Assembly (NCBI GenBank): GCA_016198905.1
Contig: JACQHR010000003.1
Coordinates: forward strand, 1 to 58,096
Origin: Candidatus Omnitrophota bacterium
Lineage (GTDB): Bacteria; Omnitrophota; Gorgyraeia; Aquiviventales; Aquiviventaceae
Direction: 5' to 3'
Length of the DNA: 58,096 bases
Shown: in pieces, positions 1 to 58,096 of the stretch
How positions within the stretch are numbered: position 1 is the stretch's first letter
How the letters are laid out: each line of letters starts with the position of its first letter
Notes under the pieces: model-generated
The model's database searches: none
Told to the model about the DNA's origin: nothing
What the model saw: only the letters and a program-made list of their open reading frames with translations
Program-made: the position numbers and the translations under genes

Positions 1-103
1 CCAACGCCACGCACCCGCCGAGCGCGACGAGGAACAGCATCCCGCCTGCGATGAGGTCGAGCCGTTGACGCAGCGAGTAGGTCGGTCGCACCTGATCAGG
101 CAT
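1..103 (-). CDS. 5' end of an unidentified (probably membrane) protein gene running off the left edge
   Basis: Own reverse-strand translation from ATG at 103-101: MPDQVRPTYSLRQRLDLIAGGMLFLVALGGCVAL..., open to position 1, hydrophobic stretch. Too short for the ORF track, no family recognised. Confidence 0.25.
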   Translation of the reverse strand, partial: MPDQVRPTYSLRQRLDLIAGGMLFLVALGGCVAL

Positions 104-270
104 CAGAGAACATCCATAGAGTGCGTCCCAGAATATCGCGCGAGCCGCGTTGCGAGCGCCAGCGGGCCAGATGCCAGGAGCGACGACGACGGTGTACCCC
201 CTGTGGTACTCCGAGGAGGAGCGACGCCGCAGATGGCCCGCTGCCGCCGCAACCAATTGTCGGACTAGGG

Positions 271-375
271 GCTGGGCCGAGGTGCGTCGCCCCGCTTCGT
301 TGCTCGTCGCTCGCGTACTCGGCTGCGCGTACGCCACGCTCCTCGCGCCTTGCGAGCCTCGCACCTCGGCCCAGC
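271..375. repeat. GC-rich long-hairpin element, divergent copy
   Basis: Perfect 15-nt inverted repeat CTGGGCCGAGGTGCG (272-286) / CGCACCTCGGCCCAG (360-374) encloses about 73 nt with an inner GCGTAC..GTACGC hairpin. Its reverse complement partly resembles the cores at 30661-30797, 42261-42368 and 44434-44549. Confidence 0.45.
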
Positions 376-453
376 GCGGCCGCGGGGATTTATGAAACCG
401 GTTCTAGGCTCTACGCGTACGCTCTGAGCGAAAGGTTGCAGGGCATGGAGAGA

Positions 454-485
454 GCGGATGAAGAGATCGCGTCATCCGCTTTTTC
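454..485 (+). terminator. Intrinsic-terminator-like hairpin 10 nt upstream of the alaS start codon
   Basis: GCGGATGA (454-461), 10-nt loop, TCATCCGC (472-479), followed by TTTTT (480-484). No + strand gene lies upstream in the window. Confidence 0.45.
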
Positions 486-494
486 ATCTCTTCA

Positions 495-3233
495 ATGACG
501 ATCCCTATGATCAAGAGTGCGGAACTGCGAGAACGATACCTCACATTTTTTGAAGCGCACGGCCACACGCGCGTGCCGAGCGACTCGCTCATCCCCAGCG
601 GCGACCCGACGGTGCTGTTTACCTCGGCGGGGATGAATCAGTTTAAAGATTATTTTCTGGGCAAACGCACGGACCTCAAGCGCGCCACGTCGTGCCAGAA
701 ATGTCTGCGCACCGGCGACCTGGATCGCGTGGGCAAAACACCCAGCCATCATTCGTTCTTTGAAATGCTCGGCAACTTCTCTTTCGGCGATTACTTCAAG
801 GCCGAGGCGATCCAGTGGGCCTGGGAGTTCCTGACCGGCACGACGAACTTTGCCGGGACTCAACGAAGCACGCACCCGGACCTTTGCTTGAAGTTGCCGG
901 CCGCGAAGCTGTGGGTGAGCATCTACGAGGACGATGAGGAGGCCTTCAAACTCTGGCGCGCGCTCGGGGTGCCGGAGGATCGGATCAAGCGCTTCGGCCA
1001 GGCGGATAACTTCTGGCCGGCGAATGCGCCGAAGGAAGGCCCCAATGGCCCGTGCGGCCCGTGTTCCGAAATCTATTACGATCCCGATGGGGCGGTGCAC
1101 ACTCCAAAGTCCGTCGAAATCTGGAACCTCGTCTTCACGCAGTTTGATCGTCAGCCCGACGGGAGTTTGAAACCGCTGCCCAAGCCCAACATCGACACCG
1201 GCATGGGCCTCGAGCGGCTCACCCGTGTCCTTCAAGGCGTCGAGACGGACTACAAGACTGACTTGTTCGCTCCAATCGTTCATGCAATCGAGGACTTAGC
1301 CAAAAAACGAGGCCAAGAGCGCACGGAAACCGAGCGGCGCGCGGTCTACGCCATTGCAGATCATGTGCGCGCCATCGTGTTTCTTATCGCGGAAGGATTA
1401 TTACCGTCAAACGAATCGCGTGGGTACATCCTTCGCATGTTGATCAGGCGAGCCCATCGGCTTGGGCGTAGCGTGCTTGGTCTGCGTCCAGAGGAAAAGT
1501 TCAAACCGATGGGGCGTGGTTCAGCTCACGTGATTCTCGTCCACCTCCTCGACGACGTTCGTGCTGTCATGGCAGGGTCCCCGTATCATGAGGAGCTCGT
1601 TGCGCGGCGGGACGTGATTCAAGACGTCGTGCATCAGGAAGAAACCCAATTCGTTGAAACGCTGGCGAGCGGGACATCCAGACTCGAGGAGTTGATCGAG
1701 AAGCTTCGCGCGTCGAACCGGTCGGTCATTCCCGGCGAAGAAGCGTTCAAACTGTATGATACCTTCGGGTTTCCGTTTGAATTGACGGCGGACATAGCTG
1801 AAGAGCGAGGATTCACAGTCGATCATGCCGGGTTTGAGGCGGCACTCAAGGCCCAACAAGAGCGCTCGCGGGCGGCGAGCCAATTCAGCGGCGGCGTGTT
1901 TGTCGCCGATACGTTGCAGATTCGCAGCGCGGTCTCGTCGTTGCCGCCCAAGGAGCAACAGTTCGTCGGATACGACGGCCTTGAATCCGATGCGGGGCTC
2001 AAAGGCATCTGGGACGGCACGCAGTGGGTGACGAAAGCTAGCGAGGGACAATCGGTCGGCTTGGTGCTCGATCGCTCGCCGTTCTATGGCGAAGCCGGAG
2101 GGCAGATCGGCGATACCGGGCACGTCAACGGCCCGCGAGGCGAGGCCGTCGTCGAGCAAACCAGTTGGGTCGATGAGGTCTTGCTGCATCGGGCGACGAT
2201 TCAGCACGGCACGTTCAGCGTTCAGGAGACCGTGCGAGCGATGGTCGATCGCGAGCGTCGCCTGAAAGTCGCCCGTAGTCACACGGCGACCCACCTGTTG
2301 CATTGGGCGCTGCGCAAGGTGCTCGGGCCGGATGCGGTGCAAGCAGGATCCTACGTCGATGTCGAGCGCGTGCGGTTTGATTTCTCTTCGCTTAAGCCGC
2401 TGCAGGAAGAGCAACGCTACGAAGTGGAAGCGTTGGTGAATCGCCGCGTGCGGTTGGTCGATGAGGTGCACACCGAAAAGATGAAGCTCGAGGAAGCCAA
2501 ACGCGATGGTGCACTCGCCCTCTTCGGGGAAAAATATGGCGGCACCGTTCGCGTCGTCAACATCGGCGACTATTCAAAAGAACTTTGCGGCGGCACGCAC
2601 GTAGCGCATACCGGCTTTGTCGGCACGTTCATGATCGTCGCGGAAAGCTCCATTGCCGCGGGGACCCGTCGCGTGGAAGCCCTGGTCGGCGATGCGGCCG
2701 CTGCCGAACTCTCTCAGCACCAGCGGCTGTTGCACGATGCGGCCAAGCGATTGAGTCGTCCGGTGCAGGACGTTGTTCTGGGCCTTGAAGAGTTGTTGGA
2801 GCAATTGAAGCGTTCGGAACACGCTCGTAAAGCGCTGCAACTTGAGCTGGCGAAGGTCGAAGCAAGCCGATTGGTCGCCGAGGGCAAGCGCATCAACGGG
2901 GTGACCTTCGTGACCTCCACCATCAAGCAGGCGGATCGCGAGGTGCTGGCGATACTCGCCGATGCGATCAAGACCTCGCTGCAACGCGCCGGGGTGGTGC
3001 TGCTGGCGTCATCCGAAGGTCCGACACAAGTCTCTCTCGTCATGGCGACGACGAGTGATTTGACGACACGGCTTCATGCCGGACAGCTCCTCAAAGCCGT
3101 GGCTCCGCTGGCCAAAGGTAGCGGAGGCGGCCGGCCGGAGTTTGCGCAAGCCGGCGGCAAAGACCCTTCAGGCATTCCGGCGGCGTTGAAGCGCGCAGAA
3201 GAATTAGTTCGGGAGGCACTCGAGCGATCATGA
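495..3233 (+). CDS. alaS: Alanine--tRNA ligase
   Basis: 912-aa ORF. Typical AlaRS N-terminus (FFEAHGHTRVPSDSLIPSGDPTVLFTSAGMNQFK) and editing-domain HTATHLLH motif. Alternative ATG at 507. Confidence 0.95.
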   Translation: MTIPMIKSAELRERYLTFFEAHGHTRVPSDSLIPSGDPTVLFTSAGMNQFKDYFLGKRTDLKRATSCQKCLRTGDLDRVGKTPSHHSFFEMLGNFSFGDYFKAEAIQWAWEFLTGTTNFAGTQRSTHPDLCLKLPAAKLWVSIYEDDEEAFKLWRALGVPEDRIKRFGQADNFWPANAPKEGPNGPCGPCSEIYYDPDGAVHTPKSVEIWNLVFTQFDRQPDGSLKPLPKPNIDTGMGLERLTRVLQGVETDYKTDLFAPIVHAIEDLAKKRGQERTETERRAVYAIADHVRAIVFLIAEGLLPSNESRGYILRMLIRRAHRLGRSVLGLRPEEKFKPMGRGSAHVILVHLLDDVRAVMAGSPYHEELVARRDVIQDVVHQEETQFVETLASGTSRLEELIEKLRASNRSVIPGEEAFKLYDTFGFPFELTADIAEERGFTVDHAGFEAALKAQQERSRAASQFSGGVFVADTLQIRSAVSSLPPKEQQFVGYDGLESDAGLKGIWDGTQWVTKASEGQSVGLVLDRSPFYGEAGGQIGDTGHVNGPRGEAVVEQTSWVDEVLLHRATIQHGTFSVQETVRAMVDRERRLKVARSHTATHLLHWALRKVLGPDAVQAGSYVDVERVRFDFSSLKPLQEEQRYEVEALVNRRVRLVDEVHTEKMKLEEAKRDGALALFGEKYGGTVRVVNIGDYSKELCGGTHVAHTGFVGTFMIVAESSIAAGTRRVEALVGDAAAAELSQHQRLLHDAAKRLSRPVQDVVLGLEELLEQLKRSEHARKALQLELAKVEASRLVAEGKRINGVTFVTSTIKQADREVLAILADAIKTSLQRAGVVLLASSEGPTQVSLVMATTSDLTTRLHAGQLLKAVAPLAKGSGGGRPEFAQAGGKDPSGIPAALKRAEELVREALERS

Positions 3234-4450
3234 AACTGATTTCGACGACGAGTCAGGAGTGGCAGCGGCTCTGCGCGCGACAGACGGTGCGCAAGCGGCG
3301 CATCGAAGAGCGGGTTCGCACGATCGTCGATGACGTCTGTCAAGCCGGTGATGAAGCGTTGCTGCGCTACACGCGCCGGTTCGATCACGTGCGCCTCAAA
3401 TCCAGGCAGCTGCGCGTGACCGAGGCCGAAATCTCGGGTGCCTTTCAGCACTTGGATCCCAAGTTCGCGCTGCAGCTCAAGAGCGCCATTCAGAACGTCC
3501 AGACGTTCTACAGCCGGCCGCGGTTGAAGCCGATGCGCTGCTTCGATGGCGACGGCGTCGTGTTGGGCGAAAAGTTCGATCCGATTGGGCGTGTGGGAAT
3601 CTATATTCCCGGGGGCACGGCAAGCCTAGTCTCCACCGTCTACATGACGGTGATTCCCGCGAAGAAGGCGGGCGTGAAGCGCGTGATTCTGGCGACTCCG
3701 CCGAGAAAAGACGGCAGCATCGATCCGCACATTTTGGCGGTGGCGAGCTTGCTGGACGTCGATGAAGTGTACAAGATGGGCGGCGCGCAAGCGATTGCGG
3801 CGATGGCCTTCGGCACGAAGTCCATCCCCAAGGTCGATAAAATCGTTGGGCCGGGCAACGCCTATGTCGCGGAAGCGAAACGGCAGGTCTTCGGCTTCGT
3901 CGACGTCGACACGATTGCCGGGCCCTCGGAAATCGCGATCATCGCCAACCGGTATTCGAATACGCAGTATGTCCTCGCCGACCTCCTGGGGGAGACCGAG
4001 CACGCAGGCGGCATCGGGTTTCTCATCACGACCTCGAAGGCGTTGGCGAAATTGGCGCGCAAGCAGATTCCCGGCGGCTACTGTGTCATGGTCAAGAATG
4101 TAGACGAGGCCGTGGACGTGGCCAATCAGATTGCGCCGGAGCACTTGGAGATCATGGTGCGCCGGCCGCAGACACTCGCGCGCCGCATTACGCGCGCGGG
4201 GGCGATTTTCCTCGGGCAATACTCGCCGGTCACCGTCGGCGATTACGTGGCCGGACCCAGCCACGTGCTGCCCACGGGCGGAGCGGCCGGGACGTTCTCC
4301 GGACTTGGCCTCGATGATTTCATCCGCCGCACGCACCTCGTGACGTATACGAAAAAAGCGCTGGAGCGGATGCGCGAACCCTTGGAGCAGCTGACGAGCA
4401 TCGAGGGATTGCCGAAACATTTTGATGCGGTCAAAGTGCGGTTAACCTAA
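3230..4450 (+). CDS. hisD: Histidinol dehydrogenase
   Basis: 406 aa. GPSEIAIIA, APEHLEIMV and GDYVAGPSHVLPTGG motifs. ATGA overlap with the alaS stop. Confidence 0.93.
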   Translation: MKLISTTSQEWQRLCARQTVRKRRIEERVRTIVDDVCQAGDEALLRYTRRFDHVRLKSRQLRVTEAEISGAFQHLDPKFALQLKSAIQNVQTFYSRPRLKPMRCFDGDGVVLGEKFDPIGRVGIYIPGGTASLVSTVYMTVIPAKKAGVKRVILATPPRKDGSIDPHILAVASLLDVDEVYKMGGAQAIAAMAFGTKSIPKVDKIVGPGNAYVAEAKRQVFGFVDVDTIAGPSEIAIIANRYSNTQYVLADLLGETEHAGGIGFLITTSKALAKLARKQIPGGYCVMVKNVDEAVDVANQIAPEHLEIMVRRPQTLARRITRAGAIFLGQYSPVTVGDYVAGPSHVLPTGGAAGTFSGLGLDDFIRRTHLVTYTKKALERMREPLEQLTSIEGLPKHFDAVKVRLT

Positions 4451-4464
4451 ACGGATCGGACACG

Positions 4465-5067
4465 ATGAGACGAGCCACCATCACGCGCAAGAGCAAAGAA
4501 ACGAATATTACCGTCACCGTGAATCTGGACGGCCACGGGACGACGTCGGTCAAGACGGGCATCGCCTTTCTTGATCACATGCTGACGCTGTTTGGCACGC
4601 ACGGCCTCTTCGACCTGACCGTGAAGGCCACCGGCGACCTGGCCATCGATCTGCACCACACCAATGAGGACATCGGACTCGTGTTGGGGCAGGCGTTCGA
4701 CCAAGCGTTAGGTGACCGCAAGGGGATTACCCGCATGGGTTTTGCCTACGTGCCGATGGATGAAGCGCTGGCGCGCGTCGTGCTGGATATTTCCGGCCGG
4801 CCGAAACTGGTCTTCAAGGATGAGCGCGGCCGTCGCTCAAAGCACGCGCTGACCTCGAGCACTTCCTATCAATGGGGCGATGCCGAGCACTTCCTCGAGT
4901 CGTTTGCACGGACGGCGAAGCTGACGCTGCACATCGATATCCTCGCCGGCTCGGACTTTCACCACACGTGCGAGGCGGTGTTCAAGGCGCTGGGCCGGGC
5001 GTTGGAGCAGGCGACACGGCTGCATCCGCGCGTGAAAGGCATTCCATCGTCGAAGGGTTGTTTATAA
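4465..5067 (+). CDS. hisB: Imidazoleglycerol-phosphate dehydratase
   Basis: 200 aa. FLDHML, HHTNEDIGL and DFHHTCEAVFKALG motifs. Confidence 0.93.
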   Translation: MRRATITRKSKETNITVTVNLDGHGTTSVKTGIAFLDHMLTLFGTHGLFDLTVKATGDLAIDLHHTNEDIGLVLGQAFDQALGDRKGITRMGFAYVPMDEALARVVLDISGRPKLVFKDERGRRSKHALTSSTSYQWGDAEHFLESFARTAKLTLHIDILAGSDFHHTCEAVFKALGRALEQATRLHPRVKGIPSSKGCL

Positions 5068-5070
5068 GGA

Positions 5071-5145
5071 GGGGGCAGGGGGCAGGAGACGTGGGGCGCG
5101 GAAATCCGCATTTCCCATGCCCCGTGTCTCACGCCCCTTGCCCCT
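5071..5145. repeat. Heptamer hairpin cassette, GGGGCAG...GAGAC...CCCC-rich family
   Basis: Left arm GGGGGCAGGGGGCAGGAGACGTGGGGCG, inner perfect hairpin GGAAAT-CCGC-ATTTCC, and an imperfectly complementary right arm CATGCCCCGTGTCTCACGCCCCTTGCCCCT. It starts 4 nt after the hisB stop. Confidence 0.85.
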
Positions 5146-5166
5146 TCTGCATCTTCTGGAGCAGGA

Positions 5167-5796
5167 ATGATTGTGATTGTCGATTACGGCATGGGCAACT
5201 TGCGCAGCGTCTCGAAAGCCCTCGAGTCGCTCGGGGCTTCGGTGCGCGTCTCGAGCGATCCTCGTGACGTCGCGCAGGCGCAGAAGCTGATTCTTCCTGG
5301 CGTGGGGGCGTTTCCCGCTGCGATGCGGGAGCTGTCGTCGCGCACGCTGGTGGAACCCATCAAGACGGCGATCAGCAACGGCGTGCCGTACCTGGGCATT
5401 TGCCTGGGGCTACAGCTGTTGTTCGAATCCAGCGACGAGGGAGAGCAAACGACAGGGCTTGGCGTGTTGAAGGGACGTGTGACGCGCTTGGCAGTCAAAC
5501 CACCGCTGAAAATTCCGCACATGGGGTGGAATCAAGTAGCCAGCACACAGCACACAGCACACAGCACACAGCAACAATGTCCGCTGCTCAAAGGGATTCC
5601 GGAGAAGAGTTTCTTCTACTTTGTGCACTCGTATGCGGCGAAGCCGGCGGATCGATCCATCATCACATTGGAAGCGGAGTACGGCGAACCCGTGACGGCG
5701 ATGGTCTGGCAGCGCAACCTCTTCGCCACGCAGTTTCACCCTGAGAAAAGCCAAACGCTCGGCCTGAAATTGCTGCAGAATTTCATTAACTTGTAG
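5167..5796 (+). CDS. hisH: Imidazole glycerol phosphate synthase, glutamine amidotransferase subunit
   Basis: 209 aa. GICLGLQLL (catalytic Cys), HMGWNQV, FVHSY and QFHPEKS motifs. Carries an in-frame CAGCACA array. Confidence 0.92.
   Translation: MIVIVDYGMGNLRSVSKALESLGASVRVSSDPRDVAQAQKLILPGVGAFPAAMRELSSRTLVEPIKTAISNGVPYLGICLGLQLLFESSDEGEQTTGLGVLKGRVTRLAVKPPLKIPHMGWNQVASTQHTAHSTQQQCPLLKGIPEKSFFYFVHSYAAKPADRSIITLEAEYGEPVTAMVWQRNLFATQFHPEKSQTLGLKLLQNFINL
5541..5575 (+). repeat. (CAGCACA)4 plus one degenerate unit, in frame inside hisH
   Basis: Tandem heptamers read directly. Translated as STQHTAHSTQQ between the conserved HMGWNQV and PLLKGI blocks. Confidence 0.9.
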
Positions 5797-5801
5797 CTGA
5801 T

Positions 5802-5973
5802 GGCGGGTGGCAGGGGATGCCAGTGAGCCGGACCTGTGGAAGGGCGAGCGGCCATGGCTCCCACACCCAGTGCGCTGGGTGTGGGGGAGCGAGCCCTGGA
5901 ACCGGAGCGATGGCCCGACACGGTGGGGCGGGCCGAGCGTTCCGGCGAACGGCAACCCCTGACAGGACCCGCC
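5802..5973 (+). other. Highly structured GC-rich intergenic element (candidate ncRNA or repeat) between hisH and hisA
   Basis: Closing helix GGCGGGT..CAGGGG (5802-5816) / CCCCTG..ACCCGCC (5956-5973). Internal perfect hairpin CCACACCCA-GTGCGC-TGGGTGTGG. A second stem GGAGCG..GGCCCG / CGGGCC..GCGTTCC includes a G-U pair. Confidence 0.4.
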
Positions 5974-5994
5974 ACGGGGAAAAAGTGATGAACG

Positions 5995-6762
5995 ATGATT
6001 ATTATTCCTGCGATTGATTTGCTGGACGGAAAAGTCGTGCGGCTCATCCAGGGCCGGCGCGATGACGTGACCGTCTATTCCAACGATCCCTTGGCGACGG
6101 CCAAGCGGTGGGTGGATGCCGGAGCCACATGGCTGCACGTCGTGGACCTCAACGGCGCGTTCGATGGGACGTACATCAATTTGCCAATCGCGGAGCGAAT
6201 CATCAAGGCCAGCGGGATCAAGGTCGAGCTGAGTGGCGGCATTCGCACGGCGGAGACGCTCTCGCGCGCCGTCGCGGCCGGGGCCTCTCGCGTCATCCTC
6301 GGCACCAAGGCCTGCGAAGACCCGGAGTTTGTCCGCACGGCCGCCACACAATACGGACGCACGATCGCAGTGGCGATCGATGCGAAGGCCGGGCAAGTGG
6401 TCTCGCGCGGGTGGGTGTCGTCGACGGCGCTGACTCCTGCATCGTTAGCCCAGAGCGTGCTCGGGCTTGGCGTGACGACGATCATCTGCACGGACGTCAG
6501 CCGCGATGGGATGCTGCAAGGTCCCAACCTCTCGTTGCTGAGCGAGGTGTTGGACGTGGGATCGGTTGAGCTGATCGCCTCGGGCGGGATTTCGTCAGTG
6601 GCGGATTTGCAGAAGCTGAAGTCGCTTGAATCACGCGGGGTGATCGGGGCCATCGTCGGGAAGGCGCTGTATGAAGGAGCGATTGATCTTCGAGAGGCTA
6701 TCCGATTGCTAAGCACACAGCACACAGCACACAGCACACCGCCACCGCATCCGTTACACTAA
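5995..6762 (+). CDS. hisA: ProFAR isomerase (1-(5-phosphoribosyl)-5-[(5-phosphoribosylamino)methylideneamino]imidazole-4-carboxamide isomerase)
   Basis: 255 aa. MIIIPAIDLLDGKVVRL, SGGIRT and ASGGISS motifs. The last ~18 codons (STQHTAHSTPPPHPLH) are encoded by a CAGCACA array. Confidence 0.92.
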   Translation: MIIIPAIDLLDGKVVRLIQGRRDDVTVYSNDPLATAKRWVDAGATWLHVVDLNGAFDGTYINLPIAERIIKASGIKVELSGGIRTAETLSRAVAAGASRVILGTKACEDPEFVRTAATQYGRTIAVAIDAKAGQVVSRGWVSSTALTPASLAQSVLGLGVTTIICTDVSRDGMLQGPNLSLLSEVLDVGSVELIASGGISSVADLQKLKSLESRGVIGAIVGKALYEGAIDLREAIRLLSTQHTAHSTPPPHPLH

Positions 6763-6834
6763 CATGATCACCACGACGCAATCCTCTTCATCGAATGATA
6801 CTGTCTGCTGTGTGCTTTGTGCTTAGTGCTGAGC
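6708..6834. repeat. Heptamer hairpin cassette, CAGCACA family
   Basis: Left arm GCTAAGCACACAGCACACAGCACACAGCACACC (6708-6740). About 60-nt loop. Right arm CTGTCTGCTGTGTGCTTTGTGCTTAGTGCTGAGC (6801-6834) is its near reverse complement and ends 4 nt before the hisF ATG. Confidence 0.85.
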
Positions 6835-6838
6835 CGCG

Positions 6839-7314
<476 letters not shown>

Positions 7315-7321
<7 letters not shown>

Positions 7322-7764
7322 AGATGTATCTCCAGACACGCACCGAAGGATTTGGCGCGGAGCCGAAGCGGCGCATTCTGCTGGGCACCTACGTGCTCTC
7401 GCACGGCTACTATGACGCCTATTACCTCAAGGGCATGAAAGTGCGCACGCTCATCAAGCGGGATTTTGATGACGCCTTCAAACGCTGCGATGTCGTGGTG
7501 ATGCCTACGGCGCCCACGCCGGCATTCCGCATCGGCGAAAAACTCGATGATCCGCTGCAGATGTACCTCTCCGACATCTACACGATCTCCGCAAACTTGG
7601 CCGGGATCCCGGCGCTGTCGCTGCCGTGCGGGTTTTCCCGCGATGGGCTGCCCATCGGCATGCAACTGTTGGCTGCCCCCTTTAAAGAAGACGTCCTGTT
7701 GCGCGCGGCCTATGCGTATGAACACGCGACCGAGTGGCATCGTCGCCAGCCGGCGCTGACCTGA
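7315..7764 (+). pseudogene. gatA: gatA (Glu-tRNA(Gln) amidotransferase A subunit), C-terminal ~145 codons only
   Basis: [43 protein letters not shown]...[13 protein letters not shown] matches only the GatA C-terminus. The amidase-signature region is absent. The only start is TTG, and the frame is open back through the repeats to 7228. Confidence 0.8.
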
Positions 7765-9203
7765 TGGGGTACGAACCTGTCGTCGGACTTGAGGTCCACT
7801 TGCAGTTGAGCACGGTAACGAAGCTCTTCTGTGGGTGCGCCACGAAGTTTGGCGCGCCGCCGAACAGCCAAACGTGCCCGGTGTGTTTGGGGCTGCCCGG
7901 CGTGCTGCCCGTGCTCAACGCGCGCGCCCTCGAATGGGGGATCAAGCTCGGCGTGGCGCTGAACTGTCAGATCGCCGAGGTGATGAAGTTCGACCGCAAG
8001 CAATACTTCTATCCCGATTTGCCGAAGAACTACCAAATTTCTCAATACGACAAGCCGCTGGCCCACCACGGCCACTTGGACATCGTGGTCAACGGACAAC
8101 CCAAGCGCATCGGGATTACGCGCGTCCATTTGGAAGAGGATGCCGGCAAGTTGCTGCATGACGCGAGCCAGACCGAGAGTTTTGTCGACTTCAATCGCAC
8201 CGGCGTGCCGCTGCTGGAAATCGTCAGCGAGCCTGATCTGCGTTCGTCCGATGACGCGTACGAGTATGTGACTGAGCTCAAAGCCATCATCCAGTACTTG
8301 GACATCTCAACGTGCAATATGGAAGAGGGCAGTCTGCGGTGCGACACGAATGTGTCTCTGCGGCGTTCATCGACCGATCCGTTTGGATCGAAGGTGGAAG
8401 TCAAGAACCTCAACTCGTTCAAGGCGGTGAAGCTGGCGCTGGAGTATGAGCTGCAGCGGCAGGCGATGGCGCTCGATCAGGGCCAACGCATCAACCAAGA
8501 GACGCGCCTCTGGGATGCGAAAACGCTGCGCACCGAATCGATGCGCAGCAAGGAAGAAGCGGCGGACTATCGCTACTTTCCCGAGCCTGACCTCGTGCCG
8601 TTTACGATGAGCCGGGAGCAGGTCGACGCCATCCGGCGGCAGTTGCCCGAGCTGCCCGCGCAACGCGCGCAGCGATATCAAACGACCTATCAACTGTCAG
8701 CGTATGACGCGCAGGTGCTGACGCAGCATCACGTCCTCGGCGAACTCTTCGAAGACGCACTGCGCGCCGGTGCGCCGTCCAAACCAGTCGCGAACTGGAT
8801 CATGGGAGACCTGTTCGCGTATCTGAACGCGAAGGGTCTTGAACCCGAAGCCGTGAAACTTCGTCCCGAATGGCTGGCGCATCTGCTAGAATTGATAGCC
8901 AACGGCACGCTCTCCGGCAAGATGGCGAAAGACGTGTTCGTCCAGATGCTGGAGCGCGGCCAGGATCCGGTCGATCTTGTCAAGGAAGGCGGGTTGCAGC
9001 AAATCGTTGACGTCGGCGCGCTGGAGCAGATCGCGCAGGACGTGCTGAGCGCCAACCCGAAGTCCGTCGAGGATTATCGCAACGGCAAGATCAACGCCTT
9101 GACGCATCTCATGGGCCAGGCGATGAAACAATCAAAAGGGAAAGCGAATCCGCAACAGATGACCGAGCTCTTGAAGCGAAAACTTGAAGCCATTCCCAAA
9201 TGA
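7764..9203 (+). CDS. gatB: Asp/Glu-tRNA amidotransferase subunit B
   Basis: MGYEPVVGLEVHLQLSTVTKLFCGC N-terminus. ATG 7764 overlaps the gatA stop (TGATG). The ORF-track start at 7734 is rejected. Confidence 0.93.
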   Translation: MGYEPVVGLEVHLQLSTVTKLFCGCATKFGAPPNSQTCPVCLGLPGVLPVLNARALEWGIKLGVALNCQIAEVMKFDRKQYFYPDLPKNYQISQYDKPLAHHGHLDIVVNGQPKRIGITRVHLEEDAGKLLHDASQTESFVDFNRTGVPLLEIVSEPDLRSSDDAYEYVTELKAIIQYLDISTCNMEEGSLRCDTNVSLRRSSTDPFGSKVEVKNLNSFKAVKLALEYELQRQAMALDQGQRINQETRLWDAKTLRTESMRSKEEAADYRYFPEPDLVPFTMSREQVDAIRRQLPELPAQRAQRYQTTYQLSAYDAQVLTQHHVLGELFEDALRAGAPSKPVANWIMGDLFAYLNAKGLEPEAVKLRPEWLAHLLELIANGTLSGKMAKDVFVQMLERGQDPVDLVKEGGLQQIVDVGALEQIAQDVLSANPKSVEDYRNGKINALTHLMGQAMKQSKGKANPQQMTELLKRKLEAIPK

Positions 9204-9253
9204 GCGCAACGACGTGGGCAAGATATCAACGACGATGTGAGGGAGGTGGGGGG

Positions 9254-10663
9254 ATGAAACGGCAGGCGTGGCTCATCCGAGTCCTGCTCGCGGGAGCATT
9301 GGTGTGGACGCAGGCGGCTTCGTTGTGGGCCGTCCAGACCACCGCTCCGACGGCGGCGACACCGGCAAAATCGGATTCGAACGAAGAAATCTACAAGGAG
9401 CTCGATCTCTTCGAAAACGCGCTTTCGATCGTCCGCTCCGATTACGTGGAAGAGCCGCAAGCCAAGCAGCTCATCTATGGCGCGCTCAAGGGAATGCTTG
9501 CCACGCTCGATCCCTACAGCCAGTTCCTCGATCCGGATAGTTACAACGAGCTGAAGATTGACACGGGGGGAGAGTTCGGCGGCCTCGGGATTGAGATCAC
9601 CATCAAAGATGACCTCTTGACCGTCATCTCGCCGATTGATGATACGCCGGCCTACGACGCGGGCATCCTCGCAGGCGATCGCATCGTGAAGATCGACGGG
9701 GAGCTCACCCGCGGCATTACGCTGATGGACGCGGTGAAGAAGCTGCGCGGCAAACCCAATACCGATGTGAAGCTCACGATTCTCCACAACGGAGAAACGG
9801 AACTCAAGGAACTGACGCTCAAGCGGGCGATCATCAAAATTCGGAGCATACGCGAAGCCAGCATCCTCGATGATCATATCGGCTATATCCGGCTCTCCGA
9901 TTTCCGCGAGCATTCCACGGAGGACATGGAAGCGGCGATCAACCGCCTCAAGGGCGAGCAGATGGACAGCCTCGTCTTGGATCTGCGCAATAATCCCGGA
10001 GGCTTGCTGGATGTGGCGGTGTCCATCGGCGAGCTCTTCCTCGACCGCCAGCAGGTGATCGTCAGCACGAAAGGCCGCCTGCGCAACCAGAATCAGGAGA
10101 TGCGTTCAACCAGGGATGGCTCGCTGGACAACATTCCATTAGTGGTGCTCGTGAATGAAGGCTCAGCGTCTGCGTCAGAGATTTTAGCCGGTGCCATCCA
10201 AGATCATCATCGCGGCGTCATCCTGGGCATCAAGTCGCACGGGAAAGGCTCGGTGCAGACGATCTTTCCATTGAAGGACGGCAGCGCCTTACGTTTGACG
10301 ACGAGTAAATGGTTCACGCCGGATGGGCGGCCGATTCACGGCAAGGGCATTACGCCGGACGTCGAAGTGCCGTTGGAGCGCCGCAAGGAAGAGAAGACCA
10401 GAGAGCAGAAGGCGCAAGAGCTCTTTGACCGCATCGAGGCGGGCGAGAAGCTCCCCGAAACTCCGGCGGATACGTCTGAGAAAGAGGACAAGGCCAAATC
10501 CGAAACCCCGTCGGAATCCAAAGAGACGCCGCCGCCCGCCGCCAAAGGAAAAGAATCGGCGGCGGATCGGATCCGGACCGACAGCCAGCTGGCGCGCGCG
10601 GTCGATTTGCTCAAAGGCTTGAAGGTGTACCAAGGCAAGGAGAAGGCTCACGCGCTCAACTGA
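9254..10663 (+). CDS. ctpA: Carboxy-terminal processing protease (S41) with PDZ domain
   Basis: NEGSASASEILAGA and GKGSVQ motifs, PDZ (GDRIVKIDGE). Strong SD GGGAGGTGGGGGG before ATG 9254 and a signal-like N-terminus. Lys/Glu/Pro-rich C-terminal extension. Confidence 0.88.
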   Translation: MKRQAWLIRVLLAGALVWTQAASLWAVQTTAPTAATPAKSDSNEEIYKELDLFENALSIVRSDYVEEPQAKQLIYGALKGMLATLDPYSQFLDPDSYNELKIDTGGEFGGLGIEITIKDDLLTVISPIDDTPAYDAGILAGDRIVKIDGELTRGITLMDAVKKLRGKPNTDVKLTILHNGETELKELTLKRAIIKIRSIREASILDDHIGYIRLSDFREHSTEDMEAAINRLKGEQMDSLVLDLRNNPGGLLDVAVSIGELFLDRQQVIVSTKGRLRNQNQEMRSTRDGSLDNIPLVVLVNEGSASASEILAGAIQDHHRGVILGIKSHGKGSVQTIFPLKDGSALRLTTSKWFTPDGRPIHGKGITPDVEVPLERRKEEKTREQKAQELFDRIEAGEKLPETPADTSEKEDKAKSETPSESKETPPPAAKGKESAADRIRTDSQLARAVDLLKGLKVYQGKEKAHALN

Positions 10664-10687
10664 TGATCGCGTGGCTTCAACAAGACG

Positions 10688-11803
10688 GTGTCTTGCGTGA
10701 CTCCATCAGGAGGCCCGATCCGCATTCTGGGCATTGAGACGTCGTGCGACGAGACCGCCATCGGGATCGTCGAGAACGGACGGACGCTGCTCAGCAACGT
10801 GGTCGCGTCGAGCCTCTCACAGCACAGCCCGTACGGCGGCGTCATTCCGGAGATTGCGGCGCGCGCCCACGTCGAGACGATCTGGGATGTGCTCACCCAG
10901 TCGCTTGAGCAGGCCCACCTGACGCCAACCGAGATCGATGCCGTCGCCGTCACCCAAGGGCCCGGCCTTCCCGGCGCGCTGGTGATTGGCTTAGCGTTCG
11001 CCAAAGGACTGGCCCTCACGCTGGATCGTCCCCTCATTCCCGTCGATCACCTCGCGGCCCATCTCTATGCGGGCCACATGACCGATCCTGAGCTCGAGCC
11101 GCCCTATGTCGGGCTCGTGGTCTCCGGCGGCCACACGCTGCTCTGCGTCGCCCATGCCGACTGCCGCTTCGAAGTGTTGGGCGAGACGAAGGACGATGCC
11201 GTCGGCGAAGCCTTCGACAAAGTGGCGAAGCTCCTGGGGCTGGGCTATCCGGGCGGGCCGGCGATCGACCGGCTCTCCGAGCAGGGCCAGGCGGTCAAAA
11301 ACGCGTTTCCCCGGACGCAGACGAAAGGGACGTTTGATTTTAGTTTCAGCGGGTTGAAGACCGCCGTGTATCAGTATGTTGAAAAACGGACACAAGACTC
11401 AGGACACAAGACTCAAGTATCTGCACCTGACAGTGTCGATCTCCAGTCTCCAGTCTCCGGTCTCCAGTCTCGTGTCTCAGGTCTTGGGTCTCAACAAATT
11501 GCCGATATTGCCGCGACGTTTCAGGAGACGGCGGTCGATTTCTTGGTGATGAAAACGCTCCGGGCCTGCCAGCGCACCGGCATCACGCGCGTGGTCGTCG
11601 GCGGCGGAGTCGCCTCGAATCGTCGGCTGCGCGCGCGGTTTGCCGAGGAGGCGGGCACGCACAAGCTGCGCGTCGTGTTTCCACCGCCCGCCTTATGTGT
11701 GGATAATGGCGCGATGGTGGCCGGCATCGCCTTTCCCCTGTTGCAGCGTGGCCGCGTGGCCTCGCTCTCGGTCAAGAGCGATCCTAATTTATGTCTCGTA
11801 TAA
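10688..11803 (+). CDS. tsaD: tRNA N6-threonylcarbamoyladenosine synthesis protein TsaD
   Basis: 371 aa, GTG start. ILGIETSCDETA, VVSGGHT and VVGGGVASNRRLR motifs. Carries a ~35-codon in-frame repeat cassette. Confidence 0.9.
   Translation: MSCVTPSGGPIRILGIETSCDETAIGIVENGRTLLSNVVASSLSQHSPYGGVIPEIAARAHVETIWDVLTQSLEQAHLTPTEIDAVAVTQGPGLPGALVIGLAFAKGLALTLDRPLIPVDHLAAHLYAGHMTDPELEPPYVGLVVSGGHTLLCVAHADCRFEVLGETKDDAVGEAFDKVAKLLGLGYPGGPAIDRLSEQGQAVKNAFPRTQTKGTFDFSFSGLKTAVYQYVEKRTQDSGHKTQVSAPDSVDLQSPVSGLQSRVSGLGSQQIADIAATFQETAVDFLVMKTLRACQRTGITRVVVGGGVASNRRLRARFAEEAGTHKLRVVFPPPALCVDNGAMVAGIAFPLLQRGRVASLSVKSDPNLCLV
11390..11494 (+). repeat. Composite heptamer cassette in frame inside tsaD
   Basis: ACACAAGACTCAGGACACAAGACTCAAG (11390-11417), 22-nt spacer, (TCTCCAG/TCTCCGG)x4 (11440-11470), then CGTGTCTCAGGTCTTGGGTCTC (11471-11492), roughly complementary to the first arm. 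Translated as TQDSGHKTQVSAPDSVDLQSPVSGLQSRVSGLGSQ. Confidence 0.9.
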
Positions 11804-11808
11804 TCTCA

Positions 11809-11882
11809 GGGGCAAGGGGCGAGAGACGGGGGGCGGGCAACGTGCAAGTTCTCCGTGCCCCACGCCCCACGCCCCACGCCCC
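11809..11882. repeat. Heptamer hairpin cassette, GGGGCAA..GAGAC..(CCCCACG)n family
   Basis: GGGGCAAGGGGCGAGAGACGGGGGGCGGG, loop, then GTG(CCCCACG)x3CCCC. Ends 9 nt before the mgtC ATG. Confidence 0.85.
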
Positions 11883-11891
11883 AGCATCCAT

Positions 11892-12542
11892 ATGACAGAC
11901 TGGATTGTGCTGCAGCGCCTCCTCTTGATCACCATCATCGCGGGCGTCATCGGCTACGAACGGGAGCGTCACGGGCGAGCCGCAGGGTTCCGGACGCATA
12001 TTCTGGTGGGGATCGGATCGTGCGTTATCATGCTCACCGGCCTCTACATGATGCAGACCCTGCCGTCTGTCGATCCCACGCGGATGGCGGCACAGGTGAT
12101 CAGCGGGATCGGGTTTCTTGGCGCGGGGACGATCCTGCGATTTCGCGCTTCGGTTCGAGGGCTGACGACCGCCGCGAGTCTCTGGGCGGTGGGCGGCGTT
12201 GGGTTGGCGGTTGGCGCGGGATTTCTCAACGGCGCGGTCATCACCGGCTTGATTGTCATGCTCGTGCTCTTCGGCTTCTCTCGACTCGAGCGCGCGATGC
12301 GGCGGGACTGGTACCAAATCCTCGTCGTGGAAACCTCAGATACCGTGGGAGAATTGGCGCGCATCCGGCGGCTGCTGGCCGAGCATGACATCGAGATTCG
12401 CGACGTCGACGTCAAGCCAGGGTCGCAGCCCACGATGATGCGACTGGAGTTTCAGGTCAAGATGCTGCCGGATCAGCCGCGCGAGGACATCGTGCAGCAG
12501 CTTGCCCAGGCGGAGCATCCGGTGAAGGCGTATTGGGCGTAG
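11892..12542 (+). CDS. MgtC/SapB family membrane protein
   Basis: IAGVIGYERERHGRAAGFRTHILVGIGS plus further TM segments and a soluble C-terminal domain. ATG 11892 chosen over the ORF-track start at 11640, which reads through the repeat. Confidence 0.85.
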   Translation: MTDWIVLQRLLLITIIAGVIGYERERHGRAAGFRTHILVGIGSCVIMLTGLYMMQTLPSVDPTRMAAQVISGIGFLGAGTILRFRASVRGLTTAASLWAVGGVGLAVGAGFLNGAVITGLIVMLVLFGFSRLERAMRRDWYQILVVETSDTVGELARIRRLLAEHDIEIRDVDVKPGSQPTMMRLEFQVKMLPDQPREDIVQQLAQAEHPVKAYWA

Positions 12543-12547
12543 GGGGC

Positions 12548-13117
12548 ATGAGCGTCGGGGAGACGGGCGCAACCAGGAGGCGGGACATGGCACTGCGACG
12601 GCAGCGACAGGATGAGCCCGAAGGTGAGCGGTGGCTTGAAGTCGACGCCAGCATGACCGGGACGATGACGTTCAAGGATCCGGTCAACCTCCAGATCAAC
12701 GGCCAGTTTGAGGGGACCTTGGATACCAAGGGCAACCTGTCTATCGGAGCCAAAGCGCTCGTGAAGGCGACCATCCGCGGCGAGGCCATCACGATCAGTG
12801 GGACCGTCGAGGGTAATATCACCGCGACGAGCCGGATCGAGTTGTTGTCCACCGCACGGGTGACGGGCAAGGTGTCGAGTCCGCGCGTGGTCATGCAGGA
12901 TGGCGCGATTCTGCAGGGTGGCGTGGAGATGCTGACGGCGCGCGAGGAGCACCCCTGGATGACCGTTGAGGAACTCGCGCGGTACTTGGAAGTCGACGCG
13001 AACACGGTCATCCAATGGGCGCAGGGCGGGCGATTGCCGGCGCAACGAGAAAATACCGAATGGCGGTTCGATCGCACGAAGATTGAGGAGTGGTTGGCGC
13101 ACGAGAAGATCAAATAG
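12548..13117 (+). CDS. Bactofilin-domain protein fused to a C-terminal excisionase/MerR-type HTH (HTH_17-like)
   Basis: Beta-helical bactofilin repeats (INGQFEGTLDTKGNLSIGAKALVKATIRGEAITISGTVEGNITATSRIELLSTARVTGKVSSPRVVMQDGAILQGGVEM), then WMTVEELARYLEVDANTVIQWAQGGRLPAQR..WRFDRTKIEEWL. Start uncertain: TTG 12533, ATG 12548 or ATG 12587. Confidence 0.75.
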   Translation: MSVGETGATRRRDMALRRQRQDEPEGERWLEVDASMTGTMTFKDPVNLQINGQFEGTLDTKGNLSIGAKALVKATIRGEAITISGTVEGNITATSRIELLSTARVTGKVSSPRVVMQDGAILQGGVEMLTAREEHPWMTVEELARYLEVDANTVIQWAQGGRLPAQRENTEWRFDRTKIEEWLAHEKIK

Positions 13118-13121
13118 ACAC

Positions 13122-13213
13122 GTTAAGCCGGTTGCGCCGGTTCTGCCGGTTGCGCCGGTTGAGTTATGTGACGCACAGGCCAAACGGGCTTAACAGGCAA
13201 AACGGGCAAACGG
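13122..13213. repeat. Heptamer hairpin cassette, GCCGGTT family
   Basis: GTTAAGCCGGTTGCGCCGGTTCTGCCGGTTGCGCCGGTTGAG ... GGCCAAACGGGCTTAACAGGCAAAACGGGCAAACGG. The same family occurs at 24362-24450. Confidence 0.8.
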
Positions 13214-13218
13214 ATTAG

Positions 13219-13530
13219 ATGGAAAAGCTTTGGACGACCACGGAAGCGGCACAGTGCCTTGGGATTCATGACGCGGATGTGGAACAGCTGGTCAAGCAAG
13301 GCAAGCTGATCGGCTACAAGCTGGGAGGACAGTTCTTGCGTTTTCGGCCGGATCAGGTGGAGGCGCTGAAAGGCCAGATTCGCTTCCGCCCGAATCCGTC
13401 GAAGGCCATGGCGCGCCGCGCTGACTCGTTTGCGAGTCAATGCCGCGACTTTTTCTACTTCTACGATTTTTACATCGTCTCCGCGACCCTCTTGGCGGTG
13501 GTCGTGATTTATCTCGTGGCTTCGGGATAA
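13219..13530 (+). CDS. Small HTH_17-type DNA-binding protein with C-terminal transmembrane anchor
   Basis: WTTTEAAQCLGIHDADVEQLVKQGKLIGYKLGGQFLRFRPDQVEAL, then a hydrophobic tail FFYFYDFYIVSATLLAVVVIYLVASG. Confidence 0.6.
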   Translation: MEKLWTTTEAAQCLGIHDADVEQLVKQGKLIGYKLGGQFLRFRPDQVEALKGQIRFRPNPSKAMARRADSFASQCRDFFYFYDFYIVSATLLAVVVIYLVASG

Positions 13531-13572
13531 GCGGGAAGCGTTCGCGCCACGCACCTCGGCACACCCATCACC

Positions 13573-14331
13573 ATGCACGAGACACAACTGCGACGATGGA
13601 TGCGCGACGTGCGCAACGGCCATCGTCGGCCTCACGAGCTCCTCAATGAGCTCAAGCGATTGCCCTTCGAGAATCTCGATGTCGCCCGTCTGGATACGCA
13701 CCGGCGGCTGCGGCGCGGGCTGCCCGAAGTGGTCTTTGGCGACGGCAAAACACCGCAGCACCTGATTCGGATCATCCGCCGGATGGTGCAGGCCAAGGAG
13801 CTCGTGCTCGTCACGCGGCTCGATCCTCACGTGTTCGCGGACATCCATCACGCCATGCCGCAGCTGCGCTATGAGCCGATGGCGCGCTTGGCGTATGTGC
13901 CGCAGGTGGGGCGCCAGACGCGTCGCGGTCTGGTCGTGGTGGCGACGGGCGGCACCTCCGACATGCCGATTGCGGAAGAAGCCTCGCTCACCTTGGAGCT
14001 TTTGGGCAGTCGCGCGACGAGACTCTACGACGTCGGAGTGGCCGGCGTGCACCGGCTGCTGAGCCAATGGCGCGTGTTGCAGCGCGCCCGGGCCATCATC
14101 GTCATCGCCGGGATGGAAGGGGCCCTGGCCAGCGTCGTCGCAGGACTCGTGCGGTGTCCGGTGATCGCCGTGCCCACCAGCATCGGGTACGGCTCCAGTT
14201 TTCACGGACTCGCAGCGTTGTTGACCATGCTCAATAGCTGCGTGCCGGGGATCGGCGTCGTGAACATCGATAACGGATTCGGTGCTGCGTATCTGGCGCA
14301 CGTCATCAATCAGCCATCCCGGCGGCGGTGA
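13573..14331 (+). CDS. larB: LarB-like pyridinium-3,5-biscarboxylic acid mononucleotide synthase (PurE/AIR-carboxylase fold)
   Basis: 252 aa. LDTHRRLRRGLPEVVFGDGKT N-domain plus VVVATGGTSDMPIAEEA...IVIAGMEGALASVVAGL...VIAVPTSIGYG. Confidence 0.8.
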   Translation: MHETQLRRWMRDVRNGHRRPHELLNELKRLPFENLDVARLDTHRRLRRGLPEVVFGDGKTPQHLIRIIRRMVQAKELVLVTRLDPHVFADIHHAMPQLRYEPMARLAYVPQVGRQTRRGLVVVATGGTSDMPIAEEASLTLELLGSRATRLYDVGVAGVHRLLSQWRVLQRARAIIVIAGMEGALASVVAGLVRCPVIAVPTSIGYGSSFHGLAALLTMLNSCVPGIGVVNIDNGFGAAYLAHVINQPSRRR

Positions 14332-14362
14332 TGCCTCGCAGCACCGTCGGCATGAGCGGATC

Positions 14363-14752
14363 ATGAGACGGCGCCTGCACCGTCGCTCGTATCGTCAAGC
14401 CGGCCGGCTTGTGCCGACGCCCACCGGTGGGTTGCGCGCCTCAACCGTCGTCCTCACGCCTGGAGCGGTGATGGACTGGCACTCGACGAAAACCCGCGAA
14501 GAGCTGCTCTTGGCGCACCGGGGTCGCCTCTGCCTCGAAGTGCGCGTAGCAACACGTCGCACGCTTCGTCGCCTACGCCTCACCGCAGGGCAATGCGCGT
14601 TTCTTCCCGCACGGACGTGGCATCGCGTGGTCAATCGTTCGTCCTCCTTGGCAGCCTACACCTATGTGACCGCCTCAGCAAAACATCGACGAGTGATGAA
14701 AAAGGTGGCCACGTGGCCACGTGGCCACACGGCCACGTTGATCATCAGATGA
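14363..14752 (+). CDS. Cupin-domain protein
   Basis: [32 protein letters not shown]...[19 protein letters not shown]. The C-terminal tail [17 protein letters not shown] is encoded by the GGCCACGT repeat. Stop overlaps the next ATG (ATGA). Confidence 0.6.
14704..14740. repeat. Tandem self-complementary GGCCACGT(GG) units
   Basis: GGTGGCCACGTGGCCACGTGGCCACACGGCCACGTTG. GGCCACGTGGCC is itself a 12-nt palindrome. Confidence 0.85.
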
Positions 14753-16620
14753 GTACGGTCATGGCCCCGTTGCGCGCCGAGGTGGTGGCCGCGCGATTGC
14801 GCGACCTTGGCATCGCGACCCCGCAGCAATTGGACCAGGCCAAGCAAGAGCTCGCCAACACGCAAGAGCGGTTTAGCGTCATCCTCGCGCGGGCCGGGCT
14901 GTTGCGCGATGCGGACGTTGGGCGGCGCCTGGCAATCCAGCTTGGCGCTGTGCCGCGGCGGCTTGAGGAACGTCCTGTCCCTGTCGAGTCTGCGGCGACC
15001 ATTCCCGCCACACTCTGGAGCAGTCATCGGCTCATCCCGCTGCGTCAACTCGATGGCACACTGTTGGTGGCGACGGATGATCCGCTTTCCGTGTTCGCCC
15101 TCGAGTTTTTTGCTCGACGCTGCGGCTGCCCGCTTGAGGCGATTCTCGTCAGCGAGTTAGAGTTCGCATCGCTTCTCGACACGTCGACGACGGCATCAGG
15201 TGAAGAGTCATCGCGGACACCGGCAGCCCCCACGCCGGCAACCCCCGTCGCGACGCGCGCTCCAACTGAAGCCGCACTTCCTCGACCGGCAACCGCATCG
15301 CAGGCGCCGTCGACAAGCGGCGCCATTGCGGGGCAAGCCGCCGGCGGGACGGCTCCTGCCCCTGTGCCGGCGCGCCGAAGCCCTCCGACGATGCCCACCG
15401 CGAGTCCCGCGACAGGCAAGATGAGCACGGCTGATCGCGGCGCGGCATCGACGTCGGCCGAAGACGCGCCCATCATTCAGCTGGTTGACTCGATGCTGGC
15501 TGAAGCGGTGCGCATGCGGGCCAGCGACGTCCATCTCGAAGCGGGCATGACCCAGGTGCGCGTGCGCTATCGCGTGGATGGCGTGTTGCGGGACGTGAAC
15601 AACCCGCCCAAAGCGCTCCATGGACCGATCATCAGCCGGATCAAAATCATGGCTGGATTGAATATCGCGGAGCGGCGGTTGCCGCAAGACGGCCGGCTGC
15701 AACTCTCAGTGGAAGGCCGCCCGCTCGATGTCCGCATCTCGACGCTGCCGGCCACCCATGGAGAATCGATCGTGATGCGCTTGCTCGATCGCAGCCAACC
15801 GATTCGCGGACTGGCGGAAATGGGTATGGCGCCGCAGGATCAACGGGCATGGGAGGAGCTCATTCGCCGGCCGCACGGCATGGTGCTCGTCACCGGGCCG
15901 ACCGGCTCAGGAAAGACCACGACCCTCTACGGGGCGATGGTGTTGTTGAACCAGCCGGATCGCAAGCTCATTACCGTCGAGGATCCGGTCGAGTATCAGC
16001 TCACGGGCATCAACCAAGTGCTCGTCAAGCCCTCCATTGGACTGACCTTCGCGGCCGGGTTACGGTCGATGCTGCGGCAAGCGCCCGATGTCATCATGGT
16101 GGGTGAAATCCGCGACCAAGAAACCGCGCAGATCGCCATCCAAGCCGCGCTGACGGGCCACCTCGTGCTCTCGACGCTGCATACCAATGATGCGCCCTCC
16201 GCCATCACGCGGCTGATCGACATGGGGATCGCGCCGTTTCTGATCGCGTCAACGGTGCAGGGCGTGCTCGCTCAGCGGCTCGTGCGCCGCATCTGTCCCG
16301 CGTGTCGGATCACGGATAACGCGACGCCCGAGGAGCGCGCATTCCTGGGCACGCCGGGTGTGCTGCAGATCATCCGCAACAACGGCTGCGATCAATGCCG
16401 CGGCACCGGCTTCTTTGGCCGCGTCGGCATCTATGAATTGCTGGTGATGAGCGAAGGGTTGCGGCAGCTCGTCGTGACCAAGCCGACCGCCTCCGCGATT
16501 CGCACCCAGGCGTTGAAGGAAGGCATGCACGACATGCGGGAGGATGGCGTGGAGAAAATCCGCGAAGGGATGACGACCATGACGGAAGTGCTCCGCGTCG
16601 TCTCGGAAGGGGAGGCGTGA
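14749..16620 (+). CDS. GspE/PilB-family secretion ATPase with N-terminal T2SSE_N-like domain and Ala/Pro-rich linker
   Basis: Walker [36 protein letters not shown], tetracysteine CPAC...CDQC. About 100-aa low-complexity linker. Confidence 0.9.
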
Positions 16621-17900
16621 TGCCCGACGATCCCCGGCTGAACGTGCAGGCGATCGCGGAAGCCTTCGCGCAGGCCGGCGCGGGCGTGGGGGCCGATGCC
16701 ACGCTAGATAGTACGCGGCTCGTCGAGATGGCCAGCCAAGCCCCCGTGGTGCGGCTCGTGGACGTGATCTTGTTCGAAGCCGTCAACCGCCGCGCCTCCG
16801 ATGTCCACATCGAAGCCTTTGAGAAGGAGGTGTCCATCCGCTACCGCATCGATGGGCGCTGTTATCATGTCGCCCAGCCGCCCAAGAGCCTCGCGTTTGC
16901 GATGGCCTCGCGCATCAAGGTGCTGTCGAATCTCGATGTCGCGGAAACGCGGCTGCCGCAAGACGGCCGGATCTTGTTCACCGTCAACAACCGGCAAATT
17001 GATCTGCGCGTCTCGACGCTGCCGACCATGTACGGCGAGAGCATCGTGCTGCGCGTGCTGGATAAGGGCGCATTGGATAAGACGCTGGCGCAACTCGGCA
17101 TGGAGCCGGCGATGCAGGAGACGATCGAGCGGCTCATCGCGCGTCCGCACGGGCTGCTGCTCGTGACCGGACCGACCGGAGCCGGCAAGACCACGACGCT
17201 CTACGCGTGCTTGACCACGCTCAATACCCCCGAGCTGAAGCTCATCACGACCGAAGATCCGGTCGAGTACGACATCGGCGGGTTGGTCCAAGTCGCGGTC
17301 AACCCGAAGATCGAGCTCAGTTTTGCGACGTGCCTGCGCGCGATTTTACGCCATGATCCCGACGTGATCATGGTCGGCGAGATCCGCGACCAAGACACCG
17401 CGCAGATCGCGATCCAAGCTTCGCTCACCGGCCATCTCGTCTTCTCCACGCTGCACACGAACGACGCGCCGGGTGCCGTGACCCGGCTGCTCGACATGGG
17501 GTTGGAGCCGTTTCTCATCACGTCGACCGTGACCGGGATCATCGCCCAGCGATTGGTGCGCGCGCTCTGCCCGCAATGCCGGGTGCCGTATCAGGCCACA
17601 CCCGAAGACCTCGCTGCGCTGCACGTGCCCGCGGGCGACATGCCCCAATCGCTCATGAAAGCGGTGGGATGCGAGGCGTGCCAGGGGATCGGCTTCAAGG
17701 GGCGGACCGGCATCTATGAGCTCCTCGTGATGACGGATACGCTGCGTTCGCTCATCATCGAACGAGCGAGCGTCAGCGACCTCCGCGCGCGGGCGCGCGC
17801 GGAAGGGATGCGCACGCTGCGCGAGGACGGCATCAAGAAGGTGTTGGCGGGGGTGACAACCGTAGAAGAGATGATCCGGGAGACCCAAGACTATGAATAG
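16620..17900 (+). CDS. Second GspE/PilB-family secretion ATPase (no long N-domain)
   Basis: [39 protein letters not shown]...CEAC. GTGATG overlap with the preceding gene. Confidence 0.9.
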   Translation: MPDDPRLNVQAIAEAFAQAGAGVGADATLDSTRLVEMASQAPVVRLVDVILFEAVNRRASDVHIEAFEKEVSIRYRIDGRCYHVAQPPKSLAFAMASRIKVLSNLDVAETRLPQDGRILFTVNNRQIDLRVSTLPTMYGESIVLRVLDKGALDKTLAQLGMEPAMQETIERLIARPHGLLLVTGPTGAGKTTTLYACLTTLNTPELKLITTEDPVEYDIGGLVQVAVNPKIELSFATCLRAILRHDPDVIMVGEIRDQDTAQIAIQASLTGHLVFSTLHTNDAPGAVTRLLDMGLEPFLITSTVTGIIAQRLVRALCPQCRVPYQATPEDLAALHVPAGDMPQSLMKAVGCEACQGIGFKGRTGIYELLVMTDTLRSLIIERASVSDLRARARAEGMRTLREDGIKKVLAGVTTVEEMIRETQDYE

Positions 17901-18426
17901 GACAACCGAACGCGTGGGACGCAAGACTCAAGACTCAAGACACGAGACCGGCGTCCGGTCTCGTGTCTTGAGTCTTGAGTCTTGGGTCTTCGATGGATTT
18001 ACGCTGGTCGAATTATTGGTGGTGATCGCCATTCTGGGAATTTTAATGAGCTTGGTGACGGGGGGTGCCATCATGGCGCGGAGAAAGGGAGCGATCACGG
18101 CCGCCAAGGTCAAGGTGGCCCAGATGGAGATTCCGATTACCACCTATAAGAACGACATGGGCGACTATCCCAAGAGCGGCAACGCCAACCTCGTCAGCGC
18201 GTTGCAGGATGATCCGAAGGATCCGCATTGGGATGGGCCGTACGTGGAATTCAAGCAGGACGAGCTCAAGAATGGGGAGTTCATTGATCCGTGGGGCCAT
18301 CCGTTCGTGTACGTCTCGATCAATGGCGGGTCGCCTGAGCACCGCGCGCGTTCGTACGATTTCTATTCGTTTGGGCCCAACGGGAACGATGACAGCGGAG
18401 TCGGCGACGACATCGTCAACTGGTAG
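17893..18426 (+). CDS. gspG: Type II secretion major pseudopilin GspG-like
   Basis: G|FTLVELLVVIAILGILMSL prepilin motif, YKNDMGDYPKSGN, WDGPYVEF and DPWGHPFVY. Start is either ATG 17893 (overlaps the upstream stop, reads through both palindrome arms) or TTG 17968 (leader LSLESWVFDG). Confidence 0.85.
   Translation: MNRTTERVGRKTQDSRHETGVRSRVLSLESWVFDGFTLVELLVVIAILGILMSLVTGGAIMARRKGAITAAKVKVAQMEIPITTYKNDMGDYPKSGNANLVSALQDDPKDPHWDGPYVEFKQDELKNGEFIDPWGHPFVYVSINGGSPEHRARSYDFYSFGPNGNDDSGVGDDIVNW
17922..17984. repeat. Perfect 30-bp-stem / 3-nt-loop palindrome built from CAAGACT heptamers
   Basis: CAAGACTCAAGACTCAAGACACGAGACCGG-CGT-CCGGTCTCGTGTCTTGAGTCTTGAGTCTTG. The arms are exact reverse complements by direct reading. 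Confidence 0.95.
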
Positions 18427-18427
18427 C

Positions 18428-18512
18428 GACACAAGACACAAGACACAAGACACAAGGCGGACGACTGATAGCCGGTCTTGGGTCTTGAGTCTTGAGTCTC
18501 GGGTCTTGAGTC
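18428..18512. repeat. Imperfect heptamer hairpin, (CAAGACA)n / (CTTGAGT)n
   Basis: GACACAAGACACAAGACACAAGACACAAGG ... CTTGGGTCTTGAGTCTTGAGTCTCGGGTCTTGAGTC. Confidence 0.85.
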
Positions 18513-18961
18513 GCGGTATCACGCTCGTCGAGTTGATGGTTGTGCTGGCCATCATCGCCATCATTATCGGGATGAGTGTGCCGGCCCTCATGGGATACAG
18601 CAGGCAACTGCGCCTGAAGACAACCACGCGGGAAGCGATGGGGTTAGTGTCGCTCGCGCGCAGTCTCGCCATCAGCTCCCATGAGGAGCGCGCGGTGCGG
18701 GTGGATGAAGAGCGGCGACAGATCCAGATTATCAATCTGACGACCGGAGAACCGTTGGAGCACGTCGTGCGGATCCCGCCGAGCATGACCGTGAGCGTGG
18801 AAGAAGGCGGACAGCCCACCGAGTCGATGCAATTCATCTTTCGGCCGACCGGATCGCTGACCGGACGGACCGTCTCGTTGAGACTCGCCGATCAGCACAA
18901 GCAGCACACCATTGTCATCACGGCCGCCACCGGAGCCGTCACCTTGCATGACGAGCCATGA
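18485..18961 (+). CDS. Minor pseudopilin (GspH/FimT-like)
   Basis: G|ITLVELMVVLAIIAIIIGMSVPAL prepilin motif. No ATG/GTG lies between the gspG stop and this motif. TTG 18485 gives leader LSLESRVLSRG (alternative TTG 18506). The ORF-track start at 18065 overlaps gspG and is rejected. Confidence 0.7.
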   Translation: MSLESRVLSRGITLVELMVVLAIIAIIIGMSVPALMGYSRQLRLKTTTREAMGLVSLARSLAISSHEERAVRVDEERRQIQIINLTTGEPLEHVVRIPPSMTVSVEEGGQPTESMQFIFRPTGSLTGRTVSLRLADQHKQHTIVITAATGAVTLHDEP

Positions 18962-18984
18962 GACGGCATCATACATGAATGCGC

Positions 18985-19013
18985 TTGACGGCCAGAGGGG
19001 GCCATGCTAGACT
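18985..19013 (+). promoter_or_regulatory. Sigma70-like promoter candidate TTGACG-17-TAGACT
   Basis: TTGACG 18985-18990, 17-nt spacer, TAGACT 19008-19013. It would give a near-leaderless transcript for ATG 19022. Confidence 0.3.
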
Positions 19014-19021
19014 CCTCCCGC

Positions 19022-19606
19022 ATGTACAAGCGCGCCTTCAGGGGCTTCATCCTATCCGGGGTTACCTGCCTCTTGCTCATTCCGCAGCGACTCACATCAG
19101 CCGAGGGATTACGCGAAGAGGCCGTCGGTTATCGGGTCCAAGGCTATGAGGCGCAGCAGCGCGGCGATAAGACCACGGCACTGTCGCTGTATCAAAAAGC
19201 GGCAGCGCTCGACCCCACGTATCCTGCACCGCAGAATGATATCGGCGTGCTCTTTGAAGAGCAGGGGCGCTTGGGCGATGCGGAGCAAGCGTATCTGAAG
19301 GCCATCTCGATCAACCCCCGCTACCTGGAAGCGCATGCCAACCTGGCCATGCTCTATGAGCGGATGGGGTCGAAGGAAAAGGCGATCTACCACTGGCTCA
19401 AGCGGTATCAGCTCGGCGATCCGTACGACCCCTGGACGGCTCGCGCGGAAGAGCGGCTGGTGGCGCTGGGGATGCTCAAGACCTACCCCGGCATGAAAGG
19501 AGCCTTATACACGCGCCGACGGGTGGTCGGCCAGGAATTTCAGGCGCACGCTAAGTCCCTGGAGGAGTTTAACGCGGTGACCGAAGAGCACGGCGACTGG
19601 CCGTAA
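19022..19606 (+). CDS. Secreted/lipo TPR-repeat protein
   Basis: Signal-like MYKRAFRGFILSGVTCLLLI, then TPR repeats (ALSLYQKAAALDPTYP.., AEQAYLKAISINPRYLEAHANLAMLY). Alternative ATG at 19004. Confidence 0.7.
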   Translation: MYKRAFRGFILSGVTCLLLIPQRLTSAEGLREEAVGYRVQGYEAQQRGDKTTALSLYQKAAALDPTYPAPQNDIGVLFEEQGRLGDAEQAYLKAISINPRYLEAHANLAMLYERMGSKEKAIYHWLKRYQLGDPYDPWTARAEERLVALGMLKTYPGMKGALYTRRRVVGQEFQAHAKSLEEFNAVTEEHGDWP

Positions 19607-19743
19607 CGCGCTCGTCGCAGACGTATCCCCACAACCCAACCCATCGTACGACCCCAACACCACCATAACAGCCATTCGTGAGTTTCGATAACAACCAGTC
19701 CGTGCAGTTCTTCTCATTGCGCACGACTGCTCTGACACACACC

Positions 19744-22392
19744 ATGGCGCTACAGCGCGCGTTCTTGATCGACGGCACCGCGTTTTGCTACCGGGCGTTC
19801 TACGCCGTGCGCCACCTGAGCACATCGGATGGCCGCCCCACGAACGCCATCTTTGGATTCGCGGTGATGCTCCAGGCGCTGCAGGAAAAAGAGCAGCCGA
19901 CGCATCTGGCCGTGGCCTTCGATGTGGGCAAACCGACCTTCCGGCACCGGAAATTCGAAGACTATAAGGTCCAGCGCAAGCCCATGCCGGATCCGTTGAT
20001 CGCGCAGATTCCGGTGATCAAGAGGCTCTTGCAAGCGTATCGCATTCCGCTCTTCGAGCAAGAAGGCTATGAGGGCGAAGACGTGCTGGCGACGATCGCC
20101 ACGCGCATCATGCGCCCCGAGCTTGAGATCTTCTTGGTGACGGGAGATAAGGATGCGTTGCAATTGGTCAATAGCCACATCAAGGTGTACAACCCGCACA
20201 AGGAGACGCTGGTGCTCGATGTGGAAGCGGTTCGCGCGCGCTACGGCATCGGGCCTGACCAGGTGGTGGATCTGATGGCGCTCATGGGTGACGCGATCGA
20301 CAATATTCCCAGCGTGCCCGGCATCGGCGAAAAGACGGCCGTCCAGCTGCTCCAGCGATTCGGCAGCCTCGAGCAGCTCTACGCCCACTTGGACGACCTT
20401 GAGAGTCCTGCGCGCCGCAAGAGCTTGGAGACGGCGCGGGAGCAAGTGCACCTGAATCGCGAGCTGGCGCGGATCGATCGCGACGTGCCGCTCACCGTGC
20501 AGCTCGATGATTTGGCCGTCCGAGAGCCGGATTGGCGCGCGGTCAGGCAGCTCTATCGCGAATTGGAGTTCAAGAAGTTGCTGAAGACGATCGAAGACAA
20601 AGACCTCTCAACGGCGAGCTCGGAACCGCTCGCGCATCCTGTGGCTACGCCGCAGGAGCTTGAGGTGCTGTGCCGCGATGTGGCCGCGCGCCGTGCCGCG
20701 CCGGTTGCGCTCATCGGGTCCGCCGGCGAGACGGCGCCTGCGCGCCTCCTCCTGGCGGTGGCGTACGAGGTGACGGGCGCGTGGGTGGTGCAGGTGGACC
20801 GGACGCTGTGCGAGTCGGCGGCGGGCCAGTCGCTGGCGGCGTGGCTCGCCGATCCCCAGGCGCCGAAGATCAGCCATGATGCGAAGGCGCTGACGCGCGC
20901 GCTGACCGCAGTCGGGATCGAGCTGCAGGGGATTGTCGGCGACACGATGCTCGCGGCCTATCTGCTGAACCCGGCGCGAACCAGCCAAACGCTGCACGAT
21001 CTTGCGTCGGAACACCTGGATCTGTCCGTGAAATCGTTCCCGGCCGTCGGCGACGCGGAGCTTGCGTTATCGCAAGAGCTCGCGGAGCCGTTCGGGCGCG
21101 CGGCCTGCGCGGTGCTGCAACTCCACGACGCGCTCGTGCAGAAACTGCAGGCCCATGCGCTCGTGGAGTTGTATCGCGAGCTTGAGCTTCCGCTATTGCG
21201 CGTCCTGGCGCAGATGGAAGCGATCGGGATCGCGATCGATCTGCCGTACCTTGCGGGACTGCGGGCGTCCATGGATGCACAGCTCTCATCGCTGACGGAA
21301 GACATCTATCGCCTCGCAGGCGGCACCTTCAATCTGAATTCGCCGAAGCAGCTCTCAGACATCCTTTTTACCCGGTTGCAATTACCCATCATCAAACGAA
21401 CGAAAACAGGTGCCTCCACCGATAGCGATGTGCTGCAACAACTGGCTCAGCGGCATCCGCTGCCGGCGCTGATCATGCAGTACCGCGAGCTGGCCAAGCT
21501 CGTCTCCACCTACGTTGATGCATTGCCGAAACTGGCTGACCCGAAGACCGGCCGGATTCATACGTCGTTCAATCAGACCGCGACCGCGACGGGCCGGCTT
21601 TCCTCGAGCGAGCCGAATTTGCAGAACATCCCGATCAAGACCGAATTGGGCCGCTCGATCCGCAAGGCGTTCATTCCCGGTATTCCGGATGGCATCCTTG
21701 TGGCGGCGGATTACACGCAGATCGAGCTGCGCATTCTGGCGCACCTCTCAGGCGATGAGCAGTTGCGTGAGGCGTTTGCGCAGGACCGCGACATTCATCG
21801 CTTCACCGCGTCGCTCATCTATGGACTGCCCGAGGCCGAGGTGCAGCCGGAGCAGCGCAACGCGATGAAAGCGATCAACTACGGCATCCTCTACGGCATG
21901 AGCGCGCACGGTCTTTCCAAAGAGCTCGGGATTTCCTTCGAGGAAGCGCAGACGTTCATCGACGCCTACTTCGAACGCTACCCCAAAGTGCGCGCATATC
22001 TCGACCAGCAAATCGCGCAGGCCAAGCGCGACGGGTTCGTGCAGACGCTGCTCGGCCGCCGCCGCTACATTCCCGAAGTCAATAGTCCGGATGGAATGGT
22101 GCGGCAGTTCGGCGAGCGCATGGCGATCAACGCGCCGATCCAGGGCACGGCCGCGGATTTGATCAAGCGGGCGATGGTGCAGGTGGCCGAGGCGCTTGCG
22201 CGTGAGCGGCTGAAGAGCCAGATGCTCTTGCAGGTGCACGATGAACTCGTCTTCGAGTCTCCGCGCGGCGAGGTGGCACGGCTGGTGCCGCTGGTGCGCC
22301 GGATCATGGAAGGCGCGATCGCGCTGGATGTGCCGCTGACCGTGACGGTCAAAGCCGGGCCGAACTGGCTCGATCTTTCGCTTGTTCAATGA
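19744..22392 (+). CDS. polA: DNA polymerase I
   Basis: 5' nuclease N-terminus (FLIDGTAFCYRAFYA) and polymerase motifs DYTQIELRILAH, RNAMKAINYGILYGMS, QVHDELVFE. Confidence 0.95.
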   Translation: MALQRAFLIDGTAFCYRAFYAVRHLSTSDGRPTNAIFGFAVMLQALQEKEQPTHLAVAFDVGKPTFRHRKFEDYKVQRKPMPDPLIAQIPVIKRLLQAYRIPLFEQEGYEGEDVLATIATRIMRPELEIFLVTGDKDALQLVNSHIKVYNPHKETLVLDVEAVRARYGIGPDQVVDLMALMGDAIDNIPSVPGIGEKTAVQLLQRFGSLEQLYAHLDDLESPARRKSLETAREQVHLNRELARIDRDVPLTVQLDDLAVREPDWRAVRQLYRELEFKKLLKTIEDKDLSTASSEPLAHPVATPQELEVLCRDVAARRAAPVALIGSAGETAPARLLLAVAYEVTGAWVVQVDRTLCESAAGQSLAAWLADPQAPKISHDAKALTRALTAVGIELQGIVGDTMLAAYLLNPARTSQTLHDLASEHLDLSVKSFPAVGDAELALSQELAEPFGRAACAVLQLHDALVQKLQAHALVELYRELELPLLRVLAQMEAIGIAIDLPYLAGLRASMDAQLSSLTEDIYRLAGGTFNLNSPKQLSDILFTRLQLPIIKRTKTGASTDSDVLQQLAQRHPLPALIMQYRELAKLVSTYVDALPKLADPKTGRIHTSFNQTATATGRLSSSEPNLQNIPIKTELGRSIRKAFIPGIPDGILVAADYTQIELRILAHLSGDEQLREAFAQDRDIHRFTASLIYGLPEAEVQPEQRNAMKAINYGILYGMSAHGLSKELGISFEEAQTFIDAYFERYPKVRAYLDQQIAQAKRDGFVQTLLGRRRYIPEVNSPDGMVRQFGERMAINAPIQGTAADLIKRAMVQVAEALARERLKSQMLLQVHDELVFESPRGEVARLVPLVRRIMEGAIALDVPLTVTVKAGPNWLDLSLVQ

Positions 22393-22400
22393 CATTGTCC

Positions 22401-22486
22401 GGGGCAGGGGGAGGGAGACAGGGGGCAAGGGTTGATCGGTTAATTCATTTGTTTTCCCACGCCCCACGCCCCACGCCCCACGCCCC
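22401..22486. repeat. Heptamer hairpin cassette, GGGGCAG..GAGAC..(CCCCACG)n family
   Basis: GGGGCAGGGGGAGGGAGACAGGGGGCAAGGG, AT-rich loop, then (CCCACGC)x4. Ends 6 nt before the coaE ATG. Confidence 0.85.
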
Positions 22487-22492
22487 AACGTA

Positions 22493-23134
22493 ATGGTTGT
22501 GATCGGCGTGACCGGTGGTGTCGGCACAGGCAAGAGCACCGTGGCCAAGATGTTCGCGCAGCTGGGTGCCGTCGTGCTCGATGCGGATGCGTTGGCGCAC
22601 GAAGCGATGGAGCCCAAGCGGCTGGCCTGGCGGCAGATCGTCAAGCTCTTCGGGCTCGGAATCCTCAATGACGACCAGAGCATCAATCGGCGCGCACTGG
22701 CCGCGCGCGTCTTTTACGATGAGGGGCGACGCAAACAGTTAGAAGCGATTCTCCATCCGCAGGTGCTGCGCGTGATCAAGCAGCGCGTGGCTCGGCTGCG
22801 GCGGTCGCGGCGCACGCAAGCGGTGGTGCTCGATGTGCCGCTGCTCGTGGAAGTGGGAGCGCACACGTGGGTGGACGCGCTGGTGGTGGTGACGGCACCG
22901 CCGGAGGTTCAGCGCGAACGATTAGCACGCGCATACGGATGGACACCGGAGGAGATCGATGCACGCATCGCAGCGCAGTGGGACCTGGCGGCCAAGGTGG
23001 CATTGGCCGATTTCGTCGTGGATAACAGCCGGCGCGTGGATGCCACGCGCAGACAGGTGAAGGACATATGGAACCAACGAGTACGTCGACATCGCAGCAA
23101 GCCAAGCTCGACATCGCGGCCCTCAAAGAGCTGA
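22493..23134 (+). CDS. coaE: Dephospho-CoA kinase
   Basis: [20 protein letters not shown]-loop. The 3' end overlaps rho by 67 nt. Confidence 0.88.
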
Positions 23135-24360
23135 AGATTTCAGAGCTCACCAAGGTCGCGCGGGATCTGAACGTCAACGGGATCTCGGGCCTGAAAAAAC
23201 AGGATCTGATTTTCCGGATCCTCTCGGCGCAGACGGAGCGGGAAGGGCTGATCTTCTCCTCCGGCGTCTTGGAAATCCTGCCGGATGGGTTCGGGTTTCT
23301 GCGCTCGCCGAACTACAACTATCTGCCGTGTCCGGATGACATCTACGTGTCGCCATCGCAGATCCGCCGCTTCGATCTGCGCACCGGCGACGTCGTCAAT
23401 GGGCAAGTGCGTCCCCCGAAGGAAGGGGAGCGGTACTTCGCGCTGCTGAAGGTCGAAGCGGTAAACAGCGAGAATCCCGAAGACTCGAAGGTCAAAGTCA
23501 ACTTCGATAACCTCACGCCGATCTATCCCAACCAGCGCTTCGTGCTCGAAACCAACCCGAAGGAAATGTCCACGCGGATCATGGATCTGCTGACGCCGAT
23601 CGGGAAAGGGCAGCGCGGGTTGATTGTCGCGCCTCCATATAGCGGCAAGACCGTGCTGCTGCAGAAGATCGCCAACTCGATTACGACGAACCATCCGGAC
23701 GTCGTCATGATCGTCTTACTGATCGATGAGCGTCCGGAAGAAGTCACCGATATGCAGCGCTCGGTGAAGGGTGAAGTCATCTCCTCCACCTTCGATGAGC
23801 CGGCCGATCGGCATATCCAGGTGGCGGAAATCGTCCTCGAGAAAGCCAAGCGGCAAGTCGAGCACAAGCGCGACGTCGTCGTGCTGCTCGATAGCATCAC
23901 GCGTCTGGCGCGCGCGTACAACACCGTCGAGCCGCACAGCGGTCGTGTGCTCACCGGTGGGCTCGACGCAAATGCGCTGCACAAGCCGAAGCGGTTCTTC
24001 GGGTCGGCGCGCGGGATCGAAGAAGGCGGCAGTCTCACCATCATCGGGACGTGCCTCATCGACACCGGCTCGAGAATGGACGAGGTCATCTTCGAGGAGT
24101 TCAAGGGCACCGGCAACATGGAGCTCACCATGGACCGGAACTTGTTCCAGCGGCGCATCTACCCGGCCATCGACATCCGGCGCTCCAACACGCGGCGCGA
24201 GGAGCTGCTCATCTCGGCGGAGGAGTTGCAAAAGATCTGGGTCTTGCGTAAAGTATTGAACGAAATGGATCCGGTGCAGGCGATGGAACTGCTCATTGAC
24301 CGGCTCTCGAAAGCGAAATCCAACCAAGAGTTTCTCGCCACAATGGCGAAAAAGTCCTAA
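23068..24360 (+). CDS. rho: Transcription termination factor Rho
   Basis: [31 protein letters not shown], and a complete RecA-type domain. Confidence 0.95.
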
Positions 24361-24361
24361 T

Positions 24362-24450
24362 GACGTTGAGCCCGTTAGGCCGGTTGAGTCAGTTAACCGG
24401 TTGAAGACGAACGGGCCTAACAGGCACAACCGGCCAAACCGGCCCAACGA
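24362..24450. repeat. Heptamer hairpin cassette, GCCGGTT family
   Basis: GAGCCCGTTAGGCCGGTTGAGTCAGTTAACCGGTTGAAG ... CGGGCCTAACAGGCACAACCGGCCAAACCGGCCCAACG. Confidence 0.8.
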
Positions 24451-24475
24451 GACGATCACCAAAGAAGGAGGAATA

Positions 24476-24682
24476 ATGAAAGACGGCATTCACCCCGAGT
24501 ACATCGAATGCACGATCAGCTGCACGTGCGGGGCGGTCTACCACACCCGCTCGACGCGCAAAACGATCCACGTGGAGATCTGCGCCAGCTGCCATCCGTT
24601 CTTCAGCGGACAGCAAAAACTTATCGACACCGCAGGGCGCGTCGAGAAGTTCCGCCGAAAATATACGAAGAAAACGACCTGA
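24476..24682 (+). CDS. rpmE: 50S ribosomal protein L31
   Basis: MKDGIHPEY...CSCG...CASCHPFFSG. SD AAGGAGG 6 nt upstream. The ORF-track start at 24296 reads through the repeat and is rejected. Confidence 0.93.
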   Translation: MKDGIHPEYIECTISCTCGAVYHTRSTRKTIHVEICASCHPFFSGQQKLIDTAGRVEKFRRKYTKKTT

Positions 24683-24729
24683 ACGCCTCGCGATCCCTCA
24701 CGTTTCGTTCGTAGGCCCTCGGCGTATTC

Positions 24730-25821
24730 ATGCAGCTTCCCCGTGAGCAACTCCTTGAGCAGCTGGCTCAACTCGACCGTCGCTACCTCGATCTGGAGCG
24801 GCAATTGGCCTCGTCAGCGGGCGGCCAGCCCGACCGCCAAACGTACCAGACGCTTGGCAAGGAGCTCTCCGAATTACGCGACATCGTGCTGACCTATCGC
24901 ACGCTGCTGCGGGTGGAGTACGATGCCAAGGAAGCCGAAGCGCTGTTCCACGCGCAGGGCGATCTCGAGATGCGGGAACTGGCGAAGGAAGAAGCGGTGT
25001 CGCTGCGGCAGCAGCAGACCGACCTGCTGGCGCAGCTCGAACGCGCGTGGCTCGAGCGCCATCAAACGCCTGACCGCCCGCTCATCATTGAAATTCGCGC
25101 GGGCACCGGCGGGCTCGAGGCGAGCCTATTCGTCAACGACCTGTATCGGATGTACACGAAGTACGCCGCGAAACTCGGACTCACCACCGAGTTGATGCAC
25201 GCGCAACGCACCGAAGCCGGAGGGCTCAAGGAAATCGCGTTTTCCGTCAAAGGTCCGGAAGCTTGGCAGCGCTTCAAGTTCGAGAGCGGCGTCCACCGAG
25301 TTCAACGGGTGCCGGAAACCGAAGCGCAAGGCCGCATCCACACTTCGACGGTAACCGTCGCCGTCCTCCCGGAGCCCGAAGAAATCGAGCTGCCTCCTCT
25401 GCCGGCCAAAGACCTCCAGATTGACGTGTACCGCTCGACGGGTGCCGGCGGCCAGAGCGTCAATACGACCGACTCGGCGGTGCGCATCCGCCACCTGCCC
25501 AGCGGCCTGGTGGTCACCTGCCAGGATGAGCGTTCGCAGCTGCGCAACAAAGAGAAGGCGATGCGGGTGCTGCGCGCCCGGCTGTTGGACCAGATGCAGC
25601 AAGCGCACCAGGCCCAGCTGGCGTCGGATCGGCGCAAGCAAGTGGGCAGCGGCGACCGCAGCGAAAAAATCCGCACGTACAATTTTCCCGACCGCCGCAT
25701 CACCGACCATCGCATCGGCATGACGCTGCACAAGCTGGATATGGTCATGGAAGGCGAGTTGCAGGAGCTGATCGATGCGCTCATTGCGGATGAGCGCGCC
25801 AAGACGTTGGGGCGCTCATGA
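24730..25821 (+). CDS. prfA: Peptide chain release factor 1
   Basis: GAGGQSVNTTDSAVRIRHLPSG (GGQ motif) and VPETEAQGRIHTS (PxT tripeptide region). Confidence 0.95.
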   Translation: MQLPREQLLEQLAQLDRRYLDLERQLASSAGGQPDRQTYQTLGKELSELRDIVLTYRTLLRVEYDAKEAEALFHAQGDLEMRELAKEEAVSLRQQQTDLLAQLERAWLERHQTPDRPLIIEIRAGTGGLEASLFVNDLYRMYTKYAAKLGLTTELMHAQRTEAGGLKEIAFSVKGPEAWQRFKFESGVHRVQRVPETEAQGRIHTSTVTVAVLPEPEEIELPPLPAKDLQIDVYRSTGAGGQSVNTTDSAVRIRHLPSGLVVTCQDERSQLRNKEKAMRVLRARLLDQMQQAHQAQLASDRRKQVGSGDRSEKIRTYNFPDRRITDHRIGMTLHKLDMVMEGELQELIDALIADERAKTLGRS

Positions 25822-26699
25822 GCGAAGTGGGCACCGTGGCGTGGACGGCCCGCGCATTGTTGCGTGAAGGGCTTCAGCGGATGCAGGCCTTAGGTGCCGC
25901 ACCGGCTCGGCATGAGGTGGAATGGCTGTTGAGCGCGGCGACCGGAGTGCCTGCGCTTGAGCTCTCTGTGAGTGATCCGGTGGTGTCAGATCATGCGGCG
26001 GAGCAGTTTCTCGCCCACATAGCTTCGCGTATCGCTGGGATCCCGTTGCAATATCTCATCGGCGAGACGGAGTTTTTTGGCGAGCGGTTTGCGGTACGGC
26101 CCGGCGTGCTGATCCCTCGGCCGGAGACCGAAGCGATCGTGGAGGCGGCGATCGAAGCGCTGCACCTGCGTCAGCAGCGGGTGGGGCGGCCGCTGCGGCT
26201 GCTTGATCTCGGGACGGGCAGCGGGTGCATTGCGGTGACCCTGGCGCGTGGGCTTGCAGCTTGTGTTGTCGTCGGCGTTGAGGTATCATGGACGGCACTG
26301 CAGGTCGCCCGTCACAATGCCTTGCGGCATGGGGTGGGGCAGCGCGTGCGCCTAATCCAAGGAGATTGGGCTCAGGCGCTGCGCGGCGTTTTCGATGGCA
26401 TCATCTCGAACCCTCCCTATGTGCCGAGCGCTGAGGTGGATCGGCTGCCGCTGGATGTTCGGCAGGAGCCGCGCCTAAGCCTCGATGGCGGCGTCGACGG
26501 TCTGCGAGACCTATTGACAATTCTTGGAGACGCACCTCGACTGTTGGCGCCTGAAGGTGTCTTGGTCGTGGAATGCGGGGAAGCGCAAGCCCTAACGCTC
26601 TTCCAGCGCGCTCAGGCGTGTGCCTGGGCGGCACAGGTGCGCCTCATGCGAGATCTGGCCGTTCGGCCGCGCGGTCTGCTCGTGACGAAGCGCGCGTGA
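25818..26699 (+). CDS. prmC: Release-factor glutamine N5-methyltransferase
   Basis: LDLGTGSGCIA and NPPY motifs. ATGA overlap with prfA. Confidence 0.9.
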   Translation: MSEVGTVAWTARALLREGLQRMQALGAAPARHEVEWLLSAATGVPALELSVSDPVVSDHAAEQFLAHIASRIAGIPLQYLIGETEFFGERFAVRPGVLIPRPETEAIVEAAIEALHLRQQRVGRPLRLLDLGTGSGCIAVTLARGLAACVVVGVEVSWTALQVARHNALRHGVGQRVRLIQGDWAQALRGVFDGIISNPPYVPSAEVDRLPLDVRQEPRLSLDGGVDGLRDLLTILGDAPRLLAPEGVLVVECGEAQALTLFQRAQACAWAAQVRLMRDLAVRPRGLLVTKRA

Positions 26700-26728
26700 G
26701 CGTCAGCCACAGCATCACCAGTGACACG

Positions 26729-28003
26729 GTGAGTGAAAAACTCTTGATTAGTCATAGCGGTCCCTTGCACGGGACCGTGACCGTCAGCGGCGCGAAGAAC
26801 TCCGTCCTGCCGATCATGGCAGCGTCGCTGCTGACGAATGAACGCTCGATCATTGGCAATGTGCCCTCGGTGACGGATGTCCATTCGATGGGCGAGATCC
26901 TGCGCCGGCTCGGCGCGGAAGTGACGCTGACCGGGGACCGGTTGGTCGTCAACCCGAATGCGTATCAGGGCACCGTTGCCTCCTACGATCTCGTGAGCCG
27001 CATGCGGGCCTCGATTTGCGTATTAGGGCCCTTGCTGGCGCGGCATGGCAAGGCGCAAGTGTCGATGCCGGGCGGGTGCGTGATCGGTCCGCGTCCCATT
27101 GATTTGCACCTGAAAGGCATGCAAGCGCTCGGGGTAAGAATCACCATCGAGCACGGTTATGTCGTTGCGGTCGCGGGCAAGTTGAAGGGCGCTCGCGTGC
27201 ATCTGGGCGGCACCTTCGGCTCTTCGGTGCTGGCCACAGGCAACGTGATGATGGCGGCGACGCTGGCGGAAGGAACGACGTTCATCGAGCAAGCGGCGTG
27301 CGAGCCCGAAGTCATCGACCTGGCGAATTTTTTGATTGCGATGGGCGCGCGCATCGAAGGGCACGGCAGCCCGATGATTCGCGTTGAAGGCGTTGAGCGA
27401 TTGCACGGCGTCGAGTACCGGATCATCCCGGATCGCATTGAAGCCGGCACCCTCATGATCGCGACCGCGGCCGTCGGCGGCGATGTCATGATCGAAGGCG
27501 TGCGGGCGGATCATCTCGGCGCGGTGATCGATAAGCTCTCCGAAGCCGGGGTGCACATTGAAAAATTAAACGGCTCACTGCGCGTGCGCGCCAGCGGGCA
27601 AACCCGCGCGGTGGATGTCACGACGCTGCCGTTTCCAGGCTTCCCGACGGATTTGCAAGCGCAGATGATGGCGCTCATGGCGGTGTCGAAGGGCGTCAGC
27701 ATCCTGACGGAGAAGGTCTACCCCGAGCGCTTCATGCACATCTCGGAGCTCAACCGCATGGGGGCCTCGATCATGCGCGAAGGGGCCAGCGCGATCGTGA
27801 AGGGAGTCGAGCAGCTCTCCGGGGCGCCGGTGACCGCGCCGGATTTGCGCGCCTCGGCCGCACTCGTGCTCGCAGGGCTTGCCGCAGACAACCAGACGGA
27901 GTTAAGCGGACTGGAGCATCTGGAGCGCGGCTATCAACGGCTCGAGCAGCAGCTCGTGCAGGTGGGGGCGAAGATTCGGCGGCTGGGGCAAGACGAGCAA
28001 TAA
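26729..28003 (+). CDS. murA: UDP-N-acetylglucosamine 1-carboxyvinyltransferase
   Basis: VSEKLLISHSGPLHGTVTVSGAKNSVLP and PGGCVIGPRPIDLH (active-site Cys loop). GTG 26729 preferred; GTG 26696 is possible. Confidence 0.9.
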   Translation: MSEKLLISHSGPLHGTVTVSGAKNSVLPIMAASLLTNERSIIGNVPSVTDVHSMGEILRRLGAEVTLTGDRLVVNPNAYQGTVASYDLVSRMRASICVLGPLLARHGKAQVSMPGGCVIGPRPIDLHLKGMQALGVRITIEHGYVVAVAGKLKGARVHLGGTFGSSVLATGNVMMAATLAEGTTFIEQAACEPEVIDLANFLIAMGARIEGHGSPMIRVEGVERLHGVEYRIIPDRIEAGTLMIATAAVGGDVMIEGVRADHLGAVIDKLSEAGVHIEKLNGSLRVRASGQTRAVDVTTLPFPGFPTDLQAQMMALMAVSKGVSILTEKVYPERFMHISELNRMGASIMREGASAIVKGVEQLSGAPVTAPDLRASAALVLAGLAADNQTELSGLEHLERGYQRLEQQLVQVGAKIRRLGQDEQ

Positions 28004-28004
28004 G

Positions 28005-28034
28005 CAGTCAGCACACAGCACTAAGCACACAGCA
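28005..28034 (+). repeat. Single-arm CAGCACA-family array
   Basis: CAGTCAGCACACAGCACTAAGCACACAGCA directly after the murA stop. Resembles the reverse complement of the 6801-6834 arm. Confidence 0.75.
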
Positions 28035-28054
28035 AAAGAGAGAAAGGAGTTTCG

Positions 28055-28315
28055 ATGGTGGTCATTCGGTTGCAACGGCGAGGAACGAAGAAGACCCCGC
28101 ACCACAGAATCGTGGCGACGGACCGATCTCGCTCGCAGGGCGGGCGCGTGTTAGAAACCTTGGGGCACTACGACCCGTCATACAATCCTCCGCACTTTGC
28201 CCTCGACACCTCTCGAGTCGCGCACTGGGTTTCGGAAGGCGCGCAAATCTCCGATGCGGTGGAGAAGCTGACCAAGCGGTTTCAACACGTCCCCGTCGCG
28301 TCCACCAAGAAATAA
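28055..28315 (+). CDS. rpsP: 30S ribosomal protein S16
   Basis: MVVIRLQRRGTKKTPHHRIVA. Confidence 0.95.
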   Translation: MVVIRLQRRGTKKTPHHRIVATDRSRSQGGRVLETLGHYDPSYNPPHFALDTSRVAHWVSEGAQISDAVEKLTKRFQHVPVASTKK

Positions 28316-28364
28316 CAGGGACCGAACACACGCAAGGCAACGGCAGGTTCACACGACGTGACGC

Positions 28365-29126
28365 ATGCGCATTGACGTAGTGACGATTTTTCCGGAGATG
28401 TTTGCGCCGGTGCTGGGGGCCTCGATCCTCAAGCGCGCGCAGGAGGGCGGCCGGCTGACGGTGATGGTGCACGATCTTCGCGACTACTCGCGCGATAAGC
28501 ATCGCAAGGTCGACGACAGGCCGTATGGCGGCGGGCCGGGCATGGTGATGCGGCCGGAGCCCATCTTTGAGGCGATCGATGATGTGGCCCGCGCGTGTCG
28601 CGGGCATGCGCCGCGTCCCGCTGGGACGTGTGAGACGATTCTGATGAGCCCGCAGGGCGAGCCGTTCTCGAATGCGCTCGCGCAGGAGCTGGCGCGCACG
28701 TCACATCTGACATTGATCTGCGGCCACTATGAGGGGGTGGATGAGCGCGTCAAGGCCTTGGTGACGCGATCCGTCTCCATCGGCGACTACGTGCTGACCG
28801 GCGGCGAGCTGCCGGCCATGGTCGTCATCGACGCGGTCGCGCGGTTCGTGCCGGGCGTCATCGGACACGCGCAGGCCACCGAGGAGGAATCCTTTGCGCA
28901 GGGATGGCTGGAATATCCCCAGTACACGCGGCCTCCGGTGTTTCGAGCGATGGCGGTGCCGGAGATTTTGCTCTCCGGCGATCACGAGCAAATCGCACAA
29001 TGGCGCAAGACGCAATCCGTGGTGCGCACCTTGGCCGGCCGGCCGGATCTCATCATGTCGCAGCACACGACAAACGGCAGACAGCAGCACGGGCGAGCAA
29101 CGCCCGAACAGAAGAGAGGTTCATGA
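28365..29126 (+). CDS. trmD: tRNA (guanine37-N1)-methyltransferase
   Basis: MRIDVVTIFPEMF, PYGGGPGMVM, GHYEGVDERV. The C-terminal tail SQHTTNGRQQHG is encoded by a decayed CAGCACA array (29061-29090). Confidence 0.93.
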   Translation: MRIDVVTIFPEMFAPVLGASILKRAQEGGRLTVMVHDLRDYSRDKHRKVDDRPYGGGPGMVMRPEPIFEAIDDVARACRGHAPRPAGTCETILMSPQGEPFSNALAQELARTSHLTLICGHYEGVDERVKALVTRSVSIGDYVLTGGELPAMVVIDAVARFVPGVIGHAQATEEESFAQGWLEYPQYTRPPVFRAMAVPEILLSGDHEQIAQWRKTQSVVRTLAGRPDLIMSQHTTNGRQQHGRATPEQKRGS

Positions 29127-29602
29127 TGCAATGGCTTCAATTCATCCATCACACACCCGCCAAGGCCGCGGCCGCCAGCTTCAGAGTCGGCGATGACGTG
29201 CGCGTGTGGTACCGCATCCTCGAGCAAGGCAAGGAGCGGTTCGCGCAATTTGAAGGCATCGTCATCCGCTATCGCGGGCAAGGCCCGTCGAAGACCTTTA
29301 CCGTCAGGCGTGTGACGTACGGCGAAGGAGTCGAGCGGGTGTTCCCGGTCGATGCCAAGGTCATCTCGCGCATCGAAGTGCTGCGCAAGGGCAAGGTCAA
29401 GCGCAGCCGGCTCTACTTCCTCCGTGACGTGATCGGCAAGACCCGCATCGCGGCGGCCCAACGCTCCAGCGGGGCGATCAGCATGGAAGGGATCGTGCCG
29501 GTGATCATCAAACCCACGGATGTCGACGCGGCACCTGAAAAATCTGAAGGAGCTGTTGCCGCTGCCCGCAAACCCGCCGATACCCCCGCGTCTTCGGCCT
29601 GA
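29123..29602 (+). CDS. rplS: 50S ribosomal protein L19 with ~40-aa C-terminal extension
   Basis: FRVGDDVRVWYRILEQGKERFAQFEGIVIRYRG...RRVTYGEGVERVFP. ATGATG at the trmD stop. Confidence 0.9.
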   Translation: MMQWLQFIHHTPAKAAAASFRVGDDVRVWYRILEQGKERFAQFEGIVIRYRGQGPSKTFTVRRVTYGEGVERVFPVDAKVISRIEVLRKGKVKRSRLYFLRDVIGKTRIAAAQRSSGAISMEGIVPVIIKPTDVDAAPEKSEGAVAAARKPADTPASSA

Positions 29603-30386
29603 CGCGCAGGCGCGCGCCGCGGGATTTAGGCGCATCGCCGGCGTCGATGAAGTGGGCCGCGGGCCGTGGGCCGGGCCGGTCGTGGCCGCGGCGGTCATCC
29701 TGCATCGGCCGCGATTGGCGGTGCGGATCGATGACTCGAAGCGCCTCACCCCGGCTCAGCGCGAACGAGCCTGTCGGGTGATCCTCGAGCATGCCGCCGT
29801 CGGCATCGGGATCGTCTGCGCCGAAGAGATTGACCGGCGCAATATCCTTCACGCGACCTTCTGTGCCATGCAGGAGGCGGTGCGGGATTTGCCGACCGCG
29901 CCTGACCTCGTCCTAGTTGATGGGCATCTGACCCCGCGTCTTTCCATCCCGTGCTGGCCCATTGTGCGAGGCGACCAGCGCAGTTACGTGATCGCCTGCG
30001 CGTCCATCGTGGCCAAGGTGTTCCGCGACGCATGCATGACGTTCTACCATCAACTGACTCCGCACTACGCCTTCGATCGGCACAAAGGCTACGGCACGGC
30101 GCTGCATACCCAACGTCTGCGCGACGCCGGGCCGTCGGTGTTTCATCGCAAAAGTTTTGCGCCTGTTCGTTCCGTCATGGCTATCCAGGCCGGATCGCCT
30201 GATGCGCACGACGCCCTCCTGGCTGGCTCGCTTGCGCCGTCTGGCACCGAACGCTCCGCGGCACTCCTTACCACGTCACACTCCTCGACAAAGACTCGGC
30301 ACGCACGGCGAGCAGATCGCGGTGCGCTGGTTGCAGGATCACGGCTACCGCATTTGCGAGCGCAACGTCCGATTTCCAGTCGGTGA
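29520..30386 (+). CDS. rnhB: Ribonuclease HII
   Basis: IAGVDEVGRGPWAGPVVAAAVIL and HRKSFAPV motifs. Both ends are uncertain: it overlaps rplS by 83 nt and yraN by ~185 nt. Confidence 0.8.
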   Translation: MSTRHLKNLKELLPLPANPPIPPRLRPDAQARAAGFRRIAGVDEVGRGPWAGPVVAAAVILHRPRLAVRIDDSKRLTPAQRERACRVILEHAAVGIGIVCAEEIDRRNILHATFCAMQEAVRDLPTAPDLVLVDGHLTPRLSIPCWPIVRGDQRSYVIACASIVAKVFRDACMTFYHQLTPHYAFDRHKGYGTALHTQRLRDAGPSVFHRKSFAPVRSVMAIQAGSPDAHDALLAGSLAPSGTERSAALLTTSHSSTKTRHARRADRGALVAGSRLPHLRAQRPISSR

Positions 30387-30648
30387 AATCGATATCGTCG
30401 CCCAAGAAGGCGACACGCTCTGCTTTGTCGAAGTCCGCTCGACGTCCTCTTCGGCATGGGGCGGGCCGCTAGCGACCATCACGCACCAGAAACAACAGCA
30501 CCTCATCCGGGCGAGCCAGTGGTACCTGCAGCGGCTGCGCCGCGTCCCGGAACAGATCCGCTTCGATGTCGTGTCGGTCGAATGGGATGGGACGTCCGCG
30601 CCGCGGGTTGAGCTCATTCGCGGCGCATTTGAGGTCGATGGCTCATAG
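30202..30648 (+). CDS. yraN: YraN/UPF0102 family endonuclease-like protein
   Basis: GEQIAVRWLQDHGYRICERNVRFPVGEIDIVAQEGDTLCFVEVRS. Confidence 0.8.
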   Translation: MRTTPSWLARLRRLAPNAPRHSLPRHTPRQRLGTHGEQIAVRWLQDHGYRICERNVRFPVGEIDIVAQEGDTLCFVEVRSTSSSAWGGPLATITHQKQQHLIRASQWYLQRLRRVPEQIRFDVVSVEWDGTSAPRVELIRGAFEVDGS

Positions 30649-30660
30649 CTTGGTCATTAT

Positions 30661-30797
30661 TGAGGTAGTCAAGTTTGGTGGGTGACGCGGAGCCGAGGCC
30701 CCCACAGCCGCCCGCAGAGCCAGCGCGATAGTCGCTGGGCGAGGACGGATGTGGGGTGGCGCAGCGGCAGGCCCTACCAAACTTGACCGTCACCTCA
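30661..30797 (+). repeat. GC-rich long-hairpin element, copy A (conserved core, CGATAGT loop)
   Basis: Closing stems TGAGGT/ACCTCA and GTCAAGTTTGGT/ACCAAACTTGAC. Core GGGTGACGCGGAGCCGAGGCCCCCACAGCCGCCCGCAGAGCCAGCG-CGATAGT-CGCTGGGCGAGGACGGATGTGGGGTGGCGCAGCGGCAGGCCC. Confidence 0.85.
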
Positions 30798-30809
30798 AGT
30801 TCAGCGCGG

Positions 30810-30838
30810 TTGAATCTGTGAAATGCTTCACATATAAT
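30810..30838 (+). promoter_or_regulatory. Near-consensus sigma70 promoter with an embedded Rex-type operator
   Basis: TTGAAT (30810-30815), 17-nt spacer, TATAAT (30833-30838). The spacer contains the perfect palindrome TGTGAA-ATGC-TTCACA (30817-30832). This lies 39 nt upstream of GTG 30877. Confidence 0.7.
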
Positions 30839-30876
30839 AACTTCTTCCATCACCGTAGGTTCCGGCGAGGCAACGA

Positions 30877-31386
30877 GTGCGTATATCAGTCGAGCAGTTT
30901 CTAGAGCAAGTCGCTCAGCGTGGGTCCTGGATGGGCGGAGGGAGTGTCGCCGCTCTCAGCGCTGCGCTGAGCGCGGCTCTCCTTGAAAAGTTGGTGGTGG
31001 ACCCGCGCGCAGTGCGGCGACTGCGCCGCATGTGGCGGGAGTGCCTGGCCCTCATCAATCGCGATGCGACGACTTTTGCGCGCGTGATTCAAGCCACGCG
31101 CACGAAGAATCGAGCCACGTTCCGGCGCTCGTTGAAGCTGGCGATTGACGTTCCGCGCCGCGTTTTTGAGCACGCCTGCACGGTGCAGATGGCGTGCCGC
31201 GCAGCCGAACGGGCCGTGAAGCCGTCACTCCATTCCGATTTGCGCTGCGCGCGCGCGTTGGCCCACGCGGCGAGCGAGTCAGCGCGCGCATTGATCGAAA
31301 CCAACCTGCGGTGGCTCGGTGATCCGGCGTACGCGGCACGCATTCGACGCCAACTTACCGCAGCCAGGCACGCAGATGCTCGCTAA
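30877..31386 (+). CDS. Cyclodeaminase/cyclohydrolase family protein (FTCD_C-like, probable methenyl-THF cyclohydrolase)
   Basis: ISVEQFLEQVAQRGSWMGGGSVAALSAALSAALLEKLV matches the FTCD C-terminal-domain N-motif. GTG start with GAGG 8 nt upstream. Confidence 0.7.
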   Translation: MRISVEQFLEQVAQRGSWMGGGSVAALSAALSAALLEKLVVDPRAVRRLRRMWRECLALINRDATTFARVIQATRTKNRATFRRSLKLAIDVPRRVFEHACTVQMACRAAERAVKPSLHSDLRCARALAHAASESARALIETNLRWLGDPAYAARIRRQLTAARHADAR

Positions 31387-31405
31387 CCCGGAGACCATCT
31401 CTCCC

Positions 31406-32299
31406 ATGTCTGCGCACGTCGTCCTCGATGGCAAAGCCATCGCCGAGCGCATGAAATGCGAGTTGCGCGAAGAGCTCGCACACCTCAAGGGCCATCCGCA
31501 GCTGCGCATCCTCTACTTCGATACGCCCGCCTCCATCGTCTACAAAAATGCGCAGGTGCATGTGGCGCGCGACTTAGGGATTTGGACCGATCGCACCCAG
31601 ACCGATGGCACGTACTGTTTCCCGTGGAAGACGGCCACACAGCACGACGTCGAGCAGCTCATCCAGAAGTGGAACCGCGACCGGTTTGTCCACGGCATCT
31701 TCGTGCACCAACCGGTGCCGCCGCAGATCGATCCGCAGCGCATCTCCGCGCTCATCGATCCGCGAAAAGACGTCGAGGGCATTCACCCGGACAACTCCGC
31801 GCGCCGCTTCTTCGCCAAAGCGCGCATCGGCTCTTGCACGGCGCTGGCCGTGATGCGGCTCATCGAGGAAACCGGCGTGCCGCTCGAGGGCAAGGAAGCG
31901 GTGGTGGTGGGGCACAGCGAGATCGTGGGTCGGCCGGTGAGCATGCTGCTGCTGGACAAATTGGCGACGACGACCGTCTGCCATCTCGGCACCGACAAGG
32001 CCGGCCGGCTGGAAGAGCACGTGCGCCGGGCTGATGTGCTGGTCGTGGCGGTTGGGCGACCGCATCTCATCAAAGGGTCGTGGATCAAACCGGGAGCCAT
32101 CGTCATCGACGTCGGCATCAACGTCGTTCATGGACATGTCGTCGGGGACGTCGAGTTCGACACGGCCAAGGCCCGCGCGGCGTTTATTTCTCCGGTGCCG
32201 GGCGGGGTCGGGCCTGTCACGGTCATGACGGTCATGAGGAACACGGTGGAAGCCTTCAAGGGACAACAAGCCGAATCATCAGGCAAGCGCGATGGCTGA
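31406..32299 (+). CDS. folD: Bifunctional methylene-THF dehydrogenase / methenyl-THF cyclohydrolase
   Basis: VLDGKAIAERMK, VVGHSEIVGRPVSMLL, PVPGGVGPVTVM. Confidence 0.92.
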   Translation: MSAHVVLDGKAIAERMKCELREELAHLKGHPQLRILYFDTPASIVYKNAQVHVARDLGIWTDRTQTDGTYCFPWKTATQHDVEQLIQKWNRDRFVHGIFVHQPVPPQIDPQRISALIDPRKDVEGIHPDNSARRFFAKARIGSCTALAVMRLIEETGVPLEGKEAVVVGHSEIVGRPVSMLLLDKLATTTVCHLGTDKAGRLEEHVRRADVLVVAVGRPHLIKGSWIKPGAIVIDVGINVVHGHVVGDVEFDTAKARAAFISPVPGGVGPVTVMTVMRNTVEAFKGQQAESSGKRDG

Positions 32300-33194
32300 T
32301 GCCATAACTACTGCATCGGACGTGGCGCGATTTGAATCACGGCTTGGCAAAAAGTCGTTTCTGGTGACGATGGAGGTCAATCCGCCGAAGGGTACCGATC
32401 TCTCGGAGATTCTCGCGGCGGTGAAGCGCGTCGCAGGACTCGTGGATGCGATCAACGTAACCGACGGCTCCGGGGCGATCATGCGCGCGTGCTCGCTGGC
32501 GGTCGCGAAAATAGTGCTGGACGCCGGTCTTGATCCGATCCTGCAGATGACATGCCGCGATCGCAACCGGCTGGCCTTGCAAGCCGATCTGCTGGGAGCC
32601 TCGATCCTCGGCATTCGCAACGTGCTCTTGCTCACCGGCGATGATCCCAAGGCGGGCGACCATCCGGATGCCAAGCCGGTCTTCGACATCAACTCCGCGG
32701 CACTCATGCAAGTCGCCAAGGGGTTGACGCAGGGCAAGGACATGGCCGGCAAGGAACTCTCCGGAGCGCCGCAGTTATGCATCGGGGCGGCGGCCGATCC
32801 GGGCGCGAAGGATCTTGAAGTGGAGATGCAGAAGTTCAAGGCGAAGATCGATGCGGGCGTGAGCTTCTTTCAAACGCAAGCGGTTTTTGATGCGCAACGG
32901 CTGCGCGCGTTCATGGAACGCGCCAAAATGTTCAGCAAACCGGTGCTGGCCGGCATCTTGTTGGTGAAGTCCGCGAAGATGGCGCGCTACATGAATGAGC
33001 ATGTGTGGGGCATCCACGTGCCGGAGGACATGATTGCGCGATTTGAACGCGCCTCGGATAAGCGGGCGGAATGCGTGGCCGTGACCGCCGAGTTGATTCA
33101 GGCCGTGCGTGACGTGGCCAATGGCATCCATCTGTATGCGTTGGGATGGGAAGAGCTGGTGCCGGCCATCTTGAAAAAAGCGGGTGTCGCGTAA
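32292..33194 (+). CDS. metF: Methylenetetrahydrofolate reductase
   Basis: FLVTMEVNPPKG, INVTDGSGA, LQMTCRDRNR, LLLTGDDP. Confidence 0.85.
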   Translation: MADAITTASDVARFESRLGKKSFLVTMEVNPPKGTDLSEILAAVKRVAGLVDAINVTDGSGAIMRACSLAVAKIVLDAGLDPILQMTCRDRNRLALQADLLGASILGIRNVLLLTGDDPKAGDHPDAKPVFDINSAALMQVAKGLTQGKDMAGKELSGAPQLCIGAAADPGAKDLEVEMQKFKAKIDAGVSFFQTQAVFDAQRLRAFMERAKMFSKPVLAGILLVKSAKMARYMNEHVWGIHVPEDMIARFERASDKRAECVAVTAELIQAVRDVANGIHLYALGWEELVPAILKKAGVA

Positions 33195-33195
33195 G

Positions 33196-34335
33196 ATGCT
33201 CAAGACCGCACTCCATGACCGGCATCGGGCGCTTGGGGCCAAGATGACCGATTTTCACAGCTGGGACATGCCGTTGTACTACACGAGCATTCTGGAAGAG
33301 CATCGGGCGGTGCGGGAAGCCTTGGGGGTCTTCGACATCTCCCACATGGGTCAGGTGCTGGTGGCGGGTCCGGATGCGGTCCGCACGCTCAACGCGCTGA
33401 TGGTCAGCGACATCAGCCAAGTCGCCCAGGGGCGCGCCTGTTATACCCTGATGTTGAACGAGCAGGGCGGCATCATTGACGACCTCATCATCTATCGGCT
33501 TGGCGAGTCGGAGTTTCTCGTCATCGTGAATTGCGGCAATCGTGCCGTCGATGTGGCATGGCTCGCGGGCCACGTGGAGGGGCAGACGACGGTCACCGAC
33601 ATCAGTGAGGGCCGGTCGATCCTTGCGGTGCAGGGGCCGCGCTCCTCGCGCGTGTTGGAAGAGATTCTCGATGCGAAAGTGGCCGGGCTGGGAAAGTTCT
33701 GCATCGCTCCGATTCGCACGATGGGGCCTGATGCCTGCCTGGCGCGCACCGGCTATACCGGCAGTGATGGATTCGAGCTGTTCCTGCCGGACCGGCATGC
33801 GCTGCGCGTGTGGGATGCGGTGCTGAGCATGGCCAAGCCGTTGGGCGCGCGACCGGTGGGATTGGGCGCTCGCGACACGCTGCGCATCGAAGCCGGGTTG
33901 CGGCTCTACGGCACGGACATGGATGCGGCGACGAGCCCGATCGAAGTCGGGTTAGAGTGGACCGTGGCCATGAATAAGCCGGCCTTTATCGGCAAAAACG
34001 TGCTCGTCACACAGCAGCAAGACGGGGTCGCGCGAAAGTTCATTGGGTTTGAGCTCTCGCAAGGGCCGGTGCCGCGAACCGGTATGGAGTTGGCGGTCGA
34101 TGGCCGGCGCATCGGAATGGTGACAAGCGGCACCTTCAGTCCCATCTTGGCCAAGCCGTTAGGTATGGGGTACGTGGAGCCTGCGTACACGAAGCCGGGG
34201 ACGACCTTAACGCTGACCGTTCGCAATCAGCGCCATCACGCGACCGTCGTGAAGCTGCCATTTTGGAAAGGCGACGCGAAGACGCAAGCCGCCCTGACGT
34301 CTCCGGCGGCTCCAACCAGGGAGCGACTCACGTAA
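33196..34335 (+). CDS. gcvT: Glycine cleavage system aminomethyltransferase T
   Basis: MLKTALHDRHRALGAKMTDFHSWDMPLYY, GVFDISHMG, RTGYTGSDGFEL. Confidence 0.93.
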   Translation: MLKTALHDRHRALGAKMTDFHSWDMPLYYTSILEEHRAVREALGVFDISHMGQVLVAGPDAVRTLNALMVSDISQVAQGRACYTLMLNEQGGIIDDLIIYRLGESEFLVIVNCGNRAVDVAWLAGHVEGQTTVTDISEGRSILAVQGPRSSRVLEEILDAKVAGLGKFCIAPIRTMGPDACLARTGYTGSDGFELFLPDRHALRVWDAVLSMAKPLGARPVGLGARDTLRIEAGLRLYGTDMDAATSPIEVGLEWTVAMNKPAFIGKNVLVTQQQDGVARKFIGFELSQGPVPRTGMELAVDGRRIGMVTSGTFSPILAKPLGMGYVEPAYTKPGTTLTLTVRNQRHHATVVKLPFWKGDAKTQAALTSPAAPTRERLT

Positions 34336-34724
34336 TGCACGTTCCGCCTGAGTTGTTGTACACCAAGACGCACGAATGGGCCAAGCGCGATCCACAAGAG
34401 ATCGTGGTCGGCATTACCGCGCACGCGCAAGAGGAGTTGCGTGACGTGGTGTTTGTGGAGCTGCCGAAAGTCGGCAAGGTCGTCAAGCCAGGCGAACCGG
34501 CGGCGGTGATCGAATCCGTGAAGGCCGCGTTCGACATCTACGCGCCGGTTTCGGGGACGATCAGCCGCGTCAACGACGCCGTCGCAAAAGCCCCGCAGCT
34601 CGTGAATCAGGATTGCTACAGCAAGGGCTGGCTGTTTGCGATCACGCCCAGCGTGCCGGAGGACGTGTCGCGCTTGCTCTCGCCCGACGAATACACGAAG
34701 CAAATTCAAACCGCAACGCACTAA
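34335..34724 (+). CDS. gcvH: Glycine cleavage system H protein
   Basis: YTKTHEWAK and the lipoyl-lysine motif VIESVKAA. TAATG overlap with gcvT. Confidence 0.93.
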   Translation: MHVPPELLYTKTHEWAKRDPQEIVVGITAHAQEELRDVVFVELPKVGKVVKPGEPAAVIESVKAAFDIYAPVSGTISRVNDAVAKAPQLVNQDCYSKGWLFAITPSVPEDVSRLLSPDEYTKQIQTATH

Positions 34725-34734
34725 CCGCAAAGGC

Positions 34735-34819
34735 GTTCAATCGTTCATTCGCTCATTGGCTCATTTGCTGAACAGGTCTTCGGAGCCAATGAACCAGTGA
34801 GCCAATGAACCAGTGAGCC
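34735..34819. repeat. Heptamer hairpin cassette, GCTCATT / CCAATGAACCAGTGAG family
   Basis: GTTCAATCGTTCATTCGCTCATTGGCTCATTTGCTGAAC ... (CCAATGAACCAGTGAG)x2 CC. Ends 2 nt before the gcvPA ATG. Confidence 0.8.
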
Positions 34820-34821
34820 CT

Positions 34822-36165
34822 ATGGATTACGCTCCCAATACCGACGATCAGCGGCAGGAGATGCTCCGCGCCATCGGCGTGAGCTCCTTCGAGGAGCTCA
34901 TCAACGCCGTGCCCGTGGAGCTGCACCAGCGCTCGTTGCACGCCCCGCACGGGCTGGCCGAAGCCCAGGTGCTGGAGCTCTGCGGCGCGTTGGCCGCCCG
35001 CAACCAATCGCTGACCGACCTCACCTCGTTTCTTGGCGCCGGGCAGTATCACCATCTGATTCCAACCGTGGTGGATGCGATCGCCTCACGCGGAGAATGG
35101 CTCACGCCGTACACGCCGTATCAAGCCGAAGCCGGCCAAGGCACGCTGCAGGCGATCTATGAGTTTCAGACGATGGTCTGCGAGCTGATGCAGATGGAGG
35201 TGGCCAACGCCTCACTGTACGATGGGGCGTCGAGTACCGCGGAAGCGGTCATCCTCTCGCTGCGCGCGACCGAGCAGCCCCGTGTGCTGCTCTCCGAGGC
35301 GCTGCATCCGCACGCGCGCGAGGTGATCGCGACCTATCTGATCGGCGCCAACGCCATCGTGCAAGAGATTCCGGCGGTCAACGGGGTGACGGATCTGGAG
35401 GCGCTTGGCAAGGCGCTGCGTGACGACGTGGCCTGTGTGGTCATGCAGCAGCCGAACGTCTTCGGCTGCCTTGAGCCGATGGCGCAAGCCGGCGAGCTGG
35501 CGCACAAGGTGGGCGCGTTGTTTGTGAGCTCGGTCTATCCGATCAGCCTGGGACTGCTGCAGCCGCCGGGCGCCTACGGCGCCGACATTGCGGTGGCCGA
35601 AGGCCGATGCCTTGGCACGCCCATCTCCTATGGCGGGCCCGGGCTTGGATTGTTCACAACAACCTCGGCGCTGTTGCGGAAAATTCCGGGACGGCTGGCG
35701 GGCTGCACCGTCGATCACGCGGGTCGGCGCGGGTTTACCCTCACCCTGCAGACGCGCGAGCAGCACATCCGTCGGGAGAAGGCGACCTCGAACATCTGCA
35801 CGAATGAAGGATTGATCGCGTTGCGCGCGACGGTCTTCATGAGCCTGCTCGGTCCTGAGGGGCTCAAAGAGATGGCGACACTGAATCTGGAGAAAGCGCA
35901 CTATGCGCACGAGCGGCTGCGAGACGTCTCGTGGCTGCGGCCGGCCTTCGAGCAATCCTTCTTCAATGAGTTCACGCTTCAGTGCGACGACGCGGTGGAC
36001 ATCGAAGTCGTGAACCGGACGCTCGCCAAAGCCGACATCATCGGCGGCTTTCCGCTGAAATCCTGGTACCCCTCGATGCCGCACGCCTCGTTGTGGTGCG
36101 CGACCGAGGTCCTGTCACAAGACGCCATCGACCGTGCCGTTGACGCGTTGAAGAAGGCCGTGTGA
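34822..36165 (+). CDS. gcvPA: Glycine dehydrogenase (decarboxylating) subunit 1
   Basis: MDYAPNTDDQRQEMLRAIGV, YTPYQAEAGQGTLQAIYEFQT. Confidence 0.93.
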   Translation: MDYAPNTDDQRQEMLRAIGVSSFEELINAVPVELHQRSLHAPHGLAEAQVLELCGALAARNQSLTDLTSFLGAGQYHHLIPTVVDAIASRGEWLTPYTPYQAEAGQGTLQAIYEFQTMVCELMQMEVANASLYDGASSTAEAVILSLRATEQPRVLLSEALHPHAREVIATYLIGANAIVQEIPAVNGVTDLEALGKALRDDVACVVMQQPNVFGCLEPMAQAGELAHKVGALFVSSVYPISLGLLQPPGAYGADIAVAEGRCLGTPISYGGPGLGLFTTTSALLRKIPGRLAGCTVDHAGRRGFTLTLQTREQHIRREKATSNICTNEGLIALRATVFMSLLGPEGLKEMATLNLEKAHYAHERLRDVSWLRPAFEQSFFNEFTLQCDDAVDIEVVNRTLAKADIIGGFPLKSWYPSMPHASLWCATEVLSQDAIDRAVDALKKAV

Positions 36166-37637
36166 TGGCGGACCCGCTGATTTTTGAGCGCTCAGTCCCG
36201 GGACGCCGAGGCTATCGGCTGCCGCCGAGCGATACGCCTTCGCGCCCGCCAGCAGACATGCTGCCGGCGGATCAGCAGCGCGCGACCCCGCCGCAATGGC
36301 CCGAGGTGGCCGAGTTCGACGTCGTGCGCCACTACACGCGGCTCTCGCAGCTGAATTTTTCCGTCGACACGCACTTTTATCCGCTCGGCTCGTGCACGAT
36401 GAAGTATAACCCGAAGGTGAACGAGCGCGTCGCGGCCCTGCCGGGATTTGCCTGGATTCATCCGCTGCAGCCGGCGTCTCAAGTCCAGGGTGTGCTGGAA
36501 TTGCTGCACGGCCTTGAGCAATTGCTTTGTGCGATCACGGGCATGGCGGCATTTACGTTGCAGCCGGCAGCCGGCGCTCAAGGGGAACTCACCGGCCTGA
36601 AGATCGTCGCCGCCTATCACAAGCGCAAACGGCGCACGCGCTCAACCATCCTGATCCCGGACTCGGCGCACGGCACCAACCCGGCCTCGGCCGCCCTCTC
36701 AGGCTTCTCAGTCGTGCAGCTCAAGTCCGGACCGGATGGCCTGATCGATCTGAAGGAGTTCAAGAGCAAATTGAATCGCGACGTGGCGGCTCTCATGCTG
36801 ACCAATCCGAATACGCTGGGCCTGTTCGAATACAACATCAAGACGATTGCGGCCCTCCTGCATGAGCAAGATGCGCTCGTCTACATGGATGGCGCGAACA
36901 TGAACGCGCTGTTGGGTATCTCGCGGCCCGGCGACATGGGGGTCGATCTCTTGCAGTTGAATCTGCACAAGACATTCTCTACACCGCACGGCGGCGGCGG
37001 CCCAGGAGCCGGTCCGGTGGGAGTTGCGAAGGCGCTGGAAGATTTCCTGCCGGTGCCGCGCGTGCGCAAGCGGGGCACACGGTTTGCGTGGGAGACGCGC
37101 AGCCGTGCGACCGTCGGACGTGTCCACGGCTGGTTCGGCAACATCGGTGTGCTCGTGCGCGCCTACGCGTACATCCGTGCGCTTGGGCGGGAAGGGCTCA
37201 TGCGGGCGAGCGAAACCGCGATCATCAATGCCAACTATCTGAAGGCGAAGTTGCAGGAAACGTATCCTGTGCCGTTTCATCAATCGTGCCTGCATGAGTT
37301 TGTGGCCTCGGCCAAGCCGCTCAAGGCGCACGGGGTGACGGCAGGCGATGTCGCCAAGCGGCTGTTGGATTACGGGTTCTACGCGCCGACGGTCTACTTT
37401 CCTCTCATTGTAGAAGAGGCGCTGATGATCGAGCCGACGGAAACCGAATCCAAAGAAACGCTCGATCAGTTCATTGAGGCACTCCTGCGTATTGCGGAAG
37501 AAGCGAAGACGAACCCTGAGCTGGTGCGCCGCGCTCCGCAACGTATGCCGGTGGATCGGCTCGATGAAGTGAAAGCCGCGCGCGAGCCGAACCTGCGCTG
37601 GATGAAACCAGCACAGTCCATCGTCCATAGTCGATAG
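36162..37637 (+). CDS. gcvPB: Glycine dehydrogenase (decarboxylating) subunit 2
   Basis: NLHKTFSTPHGGGGPGAGP (PLP lysine) and GSCTMKYNPK. Confidence 0.93.
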   Translation: MMADPLIFERSVPGRRGYRLPPSDTPSRPPADMLPADQQRATPPQWPEVAEFDVVRHYTRLSQLNFSVDTHFYPLGSCTMKYNPKVNERVAALPGFAWIHPLQPASQVQGVLELLHGLEQLLCAITGMAAFTLQPAAGAQGELTGLKIVAAYHKRKRRTRSTILIPDSAHGTNPASAALSGFSVVQLKSGPDGLIDLKEFKSKLNRDVAALMLTNPNTLGLFEYNIKTIAALLHEQDALVYMDGANMNALLGISRPGDMGVDLLQLNLHKTFSTPHGGGGPGAGPVGVAKALEDFLPVPRVRKRGTRFAWETRSRATVGRVHGWFGNIGVLVRAYAYIRALGREGLMRASETAIINANYLKAKLQETYPVPFHQSCLHEFVASAKPLKAHGVTAGDVAKRLLDYGFYAPTVYFPLIVEEALMIEPTETESKETLDQFIEALLRIAEEAKTNPELVRRAPQRMPVDRLDEVKAAREPNLRWMKPAQSIVHSR

Positions 37638-37661
37638 CCCATCACGTCAGCTACAGGCTGC

Positions 37662-38489
37662 ATGCTGCAGGCTTCAGAGATGAAGAGTGAGTGGCAAATC
37701 ATCGTGGATGGCGCGAACTCAGCCGATGAGCAGATGGCGGCTGATGAACGGCTTGCGCAGCGCGCGCAGCTGACGGCTCGCTTCTTTGAGTGGCAACCTG
37801 CGGCGATCTCGCTCGGATGGAAGCAACCGCGGCCTGAGTGGCTCGAGCCCGACGCGTGGCGTGGCGACAAACTTGAGTGGGTTGAGCGTCCGACGGGCGG
37901 CGGGATCGCGTTTCACGGCAGCGATGTCTCCGTCGCCGTGGTGGTGCTGCGTGCGAAAGGCGTCTCGCTCGCGCTGTTGATGCGGGCGGTGTGTCAAAGC
38001 GCGGTCAGATTGTGCACGAGCTACGGCATCGACGCCTCGGCACTCCTCGAAGCGCCGTCACACGGACGGATCGCGTATTGTCTGACGCAGCACAGCCCCT
38101 ATGCGGTACTCGTGGATGGCCGCAAGGTCGCGGGGTTCGCGCTGCGCCGGTATCCGGCGAGTTGGCTGATTCAAGGATCGCTGCTCATCAATCCGCTTCC
38201 GGAGATCTTACAACGCATGCTACCTGTGTCGGTGGGCGAAGCGATTCAACGGCGCGCCGTCTCACTCTCGGTCGCATCTGGAGCGTCTCTCGACGAAGCT
38301 GATGTCATGCGCCGATGGGCCGCACATTGGACGAGTTGGTGGCCCCACCACCTCCCGACGTCCACCGATGGTGGACGGCCAGTGAAGCAGGAATCAACAA
38401 TGATGCTGGCCAGGCGGCACCCAACATCATACAGAAGTGCTGAGCCAACCATTCTATTGACGTGCCGCCCTCGGGAGGTGGTGGGGTGA
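37662..38489 (+). CDS. BPL/LplA/LipB-family lipoate (octanoyl) protein ligase-like protein
   Basis: FFEWQPAAISLG, ERPTGGGIAFHG, KVAGFALRR, IQGSLLI. The C-terminal ~50 aa are not recognisable. Confidence 0.65.
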   Translation: MLQASEMKSEWQIIVDGANSADEQMAADERLAQRAQLTARFFEWQPAAISLGWKQPRPEWLEPDAWRGDKLEWVERPTGGGIAFHGSDVSVAVVVLRAKGVSLALLMRAVCQSAVRLCTSYGIDASALLEAPSHGRIAYCLTQHSPYAVLVDGRKVAGFALRRYPASWLIQGSLLINPLPEILQRMLPVSVGEAIQRRAVSLSVASGASLDEADVMRRWAAHWTSWWPHHLPTSTDGGRPVKQESTMMLARRHPTSYRSAEPTILLTCRPREVVG

Positions 38490-38671
38490 TGCGGTGTGAT
38501 ACCTGCAAGCAAGAGGGTCCTATGGTGATGCGGGTGATGATCGCGAAAGACTACAACCGCAGTCTGGCCCGGCCCATCTTCAATTGTCCGGAGTGTTTTG
38601 CGCAGAAAGAACGCTCCAAGCAACGCGCGGGTGCTTCGGGATCGGAGACGCCGCAGCCCAACGCGACGTAA
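38489..38671 (+). CDS. Small zinc-ribbon protein (CxxC...CxxC)
   Basis: MRCDTCKQEG...FNCPECFAQKE. Strong SD GGGAGGTGGTGGGG directly upstream. TGATG overlap with the preceding gene. Confidence 0.5.
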   Translation: MRCDTCKQEGPMVMRVMIAKDYNRSLARPIFNCPECFAQKERSKQRAGASGSETPQPNAT

Positions 38672-38681
38672 CCCACGCGGC

Positions 38682-39647
38682 ATGATCTCCACGACGGTCG
38701 GCAGCTATCCCAAGGTGGCCGAAGGCGCCTACACCACGAAGCTCATCGGCGCGGTGACGAAATGGCAGCGCAAAGAACTCGATGACGCGCAATTGGAGGT
38801 AGTCCAGCAAGAGATCACGTGTGCCGTCATACGCGAACAGGAAGACGCCGGCCTCGATCTCCTGACGGATGGGCAGATCCGGTGGGAAGATCTTGTGACG
38901 CCAATCGCCAGACGCCTGCGCGGGTTTGAGATCAACGGCCTCTCGCGATGGTTCGATAACAACGTCTACTACCGGCGGCCGATTCTGCGGACAGCGCCGA
39001 AGCGGACCGGGCCGATCCTCGTCGAGGCCTATACGTTTGCCGCCGCCTGCGCGCGCAAGCCGGTCAAAGCGGTGCTGCCTGGTCCGTATACACTCGCGGT
39101 CATGAGCGAGAACCGGCACTACGCGTCGCTGAAGCCGTTCGTGCTCAAGCTCGCCGAGCTGCTCAACGCCGAGGCGATGGCGCTCGCCCAAGCCGGTGCG
39201 CCGGTCATTCAGTTTGATGAGCCGGCTCTTGGGTTCGGCAAGCCGAATCTCAAGCTGGTGCTGGAAGCGCTCCGTGTGGTCACGAAGGGCGTGAAGGCGA
39301 AGACGGCTCTGTACACGTATTTTGGCTCGCTGGACGGTGCGTTGGCATCCCTGATGCGAGCGACGGTGGACATCATCGGTGTGGACGTCGTGTCTGATCC
39401 CCACGCGCTTCGTGAGTTGAAGCGGACGAAGGTGACGAAGGCGTTGGCGCTCGGCTGCATGGATGCGCGCAACACGAAGCTTGAATCGGTCAGCGAGCTG
39501 CACCGCCTGTTTCGAGCTGTGACAACGCTGGTTTCCGGCGACCGACTCTACGTCAATCCCAACTGCGGGCTCGAGTTCTTGCCGCACACACAGGCGCAGA
39601 AAAAAATCCAACGGTTAGCCGAGGCGGTTCGTACCTTCAAGGCATGA
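38682..39647 (+). CDS. MetE N-terminal-domain-like protein (Meth_synt_1-like, lacks the His-x-Cys zinc motif)
   Basis: GSYPKV, LTDGQIRWEDL, LSRWFDNNVYYRRPIL (compare MTKWFDTNYHY of MetE), YTYFGSL in place of the H-x-C motif, NPNCGLEFL. Confidence 0.7.
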   Translation: MISTTVGSYPKVAEGAYTTKLIGAVTKWQRKELDDAQLEVVQQEITCAVIREQEDAGLDLLTDGQIRWEDLVTPIARRLRGFEINGLSRWFDNNVYYRRPILRTAPKRTGPILVEAYTFAAACARKPVKAVLPGPYTLAVMSENRHYASLKPFVLKLAELLNAEAMALAQAGAPVIQFDEPALGFGKPNLKLVLEALRVVTKGVKAKTALYTYFGSLDGALASLMRATVDIIGVDVVSDPHALRELKRTKVTKALALGCMDARNTKLESVSELHRLFRAVTTLVSGDRLYVNPNCGLEFLPHTQAQKKIQRLAEAVRTFKA

Positions 39648-39648
39648 G

Positions 39649-40668
39649 ATGTTGTTGACGACATCAGTCGGCAGTTTACCCAAACCGGAGTACCTGACGA
39701 CCGCGCGCAGCCAAGCGCGCAAGGGCGACATCAGTCCAAAAGCGCTGCATGCGCTGGAAGAGCAAGCCACGCGCGAATGGATCAGGAAGCAAGAAGAGTT
39801 GGGATTCGATGTGCTCGTCGATGGCGAGCAGTACCGCGGGGACATGGTCGCGTACTTCGCCGAGCATCTCGGCGGATTTCAACAGAGCGAGCTGGTGCGC
39901 GCCTACGGCAATCGCTACTACCGCAAGCCGATCATGGTGGGCAAGGTCACGCGGGCCACACCCATCACGGTCGAGTGGTGGACGTTCGCGCAACGGCTGA
40001 CGACGCGGCCGGTCAAAGGCATGTTGACCGGGCCGTACACGATCATGGACTGGTCGTTCAATGAGCATTATCCCTCGCGGCGCGCCGCCACGCTGGCCAT
40101 CGCGCAGGTGATTCGCGATGAAGCGAGGGATTTGGAGCGAGCCGGGGCGCAGTACATCCAAGTCGATGAGCCGGCGATTTCGACGCGCCCCGAAGAAATG
40201 GACTTGGCGATTGAAGCGCTCGGGATCGTGACGCATGGCCTGAAGGCCAAGACGATCACGCACATCTGCTACGGAGATTTCGCAACGATCGGCCCGAAGC
40301 TGCGCCGTTTGCCGATCGATCAGATCGACTTAGAGTTTGCCAACCGCGATTTCGAGCTGCTCGAAGTCTTCAAGGGCATGCGGTTCCAGAAGGAAATCGG
40401 TTTGGGGGTCGTCGATGTGCACGACCATCGGCTGGAATCAGTCGAGGAAGTGGCGAGCAACATCCGCAAGGCCTTGACGGTGTTTCGGCCCGAGCAGCTC
40501 ATGATCGATCCGGACTGCGGGCTCAAGACGCGCACACCCGAAGAAGCGGTCGAAAAGCTGCGCGTCGTCGTTGAAGCAACGAACGTGGTGCGCGAAGAAC
40601 TCAGTGCCGGGGACTCGAGACCACGCAAGATGACACGCTCGCGGTCGACAGCGCGAACGCGCACCTAG
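39649..40668 (+). CDS. metE: Cobalamin-independent methionine synthase catalytic-domain protein (Meth_synt_2-like)
   Basis: VGSLPKPEYL, VDGEQYRGDMV, HICYGDF and DPDCGLKT zinc-ligand motifs. Confidence 0.78.
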   Translation: MLLTTSVGSLPKPEYLTTARSQARKGDISPKALHALEEQATREWIRKQEELGFDVLVDGEQYRGDMVAYFAEHLGGFQQSELVRAYGNRYYRKPIMVGKVTRATPITVEWWTFAQRLTTRPVKGMLTGPYTIMDWSFNEHYPSRRAATLAIAQVIRDEARDLERAGAQYIQVDEPAISTRPEEMDLAIEALGIVTHGLKAKTITHICYGDFATIGPKLRRLPIDQIDLEFANRDFELLEVFKGMRFQKEIGLGVVDVHDHRLESVEEVASNIRKALTVFRPEQLMIDPDCGLKTRTPEEAVEKLRVVVEATNVVREELSAGDSRPRKMTRSRSTARTRT

Positions 40669-40674
40669 GCTTGC

Positions 40675-41529
40675 ATGATGGCTGGCACGAGTAAGATGAC
40701 GATCGCAGAGCTCCTCAAACGCAAGCGGCAGGCAGGCAAGATCACCATGCTGACTGCGTATGACTATCCTATTGCGAAGTTTGTTGATGCGGCAGGAGTC
40801 GATGTGATCTTAGTCGGCGATTCTTTGGGCATGGTGGTGCTGGGCTACGAGAGCACGACACCGGTGACGATGGAGGAGATGCTCCATCACGCCAAGGCCG
40901 CGCGCCGCGGAGTCTCGCGCGCTCTGCTCGTGGGCGACATGCCGTTTCTCTCCTTTCGTTCCTCGACGGCGGATGCGGTGAAAAACGCCGGACGGTTTGT
41001 GCAAGAAGCCGGCTGCGATGCGGTGAAGGTTGAATGGAAACACGGCATCGAGGACGTCACGAAAGCAATCGTGGACGCCGGCATTCCGGTGATGGGACAT
41101 GTGGGCCTGACCCCGCAAACAGCCGCCGCCGAAGGCGGATTTGGGATGCGCGGCAAAGACGCGGAGTCGGCGGCGCGCATCATCGGGCAGGCGATTGCGC
41201 TGCAGGAAGTCGGCTGTTTTGCCATGGTGCTCGAGTGCATTCCCGATGTGGTCGCCCAGGAAATCACGCAGCGGCTGACGATTCCCACCATTGGGATCGG
41301 CTCAGGCCCGTGGTGCGATGGACAGGTGCTGGTGACGTACGACCTGCTCGGGCTCTACGATCGATTTACGCCGTCGTTCGTCAAGCAGTACGCGACGTTG
41401 GGCACGACCATCCGCGACGCGGTCACCGCCTATGTGCGCGACGTCAAGGCTGGAACGTTTCCCGGCACAGAGCATACGAAAACACTCGCTCCTGACGAGT
41501 TGGCCCGGCTGAAGCAGGAGCTGGGCTGA
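40675..41529 (+). CDS. panB: 3-methyl-2-oxobutanoate hydroxymethyltransferase
   Basis: ITMLTAYDYP, ILVGDSLGMVVLGYEST, VKVEWK, GHVGLTPQ. Confidence 0.93.
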   Translation: MMAGTSKMTIAELLKRKRQAGKITMLTAYDYPIAKFVDAAGVDVILVGDSLGMVVLGYESTTPVTMEEMLHHAKAARRGVSRALLVGDMPFLSFRSSTADAVKNAGRFVQEAGCDAVKVEWKHGIEDVTKAIVDAGIPVMGHVGLTPQTAAAEGGFGMRGKDAESAARIIGQAIALQEVGCFAMVLECIPDVVAQEITQRLTIPTIGIGSGPWCDGQVLVTYDLLGLYDRFTPSFVKQYATLGTTIRDAVTAYVRDVKAGTFPGTEHTKTLAPDELARLKQELG

Positions 41530-41537
41530 TCGGTCGC

Positions 41538-42200
41538 ATGATCATGACACGTTCTTACTATCCGATCTTTGCCGATTTGACCGGACGCCGATGCGTGGTG
41601 ATCGGCGGCGGGCCGGTTGCGCAGCGAAAGGTCACCACGTTACTCGGCTACGGAGCACAAGTGATCGTCGTCAGCCCGACGGTCACGCCGCAGCTGAGCG
41701 CGTTGGCGCGACGCGGCCGCATCACGTATCGCACGCGGAGGTTTCGTCCGGCGGATCTTGCGGGCGCATGGCTCGTCTACGCGGCAACCGGGGATGAGCG
41801 CGTCAATCGCCGCGTGGAGCAGGCGGCAACGCGCGCGTGTGTGTTCGCCAACATTGTCGATCAGACCGCGCGGTGCACGTTCATCGCGCCCTCGATCTTC
41901 CGGCGCGGGCAGGTGACGATCGCGGTCAGCACGGGCGGGGTGAGTCCCTCGCTGTCCAAGCACGTACGGCGGGATCTGGCGCGCACCATCGGGGCGGAGT
42001 ACGCGCGCATGCTGCAGTTGCTTGGCCGTCTGCGCGGCGCGGCAAAGCAGCGGTTGCCCGATTACCAGGATCGCGGACGATATTTTGATGAGTTGATGAC
42101 CGGGCAGACGTTTCGACTGATTCGAGCAGGCAAGACGCAGCACGCGCGGCAGGTGGCCACACAGCTTCTGATGCAGTACGCTCGGCGGGTGAGGCGATGA
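41538..42200 (+). CDS. sirC: Precorrin-2 dehydrogenase / sirohydrochlorin ferrochelatase (SirC / CysG N-domain type)
   Basis: YPIFADLTGRRCVVIGGGPVAQRKVTTLLGYGAQVIVVSP. Confidence 0.85.
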   Translation: MIMTRSYYPIFADLTGRRCVVIGGGPVAQRKVTTLLGYGAQVIVVSPTVTPQLSALARRGRITYRTRRFRPADLAGAWLVYAATGDERVNRRVEQAATRACVFANIVDQTARCTFIAPSIFRRGQVTIAVSTGGVSPSLSKHVRRDLARTIGAEYARMLQLLGRLRGAAKQRLPDYQDRGRYFDELMTGQTFRLIRAGKTQHARQVATQLLMQYARRVRR

Positions 42201-42260
42201 TTCTGACGATGGCGTTGTGGGCGTCGTTGCTCTGTCGGACACTCCTTCCGAGAGCGCCCG

Positions 42261-42368
42261 AGGCCACGGGGCCTGCCCCGGCGCCACCCTGCGCCGTCCT
42301 CGCCCAGCGACTATCGCGCTGGCTCTGCGGGCGGCACAGGGGACCTGTCGCCGGGTCACCCGTGGCCT
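42261..42368 (-). repeat. GC-rich long-hairpin element, copy C (inverted orientation)
   Basis: Closing stem AGGCCACGGG / CCCGTGGCCT. The reverse complement reads GGGTGACCCGGCGACAGGTCCCCTGTGCCGCCCGCAGAGCCAGCG-CGATAGT-CGCTGGGCGAGGACGGCGCAGGGTGGCGCCGGGGCAGGCCCC. Confidence 0.85.
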
Positions 42369-42420
42369 ACGAGCGAGCGTTTCGGCGGAGCAGAGCGTCG
42401 TATTGTGTTGGGAGCTAGGC

Positions 42421-43332
42421 ATGCGTTCCGTTGTGATTGGCACGCGTGGGAGTTCACTCGCGATGTGTCAGGCCCACTTCGTCCAGGCACAACTAGAGGA
42501 GCGCTTCCCCTATCGATCCTTTGAGCTGAAGACGATCAAGGCCGAGGCGGACAAGAATCCAGAATTGTCGCTGGCGCGGATGGGCGGAGAGGGCGTCTTC
42601 GTCAAAGAGCTTGAAGCGGCACTTCTTAACGGCGACATCGATTGCGCGGTGCATAGCCTGAAGGATTTGCCGCTCGATGCGCCGCCAGCCTTGCGGATCG
42701 CCGCGGTCCTCGCGCGCGAAGAGCCGCGCGACGCGCTGGTGGCTCGCGCCGGCCAGCCCCTTGCCGCGTTGCCATCGAGCTCGCGCATCGGGACCTCGAG
42801 CCTGCGGCGCAAGAGCCAGCTGCTGCGGCAGCGGCAGGACCTCCAGATTCTCGAGATGCGCGGCAATGTGGATACGCGTCTGCGAAAACTCGACGAAGGA
42901 CGCTACGACGCAATTGTGCTGGCCGCCTGCGGGTTGATTCGACTGGGGCTTGAGAAGCGCGTGACCGAATATTTGAGCCTCAAGCAGATGGTGCCTGAGC
43001 CCGGGCAAGGAGCGCTGGCGATCGAAGCGCGTGCGCATGATCAAGACATGGCGCAGATGCTTAGCGAGCTCAACGATGCGCTGAGCCGTGCGTGTGTTGA
43101 GGCCGAGCGCGCATTCTTGCGAGCGCTGGGTGGCGGCTGTCGCGTGCCGATCGCCGCGTATGCGTTGTGTGCGGATGGCATCATCACGCTGGATGGGACG
43201 GTGGTGGCTGCCGATGGCTCGCAGCAACTGCGCGACCGCGCGACCGGTCCCATCGCGGACCCCATCGCTCTCGGCGAGCGCCTCGCTGAGGAATTAACTT
43301 CTCAGGGTGCTAGGAAGTTGCTCATGAAATGA
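42421..43332 (+). CDS. hemC: Hydroxymethylbilane synthase (porphobilinogen deaminase)
   Basis: VVIGTRGSSLAMCQA, GNVDTRLRKL, LGGGCRVPIAAY. The ORF-track start at 42217 reads through repeat copy C and is rejected. Confidence 0.92.
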   Translation: MRSVVIGTRGSSLAMCQAHFVQAQLEERFPYRSFELKTIKAEADKNPELSLARMGGEGVFVKELEAALLNGDIDCAVHSLKDLPLDAPPALRIAAVLAREEPRDALVARAGQPLAALPSSSRIGTSSLRRKSQLLRQRQDLQILEMRGNVDTRLRKLDEGRYDAIVLAACGLIRLGLEKRVTEYLSLKQMVPEPGQGALAIEARAHDQDMAQMLSELNDALSRACVEAERAFLRALGGGCRVPIAAYALCADGIITLDGTVVAADGSQQLRDRATGPIADPIALGERLAEELTSQGARKLLMK

Positions 43333-43356
43333 AAATCAATTCATGAAAGACCGCCC

Positions 43357-43704
43357 ATGATTGTTCTGCTGCTAGTGTTAGTGGCCATATGCGTATTAGT
43401 GTCATTTCCTGCATGGAAATTCCAACGAAAAAGAGTGACGTGGTATCCGTGGGACTACGGCGTACCGACCTATGGAATTGCTGTATGGATGGTGCTCACC
43501 GCATCAGGCATCGGAGCTCAGAGTCTGTCCAATTTTGTTGAGTTGCTCGGCGTGTCTATAGCGGCGTGCGTTGCTCCTTGGCTGAGAGTCGCTTTTCCGG
43601 GAGGAGACCAAAAGTCCTCGTTGTTATCATCCGCAGGCTCTTTACTATTGCCCGTCATTACAGCGGCGCTGCTCCGATTATGTATGCCCTTGCTACCAGA
43701 GTAA
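43357..43704 (+). CDS. Hypothetical small multi-pass membrane protein in a lower-GC segment
   Basis: 115-aa ORF with 3-4 hydrophobic segments. No family recognised. Its composition is visibly less GC-rich than the flanks. Confidence 0.45.
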   Translation: MIVLLLVLVAICVLVSFPAWKFQRKRVTWYPWDYGVPTYGIAVWMVLTASGIGAQSLSNFVELLGVSIAACVAPWLRVAFPGGDQKSSLLSSAGSLLLPVITAALLRLCMPLLPE

Positions 43705-43982
43705 TTCATACTGAGTGCGATGGGAGTATCTCTTAAGTGGGGAGGGGAGACAAGGGAAGAGGCAGCTAGATGGAACAAGAAGATAAGCTACCGGCTGCCG
43801 ACGACCAGCCGTACCGGGTTCCGAAGGGACACGTTGCAAGCGCACGCGGATCATCAACGAGGTCAATATGCGCGAGTACAGACTGCGAGACTTTGGAAAC
43901 TAGCCCGTACGCAGTAAGGCTCTCATTGTTCGTGGAGGAAAAGGGATCAGGGAGGCTCATCGGATGAGACGAGGCCGACCGA

Positions 43983-44010
43983 TAAGGGGAAAACCTGGGT
44001 TTTCCCCTTA
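43983..44010. other. Perfect 12-bp stem-loop
   Basis: TAAGGGGAAAAC-CTGG-GTTTTCCCCTTA. No U-tract on either strand. Confidence 0.5.
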
Positions 44011-44042
44011 TGGAGCGGCCACAGTTTCGCGATAGCCGCGAC

Positions 44043-44116
44043 GCGCCCGTAGCTCAATTGGATAGAGCGCTAGCCTCCGGAGCTAGAGGTTGTGGGTTCG
44101 ATCCCCGCCGGGCGCG
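44043..44116 (+). tRNA. tRNA-Arg (anticodon CCG)
   Basis: Hand-folded cloverleaf: acceptor GCGCCCG/CGGGCGC, D arm GCTC..GAGC, anticodon stem CTAGC/GCTAG with loop CTCCGGA, T arm GTGGG-TTCGATC-CCCGC. No encoded CCA. Confidence 0.88.
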
Positions 44117-44171
44117 CGTTATTTCTCACGAGCAGAGTCCTGGGCTCGAAGGGAGCCGCAACTTTCTTATA

Positions 44172-44417
44172 ATGGAAAACGAGAGCGTTTCGCCAAAGTC
44201 ACGATTAGGTGTCCTGCTCTTCTGTCTTTTCCTGTGGCCGTTCGGGGCACACCGTTTCTACGTGGGCAAGATCGGTACAGGCATTCTGACAATTCTCACC
44301 GTTGGTGGATTCTGCGGCGTGTGGCCGCTCATCGATCTGATTCTGATTATTATCGGAGCGTTTCGGGATAAGGAAGGCCGCAGAGTCCTGAAGTGGTTTG
44401 AACCGGCTTCCCCGTAG
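44172..44417 (+). CDS. TM2-domain membrane protein
   Basis: LLFCLFLWPFGAHRFYVGKIGTGILTILTVGGF..WPLIDLILII. Confidence 0.75.
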   Translation: MENESVSPKSRLGVLLFCLFLWPFGAHRFYVGKIGTGILTILTVGGFCGVWPLIDLILIIIGAFRDKEGRRVLKWFEPASP

Positions 44418-44433
44418 GAATTGTCAATATTGG

Positions 44434-44549
44434 TGATGTTCGTGGGTGACGCGGCGCCAGGGCCCCTACTCGCCCGGAGCCGACGACGGCGATAGTCCGG
44501 CGCGGCGAGGACGAGTGGGGTGGCGCCGCGGCAGGACCCACGAACATCA
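44434..44549 (+). repeat. GC-rich long-hairpin element, copy B
   Basis: Closing stem GATGTTCGTGGGT / ACCCACGAACATC. Core GACGCGGCGCCAGGGCCCCTACTCGCCCGGAGCCGACGACGG-CGATAGT-CCGGCGCGGCGAGGACGAGTGGGGTGGCGCCGCGGCAGG. Internal 9-bp helix GCGGCGCCA / TGGCGCCGC. Confidence 0.85.
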
Positions 44550-44567
44550 TCCATCAATCGATTATGA

Positions 44568-46093
44568 ATGGCGCATATGATGCAAACTGGACGAGTCTAC
44601 TTAGTCGGGGCCGGGCCGGGCGATCCGGGACTCCTGACGGTGAAGGGAGCAGCCGTGTTGCGTTGCGCCGACATCGTGGTGTATGACCATCTCGTCTCGC
44701 CGCGACTGCTGAAGGCATGCCGTCCATCGACGAAGCGCGTCTATGTCGGCAAAGCTGCCGATCGCCACACGGCGACGCAAGCGATGATCAACCGGCTGCT
44801 TATCCGTGCGGCGCGCGCCGGCAAATCGGTGGTGCGCCTAAAAGGCGGTGACCCGTTTCTGTTTGGTCGCGGCGGGGAAGAAGCGCTCGCGCTGCGTCGC
44901 GCGAATGTGCCTTATGATATTGTGCCCGGCGTGACGAGTGCGATTGCGGTGCCGGCCTACGCCGGCATTCCGGTGACGCATCGCCAAGTCTCATCCTCAG
45001 TGGCGATAGTGACGGGTCATGAAGATCCAAGCAAAGGAACCAGCGCGATTCAGTGGGAGCGATTGGCCATGTCTTGCGAGACGCTCGTGTTCATGATGGC
45101 GGTCAGCCGATTGCCTGCGATCGCCACACGATTAATCCGTAGCGGGCGCGCGGCCACGACGCCATGCGCGGTGATCGAGTGGGGTACCTACCCGCGCCAG
45201 CGCACGGTGACTGCACCGTTGAAGACGATCGCCGCTGCAGCTCGGCGCGCCTCGATTAAGGCGCCGGCGATTCTCGTCGTCGGCCACGTGGTGTCGCTGC
45301 GCCGGCAACTGCGGTGGTTCGAACGCCGACCGCTGTTCGGGACGCGCCTCTTGGTGACGCGCGCCTCTGAGAAGGCCGGCGATCTCGTCACGCGGCTCGA
45401 AGCGCTGGGGGCGGAGGTCGAGCAGCTGCCCGCCATCGAATTGGCTCCGGTAAAACTCTCCGCGGCGTTTCGCGACGCCGTCACGGCGCTGCCGCAGACG
45501 CACTGGGTGTTTTTCACGAGTCCTGAAGGCATCGGATGGTTTCGACATATGCTCAAGCCGCTTCGCAAGGATCTGCGATGCTTGGCCGGGTGCCACATCG
45601 GCGCCATCGGGCCAAAGACGGCTGAGACGATTGAGCAGCTCGGGCTCCACGTCGATTTTGTCCCGCGGCAGTTTCGCCAAGAGGGGGTGCTGCAGGAGCT
45701 GCCGCAGCGCATGCTGCGCGGCACGCGCGCCGCGATCTTCTGCGCGGCCGGCAGCCGCGACGTCCTGGCCGAGGGATTGCGCGCTAAGGGTATGACGGTG
45801 GCTAAAGTCTCGATCTATCACACAAGGAGTCCTAAGACGATGATACGCGACGTGCGCGCGCTGTTTCGGCGCCCCTTCACATACGTGACCGTGACCTCCG
45901 CGAGTTGCGTCGACCACCTGGCTCAAGCGTTGCGCGCGGCGGGCCAAGCCGCTCAGTTTCGGCGCGTGCGGTTCGCGTCGATCGGACCGATCACATCGGC
46001 GGCGGTGCGCGCGCGCGGCGGGCGCGTGGCTATCGAAGCGCGCATGTCGACGATCGATGGGCTGGTGGACGCGTTGCGTCGGCGAGGAGTGCG

Positions 46094-46097
<4 letters not shown>
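44568..46097 (+). CDS. cobA: Fused uroporphyrinogen-III C-methyltransferase / uroporphyrinogen-III synthase
   Basis: VYLVGAGPGDPGLLTVKGAAVLRCADIVVYDHLV, RLKGGDPFLFGRGGEE, then a HemD-like C-terminal half. Confidence 0.88.
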
Positions 46098-47157
<1,060 letters not shown>

Positions 47158-47161
<4 letters not shown>

Positions 47162-48516
47162 AGGTTGTGAGAGCTGCTCGCCGGCAACGAGTGCCTTTCG
47201 TTTCACGTTTCACGTCTCGCGTTTCACGTCGCAACGTGAAACCTGAAACCCGAAACGTGAAACGAGGCGGAGGTAGTGATAGTGCGCAATGCTTAGTCGG
47301 CGGCGTCAACAGCCCAGTGCGCGCGTTTCGGCATGTGGGCGGTGATCCGCTGATGGCGGCGCGAGCGCGCGGCGTCTCGCTCGTGGATACGCAGGGACGA
47401 ACGTATCGCGACTTCATCATGGGCTGGGGTGCGTTGATACTGGGGCACAATCCTCCCGCGGTGATGCGCGCGATTCGTCAGGCCGCCGCGCGAAGCACCG
47501 TCTTAGGTCTAACGCATCCGGCAGAGGTCGAGCTCGCCCGGCTCATCGTCGAAGCGGTGCCGTCGGTGGAGCAGGTGCGGTTCACCGTCTCAGGCACCGA
47601 GGCCTGCATGACGGCGGTGCGCCTGGCGCGCGCCCACACGGGCCGGACGCGCGTGCTCACCTGTGAGGGCTCCTACCACGGGCATGGCGATACGCTGATG
47701 GCGGGCAAGACCGCGGGCATTCCCGTGGACTACGCGCGTCATCTCATCACGGTGCCCTTCAATGATCGCGGCGCATTCGAAGAGGCGATCGCGCGCCACC
47801 ACGAGACGCTCGCGTGTGTCATCGTGGAGCCGGTGGCGGCCAATACCGGCGTCATTCCTCCCATAGCCGGATGGCTGCGGCGACTGCGAGCGCTGACATC
47901 GCAGCATAGGATCGTCCTTATCTTTGATGAGGTCGTGACCGGGTTTCGGTTGGCGCGCGGCGGCGCGCAAGAAGCCTTCGGCATTACGCCGGATCTGACA
48001 ACGTTCGGCAAGATCATCGGCGGCGGATTGCCCATCGGCGCGCTTGGAGGGCCTCGGCGCCTGATGCGGCGGCTCGCCCCTGAAGGCGATGTGTATCACG
48101 GCGGCACATTCGCCGGCCATCCGCTGAGCATGGCCGCCGGTGTGGCTACCTTGCGAGCGCTGCAGGCGCATCCGCCGTATGCGCGCCTTTCGTCGCTGAC
48201 GCAGGAGCTCGTTGACGGACTACGCGCAGTCGCCGGCAAGGTTGGTGTTGCCATCCACATCAATGTGACGGGGTCGATGTTCACGGTCTTCTTCACGCAG
48301 GCGCCAGTCCGCAACGCGGCCGATGTGAGCGCCAGCCGCCGGGATCAGTTCGCGGTCTGGTCGCGCGCGCTGCGAGCGCAGGGCATTCTCATTCCTCCAT
48401 CGCCTTATGAGGCGATGTTTCTCTCGACCGCTCATCGACAAGCAGATGCGGACGCCTTCGTGCGAGCCGCGCGTGCCGCGTTTGCCGCGGTGGCCGACGG
48501 CGTGCGTGGAGCGTAA
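47158..48516 (+). CDS. hemL: Glutamate-1-semialdehyde 2,1-aminomutase
   Basis: GGVNSPVRAF, GWGALILGH, FGKIIGGGLPIGA. Start uncertain: ATG 47158 (ATGA overlap with hemB, reads through the hairpin) or in-frame GTG 47236 / 47257 inside the GTGAAAC arm. Confidence 0.88.
47199..47264. repeat. Heptamer hairpin cassette, GTTTCAC / GTGAAAC family
   Basis: CGTTTCACGTTTCACGTCTCGCGTTTCACG-TCGCAA-CGTGAAACCTGAAACCCGAAACGTGAAACG. Confidence 0.88.
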
Positions 48517-48520
48517 TTCG

Positions 48521-49210
48521 ATGGCTCGATCTGTGCCTCGCTCGAATCACCGTGCCGCAACGGCTCGGATGGCGCCCGAAGCCTGCGTGGCGCGGCTCTC
48601 GCTGTATGCGCGCGAGCTCGCACGGCTGGCGCACCAGCGCGTCGGCTACGTGTCCTCACGGCGGCTCGCGCAGCAGTTGGGGTTGACCGATACGCAGGTG
48701 CGGCGCGATTTAAGCACCTTCGGGCAGTTCGGCACGAGCGGCCGGGGCTATGAAGTCCAGCGGTTGCATGATCGGCTCACCGCCATTCTTGGTGTCTCAG
48801 GTCGAACCTGGAACGTCGCGCTGGCCGGCGCCGGGAATCTCGGCTCAGCCTTGCTGGCCTATCGCGGATTTAAGGAACGCGGGTTCTTATTTCGATTGGT
48901 CGTCGATGCGGATGCGAACAAAGTCGGGCGCGTCGTTCAGGGGCACGCCGTCGCGTCGGCACACGATCTCACGCAGATCGTCAGGCGGCACGACATTCAC
49001 ATCGGCGTCATCGCCGTTCCGGTGGAAGCGGCCCAAGCGGTGTGCAATCAATTCGTAGCGGGCGGTGTGCGGGCGATCGTGAATTTTGCTCCGATTCATC
49101 TGGACGTGCCGCCGACGGTGTGGCTGCGCGTCGTCGATCTGGCCAGCGAGCTGGAAACCTTGGCGTTCTATCTTGCGCGGACGACAAAATTCGAGACCGC
49201 GACTCCATGA
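48521..49210 (+). CDS. rex: Redox-sensing transcriptional repressor Rex
   Basis: RLSLYARELARL..VSSRRLAQQLGLTDTQVRRDLSTFGQFGTSGRGYEV plus a Rossmann domain VALAGAGNLGSAL. Confidence 0.88.
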   Translation: MARSVPRSNHRAATARMAPEACVARLSLYARELARLAHQRVGYVSSRRLAQQLGLTDTQVRRDLSTFGQFGTSGRGYEVQRLHDRLTAILGVSGRTWNVALAGAGNLGSALLAYRGFKERGFLFRLVVDADANKVGRVVQGHAVASAHDLTQIVRRHDIHIGVIAVPVEAAQAVCNQFVAGGVRAIVNFAPIHLDVPPTVWLRVVDLASELETLAFYLARTTKFETATP

Positions 49211-49908
49211 CTCCCGAAGAGAAACGGCCGTTCGTGCAGCGGCTCTTTACGCGCATCGCCCCGCGCTATGACTGGTTCAATCGGCTCGCCAGCTGCGGGC
49301 TCGATCAGGGCTGGCGCAGGCGCGCGCTGATCCGCGGTGAGATTCAGCCGGGCCAGCGCGTGCTGGATGTCTGCGCGGGTACTGGCGATCTTGCAATTCT
49401 CTGCGCTCGGCGCCAGCGGGGACAGGGCACCGTGATCGGCGTCGATATGAATCGCGACATGTTGATGCGCGCGGCCCAGAAACAGCAGGCACGCCGCATG
49501 GGCATCGCCTGGTTCCAGGGTGATGCTGAGGCGCTGCCCTTTGCCACGGACAGCTTCGATCGCGTCGTCATCGGATTCTCGACGAGGAATCTCAGCGATG
49601 TGACGAAAGGACTGCGCGAAATGGTCCGGGTCCTCAAGCCACACGGGCGGCTCGTGATTTTAGAAACCGGCCGTCCCAGCAATCCGGTGCTGCGCTTTGG
49701 CTACCAGGCGTTTCTCTTTACCGTCGTGCGGGGCATCGGGTTTGCGCTGACCGGCGAGTGTTGGCCGTTTACATATCTGGCGCGCTCGGTGCAACAGTTC
49801 CTCACGCCGCAGCAAGTGGTCGAACGCTTGCAGAGCATCAAAACTCAGGTAGAATACATCCCTCTTTCCTGTGGACTCGCCAGTCTGTACGTGGCGACGA
49901 AATCATAA
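49207..49908 (+). CDS. ubiE: Demethylmenaquinone/ubiquinone C-methyltransferase (UbiE/MenG family)
   Basis: RIAPRYDWFNRLASCGLDQGWRR, VLDVCAGTGDL. ATGA overlap with rex. Confidence 0.85.
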   Translation: MTPEEKRPFVQRLFTRIAPRYDWFNRLASCGLDQGWRRRALIRGEIQPGQRVLDVCAGTGDLAILCARRQRGQGTVIGVDMNRDMLMRAAQKQQARRMGIAWFQGDAEALPFATDSFDRVVIGFSTRNLSDVTKGLREMVRVLKPHGRLVILETGRPSNPVLRFGYQAFLFTVVRGIGFALTGECWPFTYLARSVQQFLTPQQVVERLQSIKTQVEYIPLSCGLASLYVATKS

Positions 49909-49924
49909 TCAATCATAATCGAAT

Positions 49925-50995
49925 ATGAGTGTTCGGACAGCGCCTCGTAAGTCGCGATCGACCGTGTCATCCATCACGCGTCCGCCTCGCATGGCGGCGA
50001 AGCCTGTGCCGCAATCCGCTCAGCGCGCCGCTCTGGATCAGGCGCTGGCTCCGGTCAAAGAAGACCTTGAGGCGGTGACCGAGCGCCTGCTCTGCCAATT
50101 ATCAGACCCGGTTGCGCGCACCGTGGTCTACCTCATTACGGCGGGCGGCAAGCGGCTGCGCCCGGCGCTCGTGTTGCTGGCAGGCGCGTGCGGCCCCTTG
50201 CCGAACCGCGCCGCCCTCATCGACACGGCCACCGCCGTCGAGCTCATCCACACCGCGACCCTCATCCACGACGATATCATCGACCAATCGCCGCTGCGCC
50301 GCTCGCAGCCGACGTTCCATCATCGGTGGGGCACCGAGCGCGCGGTGCTTATGGGCGACTATCTCTACGCGACGGCCTTCACGCTCTTGGCGCGGCTTGG
50401 CGTGCCGTACGTCATGGAAGTCATGGCGGACGTCTGCCAGCAGCTGTGTCGCGGCGAGCTGCGCGAAGTGGAAGCGCGCTATCGCGTGGACTTAACCGAA
50501 GCCGAATATTTCGACATCATCCGTGACAAAACCGCGTCGCTCATCGGAGGCTGCTGCCGCAGCGGAGCGTATCTGAGCGGCTGCGCGCCCGACGCGATCG
50601 AAGGGCTGGCGGCATTCGGCGTGAGCTTCGGCACGGCCTTCCAGATCATCGACGACTGTCTGGATTTGATGGGCGATCAGCACGAGATGGGCAAGTCGAT
50701 CCTCGCCGACCTCGATAAAGGCGCACTCTCGCTGCCGATCATTTATTTGACGCAAGCGCTCTCGCGGCGCGAGCGCGACACATTGTTTGCGCCGCTGCGG
50801 AAGCACGCGACCGACCCGGTGTTTCTCGCGCGAGTCGCGGCAGCGGCTCGCGACGCCGGCACCATTGCCAAAGCGCAGGCGCGCGCGCAATCGCTCATGG
50901 ACGCGGCACAGGCCTCGCTGGCGCGCATACCGATCAACGGATGGCACGTCGCGTACGAGCAGCTTGCGGCGTACGCCGTCTCACGAAGAAGTTAA
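49925..50995 (+). CDS. Long-chain polyprenyl diphosphate synthase
   Basis: LIHDDIIDQS and FQIIDDCLD aspartate-rich motifs. Confidence 0.88.
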   Translation: MSVRTAPRKSRSTVSSITRPPRMAAKPVPQSAQRAALDQALAPVKEDLEAVTERLLCQLSDPVARTVVYLITAGGKRLRPALVLLAGACGPLPNRAALIDTATAVELIHTATLIHDDIIDQSPLRRSQPTFHHRWGTERAVLMGDYLYATAFTLLARLGVPYVMEVMADVCQQLCRGELREVEARYRVDLTEAEYFDIIRDKTASLIGGCCRSGAYLSGCAPDAIEGLAAFGVSFGTAFQIIDDCLDLMGDQHEMGKSILADLDKGALSLPIIYLTQALSRRERDTLFAPLRKHATDPVFLARVAAAARDAGTIAKAQARAQSLMDAAQASLARIPINGWHVAYEQLAAYAVSRRS

Positions 50996-51011
50996 GGAGT
51001 AGTCGGCACGA

Positions 51012-51593
51012 ATGGACGACACACCCCCCGTTTTGTCTGCGCCGGATCAACCGACGAATCCGTTTGAAGGCCTCAAGTCTCCCAATGACATGTGGAAGCT
51101 GCTCGAGGAACGCTTCGGCCGCCGCCAGTTTCTGCTGAAGTCGGGGTGGGCGTTTTTCTGGGTGTTTCTCGGCGGGTGGCTGCTGTCGAACCTACGCTAT
51201 CTGTTTCCCAACGTGCTCTATGAGCCGACGCTGTCCTTTAAAGCGGGCAAGCCGGCAGATTTTCCGCTGGGCATCAGCGAGAAGTGGAAGAAAGCTCAGC
51301 GAACCTGGATTGTGCGGACCGACAAGGGCTTCTACTGTTTCTGGGCGCGCTGCACGCACTTAGGCTGCACGCCGAACTGGTTTGACGCGGAGAACCGGTT
51401 CAAGTGTCCGTGCCACGGCTCGAACTTCAACCGCGATGGCGATGTGGTCGCCGGCCCGGCTCCGAAGCCGTTGTGGCGGTGCGCGATCACCATGGCCGAT
51501 GACGGGCAGCTCCTGATTGATAAAGGCCGGCTCGAGAACCGTCCTGGCGCCAGAGAGAAGGGCGAGTTCTTCCTTCCCTATGAGAGCGCCTAA
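51012..51593 (+). CDS. Rieske 2Fe-2S subunit of a cytochrome bc/b6f-type complex
   Basis: N-terminal TM segment, [10 protein letters not shown] and CPCHGSNF motifs. Confidence 0.88.
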
Positions 51594-51595
51594 CG

Positions 51596-53412
<1,817 letters not shown>

Positions 53413-53413
<1 letters not shown>

Positions 53414-54684
53414 TGAAGCGTCTCTTGTTCGTGCTGCTGACCGGTCTGCTGGCGGTGTTGTTTGTCATCACGATGTGGCGGGACACGGCTCGTGAATGGA
53501 CCAGCTATCAAGGCCGGTTCCTGAAGACGCTGCACACGGACGAGCGCCGCAATGTCAGCGGCGGCATCAAGCAGATCATCGTGAAGGACCTCAACCGTGT
53601 GGATCGCTGCACAACCTGCCATCTGGCGATTGATAAACCGCAGCTCGCCTTGGGGGAAGAACCCTTCACCGCGCATCCCGGCAAGTTCCTCGAATGGCAT
53701 CCGGTGGAGAAGTTCGGCTGCACCGTCTGTCATGGCGGCCAGGGGCTGGCGACCGAGGTGAAGGCCGCGCACGGCGACGTCAAGCATTGGGAAGACCCGT
53801 TGCGGCGCGGCAATGTCGTGCAAGCCTCCTGCCGGCAGTGTCACGGAGACCTGAAGGCGATCGAAGCGCACGTGCCGGCGCTGATCAAAGGGCGCGAAGT
53901 GTTTCTCGCGAAGGGCTGCTATGGGTGTCACACGATCAAGGACTTCGGACAGACCGTATCACAGGATCTCACTGAGATCGGCTCGAAGTCGTATCAGCTC
54001 ATGGAAGCCGACTTCGAGATGATGAGCCCTCCGCATGACCGCATTCGCTGGCTCGAGACCAAGCTGCGGCATCCGCGCATGTTAAACCCTGGGGTTCGGC
54101 CCGAGCATCTGCCGCCCGGCGAGGAAGAAATATTCCCCTCTGCCATGCCGCACTTTGGCTTGAACCAGGATGACATCGAATCGGTGACGACGTATTTGCT
54201 CAGTCTCACAGCATCCAATCTGCCGGCGTCGTACGTGATGCCGGCGCCCCCAGAGCCGACGGTGACATACGCTTCTGATCTTGAGCATGGCACAGCCGTG
54301 TTCGAAAAGTATGGGTGCGCCGCCTGCCACGGCATTGGCGGTGTGGGAGGGCGGCACAACTGGAACGGCGGCTTGGGGGAAGAGACTCCGCCATTACTGT
54401 ATGTGAAAGCCTATTACGGCAACCATGTTGAGGAATTGAAGACGCTGATCCGGTCCGGCCGTCAGCCGGTGCCGCGCATGAATGCCGGCCGGCCGAACCC
54501 AGGGCTCTATATGCCGGCGTGGAAGGATCGCATCTCCGAGCCGGACTTGGACGCGTTGGTCGTCTACCTCTTCTCGCTGGCCGATCGCTTGCCTCAACCA
54601 CAAACACCCCAAGCAGCGACCGATCAAGCCCAGACTTCACCATCTCAGCCCACTGCGCCCGTCGATTCTTCGCCAATCAACTAG
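53413..54684 (+). CDS. Membrane-anchored pentahaem c-type cytochrome
   Basis: N-terminal TM segment and five CxxCH motifs (CTTCH, CTVCH, CRQCH, CYGCH, CAACH). TAATG overlap with cytochrome b. Confidence 0.85.
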
Positions 54685-54705
54685 ATGGTATAATACCGAA
54701 CCATC

Positions 54706-55782
54706 ATGACGAATCGGATTGTGGTTGCCATGAGTGGAGGCGTCGATAGCTCCGTCGCTGCGGCGTTGCTGCACGAGCAAGGCTTCGAGGTGATCGGGGT
54801 GACGATGCAGCTCTGGGGCAAGGACGTGTGCAGCTCTTCCGGCACCCGCCTGTGCTGCTCCGTGCGCGACGCCATGGACGCGAAAGCGGTCGCGAAGCGC
54901 CTCGGCATCCGGCACGAAGTCCTCGAACTGGAGCAGACCTTCCGCACCCATATCATCGACTACTTCGTGGAGAGCTATCGGGAGGGGTTGACTCCGAATC
55001 CCTGCATCGCCTGCAACGATCACATCAAGTTCGGTTCCTTGCTCGAGCACGCCGATCGTCTGGAGGCTCCCCTGATCGCGACCGGCCATTATGCGCGCAT
55101 CTCACATGACGGTGAGCGCGATCGCGCGATCCTCAGGCGCGCCGCGGATCCACGCAAGGATCAGTCCTACGTCCTCTTTAATCTCACGCAACCGCAGCTG
55201 ACCCGCGCGCGGTTTCCGCTGGGCGAGTTCGGCAAAGCGCAGGTGCGCGAGATGGCGCGTGCGCTCGGGCTGGCCACGGCGGAAAAGCCGGACAGCCAAG
55301 ACGTCTGCTTCGTGCGCGATCGCGATAAGAACGGCTTTCTCAGAAAAGAGCTCAAGGTCGCAGACGAACCCGGCCCGATTATCGACGTCACAGGACGCGC
55401 GTTGGGAACTCATCAGGGGTTGCTCGGCTACACGATTGGCCAGCGCGAGGGGTTGGGGCTTGCGGTCGGGACACCGCTGTATGTCATTAGGTTGGATCAG
55501 CCGAACAATCGGCTCATCGTGGGATCGAACACAGAACTGTTGCGCGACACGTTGGTCGCGGAGCGGGTCAATTGGGTGTCGATCGCGCCCCCGCAGACTC
55601 CCATTCGTGCCTGGGCCAAGATTCGTTCGCGCCATGAACCTGCGGCCGCAGAGATTCATCCCTTGCACGATGGCGGCGCACGCGTTGCGTTCGATGAGCC
55701 GCAGTCGGCGATCACGCCGGGTCAAGCGGTCGTCTTCTATGAAGGGGATCTGCTGCTCGGTGGAGGATGGATCGCGAAATGA
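54706..55782 (+). CDS. mnmA: tRNA 2-thiouridine(34) synthase
   Basis: VVAMSGGVDSSVAAALL, PNPCIACN, KDQSYVLF. Confidence 0.93.
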   Translation: MTNRIVVAMSGGVDSSVAAALLHEQGFEVIGVTMQLWGKDVCSSSGTRLCCSVRDAMDAKAVAKRLGIRHEVLELEQTFRTHIIDYFVESYREGLTPNPCIACNDHIKFGSLLEHADRLEAPLIATGHYARISHDGERDRAILRRAADPRKDQSYVLFNLTQPQLTRARFPLGEFGKAQVREMARALGLATAEKPDSQDVCFVRDRDKNGFLRKELKVADEPGPIIDVTGRALGTHQGLLGYTIGQREGLGLAVGTPLYVIRLDQPNNRLIVGSNTELLRDTLVAERVNWVSIAPPQTPIRAWAKIRSRHEPAAAEIHPLHDGGARVAFDEPQSAITPGQAVVFYEGDLLLGGGWIAK

Positions 55783-56645
55783 GCACACAGCAGGTGATAG
55801 GTGAGTGTCGGCAACTCCTCGAAGAGAAACTCACGAGAGTCCGTGAGGTCATAGCATCCTTCGGACGGGTGATGGTGGCGTTCTCCGGCGGAGTCGATTC
55901 GACGCTGCTCGCGAAGATGGCGCGCGACGTGCTTGGCAAAGCCAATGTGCTGACGGTGACCGCCGATTCGCCATCGCTGGCTCGGGAAGATTTAGAGGAA
56001 GCGCGCCGACTCGCGCAAAAGCTCGATCTCCAGCATCGCGTGATTCACACACACGAAGTCGCGGATGCGCTCTACCGCCGCAACACCGCCGCGCGCTGCT
56101 ATGTCTGCAAGCAAGAGCTCTTCGTGGAGTTGGAAGAGCTGGCACAGGCCGAAGGCATTTCAGCCATCCTCTATGGCGCCATCAGCGACGATCAACTGGC
56201 TGAACGTCCGGGACAACGCGCGGCGGCTGAACGGGGTGTCAGCGCGCCGCTGCAGGACGCCGGCCTCGAGAAATGGGAAGTGCGCGAACTGGCCAGAGCG
56301 CTCGGCTTATCCAATTGGAAGCGGCCGCAGAACGCCTGCCTCTCCTCACGGATTCCGCATGGGATGGATGTGACAGAGGAGAAGCTGCGTCAGATTGAGG
56401 CCGCCGAAGCGTTTCTTCGCGGACAAGGATTTGTGCAAGTGCGCGTCAGACACCTCGGCGCGCATGCCCGGATCGAAGTGAGTCGAGATGAGGTGGCGCG
56501 GTTCAACGACGCGACACTCCGCGCGGCGGTTGCGGGCCAATTCGAGTCCCTCGGTTTCGAGACGGTCGGCATCGGTCGCGCCGGCTACCAACCCGGCGGC
56601 GCCAATCATCGCGACGTCGATGAGGTGCCACTTCTGGCGGTGTAG
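55779..56645 (+). CDS. larE: LarE-like PP-loop ATP-dependent sulfur transferase
   Basis: VAFSGGVDSTLLA, CYVCKQELF, NACLSSRIPHG. ATGA overlap with mnmA. Confidence 0.78.
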   Translation: MSTQQVIGECRQLLEEKLTRVREVIASFGRVMVAFSGGVDSTLLAKMARDVLGKANVLTVTADSPSLAREDLEEARRLAQKLDLQHRVIHTHEVADALYRRNTAARCYVCKQELFVELEELAQAEGISAILYGAISDDQLAERPGQRAAAERGVSAPLQDAGLEKWEVRELARALGLSNWKRPQNACLSSRIPHGMDVTEEKLRQIEAAEAFLRGQGFVQVRVRHLGAHARIEVSRDEVARFNDATLRAAVAGQFESLGFETVGIGRAGYQPGGANHRDVDEVPLLAV

Positions 56646-56709
56646 CTCAGTTGGTTAGAGCAGGGGAATCATAATCCCAAGGTCGCAGGTTCGAGTCCTG
56701 CCGCCGCCA
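56636..56709 (+). tRNA. tRNA with CAT anticodon (elongator Met or, more likely, Ile2/lysidine type)
   Basis: Hand-folded: acceptor GGCGGTG/CGCCGCC, D arm GCTC-AGTTGGTTA-GAGC, anticodon loop ATCATAA, T arm GCAGG-TTCGAGT-CCTGC. G1-C72 excludes an initiator. From memory, the body resembles E. coli tRNA-Ile2. The 5' end overlaps the larE stop. Confidence 0.85.
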
Positions 56710-56766
56710 GTTTTTCTTCTTTGTGTGTCTGATGTGGTTGAAGATGGACAACCCAACGCGTCTGCC

Positions 56767-57951
56767 ATGACTCCTCACACGGCGAAGGGCCGATCTTCAC
56801 TCGTTGTCATTTTTATTACCGTCTTTATCGACCTCGTGGGATTTGGGATTGTCATTCCCGTGCTGCCGTTGTATGCGGAGCGCTTCGGCGCCTCGGCGCT
56901 CACGATCGGTTTGCTGCTTGGTGTGTATTCCGCGATGCAGTTTCTTTTTGCGCCCCTCCTGGGCAAGCTCTCGGATCGTATCGGGCGTCGGCCGGTCCTC
57001 CTCGTGAGCATCATTGGCACGTCTCTTGGCTTCCTCTTAATGGGATGTGCGCACACGCTCTGGCTGCTCTTCGTGGCGCGCATCATCGATGGCATCACCG
57101 GCGGCAACATCTCGACCGCGCAAGCGTACATCGCCGACGTGACCCCGCCTGAGCAGCGCTCGCGGGGGATGGGGCTCATCGGTGCCGCGTTTGGTTTGGG
57201 ATTCATCTTTGGTCCGGCGATTGGCGGCCTCCTCAGCCACTTCTCGTTGTCCGCGCCGTTTCTCTTTGCGGCAGGACTTGCCGCCTGCAACGCCACCGCG
57301 CTGTACTTCTTCCTTCCCGAAAGTCTCACGGCCGAGCATCGACGTGAAGCGCACCGTGACACCTCGATTACCGAAGTGTTCCGTGAAGCTAAGGGGTCCT
57401 CACTGCCGGTCGTGTTGGCGACGTATTTTTTTACGACGGTCGCGTTTTCATTGCTGACGGCCACCTACGCCCTCTTTACCGAAAAGCGGTTTGGCTTAAG
57501 CCCCACGCACATCGGCTACATCTTTGCCGGGCAAGGCGTTGTGGGGGCCATCATCCAAGGCGGCTTCATGGGCTGGCTCGTGCGGATCTTCAAGGATAAG
57601 ACGCTGACGCTCATGGGGACGGTCGTGCTCGCCGCCGGCCTCTTTCTCTTGCCGATGAGCGCGACGCTGGCCACGCTGCTGATCGCAACGGCGGGCATTG
57701 CGATTGGGCACAGCCTCACCGCGGCTCCGCTGAATGGATTGGCCTCCAAGGACGTGCACGCGTCTTCGCAAGGGCGCGTCCTCGGGCTCATGCAGGCCTC
57801 GGCCAGCCTGGCGCGCATGGTCGGGCCGGTGCTCGGCGGAGCACTGCTCCATTACGACGCCCTCTCGTTGACGGCGTCATTTGGGCGCACACCCTATTGG
57901 GTGGGCGGCGGGATCATGATGATCGCAGTGCTGTGCGCCGCAGCACTCTAA
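56767..57951 (+). CDS. MFS transporter (TCR/Tet-like family)
   Basis: 12-TM profile and motif A GKLSDRIGRRPVLL. Confidence 0.85.
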   Translation: MTPHTAKGRSSLVVIFITVFIDLVGFGIVIPVLPLYAERFGASALTIGLLLGVYSAMQFLFAPLLGKLSDRIGRRPVLLVSIIGTSLGFLLMGCAHTLWLLFVARIIDGITGGNISTAQAYIADVTPPEQRSRGMGLIGAAFGLGFIFGPAIGGLLSHFSLSAPFLFAAGLAACNATALYFFLPESLTAEHRREAHRDTSITEVFREAKGSSLPVVLATYFFTTVAFSLLTATYALFTEKRFGLSPTHIGYIFAGQGVVGAIIQGGFMGWLVRIFKDKTLTLMGTVVLAAGLFLLPMSATLATLLIATAGIAIGHSLTAAPLNGLASKDVHASSQGRVLGLMQASASLARMVGPVLGGALLHYDALSLTASFGRTPYWVGGGIMMIAVLCAAAL

Positions 57952-57972
57952 GAAAAATTCTAAGAAAAATTC
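57949..57972 (+). repeat. 12-nt tandem duplication TAAGAAAAATTC x2 at the MFS stop
   Basis: Read directly. The sequence becomes AT-richer from here to the window end. Confidence 0.8.
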
Positions 57973-58096
57973 TCACATGCACTGATTACACACATAGGTA
58001 ACACTTTTTTATGACTCCAATTGGGCGAGTTTCCACCCGTAGATCCCCCGGTAGCAGCGGCTATCCCGGAACACGGGCCGCTCGGGTCCATAGCGA

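Follow-up and report, generated by a model that had tools for sequence, protein, structure and literature searches.

GC-rich hairpin elements of an uncultured groundwater bacterial lineage as a probable new MITE family

The GC-rich hairpins recurring in the window, i.e. in the whole stretch of 58,096 nt analysed here, probably represent a new MITE family, one common in an uncultured lineage of groundwater bacteria; as a kind of element they would be ordinary, and the hairpin in their core is unusually well conserved. This assignment is based on the inverted repeats, the target-site duplications, the identical copies at different sites, the copy number, the intergenic location and the absence of strand bias. 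The elements would thus be short non-coding DNA transposons mobilised in trans by DDE-type transposases encoded elsewhere, probably by enzymes making 8- or 9-bp staggered cuts. Three layers may be distinguished in their architecture: terminal arms, which would serve as inverted repeats, a conserved GC-rich imperfect palindrome (GGGTGACGCGGAGCCGGGGCCCCC ... GAGGACGG..GGGGTGGCGCAGCGGCAGGACCC) and a variable apex. The family is a previously unannotated repeat of a poorly known uncultured lineage; it causes breaks in assemblies, is found within operons of housekeeping genes (heme, histidine and folate) and marks points of rearrangement, and its covariance model (CM) allows annotation and binning of contigs that carry it.

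Copies in the window

Three copies, all of them intergenic, were found where the earlier note had placed them. Copy A, between yraN and an fchA-like gene, is a class-1 element of 131 bp on the forward strand (30664-30794; CM score 119.3 bits), with the left arm GGTAGTCAAGTTTGGT, the right arm ACCAAACTTGACCGTCACC and a core (30680-30775) bearing a short CGATAGT apex; three more paired bases lengthen its hairpin to 30661-30797. Its arm matches class-1 copies of the metagenome loci L158, L149, L169, L146 and L127, and no target-site duplication was recognisable in its flanks. Copy B (44432-44552, forward strand; 121 bp; 127.6 bits), between a tRNA gene and cobA-hemD, is a shortened class-1 element with arms GGTGATGTTCGT and ACGAACATCATCC, ends that fit GGnnnTG and a core (44444-44539) with a long CGATAGT apex. 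The 5-nt TCAAT found on both sides of it (44424-44428 and 44554-44558) is a possible decayed duplication, and an element with the same 3' end occupies the equivalent intergenic region of the closest relative (L176).

Copy C, between sirC and hemC, is a complete class-2 element of 165 bp on the reverse strand (42228-42392; 97.1 bits; core 42268-42361). Its terminal inverted repeats, TGCTCCGCCGAAAC (at 42392, in reverse-strand reading) and TGCTCTGTCGGACA (42228-42241), flank more than 20 copies in the metagenome loci, and it is bordered by 9-bp target-site duplications, GGGCGTCGT on the left (42219-42227) and GAGCGTCGT on the right (42393-42401), which match at 8 of 9 positions. It may be added that, at the place of copy C, the window lacks the ccsA-hemA genes present in the closest relative.

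Each copy forms one long imperfect hairpin, with RNA folds of -76 to -81 kcal/mol (z -5.6 to -8.5) and DNA folds of z -7 to -8, and folds about equally well from either strand. The three share a core of ~96 nt (91-100 nt across copies), flanked by stems of 12, 10 and 7 bp whose two sides form perfect inverted repeats. These closing stems had been described as perfect within each copy and unrelated between copies; this is correct for the three copies of the window and does not extend to the family, where the stem of A follows the class-1 and that of C the class-2 consensus. The conclusion drawn from variable stems against a MITE fails, because inverted repeats and duplications lie just outside the stems, and the stems themselves form the inward portion of terminal arms specific to each subfamily.

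The motif GGCGAGGACG-N-GGGTGGCGC occurred three times in the window and in none of 100 shuffles. Lone TGCTCTGTCGAAA-like matches in the window (21914, 30422 and 39877), together with those in the loci, were discarded as chance occurrences inside coding sequence. A related element of a second type, D (5802-5973, forward strand), fills the hisH-hisA spacer and folds with -110 kcal/mol (z -5.2). It has the frame of A-C, GC-GGGTG(G)C ... (A)CAGGACCC-GC, with a differing branched interior of ~150 nt, went undetected in the type-I CM search, and is 81-96% identical to an element of L176 upstream of cobA-hemD that ends in a class-1-like arm. Regions 271-375 and 170-240, also proposed as relatives, could not be retained as such, the CM giving 12.7 bits (E 1.4) and BLAST nothing; the former is a hairpin of its own, with a stem of 16 bp.

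Copies, arms and duplications in metagenome loci

A 28-nt motif matched 51 further metagenome loci from at least 12 datasets, and nhmmer together with the CM identified ~57 copies in 285 kb of metagenome loci; the earlier note was correct in seeing a repeated hairpin-forming family. One copy was present in the NCBI MAG GCA_016180575.1 (72.5 bits); the closest relatives that have a name are MAGs carrying the label Candidatus Omnitrophica or Omnitrophota. Contig ends cut 8 of the 57 matches, and L176 starts within an element; breaks of this sort are typical of repeats in assemblies. The first scan of public contigs, with a 19-nt motif, was too permissive: at least 119 single matches in high-GC genomes were all due to chance, none being real by nhmmer. 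Viral contigs yielded 0 matches when scanned, and a distant BLAST against plasmids likewise gave none.

The elements are non-coding and 121-165 bp in length; this length varies by indels, and therefore no conserved reading frame is possible. They lie beside varied, mostly housekeeping genes, to which 15 are co-oriented and 16 anti-oriented. The class-2 elements of L151 and L170 are identical at 161 of 161 positions and occupy unrelated sites with different duplications. The three spacers filled in the window are filled in relatives as well, by other subtypes or in other orientations, a pattern that points to insertion hot spots or to retention.

At least three arm types enclose one type of core. 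Class 1, to which A and B belong, has arms of 16-19 nt with the consensus GGTRRTG..GTCAAGTTTGGC (termini seen: GGTAGTG, GGTGGTG, GGTAATG and GGTGATG) and 8-bp duplications; at the predicted junction, 7 of 12 copies match at 7 or 8 of 8 positions, the calculated chance being ~4e-4 per copy. Class 2, represented by copy C, is bounded by the terminal inverted repeats TGCTCTGTCGAAAA/TTTTCGACAGAGCA, a 14-nt repeat that more than 20 copies, C among them, carry at both ends, and perfect 9/9 direct repeats abut TGCTCTGTCGAAAA on both sides in 12 of 41 copies, as compared with 5 of 300 in a control with mismatched flanks. Arms of class 3 are of the CCATCCCAACACC type. One core with three end types and two duplication lengths is an observation that counts against a simple MITE picture.

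The sirC-ccsA and hemC-cobA junctions are unoccupied in L171 and L172, in regions where rearrangement or divergence prevents an empty site from being defined to the base, and an all-against-all comparison of the loci gave no empty sites. Neither the window nor ~340 kb of loci contained an autonomous element with matching ends. The flanks of L144 and L152 differ, most plausibly through recombination at the repeat or through a chimera of assembly, and such mosaics were not used as evidence; those of L152, L153 and L129 may be metagenome assembly chimeras.

Conserved core and base pairing

The occurrence of one core in three arm types allows the relation between core and arms to be seen differently. 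We regard it as unlikely that the core, and not the terminal repeats, is what persists, as a palindromic module in at least three unrelated transposon shells whose base helix is rebuilt from flanking DNA, either through intrastrand templating or through an insertion chemistry duplicating the flank in inverted form. Quite improbable, too, is that the ~96-nt core itself is the mobile unit, entering the centres of palindromes or copying one flank inverted into its own closing stem; on this view the shells entered (other MITEs or host hairpins) would have contributed the arms and duplications. Besides the three unrelated arm types, this proposal draws on the unique closing stems of L155, L147, L148, L141, L145 and L123, on nested hairpin modules in apex loops (L128:6564-6735 and L143), on the location of L128:6564-6735 within a host palindrome, and on the element of L155, which sits at the junction of the sirC stop and the ccsA start. 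If the core and 9 nt of upstream arm are taken out of L155, the SirC C-terminus has the length seen in the window and in L171 (QSARRQYS* vs QYARRVRR*), which suggests that host codons were copied in inverted orientation to give the upstream arm; the same junction hints at persistence of the core. Against the core as a mobile unit, however, no empty shells were found: every class-1, class-2 and class-3 arm in ~340 kb adjoins a core, including 4 of 4 elements identified independently of the search pattern. No direct repeat was detected at the core boundary, the case of L155 is one locus read against an assumed ancestral sequence, and assembly chimeras at the repeat can fake unique flanks. The lack of empty shells likewise disfavours insertion into pre-existing hairpins, as had been suggested earlier, L155 and the host-palindrome flank of L128:6564-6735 keeping that idea as a minority reading. 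To our knowledge, a self-extending or hairpin-seeking palindrome is undescribed for bacterial MITEs.

Pairing in the hairpin is kept by compensatory change, as the earlier note had claimed. Across 42 distinct copies, 96.7% of the cells are paired versus 85.7% in shuffled controls, and both sides have changed in 147 cells versus 50 in shuffled controls and 7-30 in slid registers. Such changes do not discriminate between selection on an RNA or DNA hairpin and an arm-to-arm templated correction. The CGATAGT loop, by contrast with what had been proposed, is no constant of the family: its invariance across the 51 scanned loci is a product of the search pattern, of 7 copies recovered with no selection for CGATAGT, only 1 carries it, and the apex including it is replaceable among family copies.

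The excess of compensatory pairing over the shuffled and slid controls is what a structured RNA would also produce, be it an sRNA or a cis-regulatory hairpin with a selected closing helix and dispersal as a secondary matter. To this may be added the conserved bulge and internal-loop bases of the lower stem (GAC, GAGGAC and GCAGG), retained in the pattern-independent copies as well, and the 32 G.U to 6 A.C cells on the given strand. That strand test is asymmetric, however, since a fold using G.U pairs is obtained from the opposite strand as well (65 G.U vs 22 A.C), and the mean advantage of the top strand is only 1.7 kcal/mol, with 27 of 42 copies more stable on that strand. The replaceable apex, the 15 vs 16 orientation counts beside varied, mostly housekeeping neighbours, the terminal inverted repeats with 8- and 9-bp target-site duplications and the identical copies at unrelated sites all speak against it, and Rfam returned nothing over the elements, either at the gathering level or at E up to 10, its gathering-level matches in the window being two tRNAs only. 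The lack of a match to a described RNA family agrees with the earlier note; its proposal of a dedicated RNA gene or cis-element, on the other hand, is disfavoured by orientation and duplications, and we consider a primarily RNA-based family very unlikely. A cis-acting RNA or intrinsic terminator was rejected on orientation and on the lack of a terminator-like site with a T tail at A or B, the single such site at the edge of copy C being within chance expectation.

With the elements taken as MITEs, the complementarity of the arms within a copy, despite their divergence between copies, may result from intrastrand templating (quasipalindrome correction), from selection on the hairpin, or from both. 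Transcription of the operons would yield a very stable stem-loop, which could alter how the mRNA is processed or how the gene downstream is translated.

Comparison with known systems

An origin as REP/REPIN-type elements, which a RAYT (HUH tyrosine transposase) would move in the form of single-stranded hairpins, is the least credible of the readings considered. HUH transposition is not known to make 8- or 9-bp target-site duplications, and these flank the elements; the unit of 120-165 bp is one continuous imperfect hairpin rather than two 20-40-bp REPs with a spacer; classes 2 and 3 are devoid of a GTAG tag; and a non-exhaustive look revealed no RAYT gene adjoining any copy. Shared with REP/REPIN systems (PMC3116915, PMC2817692, PMC3733652) are the high copy number of GC-rich extragenic palindromes, a doublet-hairpin look resembling REPINs (PMC3116915) and, in class 1, arms that start with G-GTAG and end with CTAC-C, recalling the GTAG...CTAC tag of REPs (PMC3733652). 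The attC sites were discarded, as the GTTTGGC/GCCAAAC arms are in the wrong order for R''/R' and have no integrase context.

Correia elements duplicate TA, whereas the present family combines 8- and 9-bp duplications and at least three termini with one core. The closest likeness in overall design is to bacterial MITEs such as Correia/NEMIS of Neisseria and the enterobacterial 127-bp ERIC/RU-1 elements (PMC3184786, PMC2759123), which are likewise non-coding, 100-170 bp long, bounded by terminal inverted repeats and target-site duplications, present in many intergenic copies, often in operons, and folded over their entire length into a long imperfect hairpin upon transcription; no sequence similarity to them was found, and the family described here is very GC-rich. 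Literature on these end sequences and on MITEs in Omnitrophica was sought, and nothing relevant was found.

Class-1 ends and their 8-bp duplications are similar to those of IS1, for which ISfinder lists GGnnnTG ends with 8-9-bp repeats (PMC10425158, Table 8), and of IS6/IS26, with GGnnnTG ends and 8 bp (PMC6807381). The motif is not diagnostic of IS1, because IS6/IS26 share it, and seven bases constitute weak evidence; no transposase gene of the IS1 or IS6 type was found between class-1 ends, and the class-2 ends (TGCTCTGTCGAAAA, 9 bp) fit neither group.

Quasipalindrome correction (the Ripley model) is intrastrand template switching, a mutational process. It does not account for the bulges that persist in the lower stem of most copies; it would account for arms with perfect complementarity within a copy and several substitutions and indels between copies, as well as for the matched truncation of both arms of copy B. 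One hairpin with three end types and with arms perfect within each copy but different between copies offers a tractable natural case for weighing structure selection against templated palindrome correction. Lastly, the base of the hairpin's interior is more conserved than the termini, the reverse of the usual MITE pattern.

Cores, folds and surroundings of the window copies

Three copies of a GC-rich, imperfectly palindromic element were confirmed in the window at the places indicated by the earlier note. They have in common a core of approximately 96 nt (GGGTGAC...GGCAGGnCCC), located at 30680-30775 (+) in copy A, 44444-44539 (+) in copy B and 42268-42361 (-) in copy C. The motif GGCGAGGACG-N(2-10)-GGGTGGCGC was present three times in the window and never in 100 dinucleotide shuffles. 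Each copy was predicted to form one long imperfect RNA hairpin (-76 to -81 kcal/mol, z from -5.6 to -8.5), and immediately outside the core lie perfectly complementary inverted repeats, whose length is 12, 10 or 7 bp depending on the copy. RNA folding of the reverse strand was nearly equal to that of the forward one, and folding as DNA gave z of -7 to -8. No Rfam family matched the elements at E values of up to 10, and at gathering level only two tRNAs were recognised in the window; no terminator-like T tail was seen at A, B or C.

Elements of this family are intergenic. A promoter-like TTGAAT-17-TATAAT follows A at a distance of 12 nt; this site is kept in a relative, and homology with that relative begins at it. 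A gap of 15 nt separates the end of B from the start of cobA-hemD, and one of 28 nt the end of C from the start of hemC. Relative to flanking genes, as called with a crude GC3-based gene finder, 15 elements were co-oriented and 16 anti-oriented. A fourth window element, D (5802-5973, hisH-hisA spacer), was defined because the interior of an element in the metagenome locus L176 matches window positions 5829-5974; this close copy of D lies upstream of cobA-hemD. The outer frame of D is that of the A/B/C family (GC-GGGTG.C...CAGGACCC-GC, closed by GGC/GCC), whereas its interior of about 150 nt is different and branched.

Distribution and covariation

Scanning of metagenome contigs with a 28-nt motif revealed 51 loci in a dozen datasets, groundwater for the most part. 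With nhmmer and with a covariance model based on an alignment of 42 distinct copies, about 57 copies were detected in 285 kb of these motif-selected loci, eight of them interrupted by contig ends; in the window the model recovered A, B and C only. It should be added that three motifs of the search pattern, the CGATAGT loop included, are invariant in the 51 loci by construction. In seven copies found without motif selection, the lower two-thirds were conserved (GGGTGACGCGGAGCCGGGGCCCCC..CCGCCCGCA ... GAGGACGG..GGGGTGGCGCAGCGGCAGGACCC) and the apex was one of at least four alternatives, with CGATAGT in a single copy. A looser motif applied to genome contigs gave, among the matches listed, only chance ones, in high-GC genomes. 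The nearest named relatives of the window proteins belong to MAGs labelled Candidatus Omnitrophica/Omnitrophota (ca. 70% identity), and one of these, GCA_016180575.1, carries a copy with class-1 arms (see below) and a different apex upstream of an fchA-like gene (72.5 bits). A further small hairpin module (CCCTCGACTCGGCTTCGC...; L143 763-943, L120 5230-5420, L165 ~263) was located inside cores at two different places and once elsewhere, which suggests that small repeats are nested in these genomes.

With the RNAalifold structure imposed on the 42-copy alignment, 96.7% of cells were paired (85.7% after shuffling) and 147 were changed on both sides, as compared with 50 in shuffled alignments and 7-30 in slid registers; double changes affected 12 base pairs. 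This excess over both controls indicates that pairing is real and maintained, which by itself is no demonstration of RNA function. G.U cells outnumbered A.C cells (32 vs 6) on the given strand, but a fold that uses G.U pairs exists on the opposite strand as well, and the two strands differ little in free energy. Between copies, several substitutions and indels distinguish the class-1 arms, with the same variant on both arms within a copy, and in B the proximal part is missing from both arms. Matching variants and paired loss are what arm-to-arm templating, known as quasipalindrome correction, would give, and they would also be expected if a DNA or RNA hairpin were under selection.

Arm classes, target-site duplications and mode of spread

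Comparison of 70 nt on either side of every copy placed the flanks into recurrent classes. The earlier note had described the closing stems as unrelated between copies and had on these grounds argued against a MITE; its observation of the elements largely holds, but this argument does not, as the stems form part of subfamily-specific arms, and inverted repeats and duplications lie just outside them. Class-1 elements have the arms GGTRRTG(N)TC(N)A(N)TTTGGC, core, GCCAAA...CAYYACC; A bears the consensus arm GTCAAGTTTGGT and B a shortened version (GGTGATGTTCGT / ACGAACATCATCC). The 8-nt stretches that border the arms on the outside agree at seven or eight positions in 7 out of 12 copies of this class (e.g. 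GCGGGTGC in L158, GCGCCAGG in L167 and CAGGGGGG in L127). Class-2 elements end in 14-nt terminal inverted repeats (TGCTCTGTCGAAAA ... TTTTCGACAGAGCA), separated from the closing stem by variable spacers (GGCCAC, GGCAGC or GCTTCGC). When left and right flanks were searched without bias for the best 9-mer common to both, 12 of 41 copies proved to have a perfect 9/9 match, in each case abutting the inverted repeats exactly, as against 5 of 300 mismatched-flank controls. Copy C is a complete class-2 element of 165 bp (42228-42392) flanked by GGGCGTCGT / GAGCGTCGT; furthermore, class-2 elements identical over 161/161 positions occupy unrelated sites with different duplications in L151 and L170. A third arm type (CCATCCCAACACC...), class 3, also exists.

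The best-supported reading is that the elements are MITEs whose ends are modular and which make up a new family or superfamily. GGnnnTG ends and 8-9-bp duplications are listed for IS1 (PMC10425158) and are common to IS6/IS26 (PMC6807381). The class-1 ends and 8-bp duplications fit this IS1 signature, one shared with IS6/IS26, which is a lead and no proof of kinship; no partner transposase was found in the window or in approximately 340 kb of fetched loci. The combination of one core with three end types and two duplication lengths might have come about by nested insertion followed by co-mobilisation, by recombination between copies via the common core, or by capture of a useful hairpin. Some mosaic loci may be assembly chimeras.

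According to a minority reading, it is the core that propagates, using flanking DNA to rebuild its closing stem. Its main support is one locus, L155, a more distant orthologue of window 36.5-40.6 kb, where a core whose 11-nt arms are unique lies exactly at the sirC/ccsA junction (reverse-complement coordinates 5581-5704). The sirC frame there reads through the core, the upstream arm contributing three additional residues and the downstream arm encoding the ARR that is conserved at the C-terminus of SirC; subtraction of the core and 9 nt of the upstream arm, which may represent host sequence copied in inverted orientation, returns the C-terminus to its usual length. Across the ~340 kb, arms of the three types were always found next to a core, and no empty shells were encountered.

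Junctions in relatives and other repeats

Each of the three intergenic regions occupied in the window is also filled in some relative, by another subtype or in another position or orientation, and is empty of elements in others (L171, L172). In the closest relative (Logan SRR22388044, ~88% nucleotide identity), L171 has the gene order sirC-ccsA-hemA-hemC. The window is devoid of ccsA and hemA between sirC and hemC, where a ccsA remnant of about 10 codons is followed by C (window 42201-42420 vs L171 2195-3661), and no hemA was found anywhere in its 58 kb. L176, likewise from the closest relative, begins within its element upstream of cobA-hemD, which has only the final ~26 nt in common with B (CCTGGCAGGACCC + GCCAAACCTGAACG).

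Between hemC and a tRNA, approximately 640 bp (43333-43975) with a 115-aa ORF (43357-43704) of no family match correspond to 77 bp in L171 and are an insertion in the lineage of the window. In L177, a relative of 30800-31400, the place that yraN and A have in the window, on the upstream side of the conserved fchA-like promoter, is taken within positions 1-160 by an AT-rich end that has direct repeats (GTCTACTTTTAA..CGTAA) and by a divergent ORF whose start is MAQLHKRFTDEQ; another mobile element appears to terminate at this same junction.

The relatives proposed at 170-375 were rejected. The 271-375 region had no relation to the family by covariance model or BLAST and was not repeated in the fetched loci; it forms a long hairpin of its own, the outer stem of which has 16 bp without mismatch (GCTGGGCCGAGGTGCG / CGCACCTCGGCCCAGC), and lies upstream of a 912-aa ORF called alaS in the earlier note. 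Heptanucleotide tandem arrays, (GTCTCCG)n, (AAGACTC/AAGACAC)n, (AGCACAC)n, (GCCCCAC)n and (CGTTTCA)n, recur at 7232-7303, 11383-11497, 17912-17990, 18422-18507, 46537-46593, 5542-5592, 6712-6762, 28003-28053, 11857-11883, 22461-22487 and 47198-47265. They are often inverted to form hairpins (e.g. 17918-17951 / 17955-17988, 97% complementary) and are reminiscent of cyanobacterial STRR-type heptamer repeats.
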